Positions 1 through 64,000 of a stretch of DNA of 64,000 nucleotides are shown here, piece after piece. The position numbers and the translations under genes are program-made. The notes beneath the pieces were generated by a model, which saw only the letters and a list, made by a program, of their open reading frames with translations, was not told the origin of the DNA and did no database searches. The stretch comes from an uncultured bacterium (GTDB taxonomy: Bacteria > Verrucomicrobiota > Kiritimatiellia > RFP12 > UBA1067): contig CACZCD010000001.1 of the NCBI GenBank assembly GCA_902779565.1, forward strand, positions 3,929-67,928. The letters are read 5' to 3'. How positions within the stretch are numbered: position 1 is the first letter of the stretch; the number at the start of each line of letters is the position of its first letter.

Positions 1-838
1 CCAAGATGGCGGCCTTCACCTCATGCCCGATGGCGTGTCCCTGCGAGATGGTGAGGTCGCGCGCCACCTGCACATGAAGATCGGATTGCATCGAGCCGCC
101 ATAGCGGCGGATACGCACCTTGTGCACCCTACGCACGCCGGGCACGGCACAGGCGATACGCTCCACCTCCTTCGCCACCGCCCCGCAGTTGGCATCCGTC
201 AACGCCTGAAACGCCGGCTTCGCGATTTCGAACGCCACACGCAGGATGAACACGCCCACCAATATCGCGCCGGCGGCATCCAGCCACTTGAGCGACGGGA
301 AGAAATGGGCGACGGCGACGGCGATCGCAACGGGGATGGAGCTGATGGCGTCGGACCGGTGATGCCAGGCGTTCGCCTCTGTCGCCGGCGAATTGAACCG
401 CTTCGCCACGGCATGCGTCCAGCGGTAGAGCGCCTCCTTCGCCACGACCGAAAGGAGCGCCACAAAGAACGCCATCGCGTCCGGCACCGAACCGCCGCCC
501 TGCAACAGCGCGCAAAGCCCCTTCCAGCCGATCTCCAACGCGACGCCCGCCACCATCAGGGCGATGAAGCCTGTAACGACCGCTTCAATCTTGCCGTGTC
601 CGTAGGGATGGTCCTCGTCCGCCGGCGAGACCCAGAACTTCACGCCGAGAACGAGCGCCGCATCTGTGATGAGGTCGGAGAGCGAATGGATGGCATCCGC
701 CAGAAGCGCCTGCGACGCAAACGCCAAGCCACCGGCAAACTTCACGCCCGCGATCAGCAGGTTCACCGCCGCGCCGGCATACGTCACGCGGCGCACAGCG
801 GCGACCGAAGCCGCCCGGCTCTCCTCATCGTCGCTCAT
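1..838 (-). CDS. Cation diffusion facilitator (CDF) family metal efflux transporter, 3'-truncated by the window edge. The ATG at 838 overlaps the folP stop (ATGA).
   Basis: Minus-strand translation reads MSDDEESRAASVAAV...HSLSDLITD...HPYGHGKIE..., which are typical CDF signature segments with multiple TM stretches. This ORF is missing from the ORF track because it runs off the window. Confidence 0.75.
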   Translation of the reverse strand, partial: MSDDEESRAASVAAVRRVTYAGAAVNLLIAGVKFAGGLAFASQALLADAIHSLSDLITDAALVLGVKFWVSPADEDHPYGHGKIEAVVTGFIALMVAGVALEIGWKGLCALLQGGGSVPDAMAFFVALLSVVAKEALYRWTHAVAKRFNSPATEANAWHHRSDAISSIPVAIAVAVAHFFPSLKWLDAAGAILVGVFILRVAFEIAKPAFQALTDANCGAVAKEVERIACAVPGVRRVHKVRIRRYGGSMQSDLHVQVARDLTISQGHAIGHEVKAAIL

Positions 839-1587
839 GACAGGTTCCCGCTGTCGCCGTCCGCGCCGCGAATCGTCTCCATCACCTTGATCGCCTGAAC
901 GGTCTCGCGCACGTCATGCACGCGGACGACGGCAGCCCCGTTCAGCGCACACCACACGGCGATGCCGAGATTGCCGCCGAGGTTCTTGCCCGTCACCTTC
1001 TCGCCGGTAAGCTTCTTCACGATGCGCTTCCGGCTCGCCCCCACCAGCACGCGCCCCTTCTTCGCCAGATCGGGGATGGCTCGCAGCAGCGCAAGATCCT
1101 CCTCGCGCGTGGTGCCGAAGCCGATCATCGGATCGAAGTAGATGCGCGACCGAAGCGCCGGATCGTCCGCCACCTGATCCCAGCAACCGGCCGGCATCAC
1201 AAGCTCCATCTGCGGAAACTCCCGCAGAAGTGCCAGCATCGCCGGAATGGGTTCGGCATAGACGCAGTTGAGGATCGTCGCACCCAATCCGATGGACTGC
1301 CGCGCCGTCTCGGGATGATAAGTGTCGATGGAGATCGGGGGTTGAGGGCGGTGGCGGGCGGGAGTGGCGAAAAAGCCCTCAAGAACCGGTTCAAGACGAG
1401 ACCACTCCTGTTCCCACGTAAGCGGCGTTGCGCCGGGGCGCGTGGACTCCGCGCCGAAGTCGATGATCGCCGCGCCTTCCTCGATAAGATTGCGCGCACG
1501 GCGGACGGCTTCTTCGGGACGAAAATACTGGCCACCGTCCGAAAACGAATCGGGCGTGACGTTGACAATCCCCATGACCTGCGTCAT
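835..1587 (-). CDS. folP: Dihydropteroate synthase
   Basis: 250 aa. The N-terminus MTQVMGIVNVTPDSFSDGG is the pterin-binding DHPS signature, and length and motifs fit. There are 4-bp ATGA overlaps at both ends. Confidence 0.9.
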   Translation of the reverse strand: MTQVMGIVNVTPDSFSDGGQYFRPEEAVRRARNLIEEGAAIIDFGAESTRPGATPLTWEQEWSRLEPVLEGFFATPARHRPQPPISIDTYHPETARQSIGLGATILNCVYAEPIPAMLALLREFPQMELVMPAGCWDQVADDPALRSRIYFDPMIGFGTTREEDLALLRAIPDLAKKGRVLVGASRKRIVKKLTGEKVTGKNLGGNLGIAVWCALNGAAVVRVHDVRETVQAIKVMETIRGADGDSGNLS

Positions 1588-2831
1588 TTCTTCACCTTCT
1601 TCCGGATGGCCACGAACTGTCCGGGATCCTTCGCCCGCGCGACGATATGTTCCGCATAGGTCTCGCTGTAGCTCTTGCCGTCCACCATCTCGTCGCTACG
1701 CCCGTTGTAGCGCTTCAGCGCCGTCTGCCAATCATCGAATGTACCGGAGGGACGCTTTGACGCCGGCTGGCCGCTCGCGCCAAAACCCTTGCGCGTCAGG
1801 AACCGGATGGCCGCGCGGATATTCTGCTCCGCCGTTCCTTCATTTCGCTTCGAGGGTTTCGTGAGACCCAGCGAAGACTTCGCATCGCTCCAATCTCCCG
1901 GCACATTGACCTGCTGCGGATCCACATCCCACGCCGCCAACGAACGGGTGTCGCGCCCCCCCGTCTCCTCGATCATGTGCGACTTGACGAGCGCCGAGGT
2001 CAACGCGGGAATCTTCTTCCCCTGCGCAGGGGTCGCGCCGGCCCAGTCCGTGCGATTGCGGTTGAACTCGTCCACGCACCGCACGATGAGCGCATCATGC
2101 TCCTGATAGCGGTCATCCTCAAATCCCCGGAAGATCGGTACGCGCCGCACGCGCCATTCGGCGGCGCGATCCACGATGGCGCCCGGCGGCGTGGGCGCAG
2201 TCTCTGTCTCGCCCGTGCGATGTGCCGGTGGGGTCACGCGTCCCGCGTGACCGCCGGGCGGTGTCTTGCCGGTGGGCTGCCTTTTGCCGACGGGCGGCGC
2301 CTTTCCGGCGTTGGCCGCCATCCACCGCTTGTGGAAACGGCGGTAGAGGGCTTCGACCTTCTGAAGCGCGGGGCGCTCCTCCTTCTTCACGAACCGGTCG
2401 TCGAAGTAGAGATAGCCATACTTGTCGAATGCGAACCGGTTGTTCATCACATTGATCTCGAACGCGACGCCAGCCTTGGACATCGGCTCCTCCTCGATGC
2501 CCTGCGCCTTCAGCTTCGCCAAATAGACCGCACGGCGCTCCCCTGATTTCTGGATCACCTGCATCACCTCGGTGAACGCCTGTGCAATCTCCAACCATTC
2601 AGCCGGTGCAATCTGCAGCGAGGTCGCCGGCAACCCCTTCAACCCTTCCCCCATGGGCTGGAAGTTGACGGCCGCATTCATCAACGCGCCCAGGACATCC
2701 TGCGGCACGGACGGCGCCGGCGCACGTGCTGGTTTCGGGGCGGTGCCTTGCGGTGCCGCCTCAGCGCAGAACGTCAGGACGACCAAAGTGGTCGCCAGCC
2801 CAAAACAGAACTTGGAAAGATTGTTTGCCAT
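1584..2831 (-). CDS. Secreted hypothetical protein (signal peptide; Pro/Ala-rich linker), translationally coupled to folP
   Basis: 415 aa. N-terminus MANNLSKFCFGLATTLVVLTFCAEAAP (signal peptide), then a low-complexity PAP-rich region and a C-terminal globular part. I recognised no confident family. Confidence 0.5.
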   Translation of the reverse strand: MANNLSKFCFGLATTLVVLTFCAEAAPQGTAPKPARAPAPSVPQDVLGALMNAAVNFQPMGEGLKGLPATSLQIAPAEWLEIAQAFTEVMQVIQKSGERRAVYLAKLKAQGIEEEPMSKAGVAFEINVMNNRFAFDKYGYLYFDDRFVKKEERPALQKVEALYRRFHKRWMAANAGKAPPVGKRQPTGKTPPGGHAGRVTPPAHRTGETETAPTPPGAIVDRAAEWRVRRVPIFRGFEDDRYQEHDALIVRCVDEFNRNRTDWAGATPAQGKKIPALTSALVKSHMIEETGGRDTRSLAAWDVDPQQVNVPGDWSDAKSSLGLTKPSKRNEGTAEQNIRAAIRFLTRKGFGASGQPASKRPSGTFDDWQTALKRYNGRSDEMVDGKSYSETYAEHIVARAKDPGQFVAIRKKVKK

Positions 2832-2858
2832 ACGCCGCTGATTATATCACATGTTCGG

Positions 2859-4589
2859 TCATTTCAACCGGCCGATGAACGAAATCCGGCCGGCGCCCGT
2901 TGGCTTCTCGTAGGCGAGCGGATAGTTGGCGAGCGCCGCCAGCGGCGAGGCGGCCGAGGTGAGGGAGGGCTGACCCGTTGCATCCTTCTGGAAAGCCTTC
3001 GCATATTCCGCCAGCACCAGATAGTCCGTCGCCATGCCGTTCTCAATCTTCTTCGTGCTGCGGAACATCGCGAACCCATCGCCGCCATCCACAAGTGTAA
3101 AGCCATTCCCGACAACACGATAGACGCCGTGCGGATCAAGCGGAACGAACTTCCCCTCCTTGCGGTCGTAAACCTGCACGTTCTTGACGCGATAGACGCC
3201 GTTCGACGGTCCAGCCACCCATGCACCCGTCGCATCCACCTGTATGGCGGACTTCACCGTCACGTCCACCGCATACTTGAGACCGGCGACCTGAAGAAAT
3301 CCGCCGAACTCCGCCTCGCCCCCAACCTGCGCACCGAACTCAAGCGCGTCGAGAATCTGCCGCCCGTTCGCCTCCACCACGCCGATGTCCCCGCCGAACG
3401 GCTGCACTGTGCGGAGCGCCTTGAGCGTCACGTCGCCCGCTGGGATGTCCGCGCGCACGTTGCCGCCGTTCATGAGCGCACAGTCGCACGCGAAACCATA
3501 CCGCTCGTTCGCGCACCACCACGCGGCATCCGCCGCGAAATCACCCGCCGAGCAATCTTCCTTGCGCGCCAGACGGTCCGTCGTGCCCGGCACATAGGCG
3601 CAGAGCGCGGTGGGGGCGACCGCCACGCGCTTCCCCAGCTGACGCGCCACCTTGTCGGCCAGCTCCTGTTCGAGACGGGCCACCGCCGGCTTCTTCTCGC
3701 CGCGCGGATACACCGTACCGGCGGCGACGCACCGTCCATCCTCAAACGTCAACGAGCCCAAGATGCCGAGGTAGCTGCCACTCTGCGTGAGCACCACCTC
3801 TTGCCCCACCGCGTTACGCACGCGCATGCCGGTATACTCGGAATGCGAATGGCCATCGATGAACGCAACCACGTTCGTGGTGTGCGCAATCACGTCCAAT
3901 GACCGATAACCCGCACAGTCGGGCGACACGCCCATGTGACCGAGCAGGATCGTGTAGTCCGCGTGCGCGGCAGCTTCGTCCACGGCCTGCTGCACGGCGG
4001 CATAGAGCGCGTCGCCACGCTCTCCCGCAATGAAATCGTACGCGCGCCAACTCCCCGAGGGATCGAGGAAGGTTGACGGTTTCGCCGAGACGAGCGTGGT
4101 GGGCGTGGTGACGCCGACGAACGCCACGCGCACCGTCCCCGCCGTCACCACCACATACGACGGCAGCACGCGCGTCCCCGGATCGTCAGGTGCCTTTCGG
4201 TGGATGAAGTTGCAGCAGGTGTAGCGGAACGTCGCTCGACGGACATTGTCAAACATCGTCTGCATGCCATAGTCGAACTCGTGGTTGCCGAGCGTCGCCA
4301 CGTCGTAGCCGGCGGCGTTCATGATGCCGATCACGCTGCGGCCCGAATCGTATCCGCCGAGGGCGGTGCCCTGCACATGGTCGCCCGCATCCACCAGGAT
4401 CACATGTTCACCAGCCGCCTCAAGGCGATCCTTTTCCGCCGCAATCGCCGAGAACGCGACAAGCCCGTCGTCAATGTGGGAATGTGTGTCGTTCGTGTGC
4501 AGCACCGTCACACGCGCGGCTACAGCCGTGCACGACACAAGCATCGCCGCCACGACGATCATTCCATTCATTTTTCTTTCTTTCATCAT
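2859..4589 (-). CDS. Secreted 5'-nucleotidase / UDP-sugar hydrolase family metallophosphoesterase
   Basis: Motifs LHTNDTHSH, GDHVQG and GNHEFD (calcineurin-like dimetal site) plus a C-terminal 5'-nucleotidase substrate domain. I chose the start at MMKERKMNG... (signal peptide), preceded by AAGGAG. The ORF-track start at 4745 would read through the repeat element. Confidence 0.8.
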   Translation of the reverse strand: MMKERKMNGMIVVAAMLVSCTAVAARVTVLHTNDTHSHIDDGLVAFSAIAAEKDRLEAAGEHVILVDAGDHVQGTALGGYDSGRSVIGIMNAAGYDVATLGNHEFDYGMQTMFDNVRRATFRYTCCNFIHRKAPDDPGTRVLPSYVVVTAGTVRVAFVGVTTPTTLVSAKPSTFLDPSGSWRAYDFIAGERGDALYAAVQQAVDEAAAHADYTILLGHMGVSPDCAGYRSLDVIAHTTNVVAFIDGHSHSEYTGMRVRNAVGQEVVLTQSGSYLGILGSLTFEDGRCVAAGTVYPRGEKKPAVARLEQELADKVARQLGKRVAVAPTALCAYVPGTTDRLARKEDCSAGDFAADAAWWCANERYGFACDCALMNGGNVRADIPAGDVTLKALRTVQPFGGDIGVVEANGRQILDALEFGAQVGGEAEFGGFLQVAGLKYAVDVTVKSAIQVDATGAWVAGPSNGVYRVKNVQVYDRKEGKFVPLDPHGVYRVVGNGFTLVDGGDGFAMFRSTKKIENGMATDYLVLAEYAKAFQKDATGQPSLTSAASPLAALANYPLAYEKPTGAGRISFIGRLK

Positions 4590-4624
4590 AGTCTCCTTGA
4601 CGGTCAGTTGGTAGTTGATAGTTG

Positions 4625-4782
4625 GTGGTTGATTTGTCTCACGCAGAGGCGCAGAGGACGCAGAGAGAAATTTCGGAGTTGTGACTCCGCTCAAAAAATA
4701 ACATGGATTCCACCTTTCCACTTTTCCACCTTTCCACCATTCCACCTTTCCACTTTTCCACCTTTCAACCTTTCAACTTTTG
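4625..4782. repeat. Tandem-repeat hairpin element copy 1: CA-rich arm (4625-4655) and purine arm (4708-4782) around a spacer carrying GCAGAGG x3 and a small hairpin
   Basis: Plus-strand arms: gttggtagttgatagttggtggttg ... ccacctttccacttttccacctttccaccattccacctttccacttttccacctttcaacctttcaac. The arms are imperfectly complementary (GTTGAWAG units pair with CTTTCMAC units). Confidence 0.8.
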
Positions 4783-6045
4783 GATGAGGAACACCTTGTC
4801 GCCCACGCGGCAGCGCGGGGCCGGGAACGTCACCCACGTCCCCTTCTCGGCCACCTCCGGTACTTCCTCGTCGCGCCGGAGCGAAGCGATGCGAAACTCC
4901 TGTACGCCCGTTGTGGGACCTTGGATCTGGACGAGATCACCCACTTTTACGGCGGCATCCTGAATCTTCACCTGCGCAATCTCCGCCTTCAGGAAATAGT
5001 CGATCACGATGCCGACGTGGCGTTTCACCTCCTGCGCGGACGAATTGGGCGTATCAGTGAACTGGTCCACTCCCGGACGCCCAAAGTAGAGGCCGCGCGA
5101 ATATTCGCGATGGAAGAAACGCCGCGTCCGCGCGACCAGACGCTCCGCCTGCTCGGGCGTATACGTGCCGGCCAACACAGCATCCACCGCTTCGCGGTAA
5201 GCGCTCACCACTGTCATCACATATTCGGCGTTGCGGGCGCGTCCCTCGATCTTGAACGACGCGATGCCCGCCGCCATCAGCTGATCGATGAACGGCAGCG
5301 AACAGAGGTCCTTCGCCGAGAGCACGGTGTGGGGCGTCACAAAGAACTCCGTCTCCGAATCATGCACGGGCTGCCCCTCGCCATCCGAATAGAGATCAAC
5401 GGCCTTTAGAAGAAACGTGCGCCGGCAGGGCTGGCGACACTCGCCGCGGTTCGCGCTGCAGCCGTAGGCGTCGTGGCTCATCATGCAGCGTCCGCTCTCC
5501 GCCACGCATTGCGCGCCATGCACGAAGCACTCCACCTCCAGGCCGCCTGCCGCCACGATGCGCTTCACCTCGTCAAGCGTGCATTCGCGCGCCAGCACCA
5601 CGCGCGAAGCGCCCTGCTCCTTCACGAAGCGCACCGCCGCCGAATTCGAGATGCTCATCTGCGTGGAGACGTGAAACCGCACGCCGTGTTTTCGGCACAG
5701 CGCCACCACGCCCCAGTCCGCAACGATGAACGCATCCACATACGGCTTCGCCGCCATGATCATCCGCTCTACTTTCTCCGTCTCATCCTCAAACAGGATC
5801 GCGTTGAGCGTGAGATAACGCTTCACCCGCCGCGGTGCCGCTTCGCACCGCCGCTGGATCTCCGGCAGGTCTTCCACCGTGAAGTTCACGCCCGCGCGCT
5901 GGCGCATGTTGAATTCGTCCAAGCCGAAATAGACGGCGTCCGCCCCCGCATCAATTGCCGCCTGAAGGCAGGTCATGTCACCGGCCGGCGCCAAGATCTC
6001 AGGCGCCTTCAGGCCGCAACCAACATCGCGCACATCCTGCTGCAT
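4765..6045 (-). CDS. Peptidase U32 family protein (collagenase-like / YhbU-YegQ family)
   Basis: KAPEILAPAGD N-terminal motif, Cys-rich central segment and U32 C-terminal domain. The start is taken at MQQDVRD (6045). The C-terminal codons ...KLKG and the stop are supplied by the repeat element (aaagttgaaaggttga). Confidence 0.8.
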   Translation of the reverse strand: MQQDVRDVGCGLKAPEILAPAGDMTCLQAAIDAGADAVYFGLDEFNMRQRAGVNFTVEDLPEIQRRCEAAPRRVKRYLTLNAILFEDETEKVERMIMAAKPYVDAFIVADWGVVALCRKHGVRFHVSTQMSISNSAAVRFVKEQGASRVVLARECTLDEVKRIVAAGGLEVECFVHGAQCVAESGRCMMSHDAYGCSANRGECRQPCRRTFLLKAVDLYSDGEGQPVHDSETEFFVTPHTVLSAKDLCSLPFIDQLMAAGIASFKIEGRARNAEYVMTVVSAYREAVDAVLAGTYTPEQAERLVARTRRFFHREYSRGLYFGRPGVDQFTDTPNSSAQEVKRHVGIVIDYFLKAEIAQVKIQDAAVKVGDLVQIQGPTTGVQEFRIASLRRDEEVPEVAEKGTWVTFPAPRCRVGDKVFLIQKLKG

Positions 6046-6061
6046 GGTTCCCGCCTGCGCG

Positions 6062-7150
6062 TCAGATCTTTCCCAGACCGGCGGCGATGCGCTCCGAGAG
6101 ATCCTTGTCACGAAGCGCGGTGAGAACCGGATCAAGTTCTCCCTCGATGATGCGGTCGAGCGAATAGAGAGTGAGATCCACGCGATGATCGGTCAACCGG
6201 TTCTGCGGGAAGTTATAGGTACGGATGCGCTCGGAGCGGTCGCCCGAACCGCGCAGCGTCAGACGCGACGCGCCCAGCTTCGCCTCTTCCTCGCGCCGCT
6301 TGAAGTCGAGGATGCGCGCCTTGAGGGTGGCCAGACACTTCTCGCGGTTTCGGATCTGCGAGCGTTCATCCTGACACTGCGCCACGAGTCCCGTGGGAAG
6401 ATGCGTCATGCGGACGGCGGACTCCGTCTTGTTTACGTGCTGACCGCCCGCGCCGCCCGCACAGAAGAGGTCGATGCGCAGATCCTTCTCGGGAATCTCC
6501 AGCTCATCCTCCTCGTCCGCCTCCGGGAACACCACCACCGTCGCCGCGCTCGTGTGGATGCGTCCCTGCGCCTCCGTCTCAGGCACGCGCTGGACGCGGT
6601 GTCCGCCGCTCTCGAAACGGAAGAGCCCGTAGGCCCCCTCACCCTCAACGGTGAAGATGACCTCCTTGTAGCCATCAAGAGAAGTCTGGTTTTCGGACAT
6701 CACGCGGATGCGCCAGCCCCTCGCCTCGCAGTAGCGCGAATACATGCGGAACAGGTCGCCCGCGAACAGCGCGGCCTCCTCGCCGCCGGTGCCGGCGCGG
6801 ATCTCGAAGCAGGCGTTGCGCGCCTCGAGCGGATCGGGCGGCAGAAGTCCCGCCAGCACCTCACGCTCGGCATCCGGGATGCCCGACGAAAGCAACTCGA
6901 CCTCCTTCGTCGCCTCGGCCGCCAATTCGGGATCCAAAGAGGCGTCGGACAGCATCGCCTTGGCGCCGTCGATGTCGTCCAACAGCTTGAAGTAGCGCTT
7001 CGCCGCCGCTTCGAGCTTCTTGAGGGCCGTGTGTTCGCGCACCGTCTCGCGGTAGCGCTTCACGTCCGCAATAACGGAAGAATCGCCCATCGCGGCTTCC
7101 ACCGCAGAGAGGCGATCCAACACTTTTCCGATCTGGGCTTTCTCGATCAA
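6062..7150 (-). CDS. prfA: Peptide chain release factor 1
   Basis: GGQ motif (GGAGGQHVNKTESAVR), PxT-type tripeptide region (RVQRVPETEAQGRIHTS), about 360 aa. Confidence 0.9.
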   Translation of the reverse strand: MIEKAQIGKVLDRLSAVEAAMGDSSVIADVKRYRETVREHTALKKLEAAAKRYFKLLDDIDGAKAMLSDASLDPELAAEATKEVELLSSGIPDAEREVLAGLLPPDPLEARNACFEIRAGTGGEEAALFAGDLFRMYSRYCEARGWRIRVMSENQTSLDGYKEVIFTVEGEGAYGLFRFESGGHRVQRVPETEAQGRIHTSAATVVVFPEADEEDELEIPEKDLRIDLFCAGGAGGQHVNKTESAVRMTHLPTGLVAQCQDERSQIRNREKCLATLKARILDFKRREEEAKLGASRLTLRGSGDRSERIRTYNFPQNRLTDHRVDLTLYSLDRIIEGELDPVLTALRDKDLSERIAAGLGKI

Positions 7151-7359
7151 GCCTTTTTCTGGAATTTCGCGTAGCGCTTCTTGAACGAGTCAACGCGGCC
7201 TTCCGTGTCAACCATCGTCTTCTGCCCCGTGAAGTAGGGGTGGCACGCGGAGCAGGTGTTCACCTGCATCTCCTTCTTGGTGGAACGCGTCTTGATGACA
7301 TTGCCGCACGCGCACGTAATCGTCGCGTCTTCGTAGGTAGGATGGATTCCTTCTTTCAT
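7147..7359 (-). CDS. rpmE: 50S ribosomal protein L31
   Basis: MKEGIHPTYEDATITCACGNVIKTRS...CSACHPYFTGQ, with a zinc-ribbon CxxC...CxxC, 70 aa. Start chosen at MKEG (7359). Confidence 0.85.
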   Translation of the reverse strand: MKEGIHPTYEDATITCACGNVIKTRSTKKEMQVNTCSACHPYFTGQKTMVDTEGRVDSFKKRYAKFQKKA

Positions 7360-7436
7360 CTTTCTTCTCTGCCTTTCAAAAAAGTGTGCGTATGATACCA
7401 TTTTGCCGCCCTCCGCGCAAGAGGGTGCGCGGGAAA

Positions 7437-7660
7437 GGCGCTTGTGCTTGTGTTTGTTGCCAGTCCGTGGCCGCGTCCGTTGTAGCCCGTTGCCTGTCCG
7501 TTAGGCGTCCGTATTAGCCCGTGTGAAGTCCGTAATCTGCCTGAAGCCTGTCCATGATATGTCCGTGGGTAGTCCGTGGTGTGTCCGTCTATGGGAGGGC
7601 GAGTGTCCTCGTGAAACGCCTCAAGTCCGTAATGCGTCCTTCTCGTATCCGTGTGAAGAA
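7437..7660 (+). repeat. Array R1: about 17 copies of GTCCGT (variants GCCCGT, GTCCTC, ATCCGT) phased at 10-12 bp (mean ~11 bp). It is an inverted copy of block B of R2.
   Basis: ccagtccgtgg ccgcgtccgtt gtagcccgttg cctgtccgtta ggcgtccgtat ... The first ~60 bp (ggcgcttgtgcttgtgtttgttgccagtccgtggccgcgtccgtt) is the near-exact reverse complement of 23225-23285. Confidence 0.85.
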
Positions 7661-7765
7661 ATGCGAAAAGGCGGGCGGCCCGAAGACCGCCCGCCGCCAC
7701 GGAGGGTGCGCGCGTCCACGAATGCAATCCGCTACGCAATCGCGCGCCTCCGTCTTTCTCCGCCC

Positions 7766-8833
7766 TTATATCGAGACGACAGTCACCGTCACCGGCGAAG
7801 AGGTGTGATCCGCACCGCCGCTGTGGCGCGTCACCGTGACCGAAACCTCGGAATTGTCCAGTACATCGTCGAGTCCGGTGGGCCACTCGGACTTCAAGTA
7901 CACATCGGTCATCTCGTGTACGCTTCCCCAGACCTCCGCACCGTCCTCGCGGGTGAATTTCACCGACAACTCTGAGCCGTCATACCCGAAGTTGCGCCCA
8001 GAGATCATGACTTCCTCTCCCTTGATGAGCTGCCCCGGTATGGCACCCGCAGCCGTAGAGACGATTGAGGTCACCACCGGTGTCAGATCCGGTCCGGGCG
8101 GGATCGCCGCCGCCTTGACCGTGACCTTGTGCAGAGCCGTGACGAGCGGAGCCGTGGGGTCGAGACCGTGCGAGACGAGCCGCACGTAGTATGTCCCCGC
8201 CGATACCGCCGAGGCGAGCGTGCAGATGATCCGCTGGCCGTCCTCGGTGGAGACCACCGTGATGTCTGCGACCTTGGTCAGTCCGTCCGCCGCAACGAGC
8301 GCAAGGGATTCGTCCTCGCCGTCCGGCACCGTGAGATCGATGCCCGCAATGCGGAACTCCTTCAGTCCGTCGATCAGGCGGTAGGTCTCGGACGCGAGAT
8401 CCATGACAGAACTGATCTTCACGTTGCCGTTCACCGCTTCCACCCCGAGGCTTGTCGGTGCTATGCCGGACACCGCATCGCGGATGTCCTGTGAGAGCGT
8501 CGCGCCGATGTAGAGCGTGTTGCGCGGGGCGCGGAACTCGTCGTCCTCGCTGTCGAACGCCCCGCCAATCATCGGATAGAGCGACACCGCGCCCATGTTG
8601 ATGCGTACGACATCGTCCGCGATCTTCTCGGCGGCAAACTCATAGAACGCGTTCAGGAAGTACTGCGCCGTAGCGCGGGTCATGAACGTGCCCCTGTCGA
8701 GCATCCGCTGGAGGATGTTGTCGTAGGCGAGCGAGCCAATCGGAACGGCCACGCCAAGATACGGAGCCTTCGCCGCCGTCGAAGTGCCGTTACGCACGAG
8801 ACGGTAGCCGACTTTCATTGTCTTCGTTGACAT
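7766..8833 (-). CDS. HU-like DNA-binding domain protein of the Bacteroidetes type (HU fold N-terminus + Ig-like/DUF4469-type C-terminal extension), paralog A
   Basis: 355 aa. It is paralogous to the next gene (RINMGAVSLYPMIGGAFDSEDDEFRAPRNTLYIGATL vs RINLGQLTTGFAIRGAFMSEDEAFDPERHQLIATIRTL). The N-terminal pattern resembles Bacteroides histone-like proteins. Confidence 0.5.
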   Translation of the reverse strand: MSTKTMKVGYRLVRNGTSTAAKAPYLGVAVPIGSLAYDNILQRMLDRGTFMTRATAQYFLNAFYEFAAEKIADDVVRINMGAVSLYPMIGGAFDSEDDEFRAPRNTLYIGATLSQDIRDAVSGIAPTSLGVEAVNGNVKISSVMDLASETYRLIDGLKEFRIAGIDLTVPDGEDESLALVAADGLTKVADITVVSTEDGQRIICTLASAVSAGTYYVRLVSHGLDPTAPLVTALHKVTVKAAAIPPGPDLTPVVTSIVSTAAGAIPGQLIKGEEVMISGRNFGYDGSELSVKFTREDGAEVWGSVHEMTDVYLKSEWPTGLDDVLDNSEVSVTVTRHSGGADHTSSPVTVTVVSI

Positions 8834-8850
8834 GATGTTTATCCTTTCTT

Positions 8851-9558
8851 TTATTCCGCCTTCACGACAATGTTCTTCACCTTTGCCGTTGCGGGCTTCA
8901 GCGATTCGCGCATCCCGTTGCGGCAGCTCACGACAAGCGTGTACGTGCCGGGTTCAGGCGGCTCCGCGAAGACGCAGTCGATGGTCTGGCTATCGCTCCG
9001 CTCCACTGTCGCCGTGGCGACGATGTCGCCCGTCTTGGCGTTGACGAGCCACACGCCCTCGTCCGGGTTGTCCGGCGAGATGCCGAGTTTCTGACCCTGA
9101 ATGAGCACGCGATTCGTGCCGGTGATCTCGGAAACGCGCTTCGTGACGGCGTCCATCACGGCGGCGACCGTACAGGTGAGACCGAGCGTGACGTTCTCCG
9201 GCAGCACCGCCGACATCGCACTCTTGAGCGGATCGAGCGTGCGTATCGTCGCGATGAGCTGGTGCCGTTCCGGATCGAACGCCTCATCCTCGCTCATGAA
9301 CGCGCCGCGTATCGCGAAGCCCGTGGTGAGCTGTCCGAGGTTAATGCGGTAGCCCGCAATCAGCTGAGTCATGATCTCCTCCGAGAGCGCGTCGAGGAAG
9401 TACTTCCACAGCGATGCGTCCTGCTTGGTGCGCTCCGCAAGACGCTCCGCGAGTTCATCGCGCCCGATCGTGCCGTTCGTCTGAACGTGGGCTGTATAGA
9501 CCACGCGATCCGTGATTGCGTCAGGAACACGCGTCAGGGAGAATACGATATTGTCCAT
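8851..9558 (-). CDS. HU-like DNA-binding domain protein of the Bacteroidetes type, paralog B
   Basis: 235 aa. TNGTIGRDELAERLAERT matches the ...TGTIDxDELAEEIAE... helix of Bacteroidetes HU-like proteins, and the C-terminal region is beta-rich. Confidence 0.55.
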   Translation of the reverse strand: MDNIVFSLTRVPDAITDRVVYTAHVQTNGTIGRDELAERLAERTKQDASLWKYFLDALSEEIMTQLIAGYRINLGQLTTGFAIRGAFMSEDEAFDPERHQLIATIRTLDPLKSAMSAVLPENVTLGLTCTVAAVMDAVTKRVSEITGTNRVLIQGQKLGISPDNPDEGVWLVNAKTGDIVATATVERSDSQTIDCVFAEPPEPGTYTLVVSCRNGMRESLKPATAKVKNIVVKAE

Positions 9559-9571
9559 TGCATTCCCCCTT

Positions 9572-9763
9572 TCACTTGTTCACCTGAATGCCGAACGGCA
9601 CGCCAAGCCCCACAACCCCGATTGTGTGTGCGGAGTCCGCCGGAGTCGTGACGGCGGTGCATCCCGCAAGCGCCGCACCTGCGACGCCCGCAACGGCCGC
9701 AACTGCGGCCCGTACCGCCTCCTTCAGGAAGGCGATCAGCTTGTTCTTCAGCTTGCTTTTCAT
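9572..9763 (-). CDS. Small lipoprotein (64 aa) with signal peptide and lipobox LAGC
   Basis: MKSKLKNKLIAFLKEAVRAAVAAVAGVAGAALAGCTAV.... The ORF-track start at 9952 is probably over-extended. Confidence 0.4.
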   Translation of the reverse strand: MKSKLKNKLIAFLKEAVRAAVAAVAGVAGAALAGCTAVTTPADSAHTIGVVGLGVPFGIQVNK

Positions 9764-9876
9764 TGACTGTTTTCCTTTGTCTGCATTGAACGGCGGCGAG
9801 CGCATGGCCACGCGGACATGTACGTCCTCCGCCACCATGCATTGGCGTCGGGGATGCGTCCGGGTTCGGAAAATCT

Positions 9877-10374
9877 TCAGAAACCTTCCGCCGCCCACAA
9901 CGCCTTGAACCGCGAAATGAATCCCGGCAGAACATGACGCCGGAACGTCCACATGGCGATGCCGATCTCCGCCGCGACCTTCTTCCAGTTCAGCAGCTTC
10001 ATGTAAAGTTCGGCAATCCGGCGATCCTCCGGCGAAAGCCGAGCGACGGTGTGGCGCACCGCAAGGCGGTCACGCTCCCGGACACGCTGACGCGACGACA
10101 TGGCGTACATGTCCCGCACGGCCTCAACGGCAGGCTCTCCACACCGCATCTGCCACGGAATGAGGGACCGAAAATTGCGCCGCCCTTCGTTCTGCGCCTC
10201 GTTCAAAGCCAAGGAAAGCGCAGCCTTCCGACCGCGCTCCCCTTTATCCTTATTATAGTGCAACCTCCGCAGTATCATGTTCTCGACATCCGATTCGTCG
10301 AGTCCATACGGACGATGCTCACGCACATAGCGCCTCGACCAATGCCGAGCGAAGTCGATTGATTTCCGGTCCAT
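9877..10374 (-). CDS. Sigma-70 region-4-like / LuxR-type HTH DNA-binding regulator
   Basis: C-terminal SPEDRRIAELYMKLLNWKKVAAEIGIAMWTFRRH is a region-4-type HTH. It is 165 aa with no clear region 2. Confidence 0.45.
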   Translation of the reverse strand: MDRKSIDFARHWSRRYVREHRPYGLDESDVENMILRRLHYNKDKGERGRKAALSLALNEAQNEGRRNFRSLIPWQMRCGEPAVEAVRDMYAMSSRQRVRERDRLAVRHTVARLSPEDRRIAELYMKLLNWKKVAAEIGIAMWTFRRHVLPGFISRFKALWAAEGF

Positions 10375-10479
10375 GCCAATGTCCTTTTTCTGGTGGAGGT
10401 CCGGCCCATTCCAGACACTCCCAAGACATTGGCATCGACTTCGCCATCAGGTTCGGTTTCAACGAAAACAATTCAAAAA

Positions 10480-10625
10480 ACTTAGCAGGGTGCGACACCC
10501 GGACATCGCACCCTGCAATCACCAAACTCCGCAAGGTGCGACACGGACACTTCGCACCCTGCGACTCTCTCTTGTTGCACCCTGCAACATCGCGCTATCG
10601 CACCTTGCCACTTTCGCCCGTCATA
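10480..10625. promoter_or_regulatory. Iteron-like operator array: two good and two degenerate ~46-bp direct repeats, each with an internal dyad GGTGCGA-N10-TCGCACC
   Basis: GCAGGGTGCGAcacccggacaTCGCACCCTGC, then caaGGTGCGAcacggacactTCGCACCCTGCGAC, then gcaccctgcaac...tcgcacc and ccctgcgac. It sits upstream of the sigma-like gene in a 430-bp noncoding gap. Confidence 0.4.
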
Positions 10626-10803
10626 CCCTGCGACTCAAAAAACCTCTTTTAGGGCACCCAAACCACCGCCCCCGCATCATCGCGCCGCCCCTCCGCTCAT
10701 GCATTGAAGGCCCCTGTTCTCCACCGTTTTAACAAAGGAGGGCCGCCACCGACATTGGCCTGCCTTCCGAATTCATTGGTGCAATAGCTTGTTCATTCAT
10801 AGT

Positions 10804-11634
10804 TTACATCTTTGGCATCGTGTCCTTCATGCCAAGCGCAAGATACTTGGAGCGCGCATAGTCGTAGTACTTGAGATCGACTATGGAATTCTCTGGAATG
10901 CCGATCGAGGCAAGGTAGCGGTGACGTGCAGTGGTGTCCACGCCATCGGTGCAGCCGGGCACAACAAGGCAGCGAACCTCCATCTTCGCCTTCGCCGCGA
11001 CCAGCCGCTCAAGATTCTTCCTGACGATCTTGTTTGAAACTCCCGTGTACTTCATGTGCAACGTATCGTCCTCGGCCTTGTAGTCTGGGAGCCACAGGTC
11101 CGTGACGGGCAGCATCGCGTCAATCGCAGCGGGTGGCGCGTAGAGCGATGTGTCAAGGCATGTATGAAGTCCGGCGGCCTTGAATGCCTTGAACAGCTCC
11201 GCCGCCCATTCCCAGAAGAACAGCGGTTCGCCGCCGGAGAGCGTCACGCCACCGCCCGACTCGTCGTAGAACGCCTTGTCCTCAAGAGCCTTCGCGACGA
11301 TCTCGGGAATCGTCATCGGCTTGCCGTAGAGCTTGAGCGCCCGCGTCGGACACGTTGCCTCGTCCATCGTGCAATGCTCGTGGTGCTTGCACAGGTGCTG
11401 GAACCGCGCCCACTGCGCCTCAGACTTTATCGATTCGGGGTTGTGGCACCAGATGCACTTCAAGGGGCACCCCTTCACGAAGAAGGTCGTGCGGATGCCC
11501 GGCCCGTCCCAGATCGCCATCCGTTTAGTGTCGAGCATCAGCGGCGCCTTAACGGCACGCCCGGCTGCGGACAGCATTGGGCTTACGGCAAACGCTGTCG
11601 AAGATACGATGAAACTCTTGCGCGTTACAGTCAT
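10804..11634 (-). CDS. Glycyl-radical enzyme activating enzyme (radical SAM)
   Basis: WDGPGIRTTFFVKGCPLKCIWCHNPES (CX3CX2C radical-SAM cluster in the GRE-AE context), plus a second Cys cluster CKHHEHC...C. The true start is probably an internal Met (e.g. 11538). Confidence 0.75.
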   Translation of the reverse strand: MTVTRKSFIVSSTAFAVSPMLSAAGRAVKAPLMLDTKRMAIWDGPGIRTTFFVKGCPLKCIWCHNPESIKSEAQWARFQHLCKHHEHCTMDEATCPTRALKLYGKPMTIPEIVAKALEDKAFYDESGGGVTLSGGEPLFFWEWAAELFKAFKAAGLHTCLDTSLYAPPAAIDAMLPVTDLWLPDYKAEDDTLHMKYTGVSNKIVRKNLERLVAAKAKMEVRCLVVPGCTDGVDTTARHRYLASIGIPENSIVDLKYYDYARSKYLALGMKDTMPKM

Positions 11635-11717
11635 TATGTCACCACTGCTTCATGATATTCTCGGCACGGCGGATGTAGGCATGCCCTTATTGTGCCACAT
11701 TGGCGCATCAGCCACTT

Positions 11718-14700
11718 TCAAGGCAAATATGGACGAATGCAGACGAAATTGACGCCCAGGCGCTCACCCTTGGACGCGGCCTCGTCCGTGATCACGAGTT
11801 CCGTTTCGCCGCGCTCGGCCGCAAACACGACCTGATGCAGGTTGATCCGCCCGTATTTGCCCTTCTTCTTGCTGACCTTCGTGCTGCGGTCAACATATGA
11901 CCAGCTGAGTTCGGGAAGCAACCGCACACCGTCCTTGAAGATGGCCTTAAGCGGAATTTCGCGCGGGTTGGCCTTTCCGGCCTTCATGTCGTCCACATCA
12001 AACGTGGCGTACCTGAGAACGTATGTCCTCCCAGCGACAAGGCCGCAGACCGACTGCGTAAGGTTGTTCGCGGTTTCGCCGCGCTTGAACGAAGCGAAGG
12101 TGTCGCCGCATCCAGTTCTGCCCGCCAGATAACGGTTTTCGGCCCACTCGGCAAGCTTGGGGCATTCGTCAAGCGTCACGTCCCCATGCACCTTCCACGG
12201 CCCGAAAGCGTGCTCGAAATCGCCGTTCCGGAGATGGCCCGGGATGTAGCGCAGACCATACTGCTCCGCAATCGAATCGGTGCGTCCCTCTATGCAGTAG
12301 TGCCGCATCAGGCGGAACGACCAGCGCAGCGTATCGTCATCGGCATGATGGGCGCCCCAGTAACCGGCGGCGACGAGACCATCGCATCGCGGGTCGGTGG
12401 CGAGCGCGTGTATCTGCATCGCGAGATACGCGTTGTAATCGACCTCGGGATGGTGCGCGATCGAAAGCTGCAGAAGCCCCGTGAAGTTCCCACTGACCAC
12501 GCCCAGGCAGTCCTGGCAGAACGGATGCGTATCGCGATACAGCCCCACGCCGACAATCATGGATTCGATGGCCGCAAGCGCCTCAGCCTCCGTCTTTTTC
12601 GTGCGCATATAGCGCTCGTTGAGGAGAAGTCCGCGCCCATGGCCGGCATTCGCAATCGCCGCGAACATCTCGGACTCAATCGGCCGCCGCGTTGGCGACG
12701 CGATCACCCAGGTGCAGACCGTCCGCTCCGTGTCGCGTTCCGCGCAGAACTTCTCGATGGCGTCTATGAACTCCATGTTGGTCTTGTCGTTCTTCGGGCG
12801 GAGTCCCTGTTCGTCGAGCGTGATGCCGTCGCATGCGCGCTGGTTCAGCCCCGTCGATCTGCCGATGTTCCTGCTCATCCTCTCGGCCGTGCCGAGCGTC
12901 CTCACGTTCGCGAGCCACTGCCGCCCGAGGTCGTGCAACCGCCCGATGCTCTCCTTGGGCGCAGGCCCGCCGTTCATCGTCGTCACGCTTGGAACCACGT
13001 AGCGCCAGTAGAAGTCCCAATCGTAGCTCTCCTTGAGCGGCAGCTTGCGCGCGTAGGGGGCATAACAGATGATCATGGGGATCTCGCGCACCGCAATCCG
13101 CCCGGCGCCCTTGACGGCAAGCTGGTGCTCGCCTTGAGAAACAAGCCGCACCGTCTCCAGGGCGGGCGTGCCGTTCGTTATCACGCACTGCCCGTCAAGG
13201 CTTACCTCCGCGCTGTCAGCACCCGACACTCCGATGAACACCCATCCGTGTCTCCGCGTCTCGAACAGAAACTCTCCGGACGTCTCCTCCCCTGGCATTT
13301 TGGCGTCCAGCACCTCGGTCACGTAGTTGTTGAGTCGTTTGCGCCGCTCGGGATGCTTGATCTCCTGCACGGTCTCCACGCCGTACCGATACTTCTTCTC
13401 GTGTATTGCCGTTCCATCGCTGCGGCGCACCAGCGAAACCGTCATACAACCGGAATCGGCATTCTCCGGTAACGTGAAGAACATCTCGTCGCGCACAAGC
13501 GGTGCCCGCAGTTCGCCGCCCCATCCTTCGGAAGATATGAAGACGTCGCAAGTGCTCAGATCGGCGCCGCCCGGCAACTCCCCGAAAAAGCGAAACGAGA
13601 AACGCCGGTCGTCGCTTCTGATCCGCGCAAGCCGGCGGCTCCAAGGCACGAAGCGGGGCTTGCCGTCCACGGATTCGACGGTCCTGTCGGCATCCGAATG
13701 GGCAGTCCAGAATATGGCCGGCCTCAGATCGACATCGCCATCTGCGAGCGTAAACTTCACGTCCTCGAGCTTCACGTTGTCGGCGCAGTCGATGTAGAGG
13801 CCGAATGCCGGCAGGATTGAGGACCCGAAGCTGACCGCAGCATCAGGATACGCTCCCGGCAGCTTCGGCACGGGCTTTTCCATCGCCTCCTTGCTCTTCT
13901 CCTCCCCGGCACCATGGCATGTGATCTTCACGTTCCGCAACGTTACGTTCTTCGCGCGGCATCCGTCAACGCCGGTGATGGAGCTCGCCACAACGCCGTC
14001 CGCCTCGCCCGTCACGTTCTCGATCACGATGTCGCGCAGGATGTAGCTTTTGCCCGGCGACACTCCGGTTGAACGCCCGGTGCGCGTGCCGCCGCGCACG
14101 AATATCGGAACCTTCGCGCCATTCTCAAACGTTATACCGCTGTACCGCACCTGCTCCACCATTCCACCGTCCACGCACTCAACGGAGATGGCCGAGTTGG
14201 CAACGCCGAACGGCGCGCGCTTCGTCGCGCGCCAGAAATACCTGTTCTTCCCGCGATGTTTGGGATTCTTCGAAAGACAGTCGCGCCTCGCGGCCTCGCA
14301 GCGACAGTCTTCGAAGCGGATATTGCGCACCGTGCCGTGGCTGGCCGTGCCTATCTTGAACACGTTGCATTGCGAGCGCCCCACGCAGCGGCGGATCAGG
14401 ACGTTCTCCACGGTGTAGTCTGGGTCGTTGGATTTTATGCAGAACGCATCGTCGCCCGAATCGACATCGCAGTCCTCGATAAGCACGTTCTTCGCCTCGA
14501 TGTCGAACCCGTCGTTGAAGGAATCGGCATGGCTATCGACCTTCACGCGCCGCGCCACAACGTCCTCGCAGCGCTTGAACACGATTCCCCAGCAGGCCGC
14601 GTCGCGCAGGGTGAAATCCTCCAGACGCACCCCCTTGCAGTCCCCGAAGAACAGTCCGCGTGCGTTCAGGCCCTCGCGGCAACCCTTGACGTCCTTCGGG

Positions 14701-15065
14701 CGCTGCGGCCAGCTGAAGCCGTCGCCAAACACCGTCCCCGGCCCCGTGACCGCAACGTTCGTGGCGCAGAGCGCGAACACCACCGCGCTCCACGTCCCCT
14801 CGGAACACGGAAGTTCGGTTACGCGGTAGTCCTTGATGTTCGCAGACCCTTGCAGAACTGCGCCTTCGGCAAGATGCAGCTCCACATTGCTCTTGAGGTC
14901 AAGCTGTCCCACAAGATGCCGCCCGGCCGGCACAACCACCCGTCCACCGCCAGCCGCGTTCGCCGCATCGATCGCGGTCTGCCAGCGCGCGGTTTCGAAA
15001 CCATCTGCAAAAGCGGCCAGCTTGATTGCGCCGGCCGCCGCTACGCAAAATGCACGCAACATCAC
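11718..15065 (-). CDS. Large secreted multidomain glycoside hydrolase with an N-terminal GH28 (pectin-lyase-fold) domain
   Basis: 1115 aa with a signal peptide. GH28 motifs: SGDDAFCIKS (GDD catalytic) and GTASHG (GHG). A long uncharacterised C-terminal region follows. Confidence 0.7.
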   Translation of the reverse strand: MMLRAFCVAAAGAIKLAAFADGFETARWQTAIDAANAAGGGRVVVPAGRHLVGQLDLKSNVELHLAEGAVLQGSANIKDYRVTELPCSEGTWSAVVFALCATNVAVTGPGTVFGDGFSWPQRPKDVKGCREGLNARGLFFGDCKGVRLEDFTLRDAACWGIVFKRCEDVVARRVKVDSHADSFNDGFDIEAKNVLIEDCDVDSGDDAFCIKSNDPDYTVENVLIRRCVGRSQCNVFKIGTASHGTVRNIRFEDCRCEAARRDCLSKNPKHRGKNRYFWRATKRAPFGVANSAISVECVDGGMVEQVRYSGITFENGAKVPIFVRGGTRTGRSTGVSPGKSYILRDIVIENVTGEADGVVASSITGVDGCRAKNVTLRNVKITCHGAGEEKSKEAMEKPVPKLPGAYPDAAVSFGSSILPAFGLYIDCADNVKLEDVKFTLADGDVDLRPAIFWTAHSDADRTVESVDGKPRFVPWSRRLARIRSDDRRFSFRFFGELPGGADLSTCDVFISSEGWGGELRAPLVRDEMFFTLPENADSGCMTVSLVRRSDGTAIHEKKYRYGVETVQEIKHPERRKRLNNYVTEVLDAKMPGEETSGEFLFETRRHGWVFIGVSGADSAEVSLDGQCVITNGTPALETVRLVSQGEHQLAVKGAGRIAVREIPMIICYAPYARKLPLKESYDWDFYWRYVVPSVTTMNGGPAPKESIGRLHDLGRQWLANVRTLGTAERMSRNIGRSTGLNQRACDGITLDEQGLRPKNDKTNMEFIDAIEKFCAERDTERTVCTWVIASPTRRPIESEMFAAIANAGHGRGLLLNERYMRTKKTEAEALAAIESMIVGVGLYRDTHPFCQDCLGVVSGNFTGLLQLSIAHHPEVDYNAYLAMQIHALATDPRCDGLVAAGYWGAHHADDDTLRWSFRLMRHYCIEGRTDSIAEQYGLRYIPGHLRNGDFEHAFGPWKVHGDVTLDECPKLAEWAENRYLAGRTGCGDTFASFKRGETANNLTQSVCGLVAGRTYVLRYATFDVDDMKAGKANPREIPLKAIFKDGVRLLPELSWSYVDRSTKVSKKKGKYGRINLHQVVFAAERGETELVITDEAASKGERLGVNFVCIRPYLP

Positions 15066-16402
15066 TCAATGCTCCCCATGCAGACGAGACGCACACCGTG
15101 CGTCTCGCTTCTATACGTCGGAGAGCCGTTCCCACGCGAAGCAGACCTGCATAAAGAAGCCGCACTTCCGTAGTAACCTCCACGCACAACGCGCATAGAT
15201 GAAGTGCCACGCCGCGGAGACTGGCCATCGTCGGAGACGTTTGCCGCTCCGTTGAGGCTGGAGCAGTCGTCCACATAGTAGTCGTGGCACCATTCCCCCA
15301 AGTTGCCATGCATATCGTAGAGTCCCCAACTATTCTTGCCGTACGACCCGACAGCCGCAGTTGCGTTGTTGGTGGTGCAGAACCTGTCGGGAGCGTCCGT
15401 ACCGTTCACAAGCCCGCCGTTGTACTTGTACCGCCCTGGCAGATTGGAATCTTCTTCCGCATTAGAGTACGGAGTGCCGTCGCCCCATTTGCCTTCGCCG
15501 TTGCCGGCGCGGCAAGCGAATTCCCACTGCGCTTCCGTGGGCATGTCGAAGTCTATGCTTGTCCGCTTGCGAATCATTCCGAGAAATGAATTCTTATGTG
15601 GTGCTTGGGGCCAGTAGGTGGTCTTGTCTGGTTGCACCTGGCTGGTAGTCACCCACCCGGAACACCTGATCTCGGTATAGGCAACGCGATCTACCGGACG
15701 CATTGCTTTGTATGCCTCGTTCGTGTATATGCTGGGGCACTTCCCCATCACGTGATACCATTGCGTCTGGGTCACGGGGAATACGCCGATGTAGTAGTCG
15801 TTCGAGAGCGTCACGAGATGCGGAATTTCGTTTGCCGAGTTGCGCCCAGCCTCGTTGACGCTGCCCATGGTCCACTCCACGTTCTTCGCGTGGATGCGGC
15901 GCATGACCATCTTCGTGGTGCGGTAGTCGTCGTTGCCAAGAAGGCCGCCGGGAAGGAACTCCTCGGACGGATAGTACGCCTGCGTATTTGTCGATACGGT
16001 TGTGATATCCACCACCATGTAGTCCGGCGGCGCGTTCGTCTCCCAGGCCGTGAGAACGGCGCGGATGTTGTTCGCGGGAACCCTGTGTCCCGGCCACGAG
16101 AGGTCGGGCCGCCATTTGATGGAGTAGCGCGACTTGCCGCCAACGATACGGAACACGTCGCTGTCCTCGGTGAAGTTCTGGATGTGTTCGCCGCCGATCG
16201 ACACCCATCCGTTCGCGCCGTTCGTCTGCACGTCAAGCGTCACCACCGCCGGAGACTGCGTGAGTGAATACTCGATGGTTACCGTTCGCCTGACTTGCCG
16301 CACCGTCATGTCTGTGACCTCAGGAAGGTCCGCAATTCCGGAGACGGCGGCGCACGCCGTAATTGCCGCCGCGAATGCCATTTTCATCTTCTGTGCTTTC
16401 AT
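15062..16402 (-). CDS. FGE-sulfatase (SUMF1/EgtB/PvdO) domain protein with N-terminal signal peptide and extra N-terminal domain
   Basis: The C-terminal half ...WEFACRAGNGEGKWGDG...RVVRGGYYGSAASLCRSASRG...HGVRLVC matches the formylglycine-generating-enzyme-like fold. ATGA overlap with the GH28 gene. Confidence 0.65.
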   Translation of the reverse strand: MKAQKMKMAFAAAITACAAVSGIADLPEVTDMTVRQVRRTVTIEYSLTQSPAVVTLDVQTNGANGWVSIGGEHIQNFTEDSDVFRIVGGKSRYSIKWRPDLSWPGHRVPANNIRAVLTAWETNAPPDYMVVDITTVSTNTQAYYPSEEFLPGGLLGNDDYRTTKMVMRRIHAKNVEWTMGSVNEAGRNSANEIPHLVTLSNDYYIGVFPVTQTQWYHVMGKCPSIYTNEAYKAMRPVDRVAYTEIRCSGWVTTSQVQPDKTTYWPQAPHKNSFLGMIRKRTSIDFDMPTEAQWEFACRAGNGEGKWGDGTPYSNAEEDSNLPGRYKYNGGLVNGTDAPDRFCTTNNATAAVGSYGKNSWGLYDMHGNLGEWCHDYYVDDCSSLNGAANVSDDGQSPRRGTSSMRVVRGGYYGSAASLCRSASRGNGSPTYRSETHGVRLVCMGSIE

Positions 16403-16423
16403 TGTTTTTCCTCTTTGATTGGG

Positions 16424-16621
16424 TTACCTGATGCAGACCGAAATTCCACGGAAGAGCCCGTCGCTGTTAAAGTCGAATCCGGAGACCGCCGTTTCCGTGC
16501 AGTATCTGGTATCAAGCTCGAAACCGAACAAAGCCACGCCTGGCATCACCACGTCGTCTGACGCGGTGGAGGCCGCCATCAATGCCGCCGTTGCGGCAAG
16601 AACTGCAATCTTCTTCATCAT
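16424..16621 (-). CDS. Small secreted protein (65 aa)
   Basis: MMKKIAVLAATAALMAASTASDD... signal peptide. Its ATG overlaps the stop of the upstream gene (ATGA). The ORF-track start at 16846 is over-extended. Confidence 0.35.
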   Translation of the reverse strand: MMKKIAVLAATAALMAASTASDDVVMPGVALFGFELDTRYCTETAVSGFDFNSDGLFRGISVCIR

Positions 16622-17685
16622 GCTCTCTCCTTTTGTTTTAATGCTTCTGCGAAAAGATCTATACCCTTGAGGTTGAAGTCGAGGTTCGCCTGCGAACAGC
16701 AGTTGGCCCATGGGGCCATGAGAAAACCGAGGAGGTGTTCGCTCAATATGTGCTTGCGGCAGTACGGCACGAGCGCGCCGATGATGTCGTCGCCGCCGGT
16801 CTTCTGCCGTTTGCGCGCACCGGCGCCCGCCCAGTTCGTGCCGCACGGTATCTGGTCGAAGCCAGCCTTCTCAAGCGCATCGAACGCAGCAAGGCGGTGC
16901 GCGTGCCTGTTGATCTTCGGATCGAGCGACCATTGTCCGAGCTGTTCGTCGTAGTACCAGTTGGACTGCACCACGCTTCTCGGGCAGCGCGTGAAGAACT
17001 CCTCGTGCTCCCAGCCGAAATCACTCCACACCCAGGCGCGCGAGCCAAGCTCCTCCACGCAGCCGACGGTGTAGAGGAAATCGCGCCACCACATGTCGCC
17101 CTGGCGCATGACGAAGTAGTCGCGCCCAGGCGCAAAAAGCGCAGTCTCCTCGTCCCAGCCGAGGTGGAAGAAGCGAGGACGCGAGAAGATCTCCGAAACG
17201 TCACGGATGACGTCTTTGGCCACAATATACCATTCCGGCAGCGTCAACATCCTATGATAATCCTTAAGCCAGCCGTCGTGCGTAGCGGAGAAGTTCAGCT
17301 TCGGGATCGGCTCAAGGCCTGCGGTCCTTAGGCGCTCCACCTCCGCGCGAAGCTTCTCCGCCGACCAGCTGCCCTCAATCGCCAGCTCGGGATGGCTGGG
17401 ATAGATGAGACCCTCGCCGATATCAATCACGATCATGTTGAGATTGCGCTCAACCATCCTATCCGTCACGCGCCGCCAAAGTTCTTCCTTGCATCGAAGG
17501 TTCAGGTCTGGAGTCAGGCGTTTCGGCAGGGAATGCCAAAGATGGCGCGGCAGCCACTCGCCCCACATGTTGTGGCCAAGATGCATCAGCATGGCGCGGA
17601 TGGGTTCCTTCCCGCCTGCATAAGCACCGCCCGCCCCGCGCGTTCCGCGCGAGGCATCGGTGTTGCTATTGATGTCAGTTGCCAT
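16618..17685 (-). CDS. GH20-like (beta-hexosaminidase-fold TIM barrel) protein, family assignment tentative
   Basis: NLNMIVIDIGEGLIY ... EPIPKLNFSATHDGW ... FFHLGWDEE resembles the GH20 catalytic-domain pattern (PEID.PGH ... HIGGDE), with WDEE in place of GGDE. Confidence 0.4.
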   Translation of the reverse strand: MATDINSNTDASRGTRGAGGAYAGGKEPIRAMLMHLGHNMWGEWLPRHLWHSLPKRLTPDLNLRCKEELWRRVTDRMVERNLNMIVIDIGEGLIYPSHPELAIEGSWSAEKLRAEVERLRTAGLEPIPKLNFSATHDGWLKDYHRMLTLPEWYIVAKDVIRDVSEIFSRPRFFHLGWDEETALFAPGRDYFVMRQGDMWWRDFLYTVGCVEELGSRAWVWSDFGWEHEEFFTRCPRSVVQSNWYYDEQLGQWSLDPKINRHAHRLAAFDALEKAGFDQIPCGTNWAGAGARKRQKTGGDDIIGALVPYCRKHILSEHLLGFLMAPWANCCSQANLDFNLKGIDLFAEALKQKERA

Positions 17686-17820
17686 TTGCTTTATGCCGCT
17701 TGATCCTGATGCAACTCTGGTTGTTCCTTAATTGGCGCGTGTTATATCCCGACCGCATCCTATTTCGCAATCCCGATAGAAAGGTGAATCCGCCATCTCG
17801 CATAGGACAGTCATTGTGTG

Positions 17821-20229
17821 TCACCATCCCTTCATCACGTTTTCTGCACGGCGGATGTAGGCATCCTGTTCGGCCTTGCACATATCATTCCACCGCACGT
17901 TCCATCCGCAAATACGAACCTGTAGATTCTCGTATTTTTCGGGGTGCGCCTGGGCATCACGGAGCATCTCTGCACTGAACACGGTGAACTGGATCACGCC
18001 GCCACCGTTTCGGTGGAACATCTGAACGAGCGCACGCATGGCCGCCAGCCCCTTTTCACCCTGAACGACTGACGGATGAAGTAATACGTCAAGCGGATAG
18101 TCGCTTGGTAGCTTCTCCGCCGAAGAAGAAGCCAGGGTCGCAACGAGCGCCGTGGCACCCTCTGTATCGGCTCCCATCGTAGGAGAAAGGTTCTTCGAGA
18201 GTTCATCGCCCTTTTTGCGTCCGTCAGGTGACGCGGGCGTCTTCTTCCCGAGCTCAATGAAGCGCCGCGAGGAATGCCCGCTCGCCAGAAAGATCCCGCC
18301 ACGAGAATTGGGGATGCCATTCAGGTTGGAAGCGAATACATCGATTATCTCTGCGCCCAATGCGTTGGACTCCGGGTCGTTGTTGCCCCACTTCCGCTTT
18401 GAGCGTAGCATCCTCAGGCGCAGCGCCTCATGTCCTTCCCAATCTGATGCCATGATTTCGCCAAGTACGGCCAGCGACTTTTCACGCTTTTCATAGACAA
18501 TCTCCTTCACGGCCAGCAACGCATCCACCGAACTGCCAAGGCCTAACGCGCGCAGCGTGGTATCATTGCCGCGCGGGCACCCCGTTGCAAATCCATCCTG
18601 ACGGGTCTTCAGGGCGTAATCGGTCGCCAACGTCATGCAGATGGCGGGGTTGACCTCAGATAGGGCCTTTTCAATCTCGTACACGATCTTGCGGCTCCTT
18701 GTCGTGTTTTGGGCGACCCGTTTCATGTACTCCGACCGAAACACCTCGAATGTACCCCAATCGGCTGAAGGCGCGCCCTTCCGCGCCTCGTCCAGCATTT
18801 GCACCACAGGGAAGAGCAAGTTCAGGTTCACGGTGTCTGTCGTGTTCAGGCTGTCCGCCAAGCCAAATTCATAGCACCCGCGCACGGCCATGGTACGGCA
18901 GTCTTCGTCGCTTGCGTTTTTCCACCGCTTGAGTACCTTTGAAGCCGACTCCTCGCCAAGGAACGCCACGGAACGCCGCCGCCGCGCCATGTCGAGCAGT
19001 TTCGCCCACGCCCAATCCGGCGTGTTTCCGCCCACCTTCACGATGAACTTGGGTGAGGTGAGGTTGAGCTCATCGACGACATCAAGAATGATGCGCGAGA
19101 CCTCCCCGAATTCGCTGGAACCATCCTGTTTCGTGCCGCCCAGGCCCGCGGGCTGTGCATAGTAGTTCGCGGCGGAACCCCACTGCCAGAGGAAGTGCTT
19201 GATCTGCTCGCGGAATTCCGCCTCGGTCGTGCGCCCCACCGCAATGTCGGAAACATAGTAGGGCGCAAGGAACACATCCAGCTCCGTGAGTGAACGGCAC
19301 TGGATGCCATCGAGGTGTTCCGACCAGAAGAAATAAAGCCACACAAACATCAACATGTCGTAGGCCGTCTGCGGCGGGCCGTTCCGCAGACGCTCCAGAC
19401 AAGCAATTTCCTTTTTAAGACGATCCTTACCATTTGCAATTTTGATTCTTGAACAATTGAGGCAATTGTCATTTGTGAACAATTGCAGTTGTTTCCTCCC
19501 CTGTTCGACAAAACGATCTATTCCGACGAGCATTGCATCCATCGCGATGCGGCATGACTCGCAGAACGGATCGTCTTTCACAGCATACTTCTCCAGACGC
19601 GCCTTCATACCCGGGAATCCGAGCGCGAGGATTACGCGCCAGTCGGGAACGGAATGGTCGAAATCCCGCCACATGAGCCAACGTCCTTCGGCATTGCCGT
19701 CATGCCACTCTTTCCAGGCCCAACTCGGAAGCGTCCTGTTCACTTCGCCATGCCGATGCTTGCCAGCAGAACGGATGGGGCGATTCCAGCGATCCCACAC
19801 GGCTATTGCCGGGAACCAGTCGAAGGGCGACACATCTATAGATTGCCGCTCGATCTGGGCGGCAAAGCATTTCGCCTTCGTGACGCGCCAAGACTCATTT
19901 GCCGACTTGCCCTTGGCGACGATCACTGCCAATAGTTCCTTAAGGGCATCCGTGCCCAATCCCGTCGTCCTGTCAGTAACATCCTGACGGAATTTTCGGC
20001 GCAGATACGTGTCCATATCCGTGATGTTCGCGACATATGGATCCCACCAAGTGATGTCTTCGACACATCTACGCTTTGGCACGACTACTTCATCCCCAAC
20101 CGTGGATGGGGCGGCAACGCCCATCGACAGGACCGCCGCACAGACTGCCGATAGCAGATGCCGTATAAGACACTTGTCTTTCATTGCTCCTCCCATCACT
20201 TCTTCACCACAGGATTGGAACCAGCCCAC
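17821..20229 (-). CDS. Glycyl radical enzyme (PFL-like, dehydratase/lyase GCxE subclass), substrate unknown
   Basis: The C-terminal glycyl-radical domain ...MLRDAQAHPEKYENLQVRICGWNVRWNDMCKAEQDAYIRRAEN aligns with the GRE consensus ...LLDAQKHPEKY..L.VRVSGYSA.F..L....QDDII.R. An internal MAVRGCYEFG fits the GC[VLM]E thiyl-radical loop, and 802 aa is typical. The N-terminal ~70 aa (hydrophobic, signal-like) are probably not part of the mature enzyme; an alternative start is MDTYLRRKF. Confidence 0.75.
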   Translation of the reverse strand: MGWFQSCGEEVMGGAMKDKCLIRHLLSAVCAAVLSMGVAAPSTVGDEVVVPKRRCVEDITWWDPYVANITDMDTYLRRKFRQDVTDRTTGLGTDALKELLAVIVAKGKSANESWRVTKAKCFAAQIERQSIDVSPFDWFPAIAVWDRWNRPIRSAGKHRHGEVNRTLPSWAWKEWHDGNAEGRWLMWRDFDHSVPDWRVILALGFPGMKARLEKYAVKDDPFCESCRIAMDAMLVGIDRFVEQGRKQLQLFTNDNCLNCSRIKIANGKDRLKKEIACLERLRNGPPQTAYDMLMFVWLYFFWSEHLDGIQCRSLTELDVFLAPYYVSDIAVGRTTEAEFREQIKHFLWQWGSAANYYAQPAGLGGTKQDGSSEFGEVSRIILDVVDELNLTSPKFIVKVGGNTPDWAWAKLLDMARRRRSVAFLGEESASKVLKRWKNASDEDCRTMAVRGCYEFGLADSLNTTDTVNLNLLFPVVQMLDEARKGAPSADWGTFEVFRSEYMKRVAQNTTRSRKIVYEIEKALSEVNPAICMTLATDYALKTRQDGFATGCPRGNDTTLRALGLGSSVDALLAVKEIVYEKREKSLAVLGEIMASDWEGHEALRLRMLRSKRKWGNNDPESNALGAEIIDVFASNLNGIPNSRGGIFLASGHSSRRFIELGKKTPASPDGRKKGDELSKNLSPTMGADTEGATALVATLASSSAEKLPSDYPLDVLLHPSVVQGEKGLAAMRALVQMFHRNGGGVIQFTVFSAEMLRDAQAHPEKYENLQVRICGWNVRWNDMCKAEQDAYIRRAENVMKGW

Positions 20230-20511
20230 TATAGCCCTGAACAGCTATGCCAGCGATGGTCAGGCATACCCAACAGAGCATTTTAGTTTTGAATGCGTTT
20301 CTTGTCGCCATTAAATCAGATCTCTTGTTTCGCGTTCTTGAGCTAGTAGTTCTCATTGGTTTGCATGGTCTCATATTCGCGAAGAAAAATCTTGTAAAAA
20401 CAAAACGAAAATATGTATTATCAGCTCATGCGGAAATGAGCCGTACATTGGCACGGACGCGACAAGCGCGCCCAGTTTAAAGTTTAGCGTTTAGGGTTGA
20501 ACTTTAAAACT

Positions 20512-21585
20512 TCAGACTTTCAACTCCGATCCTGAGTCGCCGTCTCGTATGTATTTTACGCTACGCCCCTCTCCAACCTTGCGGACAGCACCGTTCTTGA
20601 CAAGCGAGCCAAGCACGGCTTCAACGGTCGTGGGGCTTACGTCTGGCAATGCACGGCAGATGTCGACCTTTGAGATAGGCGTCAGCGCATTGAGGACGAT
20701 GCTTTTGATCCGGGCCGACTTCGTTACGCGGCCCGTGCTCACTACGGCAAAGCGCCGGTCTAGTTCCTCGTAGCATCCATAAAGCGTCATCAGAAAATTG
20801 ACCATGAACGGGAACGGGCTGTTTTCGTTTGTCTGCCATCCTGCCGACGAATCGCGAAGTGCCGCATAATAGGCGGCCTTGTCTGCGTTGATGCGCTGCT
20901 CGAATGAAATGTACTTGCCGGCGTCGAAACCGTTCCTGTAGAGAAGCAGCAGCGTCAGCAGACGGCTCATGCGTCCGTTGCCGTCGGGGAACGGATGGAT
21001 GCAAAGGAAGTCAAGTATCACGCAAGGAATCAACAGCATCTTGTTTATCTCGACGTCGTCACGGGCCTCCATGTATGCGAGGACAAGCTGCTTCATCGCC
21101 TCCGGCGTCTCCTCCGCGCTTGCAGGGGAAAATCGCACCACGCGCCGGCCGTCTGACATGCGCTCGGCAATCACGTTATCCTCATGCTTGTATCCTGGCT
21201 CCACATCTGACGCCACATAGCGGAGCAGCATTCCGTAGAATCCAATGATGTCTGATTCGGTGAAGTCATGTAGCCGGTAGTTCAGGTGGATTTCGTTCAG
21301 GGCATCACGATAGCCGGAAATCTCCGCTTCAGTATGGTTCATGGGGGATGTCCCCTCCTGCATCAGCTCGGCAAGTCGAGCATCGGTGGTGACAATCCCT
21401 TCAATCGCGTTCGATGCCTTGACGGACTCGATCTTCGCTATGCGCTCCAGCTCCGAATATGCGTGCATAAACCTAACTTTGCGTTCAGCCGACAGCACAC
21501 GAAGAGCTGCGATGCTGCTCGTCAAGTTCACCAGTTTTGCCGGCAGCAAGTCGTTTTTCAGGTACGAATAGTCAAAGATGTGCAT
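20512..21585 (-). CDS. Fic/DOC family protein (AMPylator-type)
   Basis: Canonical Fic motif HPFPDGNGRMSRLLTLLLL. Start chosen at MHIFDYSYL (21585), preceded by AAGGAG. It lies in locally AT-rich DNA. Confidence 0.85.
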   Translation of the reverse strand: MHIFDYSYLKNDLLPAKLVNLTSSIAALRVLSAERKVRFMHAYSELERIAKIESVKASNAIEGIVTTDARLAELMQEGTSPMNHTEAEISGYRDALNEIHLNYRLHDFTESDIIGFYGMLLRYVASDVEPGYKHEDNVIAERMSDGRRVVRFSPASAEETPEAMKQLVLAYMEARDDVEINKMLLIPCVILDFLCIHPFPDGNGRMSRLLTLLLLYRNGFDAGKYISFEQRINADKAAYYAALRDSSAGWQTNENSPFPFMVNFLMTLYGCYEELDRRFAVVSTGRVTKSARIKSIVLNALTPISKVDICRALPDVSPTTVEAVLGSLVKNGAVRKVGEGRSVKYIRDGDSGSELKV

Positions 21586-21710
21586 AGTTTCTCCTTTTGT
21601 GAATAATATTATACCACCTTTTATGCACAAAAACAACAGCTCATGCATAAACATCTTATCTTTAATATGCAGATATGATGCTATACACGGGGAAACACAT
21701 AATTGACCTC

Positions 21711-21739
21711 ATTGCATCACGCCCCAAAATAGTGTATAA
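21711..21739 (+). promoter_or_regulatory. Sigma-70-type promoter for the AraC-family gene: -35 TTGCAT, 17-bp spacer with TG extension, -10 TATAAT
   Basis: ttgcat cacgccccaaaatagtg tataat at 21711-21739, about 55 bp upstream of the ATG at 21793, in an AT-rich divergent intergenic region. Confidence 0.45.
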
Positions 21740-21792
21740 TTGGCGCATCTTTCATAAGGCCGTACAATCCATCGGAAGGAGGGGAGCAAGCA

Positions 21793-22584
21793 ATGACACT
21801 ACGCGAAAGGAAGAAACTGCAACGCGACTTCTTTGAAGCCGCCGGCCCGAACACGGCCGCGTTCCGTGCACTGATTGATACGATTCCCGATGCGTGCTTC
21901 TACATGAAGGACTTGAACTGCCGCATCATGGCGCTCAACAAACGCAACTGCGAAGTGTGCAACATCAAAAACGAGCTGGATGTGGTGGGGATGCGTTCGG
22001 ACGAAGTTTTCACCCCTGCCGACGCCGAAAGCTTCATGGAACTCGACCTCGAAGTGCAAAGAACCAGAAAGCCAGCACTGAATCGCGTCGAAACGCATCC
22101 TGCCGACAAGTCACCAGGATTCACAATCGCCAGCGTCTATCCGGTCAAGAACAGATTTGGCGACATAATCGGCACCATGCGCCTGTACAGGGTATTCACG
22201 TCACACGACAATATGCCCGAATGGCATGGGCGGATGAAAGCCGTGGTAGCCTACATACAGGAACACTATGCGGAAGAAATCTCCCTTGATGAGCTGGCCA
22301 AGCTGACGGGCAGCTCGGTAAGCCAGTTCAAGCGCATCTTCACGAAGACGCTTGAGATGTCGCCCGGAAGATATATCGTCAACACCCGGATCAACGCCGC
22401 CCGCAAGCTACTGGAGACCACAGACAAGCTCGTCTCTGACATCGCGCAGGAAGTCGGCTTCTATGACCAAAGTCACATGACGCGGGCGTTCAAGACGATT
22501 CGCAGCACCACGCCCGGCGAATACCGCCGCAAGCACCGCTCCATTACGGCCAACAACTCATCCGCACCCAAACGCAAATCCTAA
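21793..22584 (+). CDS. AraC family transcriptional regulator with N-terminal PAS-like sensor domain
   Basis: C-terminal ...YIQEHYAEEISLDELAKLTGSSVSQFKRIFTKTLEMSPGRYIVNTRINAARKLLETTDKLVSDIAQEVGFYDQSHMTRAFK is a canonical AraC dual HTH. Confidence 0.8.
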   Translation: MTLRERKKLQRDFFEAAGPNTAAFRALIDTIPDACFYMKDLNCRIMALNKRNCEVCNIKNELDVVGMRSDEVFTPADAESFMELDLEVQRTRKPALNRVETHPADKSPGFTIASVYPVKNRFGDIIGTMRLYRVFTSHDNMPEWHGRMKAVVAYIQEHYAEEISLDELAKLTGSSVSQFKRIFTKTLEMSPGRYIVNTRINAARKLLETTDKLVSDIAQEVGFYDQSHMTRAFKTIRSTTPGEYRRKHRSITANNSSAPKRKS

Positions 22585-22611
22585 CCGCCCCACCCAATCC
22601 CCCACAGCCTT

Positions 22612-22735
22612 CCAACGGACAGAACACGGACAAGTTACGGACTTGCGACGGACAGCCGCTCCGCACACATAAACGGACTCGGGACGGACTGAAAACGGAC
22701 AGGCGCTCGCAGGGCGACCGCCCTGCCTCGGACAA
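22612..22735 (+). repeat. Array R2 block A: about 9 copies of ACGGAC phased at ~11 bp
   Basis: caacggacaga acacggacaag ttacggacttg cgacggacagc ... aaacggactcg ggacggactga aaacggacagg. Confidence 0.8.
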
Positions 22736-22936
22736 TCAGCCAGCGAAACCACACAATCCCCAACCACCCTCAACCGTCGCCCCGCACCCCGCGACCACTG
22801 CGTGGCTCGGCCTTCGACCTCGAATGATATCCCTGCGCAATCCCCCGCAGTTCCTCCAATCCACCACTCCTCCAATCACCCAATCCTCACACCCCACCCA
22901 CTCCACACCCGCAGAGCCAGCCTTGAACACCCTAAA

Positions 22937-22975
22937 CGATGTTCATGGTTTATAAACTCTGAACATCGGTTTTTT
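22937..22975 (+). terminator. Near-perfect 32-bp palindrome CGATGTTCAtggTTTATAAActcTGAACATCG followed by GTTTTTTG. It could be a plus-strand intrinsic terminator or a dimeric-TF operator.
   Basis: 9-bp perfect stem, 14-nt loop that is itself palindromic (GTTTATAAAC), and a T-run immediately 3' on the plus strand. It lies in the R2 core about 350 bp downstream of the AraC gene. Confidence 0.3.
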
Positions 22976-23004
22976 GCTGCACACGTATTTGCAACGTGAT
23001 TACC

Positions 23005-23290
23005 GAAGACATCCAACGGGCTTCTGACGGACACACCACGGACAGGTTACGGTCTTGCCAAGGACATCTGACGGACGGCACACGGACACACTACGGACAA
23101 GTTACGGACTGGCCACGGACGCGCAACAGACTTCATACGGGCTTAGAACGGACGAGCCACGGACAAAATACGGGCGGAACACGGACTAAAACGGACTTCT
23201 GATGGACAGCATACGGACGGATCACGGGCTACAAACGGACGCGGCCACGGACTGGCAACAAACACAAGCACAAGCGCCTTTCCCGCGGCG
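23005..23290 (+). repeat. Array R2 block B: about 22 copies of ACGGAC (variants ACGGGC, ATGGAC) phased at ~11 bp. The terminal ~60 bp is the inverted duplicate of the R1 start.
   Basis: ctgacggacac accacggacag gttacggtctt ... ctacggacaag ttacggactgg ccacggacgcg ... aaacggacgcggccacggactggcaacaaacacaagcacaagcgcc. Confidence 0.85.
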
Positions 23291-23308
23291 GGGATGTGTG
23301 CGCGCATT

Positions 23309-23758
23309 TTACGGCAGGGCGGCACCCACGAGACGCGAGGCCAGCTTACCGTCGGCCTGACCCTTGACGCGGGCCATGACCTCTTTCATCACGCGACCCA
23401 TATCCTTCTTGGACGTTGCGCCCAGTTCGGCCACCGTCGCCTTGACCACGGCGGCGACCTCGTCCTCGGAAAGCTGCGCAGGAAGGTACTGGCGCAGGAA
23501 CTCCAGCTCCGCCTTCTCCCCCTCCGCCAGGTCGGCACGTCCGGCCGCCGCGAACTGCGCAATCGACTCCTCGCGCTGCTTCACGCCCTTTGCCACCACG
23601 GAGAGGACGGCATCGTCCGTCATCTCCTTGCCGGCGTTCACCGTGAGATCCTTCGCCTTGGCCACCACACCGCGGATCGCGTTGACGGCCTTCATGTCAT
23701 GGGCCTTCATCGCGGTCTTCATGTCCGCCATCAGTTTATCGTAAAGTGCACTTGCCAT
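23309..23758 (-). CDS. GatB/YqeY domain-containing protein
   Basis: 149 aa, MASALYDKLMADMKTAMKAHDMKAVNAIRGVVAKAKDL...ELEFLRQYLPAQLSEDE, a typical YqeY family sequence. Confidence 0.7.
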   Translation of the reverse strand: MASALYDKLMADMKTAMKAHDMKAVNAIRGVVAKAKDLTVNAGKEMTDDAVLSVVAKGVKQREESIAQFAAAGRADLAEGEKAELEFLRQYLPAQLSEDEVAAVVKATVAELGATSKKDMGRVMKEVMARVKGQADGKLASRLVGAALP

Positions 23759-23786
23759 CTTTTGTCCTCCTTTTGAACGGCCGCGC

Positions 23787-25346
23787 TCAGTCGCCGATGT
23801 GGAAGGCGCCGAGCGGGAGATTGACGTCGTTGTAGATCGAGCCGAACCACGGCGACGAATACAGGTAGCGGAGCTTCTTCGGCTCCTTCACGCCCGGTGC
23901 GGAGACGGCGATCCGGGGGCCGTCCAACGTGCCGTGGTACACGGGTTTCCCGTCGCGCTTCGAGGCGACGGCGTTCTGGATCTTCGCCGGCACGAACTTC
24001 CCGTCGGCACCCGCGATCTCGAAGCCGTTCGAAAGCGAACGGTCGGCGTTGTACACGTAGAGACCCTTCGCATGGTTGAACTCCATCACGAACTTGTCGC
24101 CTTCGATCTTCCAGCTCTTGAGCGTCGGCGACTCGTCCTCAATGTCCGTAAAGCCATAGTCACGCTTGAGGGCATGGAGCGCCAGGCGCTTGGCGACAAG
24201 TTCCTTCTCGTTCGGGTGGATATCGCGCAGATTGCCGAGGTCGTTGATGACGGCCATCGCCGCGTTCTTCTCCTCGGCGACGAACTTCGCCTGCGCCTGC
24301 TGGATGTACGGGATGATGTCGGTGCCCCACGGCGCGAGCTGCACGAAGTAGAGCTTGAGATCGGGATTCTCGAAGCACTTCGACCAGCCGTTGTACAGCG
24401 CGTGCATGATGGTATCGTAGCGCGCATAGTCCTTGGCGTTGCTGCAGCCCTGATACCAGATGAAACCGCGCATCGCGAACGGCGTCCACGGTGCCACCAT
24501 CTCGTTCCAGAGCGCCATCGGCTGATCACGGAACGTCTGACGCGAATAGCCAAGTTCCTTCATCCGCTCCGGCTTGAAGTTGGCGACCTCCGGCTGGTAG
24601 GCCGCCTCCTTTTCGCATCCCTTCGTCGCGGCAAAGCCCTCACGCGGCGTCCACGGTTCGGCGCGCGTGCCGCCCCAGTAGCTACCGACGATGCCCACGG
24701 GGATCTCCAAGGCCGCATAGAGCTCCAGCGCATAGTACACGCCCATCGCGGAGAAGCTCGGTGGTTTCGCGAGGTTCTCCGGCGTGAACGCCTTCCATGC
24801 GACCGGATAGTCGGCCTTCGCCTTCGGCGCCGCCGCAGCCTTATAGTTGGAGCAGTAGGCGAACCGTATGAACGGGCGGTGCGTCACCTGCGCCACCATC
24901 GCCCCCTGACGGTCGCGGAAGCGCGGGCTGCCGCCAACGAGCGGAAACTCCGTGTTGGACTGTCCACAGCAGTACCACACCTCGCCCACGAGAACATCCT
25001 TGACCTCCACGATGTCGTCGTCGGGGATGGAGGCGAAGAGCCCCCACAGGTTCGTCCACCGTGCATTCTCGTCGTTCCAGGCGCTCACCTTGAGCGTACG
25101 CCCTTCCTTCGAAGTCTCTAACGGCGCAAGATCCACACGCCATTTGCCGGTGGCGTCCGCCTTCGCCGTGCGCGTCTGCCCGGCGAATTCCACCGTCACC
25201 TCTTCGCCGGCATCCGCCCAGCCCCACACCGGCACGTTCATGCCACGCTGAAGCACCATGCCATCCGCAAACGGGGTGCCGAGCTTCAGTCCCGCCTGCG
25301 CCGCCAGCGCCGCCAACGCCGCCGATACAATCATGAGTTTTTTCAT
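23787..25346 (-). CDS. Secreted sialate O-acetylesterase-like (SGNH/DUF303) hydrolase
   Basis: Signal peptide; LVGEVWYCCGQSNTEF matches the conserved GDVWLCSGQSNMEF block of sialic acid 9-O-acetylesterases; GSYWGG... Confidence 0.7.
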   Translation of the reverse strand: MKKLMIVSAALAALAAQAGLKLGTPFADGMVLQRGMNVPVWGWADAGEEVTVEFAGQTRTAKADATGKWRVDLAPLETSKEGRTLKVSAWNDENARWTNLWGLFASIPDDDIVEVKDVLVGEVWYCCGQSNTEFPLVGGSPRFRDRQGAMVAQVTHRPFIRFAYCSNYKAAAAPKAKADYPVAWKAFTPENLAKPPSFSAMGVYYALELYAALEIPVGIVGSYWGGTRAEPWTPREGFAATKGCEKEAAYQPEVANFKPERMKELGYSRQTFRDQPMALWNEMVAPWTPFAMRGFIWYQGCSNAKDYARYDTIMHALYNGWSKCFENPDLKLYFVQLAPWGTDIIPYIQQAQAKFVAEEKNAAMAVINDLGNLRDIHPNEKELVAKRLALHALKRDYGFTDIEDESPTLKSWKIEGDKFVMEFNHAKGLYVYNADRSLSNGFEIAGADGKFVPAKIQNAVASKRDGKPVYHGTLDGPRIAVSAPGVKEPKKLRYLYSSPWFGSIYNDVNLPLGAFHIGD

Positions 25347-25360
25347 GTTAATCCTTTTTT

Positions 25361-25430
25361 AGTTGATAGTTGATAATTGATGATTGGTGGTCTAGTCTCA
25401 ACCTTTCCACTTTTCCACCTTCCCACTTTT
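25361..25430. repeat. Tandem-repeat hairpin element copy 2, in the 5'UTR of the esterase gene
   Basis: Plus strand: agttgatagttgataattgatgattggtgg ... ctcaacctttccacttttccaccttcccactttt. The arrangement is the same as copy 1, with the CA-rich arm ending 8 nt before the AAAAAAGGA RBS on the mRNA. Confidence 0.8.
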
Positions 25431-25434
25431 AACT

Positions 25435-26571
25435 TCAGATAACACCTTTGATGTACCGTTCCTTCACCGTGCGCCAAAGCACCAGGCAGAACGCCGAAAG
25501 CGGGATGGCGAGCAGGAGCCCCAGGAGCGACTTGAACACCGCGCTCCAGAACAGGAACGAGAAGATCACGCCCGCAAAGCCAAGTCCTGTGCGCTGGCCC
25601 TGGATGAGCGGCGTGATGGCATAGCCGTCCGCGATCTGGCCGGCCGCCCATACGCTCGACACACCGATGAGCCGCAACAGACTGCCACCATCGCCGAAGA
25701 AGGCGAGCAGGAGCGCAAGCGGAAGGCAGATTACAGTACCGAGGAGCGGCACAAGGTTGATCGCTCCCAGCGCAAAGCCGATCACGAAGCCGTAGGGCAG
25801 CCCCACGAGAACGAATCCGAGGCCGTAGAGCACGCCTTCCACAAGGCAGATGATCACCTGCCGCTGGAAAAAGGAGACGATGATGTCCGTGAACGTATCG
25901 ATCTGATCCGCCACAAACCCGCGCGTCTCCTCCTTCAGGAACGGCATCTGCCGCACACAGTCCTCGCCGCGCAGCGCCGGCTTCATCAGGAAGTACACGA
26001 AGAAGATCATCGTCACAACCCACCCGACAAGACCCATGAGGTACTTCACCACACTGAAGCTCACCTTCACCGCCTTTCCGCCGTACTGCGCGCCGAGCTG
26101 GGAGAGGATATCGTGCGAGAACTGCGCGGGATCCGTGAAGAACAGAAGCGCGGAGTCCGGCACGCCGAGCTTCACAAGCCCCGCATGAAGCCCCGGATGC
26201 TGGGCCTGGAACCATTCGCTCGCGCGCGTCACAATCGTTGGCGCAGCGGTGATGAAGGCCGAGAGCTGCTCGATCAGCATCGCGCCCGTGAGCCACAGCA
26301 CGAGACCCGCCGGCACAAGGACCGTGAGGGACATCGCCACCAGCGCCAGGGTCGGGTTGTGCAACCGCTTCAGGAACCATCCGTAGTACGGCTTGAAGAA
26401 CATCGAAAGGAGCAATCCCATGATGACCGGTGTCAGCGCGGGCGCCGTCAGGTTCAGGAGCTTCAACACAAACCAGCCAATACCGAGCGCAAAGGCGACC
26501 ACCAGCGCCACCGCCAGAGACGTGACGCCCGCCGCCGCCCATTTCTTCTGCCGATTGCTCAAGTCAATCAC
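25435..26571 (-). CDS. AI-2E family transporter (PerM/UPF0118)
   Basis: 378 aa, about 8 TM segments, with the typical AI-2E topology and conserved segments. Confidence 0.7.
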   Translation of the reverse strand: MIDLSNRQKKWAAAGVTSLAVALVVAFALGIGWFVLKLLNLTAPALTPVIMGLLLSMFFKPYYGWFLKRLHNPTLALVAMSLTVLVPAGLVLWLTGAMLIEQLSAFITAAPTIVTRASEWFQAQHPGLHAGLVKLGVPDSALLFFTDPAQFSHDILSQLGAQYGGKAVKVSFSVVKYLMGLVGWVVTMIFFVYFLMKPALRGEDCVRQMPFLKEETRGFVADQIDTFTDIIVSFFQRQVIICLVEGVLYGLGFVLVGLPYGFVIGFALGAINLVPLLGTVICLPLALLLAFFGDGGSLLRLIGVSSVWAAGQIADGYAITPLIQGQRTGLGFAGVIFSFLFWSAVFKSLLGLLLAIPLSAFCLVLWRTVKERYIKGVI

Positions 26572-28046
26572 GATGCGCCTCCCTTCGTTTGCTCGCCGCC
26601 GCGGAAATCCAGAAGATGCCCCAGCAGCGAACGGATTCCACGATAGTAGAACGAAAAATCAAAAAGCGTCCGGGTGGAGGTCAGCCGCCGCCAAAGCGCC
26701 GCCGGCTGCAGGAACCCGCGATAGACCTCGCGGATCGCGCACTTGATCTCATCCTCCGTGACAAGCGGCGTCTTGGTGATCGCGCGCCGCATGTCATACT
26801 CGTCCCAGTCAAGCGTCGTGAGACCGTCCGCCGCCGCCAGCTCCTTGAAGAGCGGCGTGCCGGGATAGGGGATCGTGAGCGTACACTGGAGCGTCGAGGC
26901 CCAGCCTTTCGCCAACATCCGCCGCGCGAGGGCCACCGTGTTCGCGATCTCCGCCTTGCCTTCCCAGGCGTGCCCGAACATGAACGTAAGATGCACGTCC
27001 AGCCCCGCCTCGCTCGCCCACTGCGCGCCCTGCTCCACGTCCTCGACCTTGAGCGCTTTCACGAAGCGGTCGAGCGTGTACTGATTGGCGCTCTCCACGC
27101 CAAAGAGCACCAGACGGAAGCCCGCCTTGCGCATCAGCCGGTAGTCCTCGGACGTCAACCGCCCGAACCGCATGTTGCAGTCGATGCGGACCTTGCGGTT
27201 CAGCCCCCGCTTGATCATCTCGTCGCAGAAGATCTTCAGGAATCCGCCCACCGGAAAGGAGCCGGAGTCGTCCATGATCTCCTTCACGCCGTACGTCTTC
27301 ACGAGGTGTTCAATCTCGTTCACCACGTCGTAGGGGTCGCGCGTGCGGTAGGTCGGATAAAGCGTCGTCCAACTGCAGAAGGTGCACTTCGCGTGCCAGC
27401 AGTCGCGACCAGACATGATGTAGGTGCCGGGCGTGCGGCGGAAGTTTCCGTTCTTGGTCGCGTAGAGCTTCCACTTGCACAGGTCACGGTCGATCCACGG
27501 CGTCTTCTTGAGATCGTGGTTGAGCTGGAAGCGTCCCGTGTTCTGGACGTCGCCCTTCTCACCCCGGTACCAGATGCCGGGCTCATATTGGGAAGCCTCG
27601 CCCGCCGCCGCCAACAGGTTCATCAGGAGAAAATCCCAATCGCCGCCCGTGAGGATGAAATCGACGGGGCATTTCTCCATCGTCTCCTCCGGCATCGCCG
27701 TCACATGATCGCCGACGAGGATGTATTTGGACGTTGCGAGTTGCTGCTTCTGGTCGGCGATCCACTTCCAATGGCGCTTGACGACGGGCGTCTTCGTTTC
27801 AACAACAACATAATCTGGGGCAAACTCGCGAAGCCGACGGTCGAACTCATCGGGCATCAGCTCCTCCGCGATGCCATCAAGCCACAGGACATCATGTCCT
27901 GCGGCTTTGAGCATCGTTGCGGCCGTCCCCGGCACCACCGGAAAGATGTAGGTGGGCCGGGAGAACCACTGGAACTGCCGGTTCTGCGAAAGGAGCGGCA
28001 CGCCCTTCTCGCTCGGCAGCGGCGGATAGCAGATCGCGACTTTCAT
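26568..28046 (-). CDS. B12-binding domain radical SAM protein (class B rSAM), function unknown
   Basis: N-terminal Rossmann-like B12-binding region (MKVAICYPPLPS...GHDVLWLDG), radical-SAM core with HAKCTFCSW, 492 aa. ATGA overlap with the AI-2E gene. Confidence 0.7.
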   Translation of the reverse strand: MKVAICYPPLPSEKGVPLLSQNRQFQWFSRPTYIFPVVPGTAATMLKAAGHDVLWLDGIAEELMPDEFDRRLREFAPDYVVVETKTPVVKRHWKWIADQKQQLATSKYILVGDHVTAMPEETMEKCPVDFILTGGDWDFLLMNLLAAAGEASQYEPGIWYRGEKGDVQNTGRFQLNHDLKKTPWIDRDLCKWKLYATKNGNFRRTPGTYIMSGRDCWHAKCTFCSWTTLYPTYRTRDPYDVVNEIEHLVKTYGVKEIMDDSGSFPVGGFLKIFCDEMIKRGLNRKVRIDCNMRFGRLTSEDYRLMRKAGFRLVLFGVESANQYTLDRFVKALKVEDVEQGAQWASEAGLDVHLTFMFGHAWEGKAEIANTVALARRMLAKGWASTLQCTLTIPYPGTPLFKELAAADGLTTLDWDEYDMRRAITKTPLVTEDEIKCAIREVYRGFLQPAALWRRLTSTRTLFDFSFYYRGIRSLLGHLLDFRGGEQTKGGAS

Positions 28047-28079
28047 GGGGACGCGGCGCGAACGCGCAACCCTCGCTAA

Positions 28080-29093
28080 TCACCACTTGTAGCCGATGCC
28101 GAGCATGTAGCGCAGGTCGGAGTGCTTCGTGCCCGCACCGACCTTGCTCTTGTAGTCCCATTCGATCTTGCCGAGCAGCTGCCAGTTGGCCCGGAACGCA
28201 TAGGTGAAGCCCACGTCGCTGTCGATGATGTAGTTATCTTCCCAATCGGAGAGCTCAGGGATATACTCAAAGTTGTGCGTGAAGTTGAAACCCGTAATCC
28301 AGTTCGGATCCCAGGCAAGGTGGTGGGCGTAGCGGAACGCCAAGTAGTCGTCATCCAGCGTGGATTTGTAGCGCTCCTTCACCCAGGTGAGACCGGCTTC
28401 CTGGTTGAAGCTCCATTTGCCGAAGTTCTCGAATGCACGCCCGTCAAGCCACTGGAGACCGAGACCGGCACCCACGCGATAGCGGTAGTCGAGGTTCATG
28501 ATGCGATCATACTCATACTTGCCGTTGATGTAGCTGTAGAACATCGAGGTCCAGAAGTGGTCCTCCTGCGCCTGGAGCTCAAAGCGGTTGGAGGTCTTCT
28601 GCTTGTCTTCCTTGCTGTCGCCGGACTGCGCAAAGTTGTAGGCGGCGGAACCGGTCAGACGATCCTTCTCCCAGCGGCGGGCAAGATCCGCAAACAGCGA
28701 CACGGCTTCGGAGACCGTATTCCCGCGCGCCGCGGTCGCCGAAAGGTTCACGCTGCCGTGCCAGGTCTCGGGCGTGGGGTTCACGCTCTTCACCTTGCCC
28801 ATGTCAAGGGCGTCGCCATCGAGCGTGAAGCCCTTCTCGTCGCGACCCACAACGCCGGTCTCCACATGCTTGTCGTTGAACTCGACGGGATTTGCCTTGT
28901 CGGTGGTCATCGACACCACGTTGTCCTGCTTGATTTTGATATCGCCCACGTCTTCAGACGCAAAATCAATCGTGCCGCCTTCAATGTGCTTGACGGTACC
29001 GACGAACTTGGCGCCAGACTTCATCACGATGACGTCGGCCGACGCGACCAGCCCCATGTACAGGGCAGCTACGCAAACGAGGATTTTCTTCAT
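28080..29093 (-). CDS. Outer-membrane beta-barrel protein, DUF481-like
   Basis: Signal peptide, alternating amphipathic beta-strand pattern, aromatic C-terminus ...GIGYKW. Confidence 0.45.
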   Translation of the reverse strand: MKKILVCVAALYMGLVASADVIVMKSGAKFVGTVKHIEGGTIDFASEDVGDIKIKQDNVVSMTTDKANPVEFNDKHVETGVVGRDEKGFTLDGDALDMGKVKSVNPTPETWHGSVNLSATAARGNTVSEAVSLFADLARRWEKDRLTGSAAYNFAQSGDSKEDKQKTSNRFELQAQEDHFWTSMFYSYINGKYEYDRIMNLDYRYRVGAGLGLQWLDGRAFENFGKWSFNQEAGLTWVKERYKSTLDDDYLAFRYAHHLAWDPNWITGFNFTHNFEYIPELSDWEDNYIIDSDVGFTYAFRANWQLLGKIEWDYKSKVGAGTKHSDLRYMLGIGYKW

Positions 29094-29129
29094 TGTATTC
29101 TCCTTGGTTGAAAAAACGCACGTATTGTA

Positions 29130-29630
29130 TCATAAAGCCACAGCAAATGCCACATAGCCCGCATAAAGTTTTTGGGCATCAAAAGCCTCCGCCAAAGCCG
29201 CCACCCCCGCCCGTTTCCCAACGGCGGCGCGGACCGCCGTGCGCAGCGCCGCCGGATCGCCCGCCGTGTAGGTGACGCCCGCCGCGTGCCGCGTCAAAAG
29301 GTCGGCCGTCTCGCCATGCAGCGAACTCGCCACGGGGAGGCCCGCCGCCGCGTAGTCCGCGAGCTTGTACGGCACGCCCACGCAGGAATCGTCGAACATC
29401 GGCACGAGCCCCACATCCGCCTGCGCCAGCTGCGCACGGAGCGCCGTCTCGTCGAGATAGCCATGGAACCGGATGCGGTCACAACCCGCCGCCCGCCGTC
29501 GGAGAGCAGCCTCGTCGGGGCCCGCCCCCGCTAAATCGAGCGTCAGCTCCGTATCCCCCATCACGGCATCCACGGCCGTAGCCAGATCGTAGCTCAAGCT
29601 CATGTTCCCGATATAGACGATTCTTATCAT
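29130..29630 (-). CDS. Glycosyltransferase group 1 C-terminal-domain-only protein (possible gene remnant)
   Basis: 166 aa resembling only the C-terminal Rossmann half of GT4-type glycosyltransferases (...IRFHGYLDETALRAQLAQADVGLVPMFDD...YKLADYAAAGLPV...). There is no room for an N-terminal domain upstream. Confidence 0.4.
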   Translation of the reverse strand: MIRIVYIGNMSLSYDLATAVDAVMGDTELTLDLAGAGPDEAALRRRAAGCDRIRFHGYLDETALRAQLAQADVGLVPMFDDSCVGVPYKLADYAAAGLPVASSLHGETADLLTRHAAGVTYTAGDPAALRTAVRAAVGKRAGVAALAEAFDAQKLYAGYVAFAVAL

Positions 29631-29642
29631 CTGCGCCTTAAA

Positions 29643-30572
29643 TTATACCACCGTCGGCGAACGCGAAAGAAACGCCTCCTCAAGCGAGAGACCGGACGCC
29701 ACGGCCAGCACGTCCGTCTGGGCGAGCAGCGCTGGCAGGAGCCGCCGGTTCACCGCCGCCACGCCGCCGGCTTCATCGCCAAATGTGCAGACCAGGAGAC
29801 GTTCCGCCGCACGCCACTCGAATGATGCACCGGGCACGGCAGCGGAAAGCGCCGCGATGTTGCCCGGTTCATGGACCAGCGTGAACACGATGCGGTCCGT
29901 CGCGTGCGTGATGGAGGCGACGGAATCCATGCGCGTCACGCGTCCCTTTTCAATGAAGGCCACATGCGTGCAGAGCCGCTCGATGTCTTCCAGGTTGTGC
30001 GACGAGATGACGATCGTCTGCCGCCCCCGCTGCGACAGGATGAACCGGCGCAGACGATCCGCCTCCACGGGATCGAGACCGTTCAACGGCTCATCCAGCA
30101 GCACCACCTCCGGCCGCCCCACGAAGCACTGGGCGACCATCGCGCGCTTGCGCATTCCGTGGGAGAGCGTCCGCATCCGGGAGCGCGCGCGATCCGTGAG
30201 ATTGACAGCCGCCAGCGTCTCGCGCACGCTGCGCCGCGCGGCCGCCGCCGTCAGCCCCTGAAGACGTCCGAACCGGTAGAGCGCCCCCTCCGGCGTATCT
30301 TCCAGCGGAAGTTCCGAGTCCTGCGGCAGGATCGCCACGCGTCCGCCGTGCCGCGTGGCGTCGAACGGTCCGTTCCCAAGCAGATCGATCTCGCCTGCGT
30401 CCGGACGCAGGAATCCGGCGACCGTCATCATCCAGGTGGTCTTCCCCGCGCCGTTCGCGCCCACCATCCCCATCACCGCGCCGCGCGGCACGGAAAGCGA
30501 GAGACCGTCGAGCGCACGTTGGCGACCACGGCGCTTGACGAGATTGCGCGTGACGATAGCAAAGCCGATCAT
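29643..30572 (-). CDS. ABC transporter ATP-binding protein
   Basis: Walker A GANGAGKTT, signature LSHGMRKR, Walker B VVLLDEPLNGLD, H-loop. True start MIGFAIV (30572) with ATGA overlap. The 596-aa ORF in the track is an over-extension. Confidence 0.85.
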   Translation of the reverse strand: MIGFAIVTRNLVKRRGRQRALDGLSLSVPRGAVMGMVGANGAGKTTWMMTVAGFLRPDAGEIDLLGNGPFDATRHGGRVAILPQDSELPLEDTPEGALYRFGRLQGLTAAAARRSVRETLAAVNLTDRARSRMRTLSHGMRKRAMVAQCFVGRPEVVLLDEPLNGLDPVEADRLRRFILSQRGRQTIVISSHNLEDIERLCTHVAFIEKGRVTRMDSVASITHATDRIVFTLVHEPGNIAALSAAVPGASFEWRAAERLLVCTFGDEAGGVAAVNRRLLPALLAQTDVLAVASGLSLEEAFLSRSPTVV

Positions 30573-31474
30573 ACGTCCCTCCGGCAGAAAAAGGCCGCGC
30601 CCGCCATGAGATACGTGAGCCCCAGGATCACGAGATGGAAACTTCCTGAAAGGAGCGGAACCGCCGAAAACCGCCAGAGCGACATCTCGGCACCCGCCGG
30701 CACGAGCATCCGCAGATGCGTGAGAACGCCCGGCCAGCCGTGGAAGGAATGCAGGAAATCCATAAGCGGCGGCAACGCCCCGAAAAGCCCGATCGCCACG
30801 ATACCGAGCGACGTAGCGCGCCCGGGCGACCGCGTGAGATGCGAAATGCCGAGCGCCAGCCCGAGCCACGCCAGCGAATAGATCCATGCGCGCAGCCCCC
30901 AGTTGAGCAACGGCAGGAAAAGCGAGGCCGCCGTGCCGGAAGGCAGGCGGCAGAACGCCACCACGGCGGCCCCCATCGCACTCACGACCAACGCCACTGC
31001 AATCATGAGCGCCTGCCCGAGATACTTCCCGACCGACCACTCCAGGCGTGTCTCGCGCACGAGCATGTACCGCACCGCACCCGAACGAAGATCCTCCGAG
31101 ACGCGCGTGCCCGCCACAAGTACCGTCAGCAGCGGCGCGCACAAAAACACGAACCACGCATAGATCAGTTCCACCGGATGCCGCCCCGAGATGTCGTCCA
31201 GCACAGGACTCTCCCCCACCACCGAGCGCACAATCCGGTTGAAGGGCTTCGACTTCCAGAGCGATGCCGAGACCACGCCCGTCTCGTCCGAATCCGGCAG
31301 CTGCAGCACCACCGCCAGCTCCTTCTCCATCCGGCCGAGCACGGAGATAGTACCGTTCATGCACAGCAGGGCGGCGCCGAGATACAGTACCAGCAACACG
31401 AGCGCACGGCGGCTGCGGATCGCCCCGCCCCACTCACCGAGCGCCGTCTGCCAGATATGCCACAGCGTGCGCAT
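30569..31474 (-). CDS. ABC-2 family transporter permease
   Basis: 301 aa, 6 predicted TM segments, directly upstream of and coupled to the ATPase. Confidence 0.6.
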   Translation of the reverse strand: MRTLWHIWQTALGEWGGAIRSRRALVLLVLYLGAALLCMNGTISVLGRMEKELAVVLQLPDSDETGVVSASLWKSKPFNRIVRSVVGESPVLDDISGRHPVELIYAWFVFLCAPLLTVLVAGTRVSEDLRSGAVRYMLVRETRLEWSVGKYLGQALMIAVALVVSAMGAAVVAFCRLPSGTAASLFLPLLNWGLRAWIYSLAWLGLALGISHLTRSPGRATSLGIVAIGLFGALPPLMDFLHSFHGWPGVLTHLRMLVPAGAEMSLWRFSAVPLLSGSFHLVILGLTYLMAGAAFFCRRDV

Positions 31475-32233
31475 TCACCGGTTCCTTCTGCGTGGAGCCG
31501 GGAAATTCTCCAGCTTCCCCTGCACGTCAATGAGCGGCTCGGCGACGCCGGGATCGATGAAGTCCACCATCTGCATCGAGGAAACCTGCTCGCGCATGTC
31601 AGGCGCGGCGCAGGCGCCAATCTTGTCGTAAGTCTCGGCCAGGATCGTGCTCGTTTCGCCCACCAACCGCAGCCCCAGCTCCGGCGTCATGCTGTCCCGC
31701 CCCTCCAGAAGCCCGGCCAGCGCCGCGACGCTGTCATAGAGACGCTCGTTCATCTCCTGCAGCGCGGCGTCGAACGCCTTCTCGCCCTCACCCGAAAGCT
31801 TCAGCTTCGACTTCCACTGCGCGCGCGCAAGATCCACGCGCGTCCGCCACAGGTCTTGCGCCTCCTCAATCCGCGCGCGCAGATCCTCCGGCGACAGGCG
31901 CGGCGGTACGGCGTTCGTCGAAGCGACGGCATTGGGTTTCTCCTTCGCAGTGGGCGGCGGCACGGGAGCATGCTTTGCGGCGACCTTGTTCGTGGCGGCG
32001 ATGGGCGGGAGCGGCGCCTTGGGCCGGTCCGGGCGCGGACGGCGCGACCGGCGGGCCGATTCGGGAATCTTCACCATCTGGGCAAAGGCATCAAACCCAC
32101 CGGGCTTGGCGGCGGTGTTCTGCTTCACGTCCCGCGCATGCGACCGGAACGAGCGCAATTCGTCCTGCGCCCCCCACGATCCGATGAGGTACCCGACGAG
32201 ACAGGCGAGCGGCAGCCACAAATAGACCTTCAT
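31475..32233 (-). CDS. Membrane-anchored Pro-rich hypothetical protein (first gene of the ABC-2 operon)
   Basis: N-terminal TM anchor MKVYLWLPLACLVGYLIGSW, Pro-rich linker, helical C-terminus. Its stop abuts the permease start. Confidence 0.4.
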   Translation of the reverse strand: MKVYLWLPLACLVGYLIGSWGAQDELRSFRSHARDVKQNTAAKPGGFDAFAQMVKIPESARRSRRPRPDRPKAPLPPIAATNKVAAKHAPVPPPTAKEKPNAVASTNAVPPRLSPEDLRARIEEAQDLWRTRVDLARAQWKSKLKLSGEGEKAFDAALQEMNERLYDSVAALAGLLEGRDSMTPELGLRLVGETSTILAETYDKIGACAAPDMREQVSSMQMVDFIDPGVAEPLIDVQGKLENFPAPRRRNR

Positions 32234-32274
32234 GGGTGGAACCTCCGAGCTTGCAGGAAGAGGACGGCGGAACG

Positions 32275-33183
32275 TCAGCCGCAGCTGATCGTTGTCGTGA
32301 CCGCCTTGCGGTAGCCGGTCACGGCGATGGCGCCGGAGGGATAGATCTCCGCGAGCGCGTAGCTGTTCTCCTCTTCTCCGGCGTTCAGGACAAGGCCGCG
32401 AAGAGAATAGTACGTGATGCCCTTGATGATATCAATCAGCCCAGAGTGCTGATGGCCCGTGAACACCGCCTTCACCTTGCCGCTCTTCTCAATCACTTCT
32501 CGCACCGCCGCCGCGTTCTTGACGATGTGCTGGGGCTCGGCGGCAGAGCAGAGGCACTGATGGCAGAATATGACAACCCGTCCGGGCGCAGCGGCCAGTT
32601 CCTTCTGGAGCCAGGCAATCTCCTCCGGCGGCACATTGGCGTTGTTCCATGGATTGTTGCAGCTGTACGGTTTCATCGCCGAGTCGAAGCAGGCGTTCAT
32701 CACGATGAACGTCACGCCACCCCTCACGAAGGTGTAGTAACCGGTCTTGGACACCTTCCCGTCATTCGGCACGCGCGAGAAAAACTCTTCTGTCGTAAGG
32801 CAATCGAAGTCGTGGTTGCCGGCCACATGGTAGCGCGGCCCCTTGAAGCCGCTGAAAACCGTCTCGATCTTTTCGAGATAGCCGAGGGTCGCCGCCTTGG
32901 TCGGGCCCAGATCCTTGAAGTCCCCCAACTCGATCATGAAGTCCGGCCGCTCCCGGTTCATCACCGCCACGCATTCGGCAAGCTTCTTCGCCGACTCGCT
33001 GTAGGCGGCGTCACCAACCGGATAGGCGCGCTTCGCGTAAGGAATCTCCGCATAGTGGCAATCCGTTACCATGCCGAACCGCACCACGGGCTTCTCGCCC
33101 GGCTTCGGCAGCGAACAGCCGGCCAGCGTCACCGCCGAGAACATCCCGAACCCTTCAATGAAAAACCTGCGTGAACATTCCAT
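32275..33183 (-). CDS. Tat-exported calcineurin-like metallophosphoesterase
   Basis: Twin-arginine motif SRRFFIEGFG, then GDFKD ... GNHDFD metallophosphatase motifs. Confidence 0.65.
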   Translation of the reverse strand: MECSRRFFIEGFGMFSAVTLAGCSLPKPGEKPVVRFGMVTDCHYAEIPYAKRAYPVGDAAYSESAKKLAECVAVMNRERPDFMIELGDFKDLGPTKAATLGYLEKIETVFSGFKGPRYHVAGNHDFDCLTTEEFFSRVPNDGKVSKTGYYTFVRGGVTFIVMNACFDSAMKPYSCNNPWNNANVPPEEIAWLQKELAAAPGRVVIFCHQCLCSAAEPQHIVKNAAAVREVIEKSGKVKAVFTGHQHSGLIDIIKGITYYSLRGLVLNAGEEENSYALAEIYPSGAIAVTGYRKAVTTTISCG

Positions 33184-33297
33184 GGACTTCTTTCCTTTCT
33201 TTGTCTGGTATTCCTCCATTGCCCTATATTATAACATACGATCCGCTCTTCGGGAAACCCGACGAACGGATCGCAGATTGGCCAGTTTAAAACACCG

Positions 33298-33660
33298 CTA
33301 CCAGGAGCGGTAATAGACCGGCGGAGGCGGCGGGGGCGGCGGCGCCACCACAACCGGGGCCGGGGAATAGACCGGGGTGCTATAGACCGGCGTGCTATAG
33401 ACCGGTGTGCTATAAACCGGCGTGCTATAGACTGGCGCAGGCGCCACGACAACTGGCGGACGAACGATGCTGTTCACGATCGCCGCAGTGCCGAGAGCGG
33501 CTCCCGCAATGCCCCATCCGCAATGGTGGTGATGATGATGGTAGCCATGGCCACCATGGAACCTAGGACCGCCATGGAACCCACCATGGAACCCCGGACG
33601 GGCGAACATCACACCTGCCGTTGCCACGACTGCCAGCATTACTATCAGTTTCTTGTTCAT
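33298..33660 (-). CDS. Small secreted His-rich / Pro-rich repeat protein
   Basis: Signal peptide, then FHGGFHGGPRFHGGHGYHHHHHHC, a hydrophobic segment, 5x STPVY tandem repeats, and PPPPPPPP. Confidence 0.5.
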   Translation of the reverse strand: MNKKLIVMLAVVATAGVMFARPGFHGGFHGGPRFHGGHGYHHHHHHCGWGIAGAALGTAAIVNSIVRPPVVVAPAPVYSTPVYSTPVYSTPVYSTPVYSPAPVVVAPPPPPPPPVYYRSW

Positions 33661-33792
33661 GTTTTTCTCCTCTTTCTGTCGTTATCGACAATGGGTATGG
33701 CAGCCTCGCCAAAGAAATCTGACAACGTTTTCAAAAAAAATTTTGCGCCGCTTTCTCATAAGGAGGTGCTTAGCCTGAATCTTGCCGGCACA

Positions 33793-36700
33793 TTAGGGCT
33801 TTACGCGCACGGTTTCAGCGGTTGAGTGTGCCGTGAACTCGGGCGCGTACATGCATTGGATCGTCGCAAGCCCGCCGATAAACACGCCGCGCTGCTGCAC
33901 GCGATACGACGTCTCAAGAACGAACACGCCCTTGTTGAGACAGTCGATGTAGTAGTGCGTGGCCGTATCCTTCGTGGACTGATAATAACCCACGCCATCG
34001 CGCCAGCGGTACGACGACAGCACATCCTCCGGCTCCGCGCACGCAGGCCGCTCGTCAGAGAGATGCACGAACTCGTACGTGCGGTCGCTCGTGATCTCAA
34101 GCCGCGCCACGATCTCGTCGCCCGGCTCAAGCACGCCATCGATCGACGTGAGCCGTGTCCCATCCGCGCCCTTCACCTTCTTGTAGTACTTCTTCTCCAC
34201 CCGCAACTCCTTCGGCTCGTGCGCGCGTACCTTAAGGACATCCTCAAAGTACGTCCAGTGGACGCCGCCCCACGCAACGCCCTTCTCGCCCGCACCCGTA
34301 AACGTGATCTCGCCCATCTCGGGCCTGATCTGCGCCGCGGCGTAGCGGTGCGAATACATCCCCGTGCCCGCCTCGGCGTTCGCCACCGGCACCTTCTCGC
34401 CCGCCAGCGTGACCTCGGCCAGCTTGTCGCCCGCCAGCAGATCCGTCCCGCCGCCCAGAAGGAGCGCATAGATCGCGTCCACCGTCGCGGCGGTCGTCGT
34501 CCAATCCTGCGTCTGCTTCTGCTTCAGGAGCCACACGTTGCAGGCATCTGCGCTCTCCTCGTCGCGCGTCACCTCGCGGAACGCCTCAATGATCAGCGCC
34601 TGCGTCGAGACGGGCGCGGCGAACACGCTGCACGAGAAGAAGGACGACCTCTTCCAGTATAGGCCGAGTTCCTCTGAAAGGACGCCCCGCTCCTTGATCG
34701 ACGCCATGATCTTCCGCGCGAACTTTTCCTCGCCCATGCGCTTCAAGGCGATGGCCGCCAGCGCCTGCGAGCTGAGGCCGAAGTCCGTCCACTCCTCCTT
34801 GAGATGCTTGACGAAGAGCTTTGCCGGCTGCGCATCCTTCGCGGCGGCGACGCCCTTGAACGTATGGAGGTAGAGCCAGCGAATGTCGAAGCCATCCACA
34901 TGGAACTTGATGCCCAGTCTCTTCGCCTCCTTGAGCCGCTCCTTCACATCCTCAGAAACGAACGCGTCAAGTGCTTCCACCGCCTCCGCAAAGAAGTCGG
35001 GATACGTCCTCTGCGCCAGGAAGTTGAGCCGCGCGAACCCCGTCAGGATATAGAGCGAGATGCCGGGCGCGGACGGCCCGCCCGGGAACCACGGCCAGAG
35101 TCCGCCGCCACACCGCGCGAGTCGCAACTTCTCAAGGCACTTTTCCTGCTCACCCGCCAGACGGTCGGCGGCGAAGAGTTCACCAAGCCGCGCGCGGGCT
35201 GCGCTTTCGTGCGCCGCCTCACGGACCCACGGCGTCGCTTCAAGCGCAATCGCCTTGAGGTGTTCATCCGTCTCAAGCGGGCTCTTCAGCGTTTCGCCGC
35301 CCGCCGCCTTCCACGCGTCGAACGTGGCGCGGATGCGCGGATCGGCGTTTGCGATGTACTGTCCCAGCGCGTTCGCATAGTAGCGGCTGAACGTCTGCTC
35401 GCAGCATTCGTGCGGGAACTCCATCAGGTACGGAAGCGACAACACCGCGTACCACGCCGGACGCGACACGGCGCGCACCGTGAGATCCTGATGGCGGACC
35501 GTCTCAGACCCCTTGCTCGCCAGCAGGTTCTCGAACCGAAACGATTTCGTCGCCGCGCCACGCACGTTGAGCTGCACGGCCTCGCGCACCATCACGCGGC
35601 GCGCCAGCACCGGCAGCACGCCCTCTTCGCCGTCCGCGAACGCCGCGCCCTTCGCGCGCGCGACATATTTGAGATAGCCGCACCCATCCGGGATCCGCAA
35701 CGGGAACTCGAACGTCTTCGATTCGTGCGGAACCAGGTTGAAAGGTTGAAAGGTTGAAGCGTTGAAAGGTTGAAGCGTTGACGGGTTGGCATTTTCAGCA
35801 GAACTTTTCAACTCTTCAACCTTCAACTCTACAACTCCCTGCTGCGGCGCGTCCTCGGTGTTCGTCACCTTGACGGCAAAGAAGAAGTTGTCACCTTCGC
35901 GCACGAAACGCGGTGCGTTCGGTTCGCACATGAGCGGCTTCGTCGTCACGATCTCGTTGTTGCGGAAGATGTCGCCGCGAAGCGCGTTGTCATGCGCGAC
36001 CATCAGGAACTTCCAGCCCGTGAGCGCGTCCGGCACCGTGAACGAGAACGACACCTTCCCGTCCGCATCCGTCTCCAGGTTCGGGAAGAAGAACGCCGTC
36101 TCCTTCAGGTTCGTGCGCGGCGGCGCATCCGGTTCCTTCTCGGACTTCGCGGATGGTGCAGCACCACACACCGCCACCGTTTCTTCTTCCAAGACGCACC
36201 TTTCATTCATCACGCCCATCCCGGCCGCGGCGGACTTGCAGACCATGCCGCCCCGTCTTCGCAGTCTGCCATACTCGTACAGCGACCGCCACGAAGGCCA
36301 TCGGAAGTTGGAGAACCACGTGGACTTGCTTGGGAACCGACCGCCGAGATCCATCAGCTCCGTGGTCGTATTCTGGATTGCCGGACTTCCGAGCCAGCGC
36401 GTCCAGGGCGTAAAGTGACTTGAAAAACCGAGCGACACATCATGCCATTTGTACGCATCGAGCGAACGGTCGTACATGAAAGCGAGCACTTCCGCAGGGC
36501 CCGACACCTTGAACGTCCATATTTCCTTGTTGCCGGGATTGAGCTTGCTCGTCAGGTGCTCCGCCGTGATATCCAGATACTTGTTGTCCCACGGCACATT
36601 CACGCAGGTGCTGTCGCAATAGATGCGGTTCTCGCGCACGAAGGTGGTCTCAATCCTCACTTCGCCGCGATGCTCCTCCTGGATCGGCAGCTCGAAAAAC

Positions 36701-39663
36701 CAAGATGGGCTCTCCCCGCCGATCGTCTTTTCAAGAAGCGTCTTCCGGTTGTTCGTCACCTTCACGCGGCACCAGCCCGTCGCATAGCCCGAGCCCCAAT
36801 AGGCGCGGAGCGTCTCGCCGACCTTCACCATCCCCCTCTCCGAGCAGAAGTAGGTCGGCACGGCAATTCCAAGGCCTTTCGCGGACGGATCGAACACGAA
36901 GACTTCTGCGTAGTCCTTCACCGTCTTGCCGTTCGGATCCTTCGCTTCGAACATGAGACGATAGGCACCGACACCGAGCTTGATCTCGCCCGTCCACTTC
37001 TCCGGCTTGTCCGTGGAGATATCGAGCGACAGCACCTCTTCGCCCATCTTCCACGTCTTCCAGTCCCAAGGACCTTTCACGTTCCGGTCAGAGCCGTAGC
37101 GGCCCTCACCCGCCGGCTTGCGAACCGGCCTTTCGGGTGCGACGAGCCGATAGGCCTTCAGCGTGCCCTTGACCGGCAGCGGCGCACCTGCAAGCGAGTT
37201 GATCGTCACACGCGGCGCAACAGGCACGTCAGGCGTCTGCCATTTTTCGCCGGTCCACACGCTTGCGCGCCAGGCCACGGTTCCGATCTCGAACGACGAC
37301 TCCGCCGTGTGCTCCTCGCCCGTTTCGTCCGTCACCTCCGCCGTCACCGAAAACTCGAACGACGGATCGCCCGACAGGTCGGCTTTAGGAGAAGCGACGG
37401 GTGTGAACGTCACCTCGAAGACGCCGTTGCCGTCCGTCTTCGCCTCTCCCTTCCCGACAAAGTTTTCACCGTCATCGTCTGACGTGCCACCGAACCATCG
37501 CCACCAGCTGGGATAGCGCGTGGCGCGCTCCACCGACCATTTGACCTTCGCGTTCTGCACGGGAAGCCCCGAGTAGGTGAGCGCCTTGCCCGTCACCGTC
37601 ACCGGCACGCCCAGCGTCCCCTGCTCCGGCGCCGCCTCGAACGAGACGGTGAACTTCGGCCGCTTGTACTCCTCCACGTTCACGCGCTTCTGCGATTCGC
37701 CTGTCTTGCCATCCTTCAGGACGACGCGCGCCATCACCGTGTATTCACCGGTAAGCCGATCCGTCGGCGCCGTGAAAGTGTAGGTGAACGATCCCCACTT
37801 GTTCGTGCGGAGGCGTTTCGCGGCGACTTCCTTATCGTTCGGATCGCTGAATGTCACGAGTACCAGTTCATCCGGCAGCGTGTGGAAATCCTGCGTATGC
37901 GGATTCGCGTGGTAGGCGATGCCCTTCACCCGGATCTCCTGACCCGGACGGTAGATCGCACGGTCGGTGAAGAGATCCATGTATTCGTACTTCGGCGCTT
38001 CGTACGATTCGCTGCCCGATCCCTCGCTGCCGAGGGAAAGCACTTCGTCATTCTCCTTGATGACGCGAACGTTCCGCATCAGCGCGTTATAGTCGTCCTT
38101 CTTCGCCACGTCGGCGACAAAACGTCCATCCTTGTCCGTCACATACGTCTCGCGCAGCACCAGAACGCGTCCGCCTTGGGGCGGGTACCCCCAAAGCTCC
38201 ACCTTCGCGTCCGCGACCGTCTCACCGGACTCCGCACGATAGACCGTGCCGCCGAACGCGCCGTTGCCCGTCTCAAGGGCGAGCGCCAGCGATGTGACGG
38301 TGACATACTGCGCGAACAGCGGCTGCTTGTCCGAACCGAAGGCCTCGTTCCCGGCCGCGTAGAGGACATAGTGTCCAACCTTCAGATCCGACGGCGCCGT
38401 GAACTTGAACGTCTGCTCGGTGTAGTCCGGCTTCAGCGGAAGCACTTCCTTCCACTCCTTGACCGGGCGGCGCGACAGGTACTTGTTCTTCATCTCATCG
38501 CGAGCGCCCCCCCGTCCGGCCGAGCCCATCGAGGTGTCATTGACGAGGTCCTGGAACGAAACCGGCACAAGGCGGAAGTGGACTTCCGTGAGGTTCTTCG
38601 CGCGAACCTCAATCTCCGGCCAGGGTGCACACCAGTTGCGTTCAATCTTGCACGCCAGCTTCTTCCCCTCGATGGCGGCGACAATGTTGGCGCATTTCTT
38701 CCCCCCCGGCGAATCGGACCACTTCGCCTCGTATTCAGCGGCAAGATCATGCGCCGCGAGAAGATTGGTTTTACAGAGCTGCTCCGCCTTCAGTGCCGCC
38801 GCGTAGGCGACGGCTTCGGTTTTCCCCTCGTACCGCTTGATGAAATTATCCAGAAACGCCCCGAACACGGCTTCGCGCGCCTTCTCTGGCTGGTTGTCGA
38901 ACGAACGGATGTACTCGGCGGCGTCCAGCTCAGCCATCGCGAGCGCATCGGCGTTTCCGTCTCCTTGATGAAAATCAATCAGCCGTCGATAGAGCGCGAG
39001 ACCCTTTTCAAGCGTCTTGTCCGGAATCGTCTCGCCGTAAAAGCTGATGGCATCCCGCACGGCGAAATCGTAGAGTGTCGGCACATACGTTTTCGGATAG
39101 TCGCCACGATGGAAAATCTCCGTCCAGTCCGCGAGCATCATCCCCTTCAGCTCTTCGGCATAAGCGAACACCTTCGCGAACTGCATCTCGAGCGTGTCGG
39201 CGATCTTCTCGGGCGACCATGGCGGCATCTTGTCGGCGGCGGCGGCCTCGTCCAGCTTCGTCGGCGCGGCGCCGCCCCAGCGCCACCGGCGCGAGTTCTC
39301 CTGGTAGGTGTGGGCGAGGTGGAGCTGGAGGACGGCCTGAAGCGGCGCGGGCTGCGCATCAACCGACGCGGCAAAGGCCGGCAGCCAATTCTGCGGCAGT
39401 TCGTCTCGAAACTCCTTCATCGCCTGCTCGCGGACAAGAAAGGCCCGTGCGGCATCAGGCCAACGCGCGGCGGCGACGGCCTCGCGCGCAATCTCCTCCA
39501 CCTTGTTTGTGACGGTGCGCGGCAGTCCGTTTTCCTGCGCCTCCTCGACGGCCTTCCAGGCCTTGGCGAAATTGTACGCTCCCATGACAGCTCCCTTCAG
39601 GGTGACGGAGGCGGCAAGAATCGCCAGCGCCCATACGGTTCTTTTTCGGCTTATTAGACTCAT
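33793..39663 (-). CDS. Bacterial alpha-2-macroglobulin family protein (1956 aa)
   Basis: Signal peptide (MSLISRKRTVWALAILAAS), multiple MG-like domains, a thioester-region motif ...MEFPHECCEQTFS (CxEQ), and an A2M receptor-binding-like C-terminus. It contains an in-frame repeat-element insertion. Confidence 0.8.
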   Translation of the reverse strand: MSLISRKRTVWALAILAASVTLKGAVMGAYNFAKAWKAVEEAQENGLPRTVTNKVEEIAREAVAAARWPDAARAFLVREQAMKEFRDELPQNWLPAFAASVDAQPAPLQAVLQLHLAHTYQENSRRWRWGGAAPTKLDEAAAADKMPPWSPEKIADTLEMQFAKVFAYAEELKGMMLADWTEIFHRGDYPKTYVPTLYDFAVRDAISFYGETIPDKTLEKGLALYRRLIDFHQGDGNADALAMAELDAAEYIRSFDNQPEKAREAVFGAFLDNFIKRYEGKTEAVAYAAALKAEQLCKTNLLAAHDLAAEYEAKWSDSPGGKKCANIVAAIEGKKLACKIERNWCAPWPEIEVRAKNLTEVHFRLVPVSFQDLVNDTSMGSAGRGGARDEMKNKYLSRRPVKEWKEVLPLKPDYTEQTFKFTAPSDLKVGHYVLYAAGNEAFGSDKQPLFAQYVTVTSLALALETGNGAFGGTVYRAESGETVADAKVELWGYPPQGGRVLVLRETYVTDKDGRFVADVAKKDDYNALMRNVRVIKENDEVLSLGSEGSGSESYEAPKYEYMDLFTDRAIYRPGQEIRVKGIAYHANPHTQDFHTLPDELVLVTFSDPNDKEVAAKRLRTNKWGSFTYTFTAPTDRLTGEYTVMARVVLKDGKTGESQKRVNVEEYKRPKFTVSFEAAPEQGTLGVPVTVTGKALTYSGLPVQNAKVKWSVERATRYPSWWRWFGGTSDDDGENFVGKGEAKTDGNGVFEVTFTPVASPKADLSGDPSFEFSVTAEVTDETGEEHTAESSFEIGTVAWRASVWTGEKWQTPDVPVAPRVTINSLAGAPLPVKGTLKAYRLVAPERPVRKPAGEGRYGSDRNVKGPWDWKTWKMGEEVLSLDISTDKPEKWTGEIKLGVGAYRLMFEAKDPNGKTVKDYAEVFVFDPSAKGLGIAVPTYFCSERGMVKVGETLRAYWGSGYATGWCRVKVTNNRKTLLEKTIGGESPSWFFELPIQEEHRGEVRIETTFVRENRIYCDSTCVNVPWDNKYLDITAEHLTSKLNPGNKEIWTFKVSGPAEVLAFMYDRSLDAYKWHDVSLGFSSHFTPWTRWLGSPAIQNTTTELMDLGGRFPSKSTWFSNFRWPSWRSLYEYGRLRRRGGMVCKSAAAGMGVMNERCVLEEETVAVCGAAPSAKSEKEPDAPPRTNLKETAFFFPNLETDADGKVSFSFTVPDALTGWKFLMVAHDNALRGDIFRNNEIVTTKPLMCEPNAPRFVREGDNFFFAVKVTNTEDAPQQGVVELKVEELKSSAENANPSTLQPFNASTFQPFNLVPHESKTFEFPLRIPDGCGYLKYVARAKGAAFADGEEGVLPVLARRVMVREAVQLNVRGAATKSFRFENLLASKGSETVRHQDLTVRAVSRPAWYAVLSLPYLMEFPHECCEQTFSRYYANALGQYIANADPRIRATFDAWKAAGGETLKSPLETDEHLKAIALEATPWVREAAHESAARARLGELFAADRLAGEQEKCLEKLRLARCGGGLWPWFPGGPSAPGISLYILTGFARLNFLAQRTYPDFFAEAVEALDAFVSEDVKERLKEAKRLGIKFHVDGFDIRWLYLHTFKGVAAAKDAQPAKLFVKHLKEEWTDFGLSSQALAAIALKRMGEEKFARKIMASIKERGVLSEELGLYWKRSSFFSCSVFAAPVSTQALIIEAFREVTRDEESADACNVWLLKQKQTQDWTTTAATVDAIYALLLGGGTDLLAGDKLAEVTLAGEKVPVANAEAGTGMYSHRYAAAQIRPEMGEITFTGAGEKGVAWGGVHWTYFEDVLKVRAHEPKELRVEKKYYKKVKGADGTRLTSIDGVLEPGDEIVARLEITSDRTYEFVHLSDERPACAEPEDVLSSYRWRDGVGYYQSTKDTATHYYIDCLNKGVFVLETSYRVQQRGVFIGGLATIQCMYAPEFTAHSTAETVRVKP
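35736..35838. repeat. Tandem-repeat hairpin element copy 3, in-frame inside the A2M coding sequence
   Basis: Plus strand: ggttgaaaggttgaaaggttgaagcgttgaaaggttgaagcgttgacgggttgg - spacer - cttttcaactcttcaaccttcaactctacaactcc. It encodes ...ENANPSTLQPFNASTFQPFNL... Confidence 0.8.
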
Positions 39664-39759
39664 GCACGCTATTATACAGAAATGCCGCCCGTCAGGCAAT
39701 GGCCTCCCACGCGCTATATGTTGACCTTATTCCCCGGCTGTCAACACTGTTGTGGGGTT

Positions 39760-41526
39760 CTATCTCTTCTTCATTGGAGACAACCGCTCAATGACGAGAC
39801 GCCCGGGTTTCATGCGGCTCTTCACGCCACGCTCGAAGTAGATGTGGTAGGAATCCGACTCGCCACGCTTGTCGGGCCTGCCGTTAACATGCTCCATCAC
39901 ATAGCGCATGCTGCCGGACTTCCCGGGCGGCGTGGAGTAGCGCGTTGAGCCGAAGCCCGGTCCCTTCGCGTTGCTGAGGCGAATGTTCCACCGGGTCGAA
40001 CCCTCCGGCTGGTCGCTCTCCAGATCGAACGTAACGCGGAACTCCGTGCCCGCCTTACCCGCGAACAGCCCTTCCGGCAGACGTATCACCCAGTCGCTGC
40101 TGCCGAACGGACCGTACCATCCGTCCTTGCCCGCTTTCGCGCGCCGCTTCCCTTCCGCCGCAAGCCTGCGCGGATAGATGCCAAACTCGGCGGCGGGATC
40201 GGCGGACTCCAGCACCACCGTCCCCCGCGTCCACTCCGGAACGGTCACCTCGTTCGAGAGGATCTTCCCCTTGCCGAACACACGGAACGGGTTCATGGGC
40301 GTAACCACGAACCTCACCGTATCCCCGACCGTCAGGAACGGCGCCTCGAAGAGCGTCTCCAGAACGGGCTGGCGCTCCTTCGGCGGCAGCCACCAGTCGC
40401 CCAGCATTTCGCGCCACGTGAACTGCTCCCACGCGCCATTCGCGCCCTTGCGCTCCGCCGCGATCACGTACTTGAACGCGGAAGGTCCGGCGGACGGGAT
40501 TGTAAGCGAAAAGCCCTGGAACGGCGAACCTTTCGCCTCCGCCTTCACCGTGGCACCCGCCTCAAACTCCGGGACGGGGCACTCCGCCTTCGCAACCTCG
40601 CGCCGCCACGGGGCGGTTTCGGCGACGAACGGGAGCGGCACGATCCACGGCTTGCCGGGCAGGATCTCGCTACCGTCTCGCACGTCCCAGCGGCGAACGT
40701 CGAGCCGGTCGGCGAAGACGTCCACGGTGATCACGCCGTACGACTGCCGGCGCGGTTCGGGATGGCCGATCGTGAACGAACCCCAGTTCTGGAGGCAACC
40801 GGAGCTGATCGCCGTGAACTTCCCCTGGCGGATGTGCAGGTCGTTGCGGACGGTACCGTGCGCGTGACCGCAGAAGTACACCACCTGCGGGAACTTGGAG
40901 AGGATCTCGGTGCGCCTCGGGTCGGGAACGCCCCACACGCCGCCGGCGGGGATGTGGTCCGTCACGAACACCGGCTTGCCCGGGTTGGCGGCGCAGGCGT
41001 CGGCGATGCGCTTTTCATACTCATCCCAGCCGATGAACCCTTTGCTTCCCACAAACTGCGGGAACACCACGAAGGTGTAGCCCTTGTGGACGACGGTATC
41101 GGTGTGGGAGTTGGGTGCCTTCAGGAGCACCCGCGTCTCCTCAAATGCCTCCGGCGCGTCCCGCACGGCCATCTCGCGCGCGTGACCTTTATAAGCAAAG
41201 GCGTCGTGCCAGGCATAGACGTAGATCTCGCCGGGCTTCTGCTCCGCGCCGGCGAACACCTCGTCGAACACCTGCCGGTAGGCCTGGTAGCCGGTTGGGT
41301 AGTGCCAGTCGGCGATGTCGCCCGTGTTGATCACGAGCTCGCATCCCTTCGAGCGGAAGAGCTGGAGCGCGAGCTTCACGCGTCCGCAGCTCTCGACCGT
41401 CTTGCCGACGTGCGTATCGGTCATCACGCCAAACCGGAACAGCGGCTTCTCATCCGCCGCCCAAAGCCGAACCCCAAGCGGCGCCAGCATCGCACCGCCG
41501 AGAAATGTGCGTCTCGTTGTTCTCAT
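39760..41526 (-). CDS. Tat-exported calcineurin-like metallophosphoesterase, large
   Basis: MRTTRRTFLGGAMLAPLG (Tat motif), GVMTDTHVG, NTGDIAD, GHAHG-type dimetal motifs, and a long C-terminal beta-rich extension. Confidence 0.65.
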   Translation of the reverse strand: MRTTRRTFLGGAMLAPLGVRLWAADEKPLFRFGVMTDTHVGKTVESCGRVKLALQLFRSKGCELVINTGDIADWHYPTGYQAYRQVFDEVFAGAEQKPGEIYVYAWHDAFAYKGHAREMAVRDAPEAFEETRVLLKAPNSHTDTVVHKGYTFVVFPQFVGSKGFIGWDEYEKRIADACAANPGKPVFVTDHIPAGGVWGVPDPRRTEILSKFPQVVYFCGHAHGTVRNDLHIRQGKFTAISSGCLQNWGSFTIGHPEPRRQSYGVITVDVFADRLDVRRWDVRDGSEILPGKPWIVPLPFVAETAPWRREVAKAECPVPEFEAGATVKAEAKGSPFQGFSLTIPSAGPSAFKYVIAAERKGANGAWEQFTWREMLGDWWLPPKERQPVLETLFEAPFLTVGDTVRFVVTPMNPFRVFGKGKILSNEVTVPEWTRGTVVLESADPAAEFGIYPRRLAAEGKRRAKAGKDGWYGPFGSSDWVIRLPEGLFAGKAGTEFRVTFDLESDQPEGSTRWNIRLSNAKGPGFGSTRYSTPPGKSGSMRYVMEHVNGRPDKRGESDSYHIYFERGVKSRMKPGRLVIERLSPMKKR

Positions 41527-41593
41527 TGTGTACGCATTCCTTTCTTTTGTTGTGGTCGCGATTTTACCACATCCGCCCCGCCCGTTCAACAGG

Positions 41594-42328
41594 TCAGGGC
41601 GTAGAAGGCGCGATGTAGCGGTAGCCGACGCCGTGGATGGTTTCGATGCAGTCGGCCGCGCGCCCCAGCTTCCGCCGGACTTTCATGACATACTGGTCAA
41701 CGGTACGGGTGTTTCCGCCAACGCCGCCGCCCCAGAACTCATTGAGGAGCGAGTCCCGCGAAATGACCTCGCCCGGATGTTCCGCGAGCCGCCGCAGCAC
41801 CTGTATCTCACGGAACGACAGCGCCTCTTCACGTCCCTTGGCATCCACAAGCGCGAAACGCTTCACATCCACCCGATACGGTCCAATCTTGAAATCCCCC
41901 GTCGCCGCCAGCGCACGGTCCGGCACGGGCGGCGGCACCGGTGAGACGGCGGCCGGCGCCGTGCCGCGCGTACGCCGGAACACCGCCCGGATCCGGGAGA
42001 CGAGCACGTTGCGGTCGAACGGCTTGGGCAGATAGTCGTCCGAACCGAGATTGAGACCCATCGCAACATCGGCCGGTGCACCTTTGGCCGAAAGGAAGAT
42101 GATCGGAAGCGCCGGATCGTTCTGGCGAATCTGCTTCAAGACCCTGTAGCCGTTCTTCTTCGGCATCATGATGTCGAGCAGCAGCATGTCGGGGCGGCAC
42201 TTCGCGTATTCCGCCAGCGCCTCCTCGCCGTTCGCCGCCAAGCGCACGGTATGCCCTTCCTCGGCCAGAAGGATCGACAGCGTGTTGCGGATGGACGGCG
42301 TGTCATCCGCCACAAGTATGTCAGCCAT
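41594..42328 (-). CDS. OmpR-family response regulator
   Basis: Receiver domain (ADDTPSIRN...D...LLLDIMMP...K) plus winged-helix C-terminus. Confidence 0.85.
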   Translation of the reverse strand: MADILVADDTPSIRNTLSILLAEEGHTVRLAANGEEALAEYAKCRPDMLLLDIMMPKKNGYRVLKQIRQNDPALPIIFLSAKGAPADVAMGLNLGSDDYLPKPFDRNVLVSRIRAVFRRTRGTAPAAVSPVPPPVPDRALAATGDFKIGPYRVDVKRFALVDAKGREEALSFREIQVLRRLAEHPGEVISRDSLLNEFWGGGVGGNTRTVDQYVMKVRRKLGRAADCIETIHGVGYRYIAPSTP

Positions 42329-43511
42329 GATTCCCCTCCTCTCCGGACACTTCGCCGCCCGGCAGCGTCACCTTGAAAACACTTCCGCCGCCCGCGCGGT
42401 CCAGCGCCTCCACGGTACCGCCCATCCCGCGCACGAGGCCCGAGACGATCGCAAGCCCGAGACCCAACCCGCGCTGCGGCGCCGTCTCGTCCGTCCCTTG
42501 GTAAAAACGTTCAAAGAGCGCCTCCCGCGGCCCGGGCGGAAGTCCCGGCCCCCGATCCGCCACTTCCACCTCCACCTGCCCTTTCGCACCGGGACGGAAA
42601 GAGACCTCAATCGTCTCATCCCCGGCGTACTTGCAGGCGTTCTCCACAAGATTGATGACGATCTGCTCAACCTTGTCTCGGTCGGCGCAGGCCCTCACGG
42701 GCGATTCGCCCGAAACCGACAGCGCACAGTCGGGATAGCGGCGGCGCATGAGCCCGACCGCCGACGCCACCACCTCGCCGAGTTCAAAGGGCGCACGGGC
42801 GAAGGTGAGCTTTCCGTTGCGCAAACGCACCATCGTCAGAAGCTCATTGATCATGCGCGACATGCGCACCGATTCCCGTCGCACCGTCTCAAGCGCCTCC
42901 GCCTGATGGCGAGCCTCCTTGATGCCGCCTTCCGCCAGAGCGGAGGCGAGCGGCACGATACTCGCGAGCGGCGTGTTGAGTTCGTGCGACACCATGTCGA
43001 GGAAGGTCTCCTTGACCTCAAGGTCTTCACGCGCGCGCCGCGCAGTGCCGACCAGCCGCCAACTATTGGAAAACAGTATGATAAAGATGAGGATTATCAT
43101 GACCGCCCCGAGACCGAACAAATAAAACGTCAGGCGGTCCTGATACACGAAGCCACGCTCGTTGTAGCCGATCACAGAGCCGTCGCCCAACCGCGCCCAG
43201 CCGATGACCGTTCCATTAGTAGAGGGGATCCAGCCATACTTCGCGCGCGGGGAGGCATTCGTGCCGATCGGCGCCAGTCCCTTGTCCCATTGGTAGTCAG
43301 CCTTCCCATCCTTCTCGTAGGCCCTCACGCGCGTCAGTAGGCGGGACTTGAGATTCGATTCGTAATGCTCAAACTGCACCTCGCGCCGCGCCCGCCTCAT
43401 CTCGTCCGTCAACCCGCTCGTGCCGAACACGAGCAGGAGCAGCCCGGCGGCGGTGATGAGAACGGCCGAAAGACCGATGAACAGGAAATATGTGCGAATG
43501 TCACGATCCAT
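42321..43511 (-). CDS. Sensor histidine kinase
   Basis: H-box SHELNTPLASI, plus N, G1 and G2 boxes (DRGPGLPPG..., GLGLGLAIV), and one N-terminal TM segment. Confidence 0.8.
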   Translation of the reverse strand: MDRDIRTYFLFIGLSAVLITAAGLLLLVFGTSGLTDEMRRARREVQFEHYESNLKSRLLTRVRAYEKDGKADYQWDKGLAPIGTNASPRAKYGWIPSTNGTVIGWARLGDGSVIGYNERGFVYQDRLTFYLFGLGAVMIILIFIILFSNSWRLVGTARRAREDLEVKETFLDMVSHELNTPLASIVPLASALAEGGIKEARHQAEALETVRRESVRMSRMINELLTMVRLRNGKLTFARAPFELGEVVASAVGLMRRRYPDCALSVSGESPVRACADRDKVEQIVINLVENACKYAGDETIEVSFRPGAKGQVEVEVADRGPGLPPGPREALFERFYQGTDETAPQRGLGLGLAIVSGLVRGMGGTVEALDRAGGGSVFKVTLPGGEVSGEEGNHG

Positions 43512-43523
43512 GGCATCGCCCCA

Positions 43524-45440
43524 TCACAACGCGTCTGTCATGAATGTATGCGCCACCGTCCAAGGCGCGCTCTTGATCCGTTTCATGCGCATCAAAAGCG
43601 AAAGGCGGTGGCGTTCAAGCTCCGCATCGCCCCGTGCCGGCAGTTCGCCGAGACGGCGTCGGATCGCATCGCCCCATAGCCGCCGCAGAAAATCCTCAAG
43701 AATGCGCGCTGGGTCCAACTCGGAAAGCGATGCGCGCTCCCGCGACAGGAACACGCCCTCCAAAAGCGCACCATCCGCCGCGGAAAGCGTCCCGCGGAGT
43801 TCCGCCATCGCCTGCTCGTTCCCGCGCGTCTCCTGCACATAGGCGTGAACGAACCCGCACGTCAACGCATGCTGGAAAATCGTGTCGGGCGCATAGGATT
43901 CCAGCATCTCCGTCAGCTGCCCATCCGGTCCGTTTCCGAACAGAAACTCCATGAGTGCCATCTCTGTCCGAGGCGGCGGATTGTTCTCCGGAGCCGCAGC
44001 GTCTTCCGAGGGTTGAGAGTTGGGAGTTGAGGGTTGAGGGCTTGCCGCGCCGAAGCCTTCGGCGGAGGCGGGTTGCGTACTTCCTCTTCCCTCTTCCCTC
44101 TTCCCTCTTCCCTCTTCCCTCTTCCCTTTCTCTAGATCCTCCTCAAGGGCGGCGACCGGTATCTTCAGAAGTGTGGAAGCCTCCTGCAGCAAACTGGCGC
44201 GCATGACCGCGCTCGAACTGCACCTGACCAACGCCAAGACAGCGCGCGCCGCGCGGGAGATCGCATCGTAGGAGTCAGGTGTCTGCTCCATCGCGCGGGC
44301 GATGCGTACTTGAAAGGCGACCAGCGACTCAGCCGAATCAAGGCAGGCCTGAAACGCCGCCGGACCTTTCGTGCGAAGCAGAGAATCTGGGTCTTCGCCC
44401 GGCGGAAGACTTGCCACGCGCACCAACAATCCGGCGGCCAGCATCTCGCCGCCCGTGCGAATCGCCGCCTTCTGTCCAGCGGCATCGGCGTCAAAGACCA
44501 GCACGGCGGCATCGGCGACCTTCTTCAGGATCTGGACATGCTCCTTCGTGAAGGCCGTCCCCTGCGACGCGATCGCACGGGAGAATCCCGCCGCATGGCA
44601 GCGGATCACATCGATCTGCCCTTCGCAGACGATGGCCTCGCGAACGGGCTTGGCGTTGGCGATCTTCCCCGCCGCAAGATCGAACGCATAGAGAACATCC
44701 GACTTCCGGAAGATGAGCGTCTCGGGCGAATTGACGTACTTGCCGCCGCGCATCTTCGTCTTATCCGTCTCAAGCGTCCGTCCCGAGAACGCGATCACGC
44801 GTCCAGACCGGTCACGGATCGAGAACATGACGCGTCCGGCGAACGGCGAGTACCAGCGTCCGCCCGGATACTTCGGCGGACGCAGCACGCCGGCCGCCTC
44901 AAGCTCTTCGGTGGTGAAATGATGCTTCTCCGCCCATTTGAGCATCGCCTCGGCCTGCTGCGGCGCGTAGCCGATCTGGAACTGCTCCGCGATCTCGTCC
45001 GGGATGTCGCGCGACGCGAGATAGTTGCGCGCACGCGCCGCCTCAGCGGCCGTCTTGAGGCAACGCCGGTAGAACGCCGCCAACTCGGCGTGGAGCACAA
45101 GTTGGCGCTTGCGCGCGGCCGCTTGCGGATCGCTATTCGTCTCCTCGATGGTGATGTTCGCCGCCGCCGCCAGCTTCTTCGCCGCCTCCACGAAGCCCAG
45201 CCCCTCGTACTTCATCACGAACTTGATCACGTCGCCGGACTCGCCGCAACCGAAGCAGTGGTAGAATCCCTTCGCCGGCTGGATGTTGAAACTCGGCGTC
45301 TTTTCATGATGAAACGGGCAGCAGGCCTTGTACGACCCACCTGCCCGTTTCACTTGGATCCCGTAGCTGGCGATCAAATCTGCAAGGTCCGTACGGGCCT
45401 TGATCTCTTCGATCGTCTGCTCCGAAATGCCGAAGGCCAT
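43524..45440 (-). CDS. dnaG: DNA primase
   Basis: Zinc-ribbon CPFHHEKTPSFNIQPAKGFYHCFGCGESGD, TOPRIM region (EGQIDVIRCHAAG...DADAAGQKA). 638 aa including a low-complexity insertion derived from a repeat element. Confidence 0.9.
   Translation of the reverse strand: MAFGISEQTIEEIKARTDLADLIASYGIQVKRAGGSYKACCPFHHEKTPSFNIQPAKGFYHCFGCGESGDVIKFVMKYEGLGFVEAAKKLAAAANITIEETNSDPQAAARKRQLVLHAELAAFYRRCLKTAAEAARARNYLASRDIPDEIAEQFQIGYAPQQAEAMLKWAEKHHFTTEELEAAGVLRPPKYPGGRWYSPFAGRVMFSIRDRSGRVIAFSGRTLETDKTKMRGGKYVNSPETLIFRKSDVLYAFDLAAGKIANAKPVREAIVCEGQIDVIRCHAAGFSRAIASQGTAFTKEHVQILKKVADAAVLVFDADAAGQKAAIRTGGEMLAAGLLVRVASLPPGEDPDSLLRTKGPAAFQACLDSAESLVAFQVRIARAMEQTPDSYDAISRAARAVLALVRCSSSAVMRASLLQEASTLLKIPVAALEEDLEKGKREEGRGKREEGRGSTQPASAEGFGAASPQPSTPNSQPSEDAAAPENNPPPRTEMALMEFLFGNGPDGQLTEMLESYAPDTIFQHALTCGFVHAYVQETRGNEQAMAELRGTLSAADGALLEGVFLSRERASLSELDPARILEDFLRRLWGDAIRRRLGELPARGDAELERHRLSLLMRMKRIKSAPWTVAHTFMTDAL
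44010..44125. repeat. Tandem-repeat hairpin element copy 4, in-frame inside dnaG
   Basis: Plus strand: gggttgagagttgggagttgagggttgaggg - spacer with gccgaagccttcggc hairpin - (cctcttc)x5. It encodes ...KGKREEGRGKREEGRGSTQPASAEGFGAASPQPSTPNSQPS... Confidence 0.8.
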
Positions 45441-45458
45441 CGCTGACCTCTCTCGGCC

Positions 45459-49796
<4,338 letters not shown>

Positions 49797-49818
49797 TGTT
49801 CCGTTCTCCTTGCGAAAA

Positions 49819-53751
<3,933 letters not shown>

Positions 53752-53966
53752 GGTTCTTACCTTTCTTCTTTCAACTGGAAATTCGCGAAATCACGCGCAA
53801 ATGAAGTCCGGTAAGCGGCCGGTTTGTTAACTGTTAAGGCGTGAAGCGGCGTAAGATATCAAATCCGCGTCTAAAAAGCAAGCACTAAAAAATTAATTAC
53901 CGAAAAACGGGAAACCGCTTCATTTTCGGCAGAATGTTTTCCGATTGGGCAAACGGAGGGGTGGAT

Positions 53967-54410
53967 TTAGGTCAGAAGCTCTACCGAAAACGGTCCGTCG
54001 TTGAGGAGGCGCACCTTCATCTCCGCGCCGAAACGACCAGTGCCGACGCGCGACGCGCCGAGCTTCGCGCGGAGATCCGCCACCACGCGTTCATACAGCG
54101 GTTCCGCGAGTTCCGGACGCGCCGCGTTCGAAAATCCCGGGCGCCGCCCGTGGGACGTATCGGCATAGAGCGTGAACTGCGACACCACGATCACGCTACC
54201 GCCCACGTCGAGAAGCGAGCGGTTCGTCTTCCCGGCCTCATCCTCGAAGATGCGCAACGTGCAGAGGCGCTCGGCCATTTCGTCCGCCGCCTTCTCCGTA
54301 TCCGTGTGAGTCACGCCAAGCAGCACAAGATAGCCCTGCCCGATCTCCGCGACCCGTTCGCCCGCAATCTCGACCGACGCCTCGGTCACGCGTTGGACCC
54401 ATGCCTTCAT
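53967..54410 (-). CDS. dtd: D-aminoacyl-tRNA deacylase
   Basis: MKAWVQRV... with SQFTLY and ...NDGPFSV motifs, about 147 aa. GGAGGG RBS upstream of the chosen start. Confidence 0.8.
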   Translation of the reverse strand: MKAWVQRVTEASVEIAGERVAEIGQGYLVLLGVTHTDTEKAADEMAERLCTLRIFEDEAGKTNRSLLDVGGSVIVVSQFTLYADTSHGRRPGFSNAARPELAEPLYERVVADLRAKLGASRVGTGRFGAEMKVRLLNDGPFSVELLT

Positions 54411-54432
54411 GCCGTCTGCCCTCCGTGTCACC

Positions 54433-54663
54433 TTACCGGCGGATGTCGCGGCTGACCCCGTTCGTCGCCACGTTCAGCAAGATGTCCAGCTTGGAATCCA
54501 TACCCTCAAGGCGGCTGTTCAACCCAGCCACGTCATGGTCGATCTTTTCCTGCAGCATGCTGTTCGTCACCGCATCCGGCTGCGCGGTGAGCCGCATGCC
54601 GATGTACAGTCCGCCAATGAACACAACGGTCAGCACGAGTGCCGTGATCAATGCTATCTTCAT
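54433..54663 (-). CDS. Small single-pass membrane protein, hypothetical
   Basis: MKIALITALVLTVVFIGGLYIGM..., 76 aa, stop-start coupled to dtd. Confidence 0.35.
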   Translation of the reverse strand: MKIALITALVLTVVFIGGLYIGMRLTAQPDAVTNSMLQEKIDHDVAGLNSRLEGMDSKLDILLNVATNGVSRDIRR

Positions 54664-55118
54664 TTCGTTTCCTCCTTTTCAAGGGATTCCAAAAGACGGG
54701 TGCAACCCAAAATGACATCGGCATACGTCTCCTCGAAATTGCCGGTGTACCACGGATCGGCGACATCGCGATCAAGCCCCGCATACGTCAGAAGCTTGCG
54801 CAACTTCGAGCGGTCATCCGGGAAAACGAGTCGCCGGAGATCGGCCATATTGTAGCCATCCATGCCGACGATGAGATCGTATTCGGATGCCTTCGCCGCC
54901 GAAAGGAGCCACGCCGCGCGGGGTGTATAGGGGATGCCGTGGTGATCCAGCTCCCGCCGCGTGCCGCGATGGATGTCATGGCCAAGCTCGTCCGTGTGCA
55001 ACGCCGCCGATTCCACAACAACGTCATGCCGCCCCGCCTTCTCCAGCAGATCCTTCATCACAAACTCCGCCATCGGACTTCGGCAAATGTTGCCATGACA
55101 AACAAAGAGCAGCTTCAT
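54660..55118 (-). CDS. Low-molecular-weight protein-tyrosine phosphatase / ArsC-like
   Basis: P-loop CX5R(S): MKLLFVCHGNICRSPMAEFV. DPWY motif near the C-terminus. Confidence 0.8.
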   Translation of the reverse strand: MKLLFVCHGNICRSPMAEFVMKDLLEKAGRHDVVVESAALHTDELGHDIHRGTRRELDHHGIPYTPRAAWLLSAAKASEYDLIVGMDGYNMADLRRLVFPDDRSKLRKLLTYAGLDRDVADPWYTGNFEETYADVILGCTRLLESLEKEETK

Positions 55119-55261
55119 CCTACGCTTCTTCTTTGTTGCCTTTCGGCAGACTCTTTGCATGGTTTTCAGCATCTCTGTGCATAACTACCCGCTCTTTTGG
55201 GGGTTTTGGCGTTCAATTATCCACACACTTATCCACAATCCTGTCAATATCGGTTCATAAC

Positions 55262-56023
55262 TTACGCCCAGACCATCGCCGCCGTGGACAAAACAAGACC
55301 ATCTGCCGGACGTCGGATGAGGTGGAGCGTGCGCCCTTCCGCGCGAAAACATTCCGATACGAGCAGGTCACCGGCTTTCGCCGCCGCGCGGAACACAACA
55401 TCCATCTCCGCAGGGCCTGTCCCCAGAGTTGAAGGGTCTGTCCCCACAGGCATCGTTTCAAGCATCCATTCGACATAGTGGACGTTGTTGACATGGTCGT
55501 TGAAATCAAGGTCGCTCTGGCGCACGCGAATCTCAACGCGGGACGTCACATCGGGAAGCTGCGTGAACTTGCCGCCGATGTCATCGAAGAGAATGTCCGG
55601 TGTATCGGCGGGGACGAGATCGGCAAAGGTTTCAGGAAGCTTGGCGATCTTCTGCGCCTTCATATCGACATACAGCCATTCGGAGTGCGCCTGCAACACT
55701 TCCGTCCCAGCCCCATCCGCGCCCTGGAAGCAGCGCGTGGCGATGAGCCGCCCCTTCATGCCGCTGGGCCAGGTGCGCAAGGTGATCTTCTCGCCCCACG
55801 GCACATAGCGCGTCACTTTCAGGTGCAGACGCGACAACATCCATGTGAGACCCTCTTCCTGCAGCTTGCGGATGCCCCAGCCGAGTTTCTCTGCGTTCAA
55901 GCCGGCAATCTCCTGCAGGAAATTGCACAGCGTCGGAAGCGAAACGTGGTTCGTCACGCCCGATTCGTAAGATCGCACGGCGAAAGTTTCGTCTAAATAG
56001 AATTTCGGCTCATAAAATCTCAT
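55262..56023 (-). CDS. Acyl-ACP thioesterase
   Basis: Double hot-dog architecture, about 250 aa, with FNDHVNNVHYVEWMLE resembling the conserved NQHVNN block. Confidence 0.65.
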   Translation of the reverse strand: MRFYEPKFYLDETFAVRSYESGVTNHVSLPTLCNFLQEIAGLNAEKLGWGIRKLQEEGLTWMLSRLHLKVTRYVPWGEKITLRTWPSGMKGRLIATRCFQGADGAGTEVLQAHSEWLYVDMKAQKIAKLPETFADLVPADTPDILFDDIGGKFTQLPDVTSRVEIRVRQSDLDFNDHVNNVHYVEWMLETMPVGTDPSTLGTGPAEMDVVFRAAAKAGDLLVSECFRAEGRTLHLIRRPADGLVLSTAAMVWA

Positions 56024-56111
56024 GCCGCAAATTATACCACAAGTCTTCGCAATCTAACGCGCCGATCTTCGGCATCGCCTCCAACCCCCTGAAGAATGTA
56101 TCGGCGGAGCC

Positions 56112-57890
56112 TCACCGGTTCGGCAACTCATAAAATCGAGTCTGGATCGGTGCAAGCTCGATCAGAATGTTGCGCTGCGGGAACCCATTGCCAAGATCGA
56201 GCGAACAAGAAACCGTTTCACGCGACGAATTCACCGCCACCAAATGAACTTTGTCTTCATGTCGCCACGCGCGCACGCCCACTGCTTTGGGGAGCTTTGC
56301 CGCTCCCGGGAGCACCACATCTTCATCAAGCATGACAGGTATCATATCGGCAATTTCACGGGCCACTTTCAGCACTTCGCCGAGTACGCGATCCTTGTCC
56401 GCCGGCTTCAGGAATGAAAGCAGGCTATGCATAGAATACCACGTAAGACCATTTGCCCCTCCTGCTATCGCCTGCCAAGCCATGTTGCGCATCTCGTTTT
56501 CTGTTGGCATGCGCCGCACATGGTTACCGCGCGCACGCTCATCTGCGACACCCCGGTACCAAGTCCAATCAAAGGATTGTAGCGTCATTATAAGCGGCTT
56601 CGAGGCGAAGATTCCGCTGTTCAGCTGACGCGTGTAGTCAAGAACCTGCCCTATCTCCGCACCGCCGCCTATCGGATAGGGATCGGCGCAGATCACATCT
56701 TGGCAATCCAGAAACATCCTGGCGTAGTAAATCCTGTCGAAACAGGAACGCGTGGGGTGGTCAGGGTCGTGCAAACGTGCGAGCCGTTCATGTTTGCGCA
56801 TCTTGTCTGCATTCCCAAAAGCGTGGGGTTCATCGTAGAGATACCACATCAACACACAGGGACGCCCCTTTAACTCCTGTAGTTTCATCACAAGTCCGCC
56901 ATCATCGTGTGGGAGCCTTGCTATGGCCATTTTACCGCACTTCTCAATCCAATCCAGCAATTTGCCATCTACACCGTTCATCACAAATGAATTGTAACTG
57001 CACTCTTCAAGCATTCTGCGTACATCCGGACCCAGTTTCAAATCGGCTCCCCACAAGGTCGTTGCCAAAGGCCAGAACTTCTTTCCGCGTACAACAAACT
57101 TTCCGTCCGGCCCGCACCAGACCTCTGGATGCGTCAAGCCGTTGGTCCTGGCAAACTTCATCGTGGCCGACCATAGCTCACCCGTTCCGTCCGACCGTAA
57201 AAGCACGAATCTGAAATCGTTAGTCCCCATTGCCATGTCGCAGACCGGCACTTTCGCCAAAGCGGAATGTTCCACTCCGGAAAACTCCATCCGTATGCGT
57301 CTGGCATGTCCGTCAGCTCCGGGATATTCCATCTCAGCGCGACAGCCCAAAGTCGAGAATCCACTGTTGAATGACATCGTGAATGTGACATCACCATCCC
57401 ACGCTTCGTCCCGGTAAGCGGAGTTTACAACATAATCAACTGGCGAGGGATCAAACGGCTCTACCTTCGCATCGGCCAACCAAACCTTGCCAACCGCCTT
57501 TTTCTCGGTATATTGCTCAAAGTAGGCGTACACGGCATTTGTTGGTATGGTCACGCTCGTATCGGCAAGTTCGTACCAGTCCGCGCTGCCCTTTTTCCCA
57601 CGGACAGAAAAACCACCGTGACACGTCTCCGTTCTGCACACCTTTCCGTGCGCATCATAAATCCAGAAACCGATGCGGGCCTCGCTCTCCCTTCCGTCCT
57701 TAAGCCGCAGATTATCCTGCTTGAAGCGGCACGACACCCTGTACCGCTTGCCCGGCACAAGATCAACCTTTGTCTTGAAAGAGAACGGGGCTTCATGGAG
57801 GCCGTTCTTGGATTCATTAACGGCATTCGCAAATCCGCACAGTCCTGCTGAACAGATCGCTGCAACAATTACCAACTTATGGATTTTCAT
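56112..57890 (-). CDS. Secreted putative glycoside hydrolase (TIM-barrel, DEP-type catalytic motif), family uncertain
   Basis: Signal peptide (MKIHKLVIVAAICSAGLCG), N-terminal beta-sandwich-like region, and VLMWYLYDEP, a motif typical of the acid/base strand in clan GH-A enzymes. Confidence 0.35.
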   Translation of the reverse strand: MKIHKLVIVAAICSAGLCGFANAVNESKNGLHEAPFSFKTKVDLVPGKRYRVSCRFKQDNLRLKDGRESEARIGFWIYDAHGKVCRTETCHGGFSVRGKKGSADWYELADTSVTIPTNAVYAYFEQYTEKKAVGKVWLADAKVEPFDPSPVDYVVNSAYRDEAWDGDVTFTMSFNSGFSTLGCRAEMEYPGADGHARRIRMEFSGVEHSALAKVPVCDMAMGTNDFRFVLLRSDGTGELWSATMKFARTNGLTHPEVWCGPDGKFVVRGKKFWPLATTLWGADLKLGPDVRRMLEECSYNSFVMNGVDGKLLDWIEKCGKMAIARLPHDDGGLVMKLQELKGRPCVLMWYLYDEPHAFGNADKMRKHERLARLHDPDHPTRSCFDRIYYARMFLDCQDVICADPYPIGGGAEIGQVLDYTRQLNSGIFASKPLIMTLQSFDWTWYRGVADERARGNHVRRMPTENEMRNMAWQAIAGGANGLTWYSMHSLLSFLKPADKDRVLGEVLKVAREIADMIPVMLDEDVVLPGAAKLPKAVGVRAWRHEDKVHLVAVNSSRETVSCSLDLGNGFPQRNILIELAPIQTRFYELPNR

Positions 57891-57999
57891 TTCCCCTCCC
57901 CCTTCTTCGCCGCCGGCTGCGCCAAGGCAAGACAAACTGTGGCAAAGAAAATTCCTTTCACGTTGTTCCTCCCTGTCGCGCGTACCCGCGCCATTGACA

Positions 58000-60135
58000 C
58001 TACTTAACGATGAAGAACCGATCGTAGAAAATGCGGTTCGGGCCTTGTGCGCCCTTTACGAACGCCGGGCCGGTGAACTTCGCTGAGACCCAGAACTCGC
58101 GCTCCTCCACACGCGGCTCGAACGACGGGATCCAAGGATTGAACTTCCCGTCGCCTATGTACGAGCGCGCCGACGCCACGAGACCCACCTTGCCGATCTT
58201 CACGAGATGGAACTTGCCGTCCGACGGGATCTGCTCCTTCTTGAGCGACATCCAACTGCTCTTGCGCGTCCATCCGTCATGCACGCTGGCCTTGAACGGC
58301 ATTCCGCACTTCGCGGCCGGGTCGTACGCGGAATGGCCGATGGCGGAATCCGGGTCGGGGGCATCCACTAGGCCGTGCTTGATCCGCGTCACGCTCCATT
58401 CGATCACGTCCCGCCCTTCCAGCTCCTTCGGCGTGGGCGGCGGGAAGCTTGCCGCGAACGCCCTCATCCGCTCGCCCTCCCTGCGTGCGGCCTCCATGCG
58501 CGGAGCGCGGTCCTTCGGCCAGAAGCCCCAGGCGTCAACAACGTTCGTGGCGCAGACGGCGATGCGCTCCGCCGCCGCACGCACGTCAAGCCCCGACGCC
58601 GACGCCACGCGCCATTCGTCCACAAGCGCCCTGTCGAACACGAGCCTTTCGTGGCGCACGTGCGCGAGCTGGGCCGGGCTGCCCTTGGCGGCGGCGATGC
58701 GCTCAGCCTCATCGAGCATGGGTGCCGCCGTCGCGAAGAACTCCCCGTCGAGGTAACCTCGCTGAACGTACATCGCGAGATGGCCGGACGTGATCGAGCG
58801 TATGAACGCCGGATCAATCTCCGCGCACTTCGCCTTCTGCCGCCGCTCGAGGTAGTCGCGGTACTTCCCGATCGCCCCCGCCGCCGCGCCATAGTGGGCG
58901 CCCATGAACTCCGCCGCCAGCCGCCTCGCGTCCTGGTCGGGGTTGTCGGCGAGCTTGAAGAAGAGCCACACGTCCATCAGCGCGAACGACCTGCTGAGCG
59001 GTTCCTCGCCCTCCAGAAAATATCCGTGCACGTGCATGTCGCGGCAGAAGCGCATTTCAGCGCCGATGTCGTCGCATGGCTTTACCGCCGGGAACATCGG
59101 CCCGGAATATCCGCGCCAGTATCCCCACACGTACTTCTGCTCCACGTGGTCGTCCCATCCCCTGAACACGCGCCCGTTGTCGGTGTCCGCCGTGAGCGGC
59201 TGGAACAGGAAGCTGCGGCAGTAGCGGATCGCGAGGTTGCGGGCGGCCCGCAGCGCGTTCGTCGGCGGCAGCTCGGTGTAGGAGTAGGCGAACGTGCGCA
59301 CCGTCACGTCGGGGAACTCGCGCCCCACCTCCTCCGCCACGGCGCTCGCGAACTCGATGTTCGGCCCGGACCACGATCCCGCCGCCTCCTTTGACCGCAG
59401 GCACGCCGCGCAGCGGCACCTGAATCCGTTGCCGCCGTCGTCCTGGCTCAGCTCGTATGTCGTAGGCCACGAATAGCGCGGGGATTTCGCGCGCTCTTCG
59501 CGGTCGCGCCTGATGTTCGCCTTCATCTGCTCCGCCACGCCGTGGCGCACCGCTGGGTCGGAAAGGCAGAACCACGGATATTCGGCGCTCCCCTGGAAAT
59601 TCGTGAGCCCCTTCGCGTACACGCCGAACGTGTGGCAGTCCTTCGGTGCTCCGCTCTGCTCGGTGTCCCCCACGCCCGCGCGCGCGGTCCCCTTGTTGCG
59701 GAAAAACCACGTGGACGGCACCTTGTCGGCGCCGCCGAGGTACGGGAACCGGCTCAGTATCGCGGGCCGCCCCTCGAACTCCATCTCCGGCAGCGTCCAT
59801 CCAGAGAGGTCTGGCTTCCTCTCGGTGTCGGGCGCGTACCAGCGGCATCCGATGCGCTCGAGGAAGGAATAGACGCCATACGCCACGCCAAGCCCGTCGC
59901 GCCCTGTCACGGTGAGGTCACCACTCTTCGCCTTCACCCGCCACGCCTGCGTCGGCATCGCGGGATCGATCGCAAACCGTACCTTCACCGGCCGGTCGCC
60001 CAGCACCGCCAGCAGATCCTTCGCCGCCGTGCGCGCGGCAGGGTCGTCCAACGGTACCACAATCTCCGCCGCCATTACCGGAAGTGTCACGCTTGTCGCG
60101 ACCGCCACACCGATTGCAAATATTTGACCTCTCAT
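58000..60135 (-). CDS. DUF4838-like secreted protein (GH20-like fold family common in polysaccharide degraders)
   Basis: Signal peptide, ...ERIGCRWYAPD... and overall length and pattern reminiscent of DUF4838. This is a tentative call. Confidence 0.4.
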   Translation of the reverse strand: MRGQIFAIGVAVATSVTLPVMAAEIVVPLDDPAARTAAKDLLAVLGDRPVKVRFAIDPAMPTQAWRVKAKSGDLTVTGRDGLGVAYGVYSFLERIGCRWYAPDTERKPDLSGWTLPEMEFEGRPAILSRFPYLGGADKVPSTWFFRNKGTARAGVGDTEQSGAPKDCHTFGVYAKGLTNFQGSAEYPWFCLSDPAVRHGVAEQMKANIRRDREERAKSPRYSWPTTYELSQDDGGNGFRCRCAACLRSKEAAGSWSGPNIEFASAVAEEVGREFPDVTVRTFAYSYTELPPTNALRAARNLAIRYCRSFLFQPLTADTDNGRVFRGWDDHVEQKYVWGYWRGYSGPMFPAVKPCDDIGAEMRFCRDMHVHGYFLEGEEPLSRSFALMDVWLFFKLADNPDQDARRLAAEFMGAHYGAAAGAIGKYRDYLERRQKAKCAEIDPAFIRSITSGHLAMYVQRGYLDGEFFATAAPMLDEAERIAAAKGSPAQLAHVRHERLVFDRALVDEWRVASASGLDVRAAAERIAVCATNVVDAWGFWPKDRAPRMEAARREGERMRAFAASFPPPTPKELEGRDVIEWSVTRIKHGLVDAPDPDSAIGHSAYDPAAKCGMPFKASVHDGWTRKSSWMSLKKEQIPSDGKFHLVKIGKVGLVASARSYIGDGKFNPWIPSFEPRVEEREFWVSAKFTGPAFVKGAQGPNRIFYDRFFIVK

Positions 60136-60358
60136 GCTGTTTCTCCATTCAACCATGATCTGAACGTCCTCATCGTAATTGTTTCACTTTTTAGGTTCTT
60201 CTCATTCTGTCCGAACTGATGACAGTCAAAATCTGATTCTGTCATTTTCTGGACATCGTTCTTTACGTCTGGGAATTGTAGCATATCACGACAGGAGCCG
60301 CAATACAGGCGGCGGATTTTCAGTATCGAGGAGAGGCGGCGCCGACAATTTGTTGCCT

Positions 60359-61681
60359 TCAATCCGTTCGCAGAAGTCCTCCAGCGGAGAAGAGAAAACG
60401 CAGGAGCGAGGCGGCGCCAAACCACAAAAGTAGCGTGGGAAGATCGGTAATGCCACCCCAGCGCGCGGCGCCGTACAGCGCCAACGGATAGACGAGATGG
60501 AGCGGCACCAACCAGATGAGAAAACCAAAACGTCCCGCCGACACTTCGGCGTTTGTGTAGAACACCTGACAGGTTGTCAGCGCCGTGATCACGACGAGCC
60601 ACGGCATGTAAGACGCGTAGGCGGCATAGTCCGATCCGTGCGGCATGAGCGAGAGGAACGTCAACCCAAAGAACTGATAGGCGAGCGCCATCAACGCCGC
60701 CGCGACAAGCGTGACCGCCGCACATTTGAGGACGAACGGGCGGGTTGAGTCCTTGCGCTGCGCCGCCGTGGCCGTGTAAGGGAACATCACCAGCAGCAGC
60801 GGAAACGTGAGGTAGTAGAGAAAATCGGAGAACCGCGAAACCATATAGTAGCCGGCCGAGTCAAGTGTCGAAAGCTGCGTGCGCAGAAGAGACTGTTCCA
60901 CGAGCGACGCCGCCATGGGAATTCCCTGATAGACGACGATGGCAAGAAACGCCAACGAGATGCGACGGATCGCCGCGCGATCCCAGTACGGTTCCGCCGG
61001 CACCGAAAGGTCCTTTCGCAGCGCCAGCACGCTGCCCGCGATGCGGAAGGCGGGAAGTGCGGCCTGACCCGCAAAATAACCCGCCAGCGCGCGAATCGGC
61101 ATCGCGCAAAACATCACCAGAAAGCGCAGCACCGAACCGGCAACCTCAACCGCCGCCAACGCACGGAACCGCTTGAGCGACTGTAGCGCATCCGTATAGA
61201 CGGGCGCAACGCATCCGAGAAACGCCGCCGCCACGACAAGGAATCCGACAGACGCATCCGAAACGCGCATCGCCGAAAGAAAATGCGGCACCGCCACCGC
61301 CGCGACGGACAGCACCAGAACCAGGATCGCCGCCACCGCGACAAACACACCTTTCAAGAGCGACTTTACCTTCCCGCGTGCGCCGACCGTCGACAGGCAC
61401 GCGGACTCCTTCATCACCGTCATCGCGAACGCAAACATCGGAAGCGACAGAAAAGTGGCGAATAAAGTGACCGGTAGCACCGCGCCGATATCCTCTGGCG
61501 AAACATAGCGCGGCACGAACCACATCCCGGCGGCGACATTGACGAAGTCGCCCACACGCAAGGCGACGAACAGAAGAAGCGCGTTTTTCGCGAAGCCGTC
61601 CATACGGCGGCGTATTGTACCAAATTCCGCTATGCGTGGCATGGGAGTTTTGCTATAATCGCCCGCCATACGAATTTCCAT
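60359..61681 (-). CDS. Polysaccharide biosynthesis / oligosaccharide flippase-like (MOP superfamily) membrane protein
   Basis: About 12 TM segments, with Wzx/MurJ-like hydrophobic periodicity. Start uncertain (61681 or the internal Met at about 61603). Confidence 0.45.
   Translation of the reverse strand: MEIRMAGDYSKTPMPRIAEFGTIRRRMDGFAKNALLLFVALRVGDFVNVAAGMWFVPRYVSPEDIGAVLPVTLFATFLSLPMFAFAMTVMKESACLSTVGARGKVKSLLKGVFVAVAAILVLVLSVAAVAVPHFLSAMRVSDASVGFLVVAAAFLGCVAPVYTDALQSLKRFRALAAVEVAGSVLRFLVMFCAMPIRALAGYFAGQAALPAFRIAGSVLALRKDLSVPAEPYWDRAAIRRISLAFLAIVVYQGIPMAASLVEQSLLRTQLSTLDSAGYYMVSRFSDFLYYLTFPLLLVMFPYTATAAQRKDSTRPFVLKCAAVTLVAAALMALAYQFFGLTFLSLMPHGSDYAAYASYMPWLVVITALTTCQVFYTNAEVSAGRFGFLIWLVPLHLVYPLALYGAARWGGITDLPTLLLWFGAASLLRFLFSAGGLLRTD
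61654..61659 (+). promoter_or_regulatory. Possible -10 element (TATAAT) for metF
   Basis: ttgcTATAATcgcc about 45 nt upstream of the metF ATG. I did not identify a good -35. Confidence 0.25.
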
Positions 61682-61704
61682 CGTTTGAAATGGGAGAAGA
61701 CGAC

Positions 61705-62568
61705 ATGAAAATCAAGGACATTCTCGCTCAGGAACGGCCTTCCGTTTCTTTCGAAGTGTTTCCGCCCCGGAAGGATGCACCGTTCGAACCGGTGAAGGAC
61801 GCCGTGGCGCAGCTGGCCCAGGAACGGCCGTCATTCATGTCCGTCACCTACGGCGCCTCGGGGAACGCCCAGGCGAACACGGCGGCGATCGCCTCCTTCG
61901 TGCAGGCGTGCGGCGTGCCGGCACTCGCGCACCTCACGTGCCTGACCGCGACGCGCGAAAGCATCGAAAGCGAAGCGGACGCGCTGCGCCGCGCCGGCAT
62001 CGAGAACGTGCTGTGTCTGCGCGGCGATCTGCCGAAGGATGCATCCGAACCGCCGCCCGGCAACTTCTCGCACGCGGTGGATCTTGTGCGTGCGCTCCAC
62101 GGATCCGGATTCTGCCTCGGCGGCGCCTGCTATCCGGAGTGCCATCCCGACTGCCCCCACATGGAGGATGACATCCGCCATCTGCGCGAGAAGGTCGAGG
62201 CCGGTCTCGACTTCGTCACCACGCAGATGTTCTTCGACAACAACATCTTCTACCGCTATCTCGCGAAACTCCGCGACCACGGCGTGACCGTGCCCGTGAT
62301 CGCCGGCATCATGCCCGTCACGAACGGCAAGCAGATCGCGCGCATCTGCCGGCTTTCGGGCACCTACCTCCCCAGCCGCTTCAAGGCAATCGTGGATCGC
62401 TACGGCGACCATCCCGCCGCCATGCTCGATGCGGGCGTCGCCTACGCCACCGAGCAGATCATCGACCTCTTTGCGAACGGCATCAATGCCGTACACATCT
62501 ACACGATGAACAAGCCCGAAGTCGCCACTCGCATCATGTCCAACCTCCACAATATCATTGGCCATTGA
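61705..62568 (+). CDS. metF: 5,10-methylenetetrahydrofolate reductase
   Basis: MKIKDILAQERPSVSFEVFPPRKD...VTYGASG...LAHLTC...FVTTQMFFD, a canonical MTHFR. Confidence 0.85.
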   Translation: MKIKDILAQERPSVSFEVFPPRKDAPFEPVKDAVAQLAQERPSFMSVTYGASGNAQANTAAIASFVQACGVPALAHLTCLTATRESIESEADALRRAGIENVLCLRGDLPKDASEPPPGNFSHAVDLVRALHGSGFCLGGACYPECHPDCPHMEDDIRHLREKVEAGLDFVTTQMFFDNNIFYRYLAKLRDHGVTVPVIAGIMPVTNGKQIARICRLSGTYLPSRFKAIVDRYGDHPAAMLDAGVAYATEQIIDLFANGINAVHIYTMNKPEVATRIMSNLHNIIGH

Positions 62569-63146
62569 TGGTAGATCTCCAAGAGATCGCGCGGTACATG
62601 CGCATGGGGCGCACCGTCCCTGACGGCGCGCTTGCGGCGCGTGTCGCCGAGCTCCGCGACGAAGCGCTCACGATCATACGGCCGGCGCACATCGGGCGGC
62701 GGTTCCCGATCCAAGATGGGAACATCGTCTCCGGCTCGGTCCGGCTCGCCGTCGCCGGAACATTGGCGAAACATCTCGTGGGCTGCCGCTCCGCCTATCT
62801 GGCGTGCGGCACGCTCGGCGCAGGGTTCGACGCCTTTCAACGCCGCGTCTCCGCGACCTCGGGTGCAGATGCGCTGATCGTGCAGGCCATCGGCGCGGCG
62901 CTCATCGAAAAGTTGATGGATGATGTTGAAGCGGAAATCCGCCGCGAACTGCAGCCGAACGAAACGCTCGTTTCGCGATACTCCCCCGGCTACGGTGACT
63001 TTCCGCTCACCGCCCAGCGCGAACTGCTCTCGCTTCTCGACGCTCCGCGCAAGGTGGGCGTGTCGCTCACCGACACCCTTCTTATGGTTCCCTCGAAATC
63101 CGTCAGCGCAATCATCGGCGTCAAAGAGGAGATCCCCACCACATGA
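62565..63146 (+). CDS. Stand-alone methionine synthase reactivation (AdoMet-binding/activation) domain protein
   Basis: 193 aa. ...RYSPGYGDFPL... resembles the MetH C-terminal activation domain found as a separate ORF in split MetH systems. ATGA overlaps on both sides. Confidence 0.55.
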   Translation: MMVDLQEIARYMRMGRTVPDGALAARVAELRDEALTIIRPAHIGRRFPIQDGNIVSGSVRLAVAGTLAKHLVGCRSAYLACGTLGAGFDAFQRRVSATSGADALIVQAIGAALIEKLMDDVEAEIRRELQPNETLVSRYSPGYGDFPLTAQRELLSLLDAPRKVGVSLTDTLLMVPSKSVSAIIGVKEEIPTT

Positions 63147-64000
63147 AAGACATCCTCAACAAGACCCCACTCCTGTTTCTTGACGGCGGCATGGGAACGC
63201 AGCTTCAGGCCAAAGGGCTTCAGCCGGGCGAAATCCCCGAACTGTGGAACGTCACACGTCCGCAGGATGTCCGCGCGGTGCACGAGGCGTACTTCACCGC
63301 CGGGGCGGATGTCGTGTACGCCAACACGTTCGGCGCCAACGCCGCCAAGTATCACGGTGACGCCCCGCTCGCAGATGTCCTCACGGCCGCGATCGGCATC
63401 GCGCGCGAGGCGGCGGATAATGTTGGCGGGCGGCGCTTTGTCGCGCTCGACGTCGGGCCGACCGGACGGCTGCTCAAACCCGCGGGCGATTTCGAATTCG
63501 ATGCCGCCTACGATGCGTTTGCGGAACAGGTCTCCATCGGCGCGAAAGCCGGAGCTGACCTGATCGTGATCGAAACGATGGGCGACACCTACGAACTCAA
63601 GGCCGCCGTCCTCGCCGCAAAGGAGAACGCGTCGCTGCCAATTCTCGCCACCGTCGCACTCGGCGATGACGGCAAACTGCTCACGGGCGGAAACGTGGAG
63701 TGTGTAGCGGCGCTTTTAGAAGGTCTGCGCGTGGACGCCCTCGGTTTCAACTGTGGGCTCGGTCCCGACCGAATGCTTCCCTACGTGAAACGGCTCGCGA
63801 CATCGACGACACTTCACATCGCCGTCAAGCCGAACGCGGGCATGCCGAAAGTGATCGACGGTCGTACCGTATTCACCGTGGGACCGGAAGAATTCGCACA
63901 GGATATCGCCACACTCGTGGAGGCGGGGGCCTCGATTGTCGGTGGATGCTGTGGAACAACTCCCGCCCACATCGTTGCCCTCCAAAGCCTAGCCACCAAC
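63143..64000 (+). CDS. Homocysteine S-methyltransferase (Hcy-binding) domain of methionine synthase, 3'-truncated by the window edge
   Basis: MKDILNKTPLLFLDGGMGTQLQAKGL...ELWNV...AYFTAGADVVYANTF... and C-terminal GGCCGTTPAHI (the zinc-binding GGCCG motif). It is missing from the ORF track because there is no stop within the window. Confidence 0.8.
   Translation, partial: MKDILNKTPLLFLDGGMGTQLQAKGLQPGEIPELWNVTRPQDVRAVHEAYFTAGADVVYANTFGANAAKYHGDAPLADVLTAAIGIAREAADNVGGRRFVALDVGPTGRLLKPAGDFEFDAAYDAFAEQVSIGAKAGADLIVIETMGDTYELKAAVLAAKENASLPILATVALGDDGKLLTGGNVECVAALLEGLRVDALGFNCGLGPDRMLPYVKRLATSTTLHIAVKPNAGMPKVIDGRTVFTVGPEEFAQDIATLVEAGASIVGGCCGTTPAHIVALQSLATN

What the first reader, a model, noticed from the sequence alone, without database searches (positions are those of the whole stretch)
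7766..10374. Module of two Bacteroidetes-type HU-like paralogs, a lipoprotein and an HTH regulator inside the high-GC island
The 355-aa and 235-aa proteins share clear paralogy and carry the N-terminal pattern of Bacteroidetes HU/DUF4469-type histone-like proteins (...TNGTIGRDELAERLAERT... and ...GAFMSEDEAFDPER...). That family is common in Bacteroides conjugative and mobilisable elements and is functionally uncharacterised. Finding it duplicated next to phased DNA arrays and iterons raises the possibility that these proteins are the array-binding factors.
Basis: inference. Interest (0 to 1): 0.5.

Follow-up and report, generated by a model that had tools for sequence, protein, structure and literature searches.

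The report
HU-fold/Ig paralog operon in rumen Kiritimatiellae
A real four-gene operon in an uncultured rumen bacterium encodes two acidic proteins built on the fold of the DNA-packaging protein HU, and they look unfit to bind the nearby DNA repeats, while one of them ends in a domain that differs almost completely between strains.

Summary
The genes are real. Four minus-strand ORFs at 7766-10374 encode a basic sigma-like helix-turn-helix (HTH) protein (165 aa), a tiny lipoprotein (63-88 aa) and two paralogs of 235 and 355 aa. I call them HTH165, HU235 and HU355. Both paralogs pass the Pfam cut-off for HU-DNA_bdg. The HU235 model (pLDDT 95.7) matches PDB 4FMR, which typifies the Ig-fused HU-HIG clade.

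The interpretation mostly fails.
- There is no high-GC island: the module's GC is 0.614, equal to the window mean.
- The host is a rumen Kiritimatiellae genome, not Bacteroides, and no phage or conjugative context was found.
- Both paralogs are acidic (pI 5.0 and 4.7) with acidic "arms".
- The 11-bp-phased GTCCGT arrays also lie 15 kb away and are missing beside orthologous modules.
- The seven 23-bp-spaced palindromes upstream change together with HTH165, not with the HU paralogs. They may also be RNA leader hairpins.

New points:
- The lipoprotein and HU-Ig paralog linkage holds across lineages, usually with a sigma-like regulator.
- All four genes are under purifying selection.
- The last ~115 residues of HU355 are polymorphic, with at least 15 unrelated types behind an 86%-identical N-terminal body.

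Best reading: a non-DNA-binding HU-fold scaffold carrying a variable Ig recognition tip. Its function is unknown. It is a new variant of a known kind, of moderate interest.

The parts
9877..10374 (-). HTH165: basic (pI 10.7) all-helical orphan protein with a sigma-70 region-4-like C-terminal HTH. First gene of the operon and the candidate regulator.
   Evidence: ORF. pI. TIGR02937 E=0.002, below cut-off. AF2 pLDDT 83, eight helices. Foldseek list dominated by ECF sigma factors but E>=0.2. Only 57 homologues, all in this lineage, none with a Pfam hit. dN/dS 0.20.
9572..9763 (-). Tiny lipoprotein. The precursor is 63 aa from MKSKLKNK (88 aa if started at 9838), with lipobox LAGC. The mature peptide is about 29 aa: CTAVTTPADSAHTIGVVGLGVPFGIQVNK.
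   Evidence: Sequence inspection. Conserved in L001, L002, L009, L011 and L013. A second subtype with the same Cys-proximal core occurs in L008, L012 and L023. dN/dS about 0.25. No family hit.
8851..9558 (-). HU235: HU-HIG-type HU-fold domain (about residues 1-125) plus a DUF4469 Ig-like domain (about 130-235). Acidic, pI 5.0.
   Evidence: Pfam PF14848 43.3 bits, PF14734 29.6 bits, PF18291 28.5 bits, all above cut-off. Family profile against PDB 4FMR, E=3.5e-16. AF2 pLDDT 95.7. Foldseek 4FMR E=6e-14, then classical HUs at TM 0.72-0.78. dN/dS 0.12-0.14.
8108..8833 (-). HU355 conserved body: HU-fold domain (residues about 11-125) plus a first Ig-like (DUF4469-like) domain, ending at the conserved VTVKAA boundary (about residue 242).
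   Evidence: PF14848 49 bits. Paralogy to HU235, E=8e-16. 77-99% identical across loci. Nucleotide identity to L002 (97%) stops at window 8088. dN/dS 0.16-0.25.
7766..8107 (-). HU355 polymorphic C-terminal domain: a Pro-rich linker plus an acidic beta-rich TIG/Ig-like domain of about 100 aa.
   Evidence: Weak PF01833 TIG hit, E=0.004. Unalignable between loci whose N-terminal parts are >=98% identical. Among 68 homologues, 84% of C-terminal pairs have no BLASTP hit; >=15 unrelated types against one N-terminal cluster; median pI 4.06.
10483..10633 (.). They are a candidate operator array and/or stems of a structured leader RNA.
   Evidence: Sites start at 10483, 10506, 10529, 10552, 10575, 10598 and 10621. 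Conserved in L002, L009, L019, L020 (8 sites) and L021. Replaced by CAATCCGATTG-type palindromes in L011 and L013, where HTH165 is about 51% identical. GC/GU/AU-compatible variation between sites 2 or 4 and site 5.
10475..10516 (-). Terminator-like hairpin formed by the last two iterons (14-bp stem) followed by a T-run, about 100 nt upstream of the HTH165 start codon.
   Evidence: Terminator scan. Invariant in six loci.
10369..10439 (-). 5'-UTR hairpin whose 3' arm covers the ribosome-binding region and the ATG of HTH165.
   Evidence: Inverted repeat I7, 15 nt, 93% complementary. Invariant in group A loci and retained with a compensated inner stem in L011.
7655..7695 (-). GC-rich hairpin (GGCGGGCGG-TCTTCGG-CCGCCCGCC) plus a T-rich tail: the probable terminator of the operon.
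   Evidence: Read from the sequence. Conserved after HU355 in L002, L005 and L009. The consensus scan did not call it because the T-run is interrupted.
7452..7652 (+). GTCCGT array with 11-bp phasing, between the operon terminator and the rpmE promoter. It is adjacent to the module but probably not part of it.
   Evidence: 40 phased pairs in the window against 8.4 expected. Two sister arrays at 22604-22700 and 23016-23263. Present after the module only in loci with 100%-identical HU235.

Best explanation
The locus is a self-contained four-gene operon, with its own leader and terminator, found in rumen Kiritimatiellae.

Shown:
- HU235 and HU355 are paralogs of the Ig-fused HU-HIG clade.
- Both are acidic and lack basic arms.
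- The lipoprotein gene and both HU-Ig genes stay together across lineages, even where gene order is shuffled. A sigma-like or other small helical regulator gene is usually but not always next to them.
- All four genes are under purifying selection.
- The distal Ig-like domain of HU355 is replaced wholesale between strains.

Inferred:
- The two paralogs dimerise through their HU-fold cores, homo- or heterodimerically as HU alpha/beta and IHF alpha/beta do. The result is a non-DNA-binding scaffold.
- The Ig domains of that scaffold bind a protein or other non-DNA ligand. The polymorphic HU355 tip sets the specificity.
- This fits the published proposal that Ig-fused HU-HIG proteins recognise variable non-self molecules.
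- Expression is controlled in cis by the basic sigma-like HTH165 acting on the seven phased palindromes, and/or by the hairpins these repeats form in the leader RNA, together with a start-codon-sequestering 5'-UTR hairpin.
- The tiny lipoprotein is the membrane-side partner or output of the system. Its role is unknown.
- The GTCCGT arrays are a separate, generic intergenic feature of this genome.
For: - Family and fold.
- Acidity and acidic arm substitutes.
- Ig occlusion of the DNA cleft in homologue 4FMR, and the non-self recognition proposal: PMC5499826.
- Cassette conservation with varying flanks.
- Linkage of lipoprotein, two or three HU-Ig paralogs and an HTH or sigma-like gene in relatives at 47-59% identity, with shuffled gene order.
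- Purifying selection.
- Polymorphic C-terminal domain.
- Iteron phasing, and the switch of motif together with HTH165 type.
- Hairpins and terminator.
- Arrays unlinked to the module.
Against: - No partner, ligand or phenotype is known for any member of the family, so the recognition role rests on analogy.
- Heterodimerisation was not modelled.
- Occlusion of the cleft by the Ig domain is taken from 4FMR, not measured on this model. The monomer pTM is 0.62, so the inter-domain geometry is uncertain.
- Neither paralog has a signal peptide, which leaves the functional link to a lipoprotein unexplained.
- There is no recognisable effector domain and no PADLOC hit.
- The sigma/HTH assignment of HTH165 is below every curated threshold.
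- In the four loci with 100%-identical HU235, the GTCCGT array does follow the module in at least two genomic contexts. Some local relationship therefore cannot be excluded.
Confidence: 0.45

Rival explanations
1. The two HU-like paralogs are architectural DNA-binding proteins that bind the phased GTCCGT arrays and/or the iterons flanking their genes.
For: - The HU fold is confirmed.
- An 11-bp-phased array lies directly downstream of the module in the window and in L002, L003 and L005. That covers at least two genomic contexts and three different HU355 C-termini.
- Phased sites are what a DNA-bending protein might use.
Against: - Both proteins are acidic, and so are the arm replacements.
- The profile match to classical HU stops before the arms.
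- The Ig domain occupies the DNA cleft in 4FMR (PMC5499826).
- Two of the three arrays in the window are 15 kb away, next to unrelated genes.
- Modules with 85-92% identical HU235 (L008, L009, L011, L012) have no GTCCGT array.
- Arrays occur in unrelated metagenomes with no HU module in the DNA held.
- The iteron motif changes while HU235 stays at 86-92% identity.
Confidence: 0.1
2. The 'iterons' are not protein operators. They are the stems of a structured leader RNA, that is an insulating terminator or an attenuator, which together with the start-codon hairpin controls read-through and translation of the operon. HTH165 would then act elsewhere.
For: - The last two sites form a 14-bp hairpin followed by a T-run.
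- Sites 2 or 4 against site 5 vary as G-C, G-U and A-U with no incompatible combination in six loci.
- The L011 and L013 leader has a different sequence but again forms a long nested hairpin plus a small hairpin with a U-rich tail.
- Folding z-scores are -5.9 and -6.0.
- The 5'-UTR hairpin is conserved with compensatory changes.
Against: - Exact 23-bp spacing and variable copy number (8 sites in L020) are typical of DNA repeats bound by protein.
- Each site is itself a 5-3-5 palindrome, as expected for a dimeric HTH protein.
- Only one pair shows double-sided covariation, the six sequences are related, and the covariation term is only -1.07 kcal/mol.
- The transcription start is unknown, so the repeats may not be transcribed with the operon.
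- This reading and the operator reading are not mutually exclusive.
Confidence: 0.35
3. The cassette is cargo of a mobile element (a prophage or integrative-element 'moron'), for example a superinfection-exclusion or host-range module. The polymorphic Ig tip and small lipoprotein would act like phage receptor-binding and exclusion proteins.
For: - The identical HU235, within about 97% nucleotide identity over roughly 2.5 kb, is found in different flanks. One of them abuts a large serine recombinase, DUF2924 and PD-(D/E)XK element.
- Other copies lie next to restriction-modification and GmrSD genes, or carry an inserted ATPase gene.
- C-terminal cassette replacement resembles tail-fibre evolution.
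- Most contigs carrying the module are short, as expected for repeated or variable DNA.
Against: - No match in IMG/VR, INPHARED phages, PLSDB plasmids or PHROGs above noise.
- BFVD holds only a 167-aa HU-domain protein, with no HU+Ig protein.
- The window has no integrase, transposase or terminal repeats around the cassette.
- In several species the module sits next to rpmE-prfA.
- GC equals the genome background.
- The HU-Ig proteins have no signal peptides or virion-protein similarity.
Confidence: 0.12
4. It is an ECF-sigma-type envelope-signalling operon. HTH165 is a minimal, divergent ECF sigma factor, the small membrane or lipoprotein is its signalling partner, and the HU-Ig genes are simply its regulated output.
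For: - NCBIfam sigma70-ECF E=0.002.
- Structural neighbours are almost all ECF sigma factors, and region 4 superposes at rmsd 2.4 Å.
- The order sigma gene, small membrane-protein gene, output genes is the usual ECF layout.
- A 258-aa protein with a faint Sigma70_r2 hit precedes the HU pair in L022.
Against: - Every sigma score is far below its cut-off (17.6 against 42.9 bits).
- hhalign between HTH165 and the L022 protein is not significant.
- The cytoplasmic part of the lipoprotein precursor is about 12 residues, too short for an anti-sigma domain.
- Palindromic repeated sites suit a dimeric regulator, not a sigma factor.
- L008 and L012 keep the lipoprotein and HU pair without HTH165.
Confidence: 0.15

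Closest known systems
HU-HIG clade, Ig-fused subclade (Pfam PF14848 HU-DNA_bdg + PF14734 DUF4469; PDB 4FMR, BVU_2165 of Bacteroides vulgatus; Burroughs et al. 2017, PMC5499826)
   Same: - Same two-domain architecture: a modified HU fold with an extra N-terminal beta-hairpin, followed by an Ig-like domain.
- Pfam scores are above cut-off. The family profile hits 4FMR at E=3.5e-16 and the model hits it at E=6e-14.
- Occurrence as adjacent paralog pairs was already noted for the clade.
- No function has been established experimentally.
   Different: - Found in Kiritimatiellae (PVC group), not in Bacteroidetes or spirochaetes.
- Embedded in a conserved operon with a lipoprotein and, in most loci, a sigma-like regulator. 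The clade was described as almost entirely lacking conserved operonic linkage.
- Under strong purifying selection (dN/dS 0.12-0.17) rather than diverging rapidly throughout.
- One paralog carries a third, polymorphic Ig-like domain.
Classical HU/IHF nucleoid proteins (PF00216)
   Same: The alpha-helical dimerisation body and core fold are shared (profile hits to HU at E down to 3e-6; Foldseek TM 0.72-0.78). A pair of adjacent paralogs recalls the IHF alpha/beta and HU alpha/beta heterodimers.
   Different: - No basic beta-ribbon arms. The equivalent loop is acidic.
- Whole-protein pI is 4.7-5.0 against about 9.5 or higher for classical HU and IHF (from general knowledge of these proteins; not computed here).
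- The proteins are 2.5-4 times longer and carry Ig domains.
- PF00216 scores below cut-off (14 bits against 22.4).
Proteins with a conserved body and a swapped C-terminal specificity domain (phage tail fibres and receptor-binding proteins; polymorphic toxins; sensor domains of some anti-phage proteins)
   Same: A conserved N-terminal body and a sharp boundary motif (VTVKAA plus a Pro-rich linker), followed by unrelated C-terminal domains of about 115 aa among otherwise >=90% identical proteins.
   Different: - No secretion signal, no downstream immunity gene and no toxin domain.
- No virion genes nearby and no PADLOC match.
- All the variable domains look Ig/TIG-like and acidic.
Autoregulated operons with phased operator repeats, or attenuator leaders
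   Same: Seven regularly spaced palindromes lie immediately upstream of the first gene, which encodes a basic HTH protein. The repeat motif switches together with the HTH protein type. Hairpins and a T-run resemble a terminator or attenuator.
   Different: Binding is untested. The 23-bp spacing is not an integral number of helical turns. The transcription start is unknown.

Membership tests
HU-HIG clade, Ig-fused subclade (PF14848 + PF14734) | HU-DNA_bdg domain above the Pfam gathering score | tested here: met
   HU355 scores 49 bits and HU235 43.3 bits against a cut-off of 30.
HU-HIG clade, Ig-fused subclade (PF14848 + PF14734) | C-terminal DUF4469 Ig-like domain | tested here: met
   HU235 scores 29.6 bits against a cut-off of 22.6. 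HU355 scores 17.9, below cut-off, but aligns to HU235 across this domain. The model shows a beta-sandwich at residues 130-233.
HU-HIG clade, Ig-fused subclade (PF14848 + PF14734) | Structural match to the solved member 4FMR, including the extra N-terminal beta-hairpin | tested here: met
   Foldseek E=6e-14 over 243 columns. The overall TM is only 0.41 because the domain orientation differs. Strands 5-10 and 21-26 precede helix 1. The family profile hits 4FMR at E=3.5e-16.
HU-HIG clade, Ig-fused subclade (PF14848 + PF14734) | Evolutionary behaviour described for the clade: Bacteroidetes expansions, rapid divergence, no conserved operon | tested here: not met
   The host is Kiritimatiellae. dN/dS is 0.12-0.17. 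The lipoprotein/HU-Ig operon, usually with a regulator gene, is conserved. These are descriptive traits of the clade, not fold-defining ones.
Classical HU/IHF DNA-binding proteins (PF00216) | Basic beta-ribbon arms with conserved Arg and Pro residues, and a basic protein | tested here: not met
   The arm-equivalent segments have pI 4.6 and 4.1, and the proteins have pI 5.0 and 4.7. The HU profile alignment ends before the arms. PF00216 scores 14 bits against 22.4.
Classical HU/IHF DNA-binding proteins (PF00216) | Demonstrated DNA binding | not testable with these tools
   Needs EMSA or DAP-seq.
ECF-type sigma-70 factor (for HTH165) | Regions 2 and 4 recognised above curated cut-offs | tested here: not met
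   TIGR02937 scores 17.6 bits against a cut-off of 42.9. There is no Pfam sigma hit.
ECF-type sigma-70 factor (for HTH165) | Two-domain sigma-like fold | tested here: inconclusive
   AF2 pLDDT is 83. Foldseek neighbours are nearly all sigma factors, but with E>=0.2. Region 4 of SigL gives TM 0.66 and rmsd 2.4 Å.
Bacterial lipoprotein | Signal peptide ending in a lipobox [LVI][ASTVI][GAS]C | tested here: met
   The precursor reads MKSKLKNKLIAFLKEAVRAAVAAVAGVAGAALAG|C. The Cys and its lipobox context are conserved in eight loci of two subtypes. This rests on sequence inspection; no dedicated predictor was available.
Iteron or operator array bound by a cognate regulator | Three or more regularly spaced repeats next to the regulator gene, co-varying with it | tested here: met
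   Seven sites at exactly 23 bp. The motif differs in L011 and L013, where HTH165 is about 51% identical. Only one such switch was seen.
Iteron or operator array bound by a cognate regulator | Physical binding | not testable with these tools
   Needs footprinting or EMSA.
Polymorphic toxin / contact-dependent inhibition-type systems | Variable C-terminal toxin domain followed by an immunity gene, plus a secretion route | tested here: not met
   The variable C-terminus is present. But no ORF follows it, only a terminator and the array. There is no signal peptide and no toxin family hit; the only hit is a weak TIG match.
Cargo of a Bacteroides-type conjugative or mobilisable element | Adjacent transfer, mobilisation or integrase genes, or presence on plasmids or phages | tested here: not met
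   Neighbours in the window are rpmE-prfA and a radical-SAM activase with GH28. No phage match and one weak plasmid match. Only L002 and L003 abut a serine-recombinase element.

The most novel reading that the evidence does not exclude
The cassette is a previously undescribed multi-gene system built on the HU fold. An HU235/HU355 dimer uses a strain-specific, swappable Ig tip to recognise a variable partner, for example a protein of an invading element or of a neighbouring cell. It is coupled to a tiny membrane lipoprotein and a private sigma-like regulator. That would make the HU-HIG 'conflict' hypothesis directly testable in a defined operon outside Bacteroidetes.
Probability: 0.25. Interest if true: 0.65.

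Novelty: new variant of a known kind. Interest (0 to 1): 0.4.

Why it matters
HU-HIG and DUF4469 proteins are abundant in gut bacteria, yet none has a defined function. They were reported to lack any informative gene context. Here the Ig-fused form sits in a conserved operon with defined partners: a lipoprotein, a sigma-like regulator and a structured, repeat-bearing leader. It also has a clearly delimited polymorphic domain. That supplies concrete handles for experiments: which proteins interact, what the variable tip binds, and what the regulator recognises.

The work also removes a tempting but unsupported link between 'HU-like' annotation and nearby phased DNA repeats. Those repeats appear to be a separate, genome-wide feature and deserve their own study.

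Tried and rejected
- **High-GC island.** Rejected by the composition profile.
- **Phage or plasmid origin.** IMG/VR scan, tblastn against INPHARED and PLSDB, PHROGs, PADLOC and BFVD gave nothing beyond noise or a lone 167-aa viral HU-domain protein.
- **Single-sequence PDB search.** It found nothing for any of the three larger proteins. Only the family profile reached 4FMR.
- **Genome-collection scan.** The 10-sequence alignment was too diverse. The 5-sequence alignment returned only 8 loci, 7 of them clear relatives from rumen or other ruminant-gut uncultured genomes and one a weak Treponemataceae match.
- **Taxonomy of remote homologues.** The listing of cluster members returned no names.
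- **Homology between HTH165 and the sigma-like protein of L022.** Not significant.
- **Link between GTCCGT arrays and the module.** The metagenome scan for arrays found 120 loci, 20 of them with real arrays, and none with an HU module. Flanks were short and the collection may not hold this organism.
- **Considered and set aside.** Diversity-generating retroelement (no reverse transcriptase or template repeat; whole-domain replacement rather than point variation). Plasmid-partition centromere (no ParA or ParM-type ATPase). Anti-sigma role for the lipoprotein (cytoplasmic part too short).
- **Not tested.** Whether the 64-nt inverted repeat at 7424-7487 and 23224-23287 mediates inversion of the 15.8-kb segment.

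Full report
**1. What is in the sequence**

Window 7766-10374 holds four consecutive minus-strand ORFs. I name them as follows:
- HU355: 7766-8833, 355 aa.
- HU235: 8851-9558, 235 aa.
- A small ORF ending at 9572.
- HTH165: 9877-10374, 165 aa.

The two large proteins are paralogs (BLASTP 29% identity over 220 residues, E=8e-16). Both pass the Pfam gathering score for PF14848 HU-DNA_bdg (49 and 43.3 bits against 30). HU235 also passes PF14734 DUF4469, an Ig-like domain, and PF18291 HU-HIG.

A profile of 71 diverse homologues hits PDB 4FMR (BVU_2165) at E=3.5e-16 across both domains. It hits classical HU proteins only over the helical body. An AlphaFold2 model of HU235 has mean pLDDT 95.7. Its best PDB neighbour is 4FMR (E=6e-14), followed by classical HUs at TM 0.72-0.78 for the N-terminal domain.

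The small ORF encodes a lipoprotein precursor. It has a Lys-rich n-region, an Ala/Val h-region and the lipobox LAGC, leaving a mature peptide of about 29 residues. This was read directly from the sequence, and it is conserved in every orthologous locus.

HTH165 is an orphan. It has 57 homologues, all in this lineage, and none has a Pfam domain. It is basic (pI 10.7) and predicted to be all-helical (pLDDT 83). Its C-terminus reads like sigma-70 region 4. NCBIfam sigma70-ECF gives E=0.002, far below the cut-off. Foldseek neighbours are almost all sigma factors, but none is significant (E>=0.2). 'HTH regulator' is therefore reasonable but not proven.

dN/dS is 0.12-0.25 for all four genes.

**2. 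What is not there**

There is no high-GC island. The module's GC is 0.614, identical to the window mean. The array-flanked segment 7420-23290 has a lower GC (0.584) than its flanks.

The organism is an uncultured rumen Kiritimatiellae, not a Bacteroides. The window is 99.995% identical to a scaffold from a cattle-rumen metagenome. Named homologues are annotated as Kiritimatiellae or 'Verrucomicrobia' metagenome-assembled genomes. A scan of 185,579 species-representative genomes found 8 loci. Seven are clear relatives from rumen or other ruminant-gut uncultured genomes, and one is a weak Treponemataceae match.

No homologue was found in IMG/VR or INPHARED phages. PLSDB plasmids gave one weak hit. 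PHROGs gave only noise and PADLOC nothing. BFVD holds only a 167-aa viral HU-domain protein without the Ig part.

**3. The cassette and its context**

The identical HU235 protein occurs in at least two genomic settings:
- between a radical-SAM activase and rpmE-prfA, as in the window;
- between a GH20-like gene and a large serine recombinase/DUF2924 element.

Nucleotide identity between these two settings is about 97%. It runs only from window 10641, upstream of the iterons, to 8088, inside HU355.

Other species place the module next to other genes:
- a restriction-modification/GmrSD island;
- a metallophosphatase gene and rpmE;
- fhs-cpaB-cpaF;
- a fucosidase gene.

The flanks are therefore not conserved, while the cassette is.

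The core is lipoprotein + HU235 + HU355. HTH165 is present in most loci, but another small gene takes its place in L008 and L012.

The linkage extends to much more distant relatives:
- At 59% identity, a 258-aa protein with a faint Sigma70_r2 hit precedes an HU236/HU351 pair.
- At 47% identity, three HU-Ig paralogs (267, 235 and 335 aa) are followed by a 92-aa lipoprotein. It belongs to the same family as the L008/L012 lipoprotein, so the gene order is shuffled.

This conserved linkage contrasts with the published description of the clade as almost entirely lacking operonic associations (PMC5499826).

**4. A polymorphic third domain**

HU355 residues 1 to about 242 (HU fold plus first Ig domain) are 77-99% identical across loci. 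After the motif VTVKAA and a Pro-rich linker, the last 100-130 residues cannot be aligned, even between loci whose N-terminal parts are >=98% identical.

Among 68 full-length homologues:
- The N-terminal parts form one cluster (median 86% identity, minimum 69%).
- 84% of C-terminal pairs have no BLASTP similarity.
- 71% of pairs whose N-terminal parts are >=90% identical still have no C-terminal similarity.
- There are at least 15 unrelated C-terminal types.

All types are acidic (median pI 4.06) and beta-rich, and carry the 'G-x-N-L/F' strand motif of IPT/TIG-like domains. The window's version gives a weak TIG hit. Many contigs end in or just after this region, as expected if strains differ there.

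**5. Are the HU paralogs the array or iteron binders?**

The evidence is against it.

(a) Charge. HU235 and HU355 have pI 5.0 and 4.7. The loop that replaces the Arg-rich HU arms reads SEDEAFDPERH in HU235 and DSEDDEFRAPRN in HU355 (pI 4.6 and 4.1).

(b) The solved homologue. In 4FMR the Ig domain occupies the space that DNA takes in HU/IHF complexes (PMC5499826). I could not verify this on my monomer model, whose pTM is 0.62.

(c) The GTCCGT arrays are real, with an 11-bp period. The window has 40 phased pairs against 8.4 expected. They lie at 7452-7652, 22604-22700 and 23016-23263, so two of the three are 15 kb from the module.

(d) Orthologous modules with 85-92% identical HU235 (L008, L009, L011, L012) have no GTCCGT array. 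Two of them (L008, L009) carry arrays of other short motifs in the same intergenic slot. The window has several other short-period intergenic arrays as well. These repeats therefore look like a general intergenic feature of the lineage. Twenty GTCCGT arrays found in unrelated metagenomes (GC 0.36-0.68) had no HU module in the DNA held.

(e) A caveat. In the four loci with 100%-identical HU235, the array does follow the operon terminator. This holds in at least two contexts and with three different HU355 C-termini, and the first repeats are homologous. A local relationship within this species group is therefore not excluded.

**6. The iterons**

Seven 13-bp palindromes (TCGCA-SSS-TGCGA) start at 10483, 10506, 10529, 10552, 10575, 10598 and 10621, which is exactly every 23 bp.

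The same motif is kept in six loci whose HTH165 is 63-100% identical, and one of these has eight sites. In L011 and L013, HTH165 is only about 51% identical while HU235 remains 86-92%. There the repeats are CAATCCGATTG-type palindromes instead. The repeats therefore track the HTH gene, not the HU genes. Only one such switch was seen, and physical adjacency could also explain it.

A rival reading is RNA structure:
- The last two sites form a 14-bp hairpin followed by a T-run.
- Sites 2 or 4 against site 5 vary as G-C, G-U and A-U without incompatibility.
- The L011 leader also folds into nested hairpins.
- A conserved hairpin covers the ribosome-binding site and the ATG of HTH165.

I regard operator array and structured leader as both plausible, and they are not mutually exclusive.

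**7. Most likely mechanism**

Shown: the fold and family, the acidity, the conserved linkage, the purifying selection and the polymorphic tip.

Inferred:
- HU235 and HU355 dimerise through their HU cores, as HU alpha/beta and IHF alpha/beta do, into a scaffold that does not bind DNA.
- The Ig domains of that scaffold bind a protein or other ligand. The swappable HU355 tip sets the specificity.
- HTH165 and/or the leader control expression.
- The lipoprotein is the membrane-side partner or output.

This follows the proposal by Burroughs et al. that Ig-fused HU-HIG proteins recognise variable non-self molecules. Here, however, diversification is confined to one added domain while the HU core is conserved.

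Several things remain unexplained: why cytoplasmic proteins without signal peptides are tied to a 29-residue lipopeptide, what the ligand is, and whether an effector exists.

**8. Comparison, novelty and score**

By fold and domain architecture the proteins are members of the HU-HIG Ig subclade. They are not classical HU/IHF DNA binders, because the defining basic arms were tested for and not found.

The novelty lies in four points:
- the host phylum;
- the conserved operon;
- the third polymorphic Ig domain;
- the repeat-bearing leader that is coupled to a private regulator.

I rate this a new variant of a known kind, with interest 0.4. It is a useful entry point to an uncharacterised, abundant family, but there is no demonstrated function.

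Noticed in passing
window 7424-7487 and 23224-23287: A 64-nt inverted repeat at 98% identity. Each copy sits at the gene-proximal end of a GTCCGT/ACGGAC 11-bp-phased array and just upstream of a gene start (rpmE at 7359 on the minus strand; ORF 23294-23776 on the plus strand). The pair brackets a 15.8-kb segment that includes the module. It could be a duplicated promoter-upstream element or a site for inversion.
   Followed up: partly
window 7452-7652, 22604-22700, 23016-23263: Three arrays of GTCCGT at an exact 11-bp period (40 phased pairs against 8.4 expected). All lie in intergenic DNA between a terminator and the next promoter. Similar arrays with at least 5 phased pairs occur in 20 unrelated metagenome contigs with GC 0.36-0.68.
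   Followed up: partly
window 4708-4774, 22852-22888, 33367-33437, 35735-35837, 44008-44127; L008:11810-11950; L009:11960-12010: Many intergenic regions of this genome and its relatives carry short-period (7-16 bp) tandem arrays of different motifs, such as TTCCACCT x8, AGGTTGAA, CCTCTTC and GGTTGGAAG. This looks like a lineage-wide feature of unknown function.
   Followed up: no
window 10369-10439: A conserved 5'-UTR hairpin pairs GCCAATGTC with GACATTGGC directly over the ribosome-binding region and the ATG of the HTH165 gene. The inner stem shows compensatory changes in L011 and L013. This suggests translational control.
   Followed up: partly
L002:9873-17479: An integrative element lies directly after the array that follows the module in a second genomic context. 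It carries a large serine recombinase, DUF2924 and a PD-(D/E)XK/DUF3799 exonuclease-like gene.
   Followed up: no
L020:1124-2281: An AAA_14/DUF4143 ATPase gene is inserted on the opposite strand between the HTH and lipoprotein genes of one module. L008 has the module beside an EcoRI-methylase/GmrSD/HNH island, with a fragment of an HTH165-like gene about 7 kb upstream.
   Followed up: no
window 10804-11634 and 17821-20229: The glycyl-radical enzyme (PFL-like) and its radical-SAM activase are separated here by genes for a GH28 protein (1115 aa), an FGE-sulfatase and a 355-aa protein. On a contig whose HU235 is 99% identical to the window's, the two genes are adjacent. A Fic gene (20512-21654) and an AraC/PAS regulator (21793-22584) follow.
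   Followed up: no
L012:2704-3659: The HU355 ortholog in this metagenome-assembled genome is frameshifted after about residue 250. The Ig-like C-terminus continues in another frame. This is either a sequencing error or a pseudogene.
   Followed up: no
L014:1349-7357, L015:161-6352, L022:1-3347: More distant HU235-like genes (about 60% identity) lie next to giant ORFs of about 2,000 aa and, in one case, about 11,940 aa. The first two of these HU genes are solitary, with no HU355 partner.
   Followed up: no

What the first reader, a model, noticed from the sequence alone, without database searches (positions are those of the whole stretch)
10480..10625. Iteron-like operator array upstream of a sigma-region-4-like regulator
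Two nearly identical ~35-bp units lie 46 bp apart, followed by two decayed copies: GCAGGGTGCGAcacccggacaTCGCACCCTGC and aAGGTGCGAcacggacactTCGCACCCTGCGAC. Each is an inverted repeat of GGTGCGA with a 10-bp spacer, the geometry of a dimeric HTH protein binding successive major grooves. Direct repeats of a dyad are the hallmark of autoregulated repressor operators or replication-initiator iterons. The spacers contain CGGACA, echoing the ACGGAC unit of the R1/R2 arrays, which hints at a shared recognition element. The 430-bp gap is noncoding; the ORFs predicted there are Arg/Pro-rich artefacts.
Basis: seen in the sequence. Interest (0 to 1): 0.55.

Follow-up and report, generated by a model that had tools for sequence, protein, structure and literature searches.

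The report
Phased repeat array upstream of sigma operon
Seven copies of a 13-base near-palindrome, spaced exactly 23 bases apart, sit just upstream of the promoter of an unusual sigma-factor operon in uncultured gut-type bacteria; they are conserved and most likely a docking array for an unidentified regulator, and the last two pairs of copies also form a transcription stop signal.

Summary
Window 10483-10633 holds seven units in exact 23-bp register (centres 10489 to 10627). Each carries the core TCGCA-GGG-TGCGA, five in one orientation and two in the other.

The array recurs in 18 related loci. It keeps the same phase and the same distance to the start codon. It is better conserved than fourfold-degenerate sites of the neighbouring gene, and its only indel is one whole 23-nt unit.

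The adjacent 165-aa protein is a divergent two-domain ECF-type sigma factor. A 24-bp segment (GAAAC or TAAAT, 16 nt, GTCGAY) between array and leader is swapped together with the sigma region-4 coding part. That marks a self-recognised promoter, so the array centres lie about -64 to -202 from the start site.

The array sequence itself comes in at least two, possibly three, interchangeable classes.

My best reading is a DNA operator array for a regulator encoded elsewhere. The promoter-proximal dyad doubles as an intrinsic terminator. A purely RNA-level role is not excluded. Replication iterons are rejected.

The parts
10621..10633 (-). Unit 1 (distal), gene-strand TCGCAGGGTATGA, centre 10627
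10598..10610 (-). Unit 2, gene-strand TGGCAAGGTGCGA, centre 10604
10575..10587 (-). Unit 3, symmetric variant TTGCAGGGTGCAA, centre 10581. TTGCA/TGCAA and TCGCA/TGCGA alternate among relatives.
10552..10564 (-). Unit 4, TCGCAGGGTGCGA, centre 10558; 5' arm of hairpin A
10529..10541 (-). Unit 5, opposite orientation (TCGCACCTTGCGG on the gene strand), centre 10535; 3' arm of hairpin A
10506..10518 (-). Unit 6, TTGCAGGGTGCGA, centre 10512; 5' arm of hairpin B
10483..10495 (-). Unit 7 (promoter-proximal), opposite orientation (TCGCACCCTGCTA), centre 10489; 3' arm of hairpin B
10475..10516 (-). Terminator-like element. Hairpin B (10516..10485, -24.1 kcal/mol as RNA) is followed by UAAG and U6 (10480..10475). 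A run of 5-8 T follows it in the class I relatives.
10434..10460 (-). Inferred ECF-type promoter: GAAAC (10460..10456), 16 nt, GTCGAT (10439..10434). The -35 part has two variants (GAAAC or TAAAT) that covary with the sigma region-4 class.
   Evidence: inference, no transcription start mapped
10369..10441 (-). 5' leader hairpin (-38.6 kcal/mol) pairing GCCAAUGUC with GACAUUGGC. It covers the ribosome-binding site and start codon. Two sequence variants keep the fold.
   Evidence: (I1)
9877..10374 (-). 165-aa divergent ECF-like sigma factor (sigma2 + sigma4 by fold). No Pfam hit; small family.
9572..9763 (-). 63-aa lipoprotein-like ORF (lipobox LAGC), conserved 80-94% in relatives
8851..9558 (-). 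HU1: HU-DNA_bdg + DUF4469 (Ig-like) protein, 235 aa
7766..8833 (-). HU2: HU-DNA_bdg + weak, sub-threshold DUF4469 and TIG matches, 355 aa

Best explanation
The array is a cis-regulatory module that acts mainly at the DNA level. Seven phased 23-bp units each present a 13-bp near-palindrome. They lie directly upstream of the self-recognised promoter of an ECF-type sigma operon (sigma-like, 63-aa lipoprotein-like protein, two HU-Ig proteins). Unit centres fall at about -64, -87 and so on to -202 from the inferred transcription start.

I infer that a sequence-specific regulator encoded outside the part of the operon that could be compared binds the units cooperatively. It would sit on a fixed helical lattice and set how strongly the sigma promoter fires. 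Exchanging the array class would rewire the operon to a different regulator.

In the class found in the window, the two promoter-proximal unit pairs also fold as RNA hairpins in transcripts arriving from the co-directional upstream gene. The last hairpin plus its U-tract acts as an intrinsic terminator that insulates the sigma promoter.

Shown here: the array, its phase, its conservation, the sequence classes, the promoter covariation, and the terminator-like anatomy. Inferred: protein binding, the sign of regulation, the transcription start, and actual termination.
For: **Phase and position.** Seven units are exactly 23 bp apart. The same register and the same distance to the ATG hold in 18 class I loci, in class II (L001, L018, L019) and in class III (L014). 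The only length change inside the array is one extra whole 23-nt unit, in L006, L011 and L016.

**Selection.** Mean pairwise identity among 13 non-redundant class I loci is 0.90 for motif columns and 0.77 for spacer columns. Measured against the window, whole-array identity is 77-84% where fourfold-degenerate sites of the adjacent HU1 gene are 59-73% identical.

**Motif.** Stacking all units gives a defined motif, T-N-GCA-R-GGTGCGA, with variable flanks. The motif occurs nowhere else in the window or in any fetched locus.

**Distant relatives.** Distant members of the sigma-like family carry their own phased palindromes. L029 has 3 x 22 bp of CGTCASTGACG. L030 has 5 x 22 bp alternating AGATGCGCATCT and AAGTCCTAGGACTT, placed downstream of separate strong terminators. 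L027 has 2 x 23 bp.

**Promoter placement.** L020 and L021 are 90-94% identical in array, T-tract, leader, the first 300 nt of sigma, and downstream. They are only 50% identical in the 24-bp segment at -89..-66 and 62% in the sigma 3' third. The segment variant matches the region-4 class in all but one locus, L008, whose sigma protein is chimeric. The sigma-like fold matches ECF sigma2 and sigma4.

**Terminator role.** Hairpin B folds at -24.1 kcal/mol and is followed by U6. In L026 it is the only terminator-like site between the upstream gene's stop and the sigma gene. Upstream genes are co-directional in the main clade. In the two long hairpins, G.U-type mismatches occupy 8 columns against 1 column for A.C-type on the gene strand.
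Against: - No binding protein is identified.
- Nothing in the comparable part of the operon covaries with array class.
- The motif is not found upstream of any other gene in the 64-kb window, so no autoregulated trans-factor gene is in view.
- The transcription start is not mapped. The invariant GCCAATGTC that pairs with the start-codon region suggests that some transcripts start further upstream than the inferred promoter would give.
- Modest covariation and the wobble bias fit an RNA function for units 4-7.
- Class II L018 has no long hairpin or terminator inside the array, so the dual role is not general.
- Class III rests on one contig, L014, whose sigma reading frame stops after three codons.
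Confidence: 0.45

Rival explanations
1. Purely RNA-level element. The array is transcribed as the 3' end of the upstream gene or from its own promoter. It would work as a terminator or attenuator, or as a repeat-rich small RNA. Units 4-7 form four successive mutually complementary segments (4:5 and 6:7, or alternatively 5:6). Units 1-3 would be decoy arms or binding sites for an RNA-binding protein that decides whether the 6:7 terminator forms.
For: - Hairpins A and B are 96% paired across 18 loci, and 4 pairs change on both sides.
- G.U-type mismatches outnumber A.C-type 8 columns to 1 on the gene strand in the long hairpins.
- A U-tract follows hairpin B in the class I loci.
- In L026 and L015 the array starts 32-76 nt after the upstream stop codon, so it must be transcribed there.
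- Units 5 and 6 are also complementary (I10).
- There is a sub-threshold full-length match to Rfam PrrB_RsmZ: 20.1 bits, E 0.009-0.019 for this stretch only.
Against: - RNA gives no reason for an exact 23-nt phase, for loops of constant length, or for whole-unit indels only.
- Class II L018/L019 lack long hairpins and a U-tract in the array.
- L030 carries perfect loop-less palindromes placed after separate terminators.
- The small hairpins of units 1 and 3 show no wobble bias.
- No promoter is recognisable upstream of unit 1.
- The Rfam score is far below the gathering score, and nothing passed it in the whole window.
- The GGG centres lie in stems and lack the GGA loops of that family.
Confidence: 0.25
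2. One reading: the array is the autoregulatory operator of the operon's own products. Either the sigma-like protein binds it through its helix-turn-helix, or the HU-like proteins do. The HU-like proteins might recognise palindrome or cruciform structure rather than sequence.
For: - The array is always linked to this operon, and distant sigma-like homologues also have phased palindromes upstream.
- The HU-like partner recurs: a weak HU-DNA_bdg match follows the L034 homologue.
- Structure-specific binding would explain why array sequence can be swapped without any protein change. That HU proteins prefer distorted or cruciform DNA is from my own knowledge.
- The HU2 N-terminus could not be compared for classes II and III.
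Against: - Between L019 (class II) and L020 (class I), the sigma-like gene, the 63-aa gene and the start of HU1 are 77-95% identical with no co-swapped segment; HU1 residues 1-185 also lack class-specific changes across the aligned loci.
- Sigma region 4 covaries with the -35-like segment instead.
- The unit's central GG and its orientation are conserved, which argues for sequence reading rather than structure reading.
- The published analysis of HU-HIG proteins argues they are unlikely to be sequence-specific factors, and that the Ig domain occupies part of the DNA path (PMC5499826).
Confidence: 0.12
3. Replication or partition iterons, or the end of a mobile element. The units would bind an initiator, a centromere-binding protein or a transposase.
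For: - Seven 22-23-bp direct units followed by inverted copies next to a gene start resemble iteron plasmids and type II partition sites (my own knowledge).
- The module lies in different genomic contexts in different contigs.
Against: - The adjacent protein has a sigma fold, not an initiator fold.
- No partition ATPase, integrase or transposase is in the operon.
- Cumulative GC skew is monotonic across the site.
- The plasmid and phage collections give no match, and viral contigs have no exact match to the dyad.
- Flanks are ordinary chromosomal genes such as prfA, rpmE and a glycyl-radical activase.
Confidence: 0.04
4. Functionless repeat produced by slippage or duplication of a terminator hairpin.
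For: L001 contains two identical adjacent 23-nt units and L006, L011 and L016 have an extra unit. Unit duplication therefore does happen.
Against: - Unit-specific variants and spacers are conserved across loci above the fourfold-site level.
- The orientation pattern is fixed.
- Phase and distance to the promoter are kept in all classes.
Confidence: 0.04

Closest known systems
Iterons plus inverted-repeat operator of theta plasmids (R6K, pPS10, pSC101, F); from my own knowledge
   Same: Several 22-23-bp direct units in phase, followed by inverted copies of the same motif next to the promoter of the downstream gene. The number of units (seven in R6K) is similar.
   Different: - The downstream gene is a sigma-like protein, not a winged-helix initiator.
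- It does not covary with the units.
- The context is chromosomal, with no origin signature and no sequence match in plasmid records.
Centromere-like arrays of type II partition loci (parC of R1 and pSK41, bound by ParR); from my own knowledge
   Same: Phased short repeats upstream of an operon that serve as operator. Cooperative binding on a helical lattice gives strict spacing (20 bp in pSK41).
   Different: No ParM/ParA or ribbon-helix-helix gene is present. In those systems the repeats flank or overlap the promoter; here all units lie upstream of the -35.
Multi-site operators of Lrp/AsnC-type (feast/famine) regulators; from my own knowledge
   Same: 13-bp palindromes of 5-3-5 form (abcde-NNN-edcba) repeated at regular intervals upstream of a promoter and read by an oligomer that wraps DNA.
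   Different: The centre is GGG rather than A/T-rich and is itself conserved and oriented. Spacing is 23 bp rather than about 30. No such regulator was identified.
Rho-independent terminator
   Same: Units 6 and 7 form a G+C-rich 12-bp hairpin followed by a U-tract, downstream of a co-directional gene.
   Different: A terminator explains 2 of 7 units. It does not explain the phase, the direct units or the other sequence classes.
CsrB/RsmZ-type protein-sponge small RNAs (Rfam RF00166)
   Same: A series of short hairpins built on UCGCAGG...GCGA-like units, ending in a terminator. There is a weak full-length model match.
   Different: - The score is 20.1 against a gathering score of 44.
- There are no GGA loops.
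- Most motif copies are inside long stems.
- The other array classes lack the motif.

Membership tests
Plasmid-type iterons | Tandem direct repeats of about 17-23 bp in constant phase | tested here: met
   Seven units, 23.0-bp spacing
Plasmid-type iterons | Adjacent gene encodes the initiator that binds them (winged-helix Rep), with covariation between protein and repeat | tested here: not met
Plasmid-type iterons | Lies at a replication origin (skew switch, plasmid or phage context) | tested here: not met
   Cumulative GC skew is monotonic. No plasmid or phage matches. Chromosomal neighbours.
Autoregulatory operator of the adjacent gene product | Dyad-symmetric sites | tested here: met
   11-12-bp arms with a 10-bp spacer, and 13-bp near-palindromic units
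Autoregulatory operator of the adjacent gene product | Specificity covaries with the adjacent DNA-binding protein | tested here: not met
   L019 against L020: arrays are unrelated (47-54% identity), while the sigma-like gene, the 63-aa gene and the start of HU1 are 77-95% identical; HU1 residues 1-185 show no class-specific changes. HU2 was not comparable.
Autoregulatory operator of the adjacent gene product | Sites overlap the promoter core | tested here: not met
   The nearest unit centre is about 31 bp upstream of the centre of the inferred -35. The promoter itself is inferred.
Phased multi-site operator for a trans-acting oligomeric regulator | Constant helical phase and constant distance to the promoter under selection | tested here: met
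   Same register in all classes; only a whole-unit indel; motif columns 0.90 and spacer columns 0.77 mean pairwise identity among class I loci; array 77-84% against 59-73% at fourfold sites when compared with the window
Phased multi-site operator for a trans-acting oligomeric regulator | A protein binds the units | not testable with these tools
   Needs EMSA, DNA pull-down or DAP-seq
Rho-independent terminator (units 6-7) | Stable G+C-rich hairpin directly followed by a U-tract on the transcribed strand | tested here: met
   -24.1 kcal/mol, z -5.0; UAAG then U6; a run of 5-8 T in the class I loci
Rho-independent terminator (units 6-7) | Transcription actually ends there | not testable with these tools
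   No transcript data available
ECF sigma promoter (for the segment between array and leader) | -35 AAC-type element, 16-17 nt, -10 GTC/CGT-type element | tested here: met
   GAAAC-N16-GTCGA at 10435-10460(-), the only match in the window
ECF sigma promoter (for the segment between array and leader) | -35 element covaries with sigma region 4 | tested here: met
   Concordant in all but one locus (L008, whose protein is chimeric). Co-swapped in L020 against L021 while the intervening DNA stays 90-94% identical.
ECF sigma factor (adjacent protein) | Sigma2 and sigma4 domains recognised by curated sequence models | tested here: inconclusive
CsrB/RsmZ-type small RNA | Rfam model at or above the gathering score | tested here: not met
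   20.1 bits against 44. Nothing passed the gathering score in the whole window.
CsrB/RsmZ-type small RNA | GGA motifs exposed in hairpin loops | tested here: not met
   Centres are GGG or AGG. In units 4-7 they are paired inside long stems.
trp-type attenuator | Four successive segments allowing 1:2 and 3:4 or alternatively 2:3, with a U-tract after 3:4 | tested here: met
   Units 4-7; complementarities I5, I7 and I10; U6
trp-type attenuator | Upstream promoter and a sensing device (leader peptide or binding protein), conserved across relatives | tested here: not met
   No promoter-like site upstream of unit 1. Class II L018 lacks the segments.

The most novel reading that the evidence does not exclude
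The array could be an exchangeable 'address cassette'. At least two, possibly three, unrelated motif classes occupy the same seven-slot, 23-bp lattice in front of a near-identical operon made of an orphan self-activating ECF-like sigma factor and HU-Ig proteins.

Either each class recruits a different, still unknown filament-forming regulator, or the operon's own HU-Ig proteins read the phased palindromes by shape rather than by sequence. In the second case this would be the first cis target and the first regulatory circuit known for the enigmatic HU-HIG family.
Probability: 0.15. Interest if true: 0.75.

Novelty: new variant of a known kind. Interest (0 to 1): 0.5.

Why it matters
**A handle on two unstudied protein families.** HU-Ig (HU-HIG) proteins are abundant and have no known target. 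The published analysis reports that they almost entirely lack conserved gene linkage (PMC5499826). Here they sit in a conserved operon with an unannotated ECF-like sigma family and a well-defined cis module. This gives an experimental entry point: pull down whatever binds the array.

**A natural example of promoter and sigma changing together.** The data show a -35 segment and sigma region 4 swapped together by recombination. That is of interest for sigma-factor specificity and for designing orthogonal expression parts.

**A cautionary case.** The same inverted repeats plausibly serve both DNA-level and RNA-level functions.

Tried and rejected
- **Rfam.** Nothing passed gathering thresholds in the whole window. 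The permissive scan gave only a sub-threshold PrrB_RsmZ match, which I kept as a lead only.
- **Sigma-70-type promoter scan.** Nothing in the gap, nor in L026.
- **Sigma-54 reading (by eye).** The conserved GGC...GC segment loses its GG or its spacing in several loci.
- **Bacteroidetes-type TAnnTTTG reading (by eye).** It fits only one promoter variant.
- **Region 4 as the array reader.** Rejected. Near-identical region 4 occurs with class I (L020) and class II (L018) arrays.
- **HU1 or the 63-aa protein as readers.** Rejected.
- **Defence-system and phage libraries.** PADLOC gave no hits. PHROGs gave only weak hits, the best E 0.0015.
- **Plasmid, phage and viral-contig searches for the array.** No match.
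- **Scan of the window for other arrays of 18-29-bp period.** Nothing at my threshold. The scan also failed to list the target array, so it was too strict to count as a negative.
- **Fold energy of the whole arrays.** It is strongly below shuffles on both strands, so it does not discriminate DNA from RNA or one strand from the other.
- **A first shuffle script timed out**.
- **Literature searches** for iteron-like repeats with ECF sigma, and for Kiritimatiellae rumen sigma factors, found nothing.
- **Other targets of the inferred promoter.** GAAAC-N15-17-GTCGA occurs only once in the window.
- **Limits reached.** Contigs of class II and III loci end before HU2.
Full report
**1. What is in the sequence**

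- GCAGGGTGCGA / TCGCACCCTGC lies at 10485-10495 and 10506-10516, with perfect complementarity and a 10-nt spacer.
- CGCAAGGTGCGA / TCGCACCCTGCG lies at 10530-10541 and 10552-10563, 92% complementary, with a 10-nt spacer.

The repeat finder also places five 37-nt copies in register with spacings of 46, 23, 23 and 23. The unit is itself a near-palindrome, TCGCA-GGG-TGCGA. 'Direct' and 'inverted' copies therefore differ mainly in a GGG or CCC centre.

The seven centres (10489, 10512, 10535, 10558, 10581, 10604, 10627) are exactly 23 bp apart. At one mismatch or fewer the 11-mer occurs seven times in 64 kb, six of them here. Shuffles give 2.18 +/- 1.42, and none of 100 reaches seven.

**2. The neighbourhood**

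All genes here lie on the minus strand, so I read the array on that strand. In that direction the order is:
- the array;
- an A/T-rich tract;
- a conserved 5' leader;
- the 165-aa ORF;
- a 63-aa lipoprotein-like ORF (9572-9763);
- two HU-DNA_bdg proteins, the first with a DUF4469 Ig-like domain and the second with only sub-threshold DUF4469 and TIG matches (8851-9558 and 7766-8833).

The family is small, with 80 representatives at E of 0.001 or below among 1.84 billion proteins, many of them fragments.

**3. Relatives**

I fetched 35 loci in total: one genome contig (a Verrucomicrobia MAG, Tb.RUG.75), 13 metagenome loci, and further contigs found by exact-protein look-up. The gene order sigma-like, 63-aa ORF, HU1, HU2 is conserved.

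Read on the gene strand, 18 loci carry the same array. They share the same 23-nt register, and the last unit starts at -127 or -128 from the ATG. This includes loci whose sigma-like protein is only 49-56% identical to the query (L008, L012, L013).

Across the 337-column alignment the only indel inside the array is one extra whole 23-nt unit, in L006, L011 and L016.

Conservation figures:
- Among 13 non-redundant class I loci, mean pairwise identity is 0.90 in motif columns.
- In the same set it is 0.77 in spacer columns.
- Measured against the window, whole-array identity is 77-84%, where fourfold-degenerate sites of HU1 are 59-73% identical.

The array is therefore under purifying selection, and the motif is under the strongest constraint.

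Stacking all units after orienting them gives T-N-GCA-R-GGTGCGA. The central GG is nearly invariant and the flanks are variable. The orientation pattern + + + + - + - is fixed.

**4. Interchangeable sequence classes**

Three independent contigs (L001, L018, L019) have the same lattice filled with an unrelated motif, TCAATC-S-GATTGA. One contig (L014) has five GAACCATGCAA units plus one inverted copy. L014's sigma reading frame stops after three codons, so class III needs confirmation.

More distant members of the sigma-like family also have phased palindromes upstream:
- L029 has three CGTCA-S-TGACG units every 22 bp.
- L030 has five units every 22 bp, alternating AGATGCGCATCT and AAGTCCTAGGACTT. 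They lie downstream of two separate strong terminators.
- L027 has two AACYGTTACAC units 23 bp apart.

Phased palindromes are thus a recurring property of this gene family. The particular motif is not.

**5. Who reads the array?

L019 (class II) and L020 (class I) are unrelated in the array, at 47-54% identity. From -60 through the sigma-like gene, the 63-aa gene and the start of HU1 they are 77-95% identical, and no segment is swapped along with the array. HU1 residues 1-185 show no class-specific changes. Near-identical sigma region 4 sequences occur with both class I and class II arrays.

The array sequence is therefore not read by the sigma-like protein, the small protein or HU1. HU2 could not be compared because the class II and III contigs end too early.

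**6. Where the promoter is**

Between the array and the leader lies a 24-bp segment with two variants:
- ...GCGAAACCGAACCTGA.GGC...
- ...GCGTAAATCTGGCGGCAAGGGC...

It is followed by the most invariant block of the whole region, AAGTCGAYGCCAATGTC.

The variants track the two classes of the sigma C-terminal helix-turn-helix in all but one locus. The classes are ELYMKLLNWKKVAAEIGIAMWTFR and DFMELLSWQKVAARRGMSEGSFR. The exception, L008, has a chimeric protein. The intervening markers, namely the leader variant and a PHLEAQAY insertion, are shuffled relative to both.

The clearest case is L020 against L021:

| Segment | Identity |
|---|---|
| Array | 91% |
| T-tract | 93% |
| -10 region plus leader | 94% |
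| First 300 nt of sigma | 90% |
| Downstream | 90% |
| 24-bp segment (-89..-66) | 50% |
| Sigma 3' third | 62% |

Two non-adjacent pieces exchanged together point to functional coupling, in which region 4 recognises this segment as its -35 element.

The class differences (IAMWT against MSEGS) fall at the start of the predicted recognition helix, residues 138-142; helix 141-162 in the model. The geometry GAAAC-N16-GTCGA is ECF-like, a comparison from my own knowledge, and it occurs once in the window.

I therefore infer a self-recognised promoter with a start near -55 from the ATG. That places the array centres at roughly -64 to -202. The start is not mapped.

The invariant GCCAAUGUC pairs with GACAUUGGC at the start codon. 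The fold is -38.6 kcal/mol, and two sequence variants keep it. This suggests that longer transcripts also exist and would be translationally masked. That resembles the fold-back inhibition described for IS10, which I recall from my own knowledge. This part is inference.

**7. DNA level or RNA level?**

*For DNA:*
- The phase is exact and loop lengths are constant.
- Only whole-unit indels occur.
- The distance to the promoter is the same in unrelated sequence classes.
- Units 1-3 are conserved although they are not part of any long hairpin.
- L018 and L030 have arrays without RNA-type hairpins or terminators.

*For RNA:*
- Hairpin A (units 4/5, -22 kcal/mol) and hairpin B (units 6/7, -24.1 kcal/mol) are 96% paired across loci, and four pairs change on both sides.
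- In these two hairpins G.U-type mismatches occupy 8 columns against 1 for A.C-type on the gene strand. This asymmetry is not expected for duplex DNA.
- Hairpin B is followed by U6, with a run of 5-8 T in the class I loci, and it was called terminator-like.
- In L026 it is the only terminator-like site between the upstream gene's stop codon and the sigma gene. The array begins 32 nt after that stop.
- Upstream genes are co-directional in all main-clade loci with an annotated neighbour.

The small hairpins of units 1 and 3 show no wobble bias. Whole-array fold energies are low on both strands and do not discriminate.

My reading is that both levels are real in class I. The lattice is a DNA feature, and the last dyad also works as a terminator that shields the sigma promoter.

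**8. Other ideas tested**

- *Replication or partition iterons.* The fold of the neighbour is wrong, the GC skew does not turn, and the plasmid and phage collections give no match (viral contigs have no exact match to the dyad). No partition or recombinase genes are present.
- *Sponge small RNA.* There is only a sub-threshold RsmZ match, 20.1 against 44 bits, and no GGA loops.
- *Defence or phage origin.* No support.

**9. Verdict**

This is a conserved, phased seven-unit array that forms part of a composite control region: array, promoter, masked leader. It precedes an unstudied operon of an ECF-like sigma factor and HU-Ig proteins.

The mechanism I commit to is cooperative docking of a regulator encoded outside the part of the operon that could be compared, on a 23-bp lattice upstream of a self-activated promoter. 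The proximal dyad doubles as an insulating terminator. My confidence is about 0.45.

A purely RNA-level function is the main rival, at about 0.25.

In kind this is a new variant of known phased operator arrays. Its unusual features are the interchangeable motif classes on a fixed lattice and the association with HU-HIG proteins, for which no cis target is known (PMC5499826).

Noticed in passing
L020 1504-1527 and 1893-2099 compared with L021 1223-1246 and 1612-1827; equivalent in window about 10440-10463 and 9877-10074: A 24-bp promoter segment and the region-4-coding third of the sigma-like gene are exchanged together between loci that are otherwise 90-94% identical. These look like natural orthogonal sigma and -35 pairs (GAAAC with ...NWKKVAAEIGIAMWTFR; TAAAT with ...SWQKVAARRGMSEGSFR).
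   Followed up: yes
window 10369-10441 (minus strand): The 5' leader folds into a -38.6 kcal/mol hairpin that pairs GCCAAUGUC with GACAUUGGC and buries the ribosome-binding site and AUG. Two sequence variants of the leader keep the fold. It may silence transcripts that start upstream of the sigma promoter.
   Followed up: partly
window 7440-7640 (minus strand) and 23010-23290 (plus strand): Long arrays of ACGGAC recurring every 11 nt. Both end in the same tail of about 60 nt (…CTACAACGGACGCGGCCACGGACTGGCAACAAACACAAGCACAAGCGCCTTTCCCGCG). The first lies between the HU2 stop and the rpmE start.
   Followed up: no
window 4606-4774, 25360-25430, 35735-35837, 44008-44127; also L010 1-75: Intergenic pairs of short tandem arrays of 7-8-nt units facing each other, for example GGTTGAAA xN then TTCAACTC xN, AGTTGAT xN then TTCCACCT x8, and GAGGGTT then CCTCTTC x6. 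This looks like a genome-wide repeat family. The TTCCACT array also flanks the module in L010.
   Followed up: no
L016 1124-2281 and L001 3045-3881 (opposite strand): An AAA_14/DUF4143 ATPase gene is inserted between the sigma-like gene and the 63-aa gene in L016. A similarly placed opposite-strand ORF follows the sigma gene in L001, though it was not checked against Pfam. Other loci lack it.
   Followed up: no
window 9572-9763 (minus strand): A 63-aa ORF with a signal peptide and lipobox (…ALAGC) is conserved at 80-94% identity in all relatives, between the sigma-like and HU genes. It could be a small lipoprotein partner of the sigma factor.
   Followed up: partly
L005 760-1053, L011 879-1178, L014 885-1106: Fragments of HU2 (residues about 115-243) follow the sigma gene directly, without the 63-aa and HU1 genes. 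These are either deletion variants or mis-assemblies. In L014 the sigma reading frame stops after three codons.
   Followed up: no
window 10484-10602 (minus strand): A sub-threshold but full-length match to Rfam PrrB_RsmZ (20.1 bits against a gathering score of 44). It is driven by UCGCAGG…GCGA-type hairpins and the terminal hairpin.
   Followed up: partly
all loci L002-L026: Most contigs carrying this operon are only 1-5 kb long and break near it, and many family members in the protein library are fragments. This suggests strain heterogeneity or several copies per genome.
   Followed up: no

What the first reader, a model, noticed from the sequence alone, without database searches (positions are those of the whole stretch)
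10804..20229. Uncharacterised glycyl-radical enzyme and its activase embedded in a CAZyme/FGE operon
All genes between 10.8 and 20.2 kb are co-oriented with short gaps or ATGA overlaps. In transcription order they are: GRE (802 aa), GH20-like, a small secreted protein, an FGE-sulfatase-like protein, a 1115-aa GH28-like protein, and a GRE-activating radical-SAM enzyme. The GRE has the glycyl loop VRICGW, unusual against the common RVSGY but with the glycine retained, and a GCYE thiyl loop of the dehydratase/lyase subclass (compare CutC, HypD, GDH, IslA). No characterised GRE is known to be operonic with GH28 pectinase-type and FGE-like genes. This suggests a new anaerobic radical step in catabolism of a plant or host glycan component such as a uronate, deoxy-sugar or sulfo-sugar derivative.
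Basis: partly seen in the sequence, partly recalled or inferred. Interest (0 to 1): 0.75.

Follow-up and report, generated by a model that had tools for sequence, protein, structure and literature searches.

The report
Exported glycyl-radical enzyme in a glycan operon
A rumen Kiritimatiellae bacterium encodes a new kind of oxygen-sensitive radical enzyme and its activator, both carrying export signals and sitting among secreted sugar-degrading enzymes, which suggests that radical chemistry is used outside the cytoplasm to break down glycans.

Summary
The six co-oriented genes are real. They are a glycyl-radical enzyme (GRE, 787 aa from the RBS-backed ATG at 20184), a distant GH20-like protein, a 65-aa secreted peptide, a secreted FGE-fold protein, a secreted GH28, and a GRE activase (AE).

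The GRE keeps the radical Gly (RICGW) and a Cys-x-Glu loop (GCYE). It lies far outside every characterised clade (TIGR01774: 201 bits against a cutoff of 678; 14-21% identity to solved GREs).

The GH28/FGE neighbours are not conserved. Three other things were missed.
- The family is a large, multi-paralog expansion, so far found almost only in gut and rumen Kiritimatiellae.
- Nearly all members carry N-terminal export signals, either Tat-like or Sec-like. The AE's own Tat-like presequence co-varies with them. An AE without a presequence pairs with a Tat-like GRE in 14 of 15 loci. A Tat-like AE pairs with a Sec-like GRE in 11 of 14 loci (Fisher p = 6e-6). The window has the Sec-GRE plus Tat-AE form.
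- Relatives occur as natural fusions of signal peptide, CAZyme domain (CE7, SASA, GH2, GH78, GH43) and GRE.

Best reading: an extracytoplasmic, eliminase-type radical enzyme acting on carbohydrate substrates. Export, activity and substrate are all untested, and how a periplasmic AE would obtain SAM and electrons is unexplained.

The parts
17821..20184 (-). Glycyl-radical enzyme (787 aa), subfamily A of a clade found almost only in Kiritimatiellae. Thiyl Cys437 and Glu439 (GCYE) are encoded around 18868-18876. Radical Gly760 (RICGW) is encoded at 17905-17907.
   Evidence: Pfam and NCBIfam hits. RBS GGGAGGAG before ATG 20184. Motifs invariant in all paralogs. AF2 model has the GRE fold at TM about 0.7 to HypD, PD dehydratase, PflD and GDH.
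20107..20184 (-). Sec-type signal peptide of the GRE (MKDKCLIRHLLSAVCAAVLSMGVAAP): basic n-region, 16-residue hydrophobic core, small residues before Pro.
   Evidence: Sequence. Peak hydropathy is 2.69, against 1.0-2.1 for the Tat-like relatives. The AF2 model has a lone helix at residues 5-19 followed by a disordered linker. Export was not tested.
16618..17685 (-). 355-aa distant GH20-like TIM-barrel protein. This copy has no signal peptide, whereas 95 of its 120 closest homologs carry an RR Tat signal.
16424..16621 (-). 65-aa secreted peptide of unknown function. Its start overlaps the upstream stop (ATGA).
   Evidence: No homolog was found in the other loci.
15062..16402 (-). Secreted FGE-fold (SUMF1-domain) protein. 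It is probably not a formylglycine-generating enzyme.
   Evidence: PF03781 scores 111 bits. Best PDB matches are T. denticola variable protein, PorK and PvdO. By manual alignment the first of the two catalytic Cys is replaced (GGYYGSAASLCRS).
11718..15065 (-). Secreted 1115-aa protein with an N-terminal GH28 (rhamnogalacturonidase/polygalacturonase-like) domain and about 850 residues with no family match.
   Evidence: The NDG..D, GDD and SHG motifs are present.
10804..11634 (-). GRE-activating radical-SAM enzyme (276 aa). The CX3CX2C motif (C56, C60, C63) is encoded at 11446-11469. It has a short 3-Cys insert instead of a full two-cluster ferredoxin domain.
   Evidence: TIGR02494 scores 223 bits, cutoff 174. 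Sequence.
11545..11634 (-). Tat-like presequence of the AE (MTVTRKSFIVSSTAFAVSPMLSAAGRAVKA), located before the conserved PLMLD core.
   Evidence: The presequence is conserved in 115 of the 120 closest AE homologs. It is absent, with an in-frame stop just upstream, in other lineages. RR variants hit PF10518 TAT_signal at 13-17 bits, below the 22.7 cutoff.
10485..10516 (-). Terminator-like hairpin (14-bp stem, T-run) about 290 nt after the AE stop. Likely end of the operon.
20280..20308 (-). Sigma-70-like promoter match in the AT-rich region upstream of the GRE.
   Evidence: 9 of 12 consensus positions; weak evidence.
21793..22584 (+). PAS/AraC-type regulator, divergent from the operon. Here a Fic gene (20512-21654) separates it from the GRE. 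It is a recurrent neighbour of this GRE family.
   Evidence: Pfam. Homologs lie upstream of the GRE in L006, L010, L012, L013, L029 and L044.

Best explanation
The window holds a probable operon from a rumen Kiritimatiellae bacterium. It encodes an eliminase-type glycyl-radical enzyme of an uncharacterised clade, together with secreted glycan-active proteins and the GRE's own activase.

Proposed mechanism:
1. The GRE is exported unfolded through Sec.
2. The activase, loaded with its [4Fe-4S] cluster(s), follows through Tat and installs the radical on Gly760 outside the cytoplasm.
3. Cys437 then abstracts a hydrogen from a carbinol carbon of a sugar-derived substrate.
4. Glu439 deprotonates the hydroxyl.
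5. The vicinal substituent (hydroxyl, ether or glycosidic oxygen, or ester) is eliminated. This resembles diol dehydratase, HypD or class III ribonucleotide reductase chemistry.

In sister lineages the GRE carries a Tat signal and the activase carries none. There the enzyme would be activated in the cytoplasm and exported folded.

Shown: gene content, motifs, distance from known clades, the presequences, their covariation, and the CAZyme fusions.

Inferred: export, radical activity, carbohydrate substrate, and elimination chemistry.
For: - It is a real GRE/AE pair. Gly, Cys and Glu are invariant in subfamilies A, B and C and in distant relatives. The full-length GRE fold is recovered.
- It is a new clade. 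The best equivalog scores are 179 against 1100 (HypD), 123 against 1050 (CutC) and 129 against 1000 (HpsG). At least 150 clusters at 50% identity score 211 bits or more, whereas the best solved GRE scores 152 bits.
- GRE export signals. Of the 120 closest GREs, 64 have a TR[RK]xFLxG Tat-like presequence and 23 a Sec-like one. Most of the rest are truncated gene calls of the same presequences. Subfamilies B and C have Sec signals. Distant Firmicute, Lentisphaeria and Desulfovibrio relatives have none.
- HMM support is weak. RR variants hit TAT_signal models as the only presequence match, but below cutoff.
- The same TRRTFLGG style precedes metallophosphatases in this window.
- Covariation over 29 loci: a presequence-less AE pairs with a Tat-like GRE in 14 of 15 loci, and a Tat-like AE pairs with a Sec-like GRE in 11 of 14 (Fisher p = 6e-6). 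The two AE types are interleaved in an AE tree.
- A fully cytoplasmic form, with no presequence on either protein, also exists (L019, L127).
- Fusions: Sec signal plus AXE1, SASA, GH2, GH78, GH43 or DUF1080, followed by the GRE. The junctions are continuous and carry no relic signal peptide. One fusion was verified in DNA.
- Glycan context: GH29 plus DUF4838, GH27, GH39, GH5, GH2 and esterases sit beside GRE/AE in other loci. Even the cytoplasmic relatives sit with sugar-binding proteins, a GH and a GDSL esterase.
Against: - No export, radical or activity data exist.
- The Tat assignment rests on a motif that is mostly RK rather than RR, and on sub-threshold HMM scores.
- A periplasmic activase would need S-adenosylmethionine and a low-potential reductant. 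From established knowledge, neither is known outside the cytoplasm.
- Covariation has exceptions (L018, L045/L075) and the Fisher test ignores shared ancestry.
- GRE active sites are buried, which argues against polymeric substrates.
- The neighbourhood census shows no dominant partner family, and these genomes are CAZyme-rich anyway.
- The AF2 model is only moderate (pLDDT 68) and is poor at the Cys loop, so no substrate pocket can be read from it.
Confidence: 0.55

Rival explanations
1. This is a cytoplasmic GRE with an ordinary small-molecule substrate, for example a sugar-derived diol or amino alcohol. The N-terminal hydrophobic segments would be membrane tethers or have no export role. 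The adjacency to secreted CAZymes would be incidental in a CAZyme-dense genome.
For: All characterised GREs are cytoplasmic, and SAM and flavodoxin are cytoplasmic (established knowledge). Neighbours are highly variable. TAT HMM scores are below cutoff. Some family members have no presequence (L019, L045, L127).
Against: Three paralog subfamilies with unrelated presequences all keep a signal-peptide architecture. In the window GRE and subfamily B the charge distribution around the hydrophobic core predicts an N-in/C-out orientation. The AE presequence co-varies with the GRE signal type. Fusions place the GRE behind signal-peptide-bearing GH and CE domains.
Confidence: 0.25
2. The protein is exported but no longer works as a radical enzyme. 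The GRE fold would have been recruited as a binding, scaffolding or non-radical catalytic module of secreted CAZymes, with the AE acting only on cytoplasmic paralogs.
For: Radical installation outside the cell is hard to explain. Sec-exported copies often have no AE within about 10 kb (L005, L009).
Against: RV[CA]GWN, GC[YF]E and much of the barrel are invariant across paralogs that are only 40-50% identical. The fusions keep both loops. AEs carrying their own export-type presequence sit directly downstream of Sec-type GREs (L050, L056, L062, L071).
Confidence: 0.08
3. It is a divergent member of a characterised dehydratase or lyase clade (propanediol or glycerol dehydratase, HypD, CutC, IslA/HpsG, PflD/YbiW) whose usual neighbours are missing here.
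For: It shares the Cys-x-Glu motif and the fold. Top fold matches are HypD, PD dehydratase and PflD.
Against: All equivalog models score at 5-20% of their cutoffs, and even the generic TIGR01774 model fails (201 against 678). Identity is 14-21% with no preferred nearest neighbour. No microcompartment shell, transporter or downstream pathway genes typical of those systems were seen in the genes annotated.
Confidence: 0.04

Closest known systems
Eliminase-type glycyl-radical enzymes: B12-independent glycerol and 1,2-propanediol dehydratases, HypD, CutC, IslA/HpsG
   Same: Ten-stranded barrel fold, C-terminal glycyl-radical domain, a thiyl Cys followed two residues later by Glu (GCxE), and a dedicated radical-SAM activase.
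   Different: Only 14-21% identity and below all family cutoffs. The glycyl loop is RV[CA]GWN instead of RVxGY/F. The enzyme carries N-terminal export signals, has many paralogs per genome, is fused to CAZyme domains, and has no microcompartment or small-molecule pathway context.
PflD/YbiW 1,5-anhydrohexitol-6-phosphate GREs (PDB 8yjo, 8id0, 8id7)
   Same: These are GREs acting on a sugar-derived substrate, and they are among the best fold matches (TM 0.70-0.73).
   Different: They are cytoplasmic and act on phosphorylated substrates. Identity is about 20%, and there is no sequence-level clustering (126-129 bits).
Tat-exported cofactor enzymes and their cytoplasmic maturation (e.g. Fe-S/molybdo-enzymes; Gfo/Idh/MocA oxidoreductases of PVC bacteria)
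   Same: The logic matches the form in which the GRE is Tat-like and the activase has no presequence: mature in the cytoplasm, then export folded. Tat-type presequences occur on other proteins of this window.
   Different: The exported 'cofactor' would be a protein radical. In the window the roles are reversed, with a Sec-type enzyme and a Tat-type maturase.
Sulfatase / anaerobic sulfatase-maturing enzyme (anSME) pairs in PVC glycan degraders
   Same: A radical-SAM maturase modifies a single residue of an exported, heavily expanded family of glycan-active enzymes.
   Different: From established knowledge, anSME acts in the cytoplasm before Sec export and makes a stable formylglycine. Here the modification is a labile radical, and the maturase itself carries an export-type signal.
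Class III (anaerobic) ribonucleotide reductase
   Same: A glycyl-radical enzyme that performs thiyl-initiated hydrogen abstraction on a sugar carbon followed by loss of the vicinal hydroxyl. This is the chemistry proposed here.
   Different: It belongs to a different GRE branch, is cytoplasmic, acts on nucleotides and completes the reaction by reduction.

Membership tests
Glycyl-radical enzyme superfamily | PFL-like barrel domain plus C-terminal glycine-radical domain | tested here: met
   PF02901 scores 158 bits and PF01228 68 bits. The AF2 model aligns over its full length to solved GREs at TM about 0.7.
Glycyl-radical enzyme superfamily | Conserved radical Gly in the RVxG loop and a thiyl Cys on the Cys loop | tested here: met
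   R757-I-C-G760-W and G436-C437-Y-E439 are present. The Gly, Cys and Glu are invariant in 36 paralogs and in 36 close homologs.
Glycyl-radical enzyme superfamily | Cognate radical-SAM activase with CX3CX2C encoded nearby | tested here: met
   The AE at 10804-11634 scores 223 bits on TIGR02494 (cutoff 174) and has C56/C60/C63.
Glycyl-radical enzyme superfamily | Formation of a stable glycyl radical | not testable with these tools
   Needs EPR on anaerobically co-expressed protein.
PFL2/glycerol-dehydratase subfamily (TIGR01774) and its characterised equivalogs (HypD, CutC, HpsG/HpfG, PFL, HPD and IAD decarboxylases) | Score at or above the curated family cutoff | tested here: not met
   TIGR01774 scores 201 against 678, HypD 179 against 1100, CutC 123 against 1050 and HpsG 129 against 1000.
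Eliminase (dehydratase/lyase) mechanistic class of GREs | General-base Glu two residues after the thiyl Cys | tested here: met
   GC[YF]E is present in every member examined. The catalytic role is inferred only.
Sec-exported proteins (window GRE, GH28, FGE-fold protein, 65-aa peptide) | N-terminal signal peptide with a basic n-region, a hydrophobic core and small residues at -3/-1 | tested here: met
   By inspection and hydropathy. No dedicated predictor was available and export was not tested.
Tat substrates (window AE; most subfamily-A GREs elsewhere) | Twin-arginine motif S/T-R-R-x-F-L-K with a weakly hydrophobic h-region, recognised by TAT_signal models | tested here: inconclusive
   The window AE has T-R-K-S-F-I and gets no HMM hit. 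RR variants of the same presequences score 13-17 bits (PF10518, cutoff 22.7) and 13-15 bits (TIGR01409, cutoff 16.7). H-region hydropathy is 1.0-2.1, against 1.7-3.0 for the Sec-like ones, all but one of which are 2.16 or higher.
Formylglycine-generating enzyme (aerobic FGE) | FGE-sulfatase fold plus the two catalytic, copper-binding Cys | tested here: not met
   The fold is present (PF03781). By manual alignment the first Cys position is Ser (GGYYGSAASLCRS). The nearest solved relatives are non-FGE members of the fold.
Glycoside hydrolase family 28 | GH28 beta-helix domain with the catalytic Asp cluster (NxD, DD, G/SHG) | tested here: met
   PF00295 scores 81 bits. PDB 5olp matches at 3e-30. 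NDGFD, GDD and SHG are present. Activity was not tested.
Glycoside hydrolase family 20 (355-aa protein) | Match to the GH20 catalytic domain | tested here: inconclusive
   No Pfam hit for the window protein. A family profile against PDB gives 8bal at E=1e-4 and GH20 9fyl at E=1e-3, over partial regions only. One of 120 homologs carries PF00728.

The most novel reading that the evidence does not exclude
Kiritimatiellae have moved glycyl-radical chemistry out of the cytoplasm. A diversified family of exported GREs, some fused to glycosidases and acetyl-esterases, would act as 'radical CAZymes'. They would remove or cleave carbohydrate features that hydrolases cannot handle under anoxia, such as ether-linked decorations or otherwise blocked residues.

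Two interchangeable maturation routes would serve them. In one, the GRE is activated in the cytoplasm and then exported by Tat. In the other, the GRE is exported by Sec and activated by a Tat-exported activase. The second route implies a previously unknown source of SAM and reducing power in the periplasm, or a single-turnover activase.
Probability: 0.4. Interest if true: 0.95.

Novelty: new variant of a known kind. Interest (0 to 1): 0.85.

Why it matters
Every glycyl-radical enzyme characterised so far is a cytoplasmic enzyme acting on small metabolites. To my knowledge no radical enzyme of this type is counted among carbohydrate-active enzymes, and none appeared in the full-text searches made here.

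An exported, CAZyme-fused GRE family would do three things:
- It would add a new catalytic principle to anaerobic glycan degradation in the rumen and gut.
- It would explain part of the 'hypothetical' gene content of Kiritimatiellae.
- It would pose a sharp biochemical question: how a SAM- and electron-dependent activation can occur, or a protein radical survive, outside the cytoplasm.

The covariation of export signals between enzyme and activase gives directly testable predictions.

Tried and rejected
- **Internal alternative start in the AE.** This could have produced a cytoplasmic isoform. The codon at the position where presequence-less AEs start is GTT, not a start codon. Rejected for this window.
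- **Microcompartment encapsulation peptide instead of a signal peptide.** The presequences are Gly/Ala/Ser-rich with a TRRxFL motif, not charged amphipathic helices. No shell genes were seen among the genes annotated. Rejected.
- **A conserved GH28/FGE partnership.** tblastn of all window operon proteins against 127 loci found the arrangement only in the near-identical contigs.
- **A single conserved neighbour family.** A Pfam census of 101 co-oriented neighbours found none that dominates. A large secreted repeat protein (600-1250 aa, no Pfam hit) directly upstream of the GRE recurs in six loci, but its function is unknown.
- **Other searches.** Rfam (riboswitch in the AT-rich leader), tRNA and plasmid similarity searches all returned nothing.
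- **Literature.** Searches for exported, Tat-linked, Kiritimatiellae or CAZyme-linked GREs found nothing relevant. The corpus lacks most subscription journals.
- **Reading the active-site pocket from the AF2 model.** Abandoned because the Cys loop and residues 509-539 have pLDDT below 50.
- **One failed call.** One search used wrong ORF coordinates and was repeated.


Full report
**1. What is in the window**

Between 10.8 and 20.2 kb, six genes lie on the minus strand.
- A glycyl-radical enzyme (GRE).
- A 355-aa protein with no Pfam match.
- A 65-aa peptide with a signal sequence, whose ATG overlaps the preceding stop.
- An FGE-sulfatase-domain protein.
- A 1115-aa protein with an N-terminal GH28 domain.
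- A GRE-activating radical-SAM enzyme (AE).

An independent gene call on a near-identical public contig (L041) gives the same six genes in the same order.

The longest GRE ORF starts at GTG 20229. However, ATG 20184 is preceded by GGGAGGAG, so the protein is more likely 787 aa. Intergenic distances are 135, -4, 21, -4 and 83 nt. A promoter-like site lies just upstream of the GRE, and a strong hairpin plus T-run lies about 290 nt after the AE. An operon is therefore likely but not demonstrated.

The closest homologs come from Kiritimatiellae MAGs of rumen and gut, and sources name them 'hypothetical protein'.

**2. The accessory genes**

The GH28 assignment is solid (PF00295; PDB 5olp at 3e-30; NxD, DD and SHG motifs).

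The 'FGE' is an FGE-fold protein with a Sec signal. Its nearest solved relatives are T. denticola variable protein, PorK and PvdO. Its first catalytic Cys position is Ser by manual alignment. It should not be read as a sulfatase-maturation gene.

The 355-aa protein is only distantly GH20-like (profile against PDB at E=1e-4). Of its 120 closest homologs, 95 carry canonical RR Tat signals, but the window copy does not.

**3. The GRE is genuine and belongs to no characterised clade**

It has the PFL-like and glycine-radical domains, the radical loop R-I-C-G760-W and the Cys loop G-C437-Y-E439.

All NCBIfam equivalogs score at a small fraction of their cutoffs. Even the generic PFL2/glycerol-dehydratase model fails (201 against 678 bits).

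Against solved structures the best sequence score is 152 bits. An AF2 model (pLDDT 68, pTM 0.71) matches HypD, propanediol dehydratase, PflD, glycerol dehydratase and CutC about equally well (TM 0.63-0.71, 14-21% identity).

In an exhaustive search of 1.84 billion representatives, 669 clusters score E<=1e-30. The best 150 all score above 211 bits, closer than any solved GRE.

**4. The GH28/FGE context is strain-specific**

tblastn of every operon protein against 127 related loci finds the arrangement only in near-identical contigs.

A close relative, L047, has a downstream 165-aa gene that is 99% identical and an AE core that is 95% identical. At the same position it carries a GH2 and a different GRE paralog instead.

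Recurrent features are:
- a divergent PAS/AraC regulator;
- tandem GRE paralogs, up to three in a row in L009 and at least four on one contig in L025/L029;
- usually a single, highly conserved AE;
- in six loci, a large secreted repeat protein directly upstream.

At least three paralog subfamilies exist. A is the window type. B is 41-43% identical and C is 46-49% identical. All keep GC[YF]E and RV[CA]GWN.

**5. Export signals on the GRE**

Of the 120 closest GREs, 64 start with a TR[RK]xFLxG motif, followed by a weakly hydrophobic Gly/Ala/Ser-rich core and an AxA-P site, which is a Tat-like architecture. Another 23 have a classical Sec-type signal. Most of the rest are gene calls truncated inside the same presequence.

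Subfamilies B and C carry Sec-type signals followed by acidic residues. Distant relatives in Firmicutes, Lentisphaeria and Desulfovibrio have none.

The window GRE has a Sec-type signal (MKDKCLIRHLLSAVCAAVLSMGVAAP).

RR-containing variants hit TAT_signal models as their only presequence match, but below cutoff (TIGR01409 12.9-14.6 bits against 16.7; PF10518 15.1-17.4 against 22.7). RK variants are not detected.

The same TRRTFLGG style precedes metallophosphatases elsewhere in the window.

**6. The activase carries a signal too, and it co-varies**

The window AE starts MTVTRKSFIVSSTAFAVSPMLSAAGRAVKA before the conserved PLMLD core. In 115 of its 120 closest homologs this presequence carries the R[RK]xF motif. 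Other AEs start directly at MKTPLMLD with a stop codon just upstream.

I fetched 80 more loci around AE homologs. I then scored 29 loci in which both N-termini are readable.
- An AE without a presequence sits beside a Tat-like GRE in 14 of 15 loci. The remaining GRE has no signal.
- An AE with the Tat-like presequence sits beside a Sec-like GRE in 11 of 14 loci. Two of the others are Tat-like and one has no signal.
- Fisher p = 6e-6, not corrected for phylogeny.

In a neighbour-joining tree of AE cores the two AE types are interleaved, which suggests repeated switches (no bootstrap support).

A third, fully cytoplasmic form also exists, with no presequence on either protein (L019, L127).

This pattern is what export logic predicts. 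A folded, already activated GRE can use Tat. A Sec-exported GRE must be activated after export by an Fe-S activase that itself needs Tat. The window has the Sec-GRE plus Tat-AE form.

**7. Natural fusions to CAZymes**

Among the closest 50%-identity representatives are single polypeptides made of a Sec signal, a CAZyme-type domain and this GRE domain:
- AXE1/CE7 acetyl-xylan esterase (two clusters);
- SASA acetylesterase;
- GH2 beta-mannosidase-like domains;
- GH78 rhamnosidase;
- GH43;
- DUF1080 / 3-keto-disaccharide-hydrolase-like domain;
- an 840-aa region with no family match.

The junctions run directly from the CAZyme domain into the start of the mature GRE, with no relic signal peptide. 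Both catalytic loops are kept in the full-length fusions checked.

A beta-lactamase-fold/GRE fusion from the first search was confirmed as one continuous ORF in DNA, followed by an AE.

Other loci place GH29 plus DUF4838, GH27/NPCBM, GH39, GH5, DUF5696 and a BD-FAE esterase next to GRE/AE. Cytoplasmic relatives in a Firmicute and a Lentisphaeria sit beside sugar-binding proteins, a GH63-like hydrolase and a GDSL esterase.

A census of 101 co-oriented neighbours shows many different CAZymes but no dominant partner.

**8. Interpretation**

The best-supported reading is an extracytoplasmic, eliminase-type GRE working on a carbohydrate-derived substrate. It would be activated by a co-exported AE in this window, or before Tat export in sister lineages.

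The chemistry is inferred from the conserved Cys-x-Glu motif and from analogy with diol dehydratases, HypD and class III ribonucleotide reductase. It would consist of thiyl abstraction of a carbinol hydrogen, base-assisted ketyl formation, and loss of a vicinal substituent.

GRE active sites are buried, so a sugar unit or an oligosaccharide end is more plausible than a polymer. The frequent fusion to exo-glycosidases and deacetylating esterases fits a role in removing a blocking feature. The substrate itself is unknown.

**9. What remains unexplained**

No periplasmic source of S-adenosylmethionine or low-potential electrons is known. The Sec-GRE plus Tat-AE form therefore needs either a single-turnover AE exported with SAM bound or an unknown supply.

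Exceptions to the covariation exist (L018, L045/L075). Some Sec-type GREs have no AE within about 10 kb.

**10. Literature**

Full-text searches for exported, Tat-linked, CAZyme-linked or Kiritimatiellae GREs returned nothing relevant. The corpus lacks most subscription journals, so prior description cannot be excluded.

**11. Verdict**

It is a new variant of a known enzyme kind, with high interest. All functional claims still await experiment.

Noticed in passing
window 16618-17685 (-): The 355-aa GH20-like protein belongs to a family of more than 3000 uncharacterised proteins. Of its 120 closest members, 95 carry a canonical RR Tat signal, some with a lipobox. The window copy and its two nearest relatives lack the signal, so this copy may be cytoplasmic or decayed.
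   Followed up: partly
window 20512-21654 (-), with the 20-22 kb region: A Fic-domain gene sits between the GRE and its usual divergent AraC/PAS regulator. The segment has markedly lower GC (0.51, against about 0.60-0.62 in the flanks). This suggests an insertion into the regulator-GRE intergenic region.
   Followed up: no
L047 1325-7669: A close relative of the window organism shares a 165-aa gene at 99% identity. It has GH2, a different GRE paralog (GCYEPGIGG, RVCGWNVLWND) and a Tat-like AE at the same chromosomal position. The GRE/CAZyme cassette upstream of the AE therefore appears to be exchangeable between strains.
   Followed up: partly
L127 294-4414: A beta-lactamase-fold (PF00144) domain is fused directly to a subfamily-A GRE, at the exact position where stand-alone proteins have their signal-peptide cleavage site. 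It is followed by an AE without a presequence. This looks like a fully cytoplasmic form.
   Followed up: partly
L002 / L003 10637-10975: The gene after the GRE is a 112-aa remnant of the AE: its first residues (MKTPL) joined directly to the C-terminal third. This looks like an internally deleted pseudogene, in a locus that also encodes a BNR sialidase-like protein and a GDPD phosphodiesterase.
   Followed up: no
window 39760-41589 (-) and 32275-33219 (-): Two calcineurin-like metallophosphatases carry twin-arginine presequences (MRTTRRTFLGGAMLAP, and SRRFFIEG with a lipobox Cys). This shows that the organism uses the same presequence style seen on the GRE family.
   Followed up: partly
L010, L012, L013, L017, L029, L030 (directly upstream of the GRE); L001, L002 (Gly_rich_2 giants): Large secreted repeat proteins (600-1600 aa) recur next to the GRE, and those directly upstream have no Pfam match. 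They sometimes form an AraC, big protein, GRE unit that is duplicated on one contig. Their function and any link to the GRE are unknown.
   Followed up: partly
window 10804-11634 (-), residues 64-100 of the AE: The AE has only a short insert with three Cys (CKHHEHCTMDEATCP) after the radical-SAM motif. Eliminase-type GRE activases usually have a two-cluster ferredoxin-like domain of about 60 residues here. This AE is intermediate between PFL-AE and those enzymes.
   Followed up: no
window 23787-25346 (-) and 26568-28046 (-): A secreted SASA-type carbohydrate acetylesterase lies a few kb upstream of the locus. It is the same domain found fused to this GRE in P0365. A B12-binding radical-SAM protein also lies in this region. 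Neither was examined further.
   Followed up: no
window 33793-39699 (-): A 1968-aa bacterial alpha-2-macroglobulin homolog (MG2, A2M and bMG10 domains).
   Followed up: no

What the first reader, a model, noticed from the sequence alone, without database searches (positions are those of the whole stretch)
17821..20229. GRE with an atypical N-terminus (hydrophobic, signal-peptide-like) and a Cys/Trp-substituted glycyl loop
The longest ORF begins MGWFQSCGEEVMGGAMKDKCLIRHLLSAVCAAVLSMGVAAP, which looks like a secretion signal. That is implausible for an O2-labile cytoplasmic radical enzyme, so either the start is mis-set (MDTYLRRKF further in) or there is an unusual leader. The radical loop reads RICGWNV rather than RVSGYSA. 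Ser to Cys and Tyr to Trp changes next to the radical glycine are rare and may mark a distinct clade.
Basis: partly seen in the sequence, partly recalled or inferred. Interest (0 to 1): 0.5.

Follow-up and report, generated by a model that had tools for sequence, protein, structure and literature searches.

The report
Exported glycyl radical enzyme system
A gut bacterium's oxygen-sensitive radical enzyme and the partner that switches it on both carry export signals, and relatives are fused to secreted sugar-degrading enzymes, which suggests radical chemistry working outside the cytoplasm on plant glycans, something I found no report of.

Summary
Window 17821-20184 (- strand) encodes a complete glycyl radical enzyme (GRE). 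It has the Gly loop RICGWNV, the Cys loop RGCYEF, and a high-confidence GRE fold.

The leader is genuine, not a start-codon artefact. The likely start is ATG 20184 (MKDKC..., preceded by GGGAGGAG). The proposed inner start MDTYL is not conserved. Residues between the leader and that Met are invariant in homologues.

Hundreds of Kiritimatiellae homologues (41-81% identity) carry Tat-like (T-R-[RK]-x-F) or Sec-like leaders, or are fused behind signal peptides to CAZyme domains: GH78, GH2, GH43, GH5, CE7, SASA and feruloyl esterase. Orthologues in Lentisphaeria and other phyla (35-40%) are leaderless.

The operon's radical-SAM activase (10804-11634) also carries a conserved Tat-like leader that no known activase family has. 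Sec-type GREs sit next to leader-bearing activases in 12 of 12 adjacent pairs. Leaderless activases sit only next to Tat-type or leaderless GREs.

The CGWN/GCYE loops are the signature of a large uncharacterised clade, absent from the solved GREs matched here.

Best reading: an exported GRE system acting on plant-glycan products. How SAM and electrons would reach a periplasmic activase is unexplained. Export itself is inferred from sequence only.

The parts
17821..20184 (-). GRE coding sequence (787 aa plus stop), type-1 member of the Kiritimatiellae exported CGWN/GCYE clade
   Evidence: Pfam PFL-like and Gly_radical. Gene call on the source contig. AF2 pLDDT 92, pTM 0.91. TM 0.75-0.80 to GRE eliminases.
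20185..20229 (-). In-frame upstream extension of the longest ORF (GTG 20229). Probably untranslated. Contains the Shine-Dalgarno-like GGGAGGAG at 20187-20194.
   Evidence: Sequence. The gene caller starts at 20184.
20113..20184 (-). Sec-type signal-peptide-like leader MKDKCLIRHLLSAVCAAVLSMGVA (residues 1-24), with a putative cleavage site VA|AP
   Evidence: Disordered in the model. Equivalent leaders in homologues.
20017..20112 (-). Conserved but poorly ordered N-terminal tail of the mature protein (APSTVGDEVVVPKRRCVEDITWWDPYVANITD). Specific to the exported type-1 clade.
   Evidence: Invariant W46, D48, P49, V51, I54. pLDDT 41-66. pN/pS 0.33. Absent from leaderless orthologues.
18865..18882 (-). 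Cys loop RGCYEF: catalytic Cys437 and Glu439 (C-x-E of the eliminase class)
   Evidence: Aligned to GCVE of PFL2 and HypD. G436 and C437 are invariant, Y438 and E439 >=90% over 105 sequences.
17896..17916 (-). Glycyl radical loop RICGWNV (radical site Gly760)
   Evidence: R757, G760, W761 invariant and C759, N762 >=90%. CGWN in 106 of about 133 representatives.
10804..11634 (-). GRE-activating radical-SAM enzyme (276 aa), last gene of the same-strand cluster
   Evidence: Pfam Radical_SAM and Fer4_12. DGPGIRT and CPLKCIWC.
11563..11634 (-). Tat-like leader of the activase, MTVTRKSFIVSSTAFAVSPMLSAA
   Evidence: Conserved in 116 of 120 homologues (107 RK, 9 RR). Known activase profiles start matching only at residue ~33. 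pN/pS 0.47 against 0.20 for the core, indels in whole codons only.
11446..11469 (-). Radical-SAM cluster motif CPLKCIWC (CX3CX2C)
   Evidence: Intact in 115 of 116 activase ORFs in the loci.
16618..17685 (-). GH20-like TIM-barrel glycosidase (355 aa, no Pfam hit) directly downstream of the GRE
   Evidence: AF2 pLDDT 88. Foldseek GH20 hits, TM ~0.57-0.61. Invariant H-x-G-x-D-E-E. 95 of 120 relatives carry Tat-type leaders (94 RR, 1 RK); this copy does not.
15062..16402 (-). FGE-sulfatase-domain protein with an N-terminal signal peptide
   Evidence: Pfam PF03781, E=6.5e-32. N-terminus MKAQKMKMAFAAAITACAAVSG.
11718..15065 (-). 1115-aa GH28-like (pectinase-fold) protein with a hydrophobic N-terminus
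   Evidence: Pfam PF00295, E=1e-22.
21793..22584 (+). PAS-AraC regulator, upstream of the cluster on the opposite strand with a Fic gene between. The same kind of regulator recurs beside GRE loci elsewhere.
   Evidence: Pfam PAS_4 and HTH_18. Same architecture next to GRE genes in L088 and L089, and a similar N-terminus in L042.

Best explanation
The gene encodes a catalytically complete GRE of an uncharacterised clade, defined by Gly loop R-[VIL]-C-G-W-N and Cys loop G-C-Y-E. The Kiritimatiellae branch of this clade has become an exported enzyme.

Proposed steps for the window copy:
1. A same-strand cluster is transcribed: GRE, GH20-like, FGE-like, GH28-like, activase. A PAS-AraC regulator may control it (inferred).
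2. The GRE precursor is exported unfolded through Sec by its 24-residue signal peptide and folds in the periplasm (inferred from sequence).
3. The activase assembles its [4Fe-4S] cluster in the cytoplasm and is exported folded through Tat by its T-R-K leader (inferred).
4. Outside the cytoplasm the activase installs the radical on Gly760 (inferred; the source of SAM and of the reducing electron is unknown).
5. Gly760 radical generates the Cys437 thiyl radical, which abstracts a substrate hydrogen. Glu439 acts as base in a 1,2-elimination (dehydration or C-O cleavage) on a sugar or oligosaccharide released by neighbouring or fused CAZymes from plant cell-wall glycans (speculative; substrate unknown).

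In sister lineages the GRE carries the Tat-type leader and the adjacent activase has none. That fits activation in the cytoplasm followed by export of the folded, radical-bearing enzyme.
For: Shown:
- Complete GRE domains, loops and fold.
- Cognate activase in the cluster.
- The leader is coding and conserved in kind across homologues. pN/pS is 0.56 for the leader against 0.26 for the core.
- 71 of 120 close homologues have T-R-[RK]-x-F leaders and 17 have Sec-like ones. Many 'short' ones are start-call truncations; P0099 has TTRRALIGG upstream of its called Met.
- Independent fusions place signal peptide plus CE7, SASA, DUF1080, GH2, GH78, GH43, GH5 or tannase in front of the GRE. Several fusions are found on multiple contigs.
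- Orthologues outside Kiritimatiellae are leaderless and begin at window residue ~57. In an NJ tree of locus-encoded homologues (window copy not included) the exported forms are a nested clade.
- The activase leader is present in 116 of 120 homologues and lies beyond the N-terminus of all known activase profiles.
- A leaderless activase variant starts exactly at the predicted mature end, with stop codons upstream.
- Sec-type GREs pair with leader-bearing activases in 12 of 12 adjacent pairs. Leaderless activases pair only with Tat-type (7) or leaderless (2) GREs. Fisher p=7e-4, lineages not independent.
- Canonical RR leaders occur on two metallophosphoesterases in the window and on the GH20-like family.
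- Sec, Tat and type II secretion are reported for Kiritimatiella glycovorans (PMC5148204).
Against: - No trained signal-peptide predictor was available.
- The TIGR01409 Tat model scores only 13-14 bits (cut-off 16.7) on RR leaders and nothing on RK leaders. It also misses a control RR protein from the window.
- GRE and activase leaders carry R-K rather than R-R, unlike other Tat leaders of these organisms.
- No SAM carrier, flavodoxin or ferredoxin is seen near the genes. Periplasmic activation therefore lacks a known supply of SAM and electrons.
- Some family members are truly leaderless (L018, L029, L116).
- Tat-type GREs also occur next to leader-bearing activases (L089-L091), so the pairing rule is one-directional.
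- The window's GH20-like neighbour lacks a leader.
- There is no experimental evidence on localisation.
Confidence: 0.5

Rival explanations
1. Activate, then export. All radical installation happens in the cytoplasm, and Tat exports a folded GRE or a GRE-activase complex. The leader on either partner serves as the single Tat ticket (hitchhiking). The activase is carried along or exported spent. The 'Sec-like' GRE leaders would be Tat-compatible or secondary.
For: - Tat-type GREs lie next to leaderless activases in 7 loci.
- A leaderless GRE lies next to a leader-bearing activase in L116.
- This removes the need for periplasmic SAM and reductant.
- The R-K motif could slow export until activation is finished. 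Slower export of RK variants is my recollection of E. coli Tat mutagenesis, not tested here.
Against: - The window GRE and the type-2 and type-3 paralogues have strongly hydrophobic leaders without R-R/R-K-x-F.
- CAZyme fusions start with classical Sec signal peptides.
- Both partners carry leaders in L089-L091.
- L028 holds both activase types in one locus, which suggests two distinct sites of action.
Confidence: 0.2
2. The leaders are translated but do not export the catalytic domains. They act as membrane tethers on the cytoplasmic face, or as remnant Tat-like peptides that bind a maturation chaperone (as in NarG). The GRE would work in the cytoplasm.
For: - The R-K motif is atypical.
- The Tat HMM scores are below cut-off.
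- Basic residues (ARKQR) directly follow the h-region in most type-1 proteins.
- The cytoplasm is the only compartment known to supply SAM and low-potential electrons (general knowledge).
Against: - The h-regions are 12-18 uncharged residues with small -3/-1 sites, which is short for a transmembrane helix.
- Sec-like and Tat-like leaders interchange within one orthologous group.
- The GRE is fused C-terminally to secreted-type CAZyme domains behind signal peptides.
- In the window copy an acidic/neutral spacer (STVGDEVVVP) follows the cleavage site.
Confidence: 0.13
3. The exported GRE domain is a non-radical pseudo-enzyme or binding module, and the activase leader is unrelated to it.
For: There is no known way to make a glycyl radical outside the cytoplasm.
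Against: - G760, C437, R757 and W761 are invariant and E439 is >=90% conserved over 105 sequences down to 26% identity.
- The loops are intact in all fusions.
- An activase is adjacent or in the same cluster in most loci.
- Core pN/pS is 0.26.
Confidence: 0.04
4. Annotation artefact: the true start is the inner Met (MDTYLRRKF) and the leader is untranslated.
For: High-GC genomes give long spurious upstream ORF extensions. The longest-ORF GTG start is indeed probably wrong.
Against: - That Met is not conserved.
- The upstream residues are invariant and under purifying selection.
- A Shine-Dalgarno-like sequence precedes ATG 20184.
- Leaders are found in hundreds of homologues.
Confidence: 0.02
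5. The N-terminal peptides target the GRE and activase to a bacterial microcompartment, as in choline and propanediol GRE microcompartments.
For: In microcompartment loci the GRE and sometimes the activase carry N-terminal targeting extensions (my recollection of the literature, not tested here).
Against: - No shell-protein families were seen in the window or in any annotated neighbourhood.
- The leaders are n-h-c signal peptides with R-[RK]-x-F or plain hydrophobic cores, not amphipathic helices followed by linkers.
Confidence: 0.02

Closest known systems
GRE 1,2-eliminases/dehydratases: propanediol dehydratase (5i2g), HypD (6vxc), PflD 1,5-anhydromannitol-6-phosphate dehydratase (8id0/8yjo), CutC, glycerol dehydratase (1r8w)
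   Same: Whole-chain GRE fold (Foldseek TM 0.75-0.83). C-terminal glycyl radical domain. Cys-x-Glu catalytic loop. Dedicated radical-SAM activase.
   Different: - Only 16-21% structural-alignment identity, and about equally distant from all of them.
- Far below every NCBIfam equivalog cut-off.
- Gly loop CGWN instead of AGY/SGY and Cys loop GCYE.
- Signal-peptide-like leader and CAZyme fusions.
- Substrate unknown.
Leaderless CGWN/GCYE-clade GREs of Lentisphaeria/Victivallales, Phycisphaerae and Oscillospiraceae (for example Oligosphaera ethanolica DSM 24202, locus L058)
   Same: Same clade signature loops and length class. 35-40% identity. GRE followed by an activase in many loci.
   Different: - They start at M..F.QD..YL..KF (window residue ~57), with no leader and no TWWDP tail.
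- Their activases are ~300 aa with the full two-cluster ferredoxin-like insert and no leader.
- They are also uncharacterised.
Tat-exported cofactor enzymes, including hitchhiker export of partner subunits (for example DmsAB and [NiFe] hydrogenase small/large subunits; general knowledge)
   Same: An Fe-S protein with an N-terminal [ST]-R-R/K-x-F leader. One leader may possibly serve a complex.
   Different: I found no radical-SAM enzyme or GRE reported as a Tat substrate. The motif here is mostly R-K, whereas other Tat leaders in the same organisms are R-R.
Microcompartment-targeted GREs (choline and propanediol GRE microcompartments)
   Same: N-terminal extensions on the GRE and sometimes the activase serve localisation.
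   Different: Those extensions are encapsulation helices accompanied by shell genes. Here the extensions are signal peptides and no shell genes are present.
Lytic polysaccharide monooxygenases (functional analogy only)
   Same: Secreted redox/radical enzymes that work with, or are fused to, CAZyme modules on recalcitrant glycans.
   Different: LPMOs are copper- and O2/H2O2-dependent and unrelated in fold. No activity of the GRE on glycans has been shown.

Membership tests
Glycyl radical enzyme superfamily | PFL-like ten-stranded barrel domain | tested here: met
   PF02901 E=4.3e-46. AF2 model pLDDT 92 matches GRE structures at TM 0.75-0.83.
Glycyl radical enzyme superfamily | C-terminal glycine radical domain with R-[IV]-x-G-[YFW] | tested here: met
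   PF01228 E=8.4e-19. RICGWNV at 17896-17916. G760 invariant.
Glycyl radical enzyme superfamily | Catalytic cysteine on the Cys loop | tested here: met
   RGCYEF aligns to GCVE of PFL2 and HypD. C437 invariant. Spatial apposition to Gly760 was not measured.
Glycyl radical enzyme superfamily | Cognate radical-SAM activase (DGPGxR, CX3CX2C) encoded nearby | tested here: met
   10804-11634: DGPGIRT, CPLKCIWC, Pfam Radical_SAM and Fer4_12.
Glycyl radical enzyme superfamily | Formation of a stable glycyl radical | not testable with these tools
   Needs EPR on activated protein.
GRE 1,2-eliminase class (GDH, PDH, CutC, HypD, PflD) | Glutamate two residues after the catalytic Cys (C-x-E) | tested here: met
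   C437-Y438-E439. E439 >=90% conserved.
GRE 1,2-eliminase class (GDH, PDH, CutC, HypD, PflD) | Score above a curated family or equivalog cut-off | tested here: not met
   TIGR01774 201.5 bits against 678.2. HypD 179 against 1100. CutC 123 against 1050. Sulfopropanediol dehydratase 129 against 1000.
Uncharacterised CGWN/GCYE GRE clade | Gly loop R-[VIL]-C-G-W-N together with Cys loop G-C-Y-E | tested here: met
   Window RICGWN and GCYE. CGWN in 106 of about 133 representative clusters and in 120 of 120 close homologues.
Sec-type signal peptide (window GRE) | Basic n-region, 10-15 residue hydrophobic h-region, small residues at -3/-1 | tested here: met
   By inspection only: MKDKCLIRH / LLSAVCAAVLSMGV / G-V-A|A-P.
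Sec-type signal peptide (window GRE) | Positive call by a trained predictor; actual cleavage and export | not testable with these tools
   No SignalP-type tool and no proteomics were available.
Tat signal peptide (activase; most GRE homologues) | Twin-arginine motif [ST]-R-R-x-F-L-K | tested here: inconclusive
   The window activase has T-R-K-S-F-I. The family counts are 107 RK and 9 RR. Activases in type-2 loci have N-R-R-A-F. RK is a known weaker variant (recollection).
Tat signal peptide (activase; most GRE homologues) | Match to the TIGR01409 TAT_signal_seq model above cut-off | tested here: inconclusive
   13-13.9 bits against 16.7 for three RR GRE leaders. No hit for RK leaders, nor for a control RR metallophosphoesterase from the window.
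Tat signal peptide (activase; most GRE homologues) | Tat machinery present in the organism | not tested
   No tat genes were identified in the window. Tat is reported for Kiritimatiella glycovorans (PMC5148204). Canonical RR leaders occur on other window proteins.
Microcompartment encapsulation peptide | Shell-protein genes in the neighbourhood and an amphipathic N-terminal helix | tested here: not met
   No shell families in any annotated neighbourhood. The leaders have signal-peptide architecture.

The most novel reading that the evidence does not exclude
SAM-dependent glycyl radical chemistry operates outside the cytoplasm. A Sec-exported GRE, free or fused to glycosidases and esterases, is activated in the periplasm by a Tat-exported radical-SAM activase, possibly as a single-turnover reagent pre-loaded with SAM. 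It then performs radical C-O cleavage or dehydration on plant cell-wall glycans. That would be an anaerobic counterpart of LPMO-type auxiliary activities in rumen and hindgut Kiritimatiellae.
Probability: 0.3. Interest if true: 0.95.

Novelty: new variant of a known kind. Interest (0 to 1): 0.8.

Why it matters
GREs and their radical-SAM activases are treated as strictly cytoplasmic, or microcompartment-bound. They need SAM and a low-potential electron donor, and the radical is destroyed by oxygen.

A large and abundant family in herbivore-gut Kiritimatiellae does not fit this picture. Both enzyme and activase carry export signals, and the enzyme is repeatedly fused to secreted CAZyme modules.

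If export is real, it would:
- place radical enzymology in the periplasm or outside the cell;
- add a new catalytic class to anaerobic plant-fibre degradation, with relevance to rumen feed conversion and to CAZyme classification;
- pose a sharp biochemical question about how SAM and reducing power reach an exported radical-SAM enzyme, or whether a radical-bearing protein can pass through Tat.

The family also gives an experimentally testable comparison: Sec-type GREs paired with exported activases, against Tat-type GREs paired with cytoplasmic activases.

Tried and rejected
- **Tat HMM test.** Scores were below cut-off, and the control RR protein also failed. The result is uninformative rather than negative.
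- **Pairing rule.** My first tally suggested a perfect two-way rule between GRE leader type and activase leader. Further loci broke one direction: Tat-type GREs with leader-bearing activases in L089-L091. Only 'Sec-type GRE implies leader-bearing activase' survived.
- **Automatic classifier.** The leader classifier mislabelled several cases (spurious KRAW/RKAC hits, short type-3 leaders called 'none'). The final counts are hand-curated from the sequences printed.
- **Electron or SAM supply.** I looked for periplasmic electron donors or SAM carriers next to GRE-activase pairs. Only CAZymes, esterases, a metallo-beta-lactamase-fold protein and an SMP-30-like protein turned up.
- **Substrate from leaderless orthologues.** Their neighbourhoods in Lentisphaeria were not conserved beyond GRE-activase.
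- **Literature.** Searches for exported, periplasmic or Tat-dependent GREs and radical-SAM enzymes, and for Kiritimatiellae GREs, found nothing relevant.
- **Source names.** No annotation beyond 'hypothetical protein'.
- **Promoter and terminator scan.** Matches across the cluster were at chance level. This neither supports nor contradicts an operon.
Full report
**1. What is at the coordinates**

The longest ORF at 17821-20229 lies on the minus strand. It encodes 802 aa beginning MGWFQSCGEEVMGGAMKDKCLIRH.... It matches Pfam PFL-like (E=4.3e-46) and Gly_radical (E=8.4e-19).

ATG 20184 (MKDKC...) is preceded by GGGAGGAG four bases upstream. The gene caller on the source contig chose the same start. 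That contig is ENA ERZ28614400 scaffold_761, and the called product is 787 aa. All candidate starts retain the hydrophobic leader.

RICGWNV is at 17896-17916 and the Cys loop RGCYEF at 18865-18882.

**2. It is a complete GRE but not a member of any characterised family**

- Against curated NCBIfam models it scores far below every cut-off: TIGR01774 201 against 678 bits, HypD 179 against 1100, CutC 123 against 1050.
- Against PDB sequences the best matches are A. fulgidus PFL2 (2f3o) and HypD (6vxc), at E about 1e-43. Its GCYE aligns to their GCVE, so the thiyl Cys437 and the Glu439 base of the eliminase class are present.
- An AlphaFold2 model built on 105 sequences has pLDDT 92.1 and pTM 0.91. 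Residues 1-35 fall below pLDDT 50, and the fold begins near residue 50.
- Foldseek places the model about equally far (TM 0.75-0.83, 16-21% identity) from propanediol dehydratase, HypD, PflD, CutC and glycerol dehydratase.

**3. The glycyl loop**

All 120 close homologues have R[VI]CGWN. Among representatives clustered at 50% identity, 106 of about 133 with a readable loop have CGWN, usually together with GCYE.

The best-matching solved GRE loops read RVAGYS. Only 2f3o shares the Trp. The loop is therefore the signature of a large, uncharacterised clade and is not a rarity.

**4. The leader is real and is a family trait**

Of 120 homologues at 66-81% identity, the few that carry a source name are all labelled Kiritimatiellae 'hypothetical protein'. 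Their N-termini fall as follows:
- 71 begin with M..T-R-[RK]-x-F-[LI]-x-G, a short Ala/Gly/Ser-rich h-region, then A-x-A.
- 17 have strongly hydrophobic Sec-like leaders.
- Many apparent 'short' N-termini are start calls inside the h-region. P0099, for example, has TTRRALIGG upstream of its called Met.

After the leader comes a conserved tail, AP.RKQRNY.D.TWWDPYV.NITD.DTYLRRKF. W46, D48, P49, V51 and I54 upstream of it are invariant.

Codon-level comparison gives pN/pS of 0.56 for the leader, 0.33 for the tail and 0.26 for the core. This is the pattern expected of a translated, loosely constrained signal peptide.

The window's own leader is Sec-like, although its nearest relatives (80-81% identity) have Tat-like ones. 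Leaders therefore turn over quickly.

**5. The activase also has a leader**

The last gene of the same-strand cluster (10804-11634) is a GRE activase with DGPGIRT and CPLKCIWC. It begins MTVTRKSFIVSSTAFAVSPMLSAAGRAVKAP.

- 116 of 120 homologues (86-100% identity) carry this leader: 107 R-K and 9 R-R.
- Profiles of all known activase families start matching only at about residue 33.
- Leader pN/pS is 0.47 against 0.20 for the core. Leader length varies only by whole codons.
- In several loci the activase instead starts MKTPLMLD, exactly at the predicted mature end, with stop codons immediately upstream. A leaderless version therefore also exists.
- Locus L028 holds both versions.

**6. Phylogenetic pattern**

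A scan of GTDB species genomes found 571 or more related stretches.

Homologues at 41-72% identity, from Kiritimatiellae-type MAGs of rumen and hindgut (variously labelled), are mostly leader-bearing or fused. They fall into at least three paralogous types:
- Type 1, the window type.
- Type 2, with a Sec leader followed by a GRGESWMPKPPAPPP linker.
- Type 3, with a short hydrophobic leader ...LSTGVEIPEGG.

These types often sit in tandem.

Those at 35-40% identity come from Lentisphaeria/Victivallales (including the cultured Oligosphaera ethanolica), Phycisphaerae and Oscillospiraceae. They are leaderless and begin at the position of window residue ~57.

An NJ tree of locus-encoded homologues places the exported forms as a nested clade, with the Tat-type type 1 nested inside Sec-type groups. 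The window copy itself was dropped from this tree by a filter. Two 'Sec' labels in the outgroup appear to be artefacts of translated upstream DNA.

A fourth, more distant GRE type (27% identity) in the same loci also carries TRK or RR leaders.

**7. Fusions**

In relatives at 31-69% identity, the GRE domain (loops intact where the C-terminus is present) follows a signal peptide and one of these domains:
- acetyl-xylan esterase CE7 (twice)
- SASA esterase
- DUF1080 / 3-keto-disaccharide hydrolase
- GH2 mannosidase-like
- GH78 rhamnosidase (twice, independently)
- GH43
- GH5
- tannase / feruloyl esterase

Several fusions recur on multiple independent contigs. They sit among CAZyme genes and PAS-AraC regulators like the one at window 21793-22584.

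The window cluster itself contains:
- a GH20-like TIM barrel at 16618-17685, with Foldseek GH20 hits and an invariant H-x-G-x-D-E-E;
- an FGE-domain protein with a signal peptide;
- a GH28-like protein.

**8. Coupling of leader types**

I curated unique adjacent GRE-activase pairs.

| GRE leader | Activase with leader | Activase without leader |
|---|---|---|
| Sec-type | 12 (13 with the GH78 fusion L097; the window cluster fits too) | 0 |
| Tat-type | 4 (L089, L090, L091, L108) | 7 |
| Leaderless | 1 (L116) | 2 |

Fisher's test of Sec against non-Sec gives p=7e-4. The lineages are related, so this counts as consistency and not as proof.

The logic is coherent. A GRE threaded unfolded through Sec cannot carry a radical and would need an activase outside. 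An Fe-S activase would have to use Tat. A Tat-routed GRE can be activated before export.

**9. What argues for caution**

- No trained signal-peptide predictor was available, and the TIGR01409 test was uninformative.
- GRE and activase leaders keep R-K, whereas the co-located GH20-like family has R-R in 94 of 95 Tat leaders. This is unexplained. It may mean attenuated or dual targeting.
- No SAM carrier or low-potential electron donor appears near the genes.
- Kiritimatiellae activases have lost 26 residues of the ferredoxin-like insert and often read CxxHxxC.
- Export, cleavage, activation site and substrate are all inferred.
- Sec, Tat and type II secretion are reported for the cultured Kiritimatiella glycovorans (PMC5148204), but were not checked in this genome.

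**10. Comparison with what is known, and verdict**

Searches of 8 million papers and preprints found no report of an exported, periplasmic or Tat-dependent GRE or radical-SAM activase. They found none on Kiritimatiellae GREs either.

The enzyme is a GRE with eliminase-class catalytic residues. It belongs to no characterised family. It differs from all described GRE systems by its export signals and its CAZyme fusions.

I rate it a new variant of a known kind with high interest. The mis-set start alternative is rejected. The unusual leader and distinct clade readings are upheld and considerably extended.

Noticed in passing
window 16618-17685 (-): This GH20-like glycosidase family carries Tat-type leaders in 95 of 120 relatives (94 RR, 1 RK), about half with a lipobox-like Cys. 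The window copy and its two closest relatives instead begin with a non-hydrophobic, disordered N-terminus (MATDINSNTDASRGTRGAGG...).
   Followed up: partly
window 11563-11634 (-) and homologues P0001-P0240: GRE and activase leaders keep T-R-K (62 RK / 9 RR and 107 RK / 9 RR). Other Tat leaders from the same kind of genomes are R-R (94 / 1). Lys and Arg codons differ by one transition while synonymous sites are near saturation, so the Lys looks selected.
   Followed up: partly
window 10804-11634 (-); alignment A3: Kiritimatiellae activases lack 26 residues of the ferredoxin-like auxiliary-cluster insert found in Lentisphaeria activases. Many read C-x2-H-x2-C instead of C-x2-C-x2-C, which suggests at most one auxiliary cluster, possibly altered.
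   Followed up: partly
L028:6457-7284: One leader-bearing activase reads CPLRRIWC, so the second Cys of the radical-SAM CX3CX2C motif is Arg. It is the only such case among 116 activase ORFs. It may be a sequencing error or an inactive copy. The same locus also has a leaderless activase on the other strand.
   Followed up: no
L032:10142-12556, L144, L148: A fourth, distant GRE type (about 27% identity to the window GRE; Pfam PFL-like and Gly_radical confirmed for the L032 copy) in Kiritimatiellae loci also starts with TRKSFIAG or RRDFIVG leaders.
   Followed up: partly
window 20017-20112 (-): The segment ...TWWDPYV.NITD... is invariant in the type-1 family, yet its predicted confidence is low (pLDDT 41-66). 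It could be a docking site for the activase, a partner or the export machinery.
   Followed up: no
window 20512-21654 (-): A Fic-domain protein sits between the GRE cluster and the PAS-AraC regulator, in the lowest-GC stretch of the window (0.51 against about 0.61). It is also present on the source contig.
   Followed up: no
window 26568-28046 (-): A B12-binding radical-SAM protein (492 aa), unrelated to the GRE activase, sits next to an AI-2E-family transporter at 25435-26571.
   Followed up: no
window 39760-41589 (-) and 32275-33219 (-): Two metallophosphoesterases carry canonical RR leaders (MRTTRRTFLGG..., MECSRRFFIEG... followed by a lipobox-like AGCS). They were useful as internal examples of this organism's Tat-type signals.
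   Followed up: partly
window 33793-39699 (-): A 1968-aa bacterial alpha-2-macroglobulin homologue (MG2, A2M and bMG10 domains) with a signal-like N-terminus.
   Followed up: no
L011 (GRE ORFs starting at 7766, 10254, 13401) and L033/L046 (one contig): Up to three exported GRE paralogues of different types lie in tandem in single Kiritimatiellae loci. This points to a diversified enzyme set served by one activase.
   Followed up: partly
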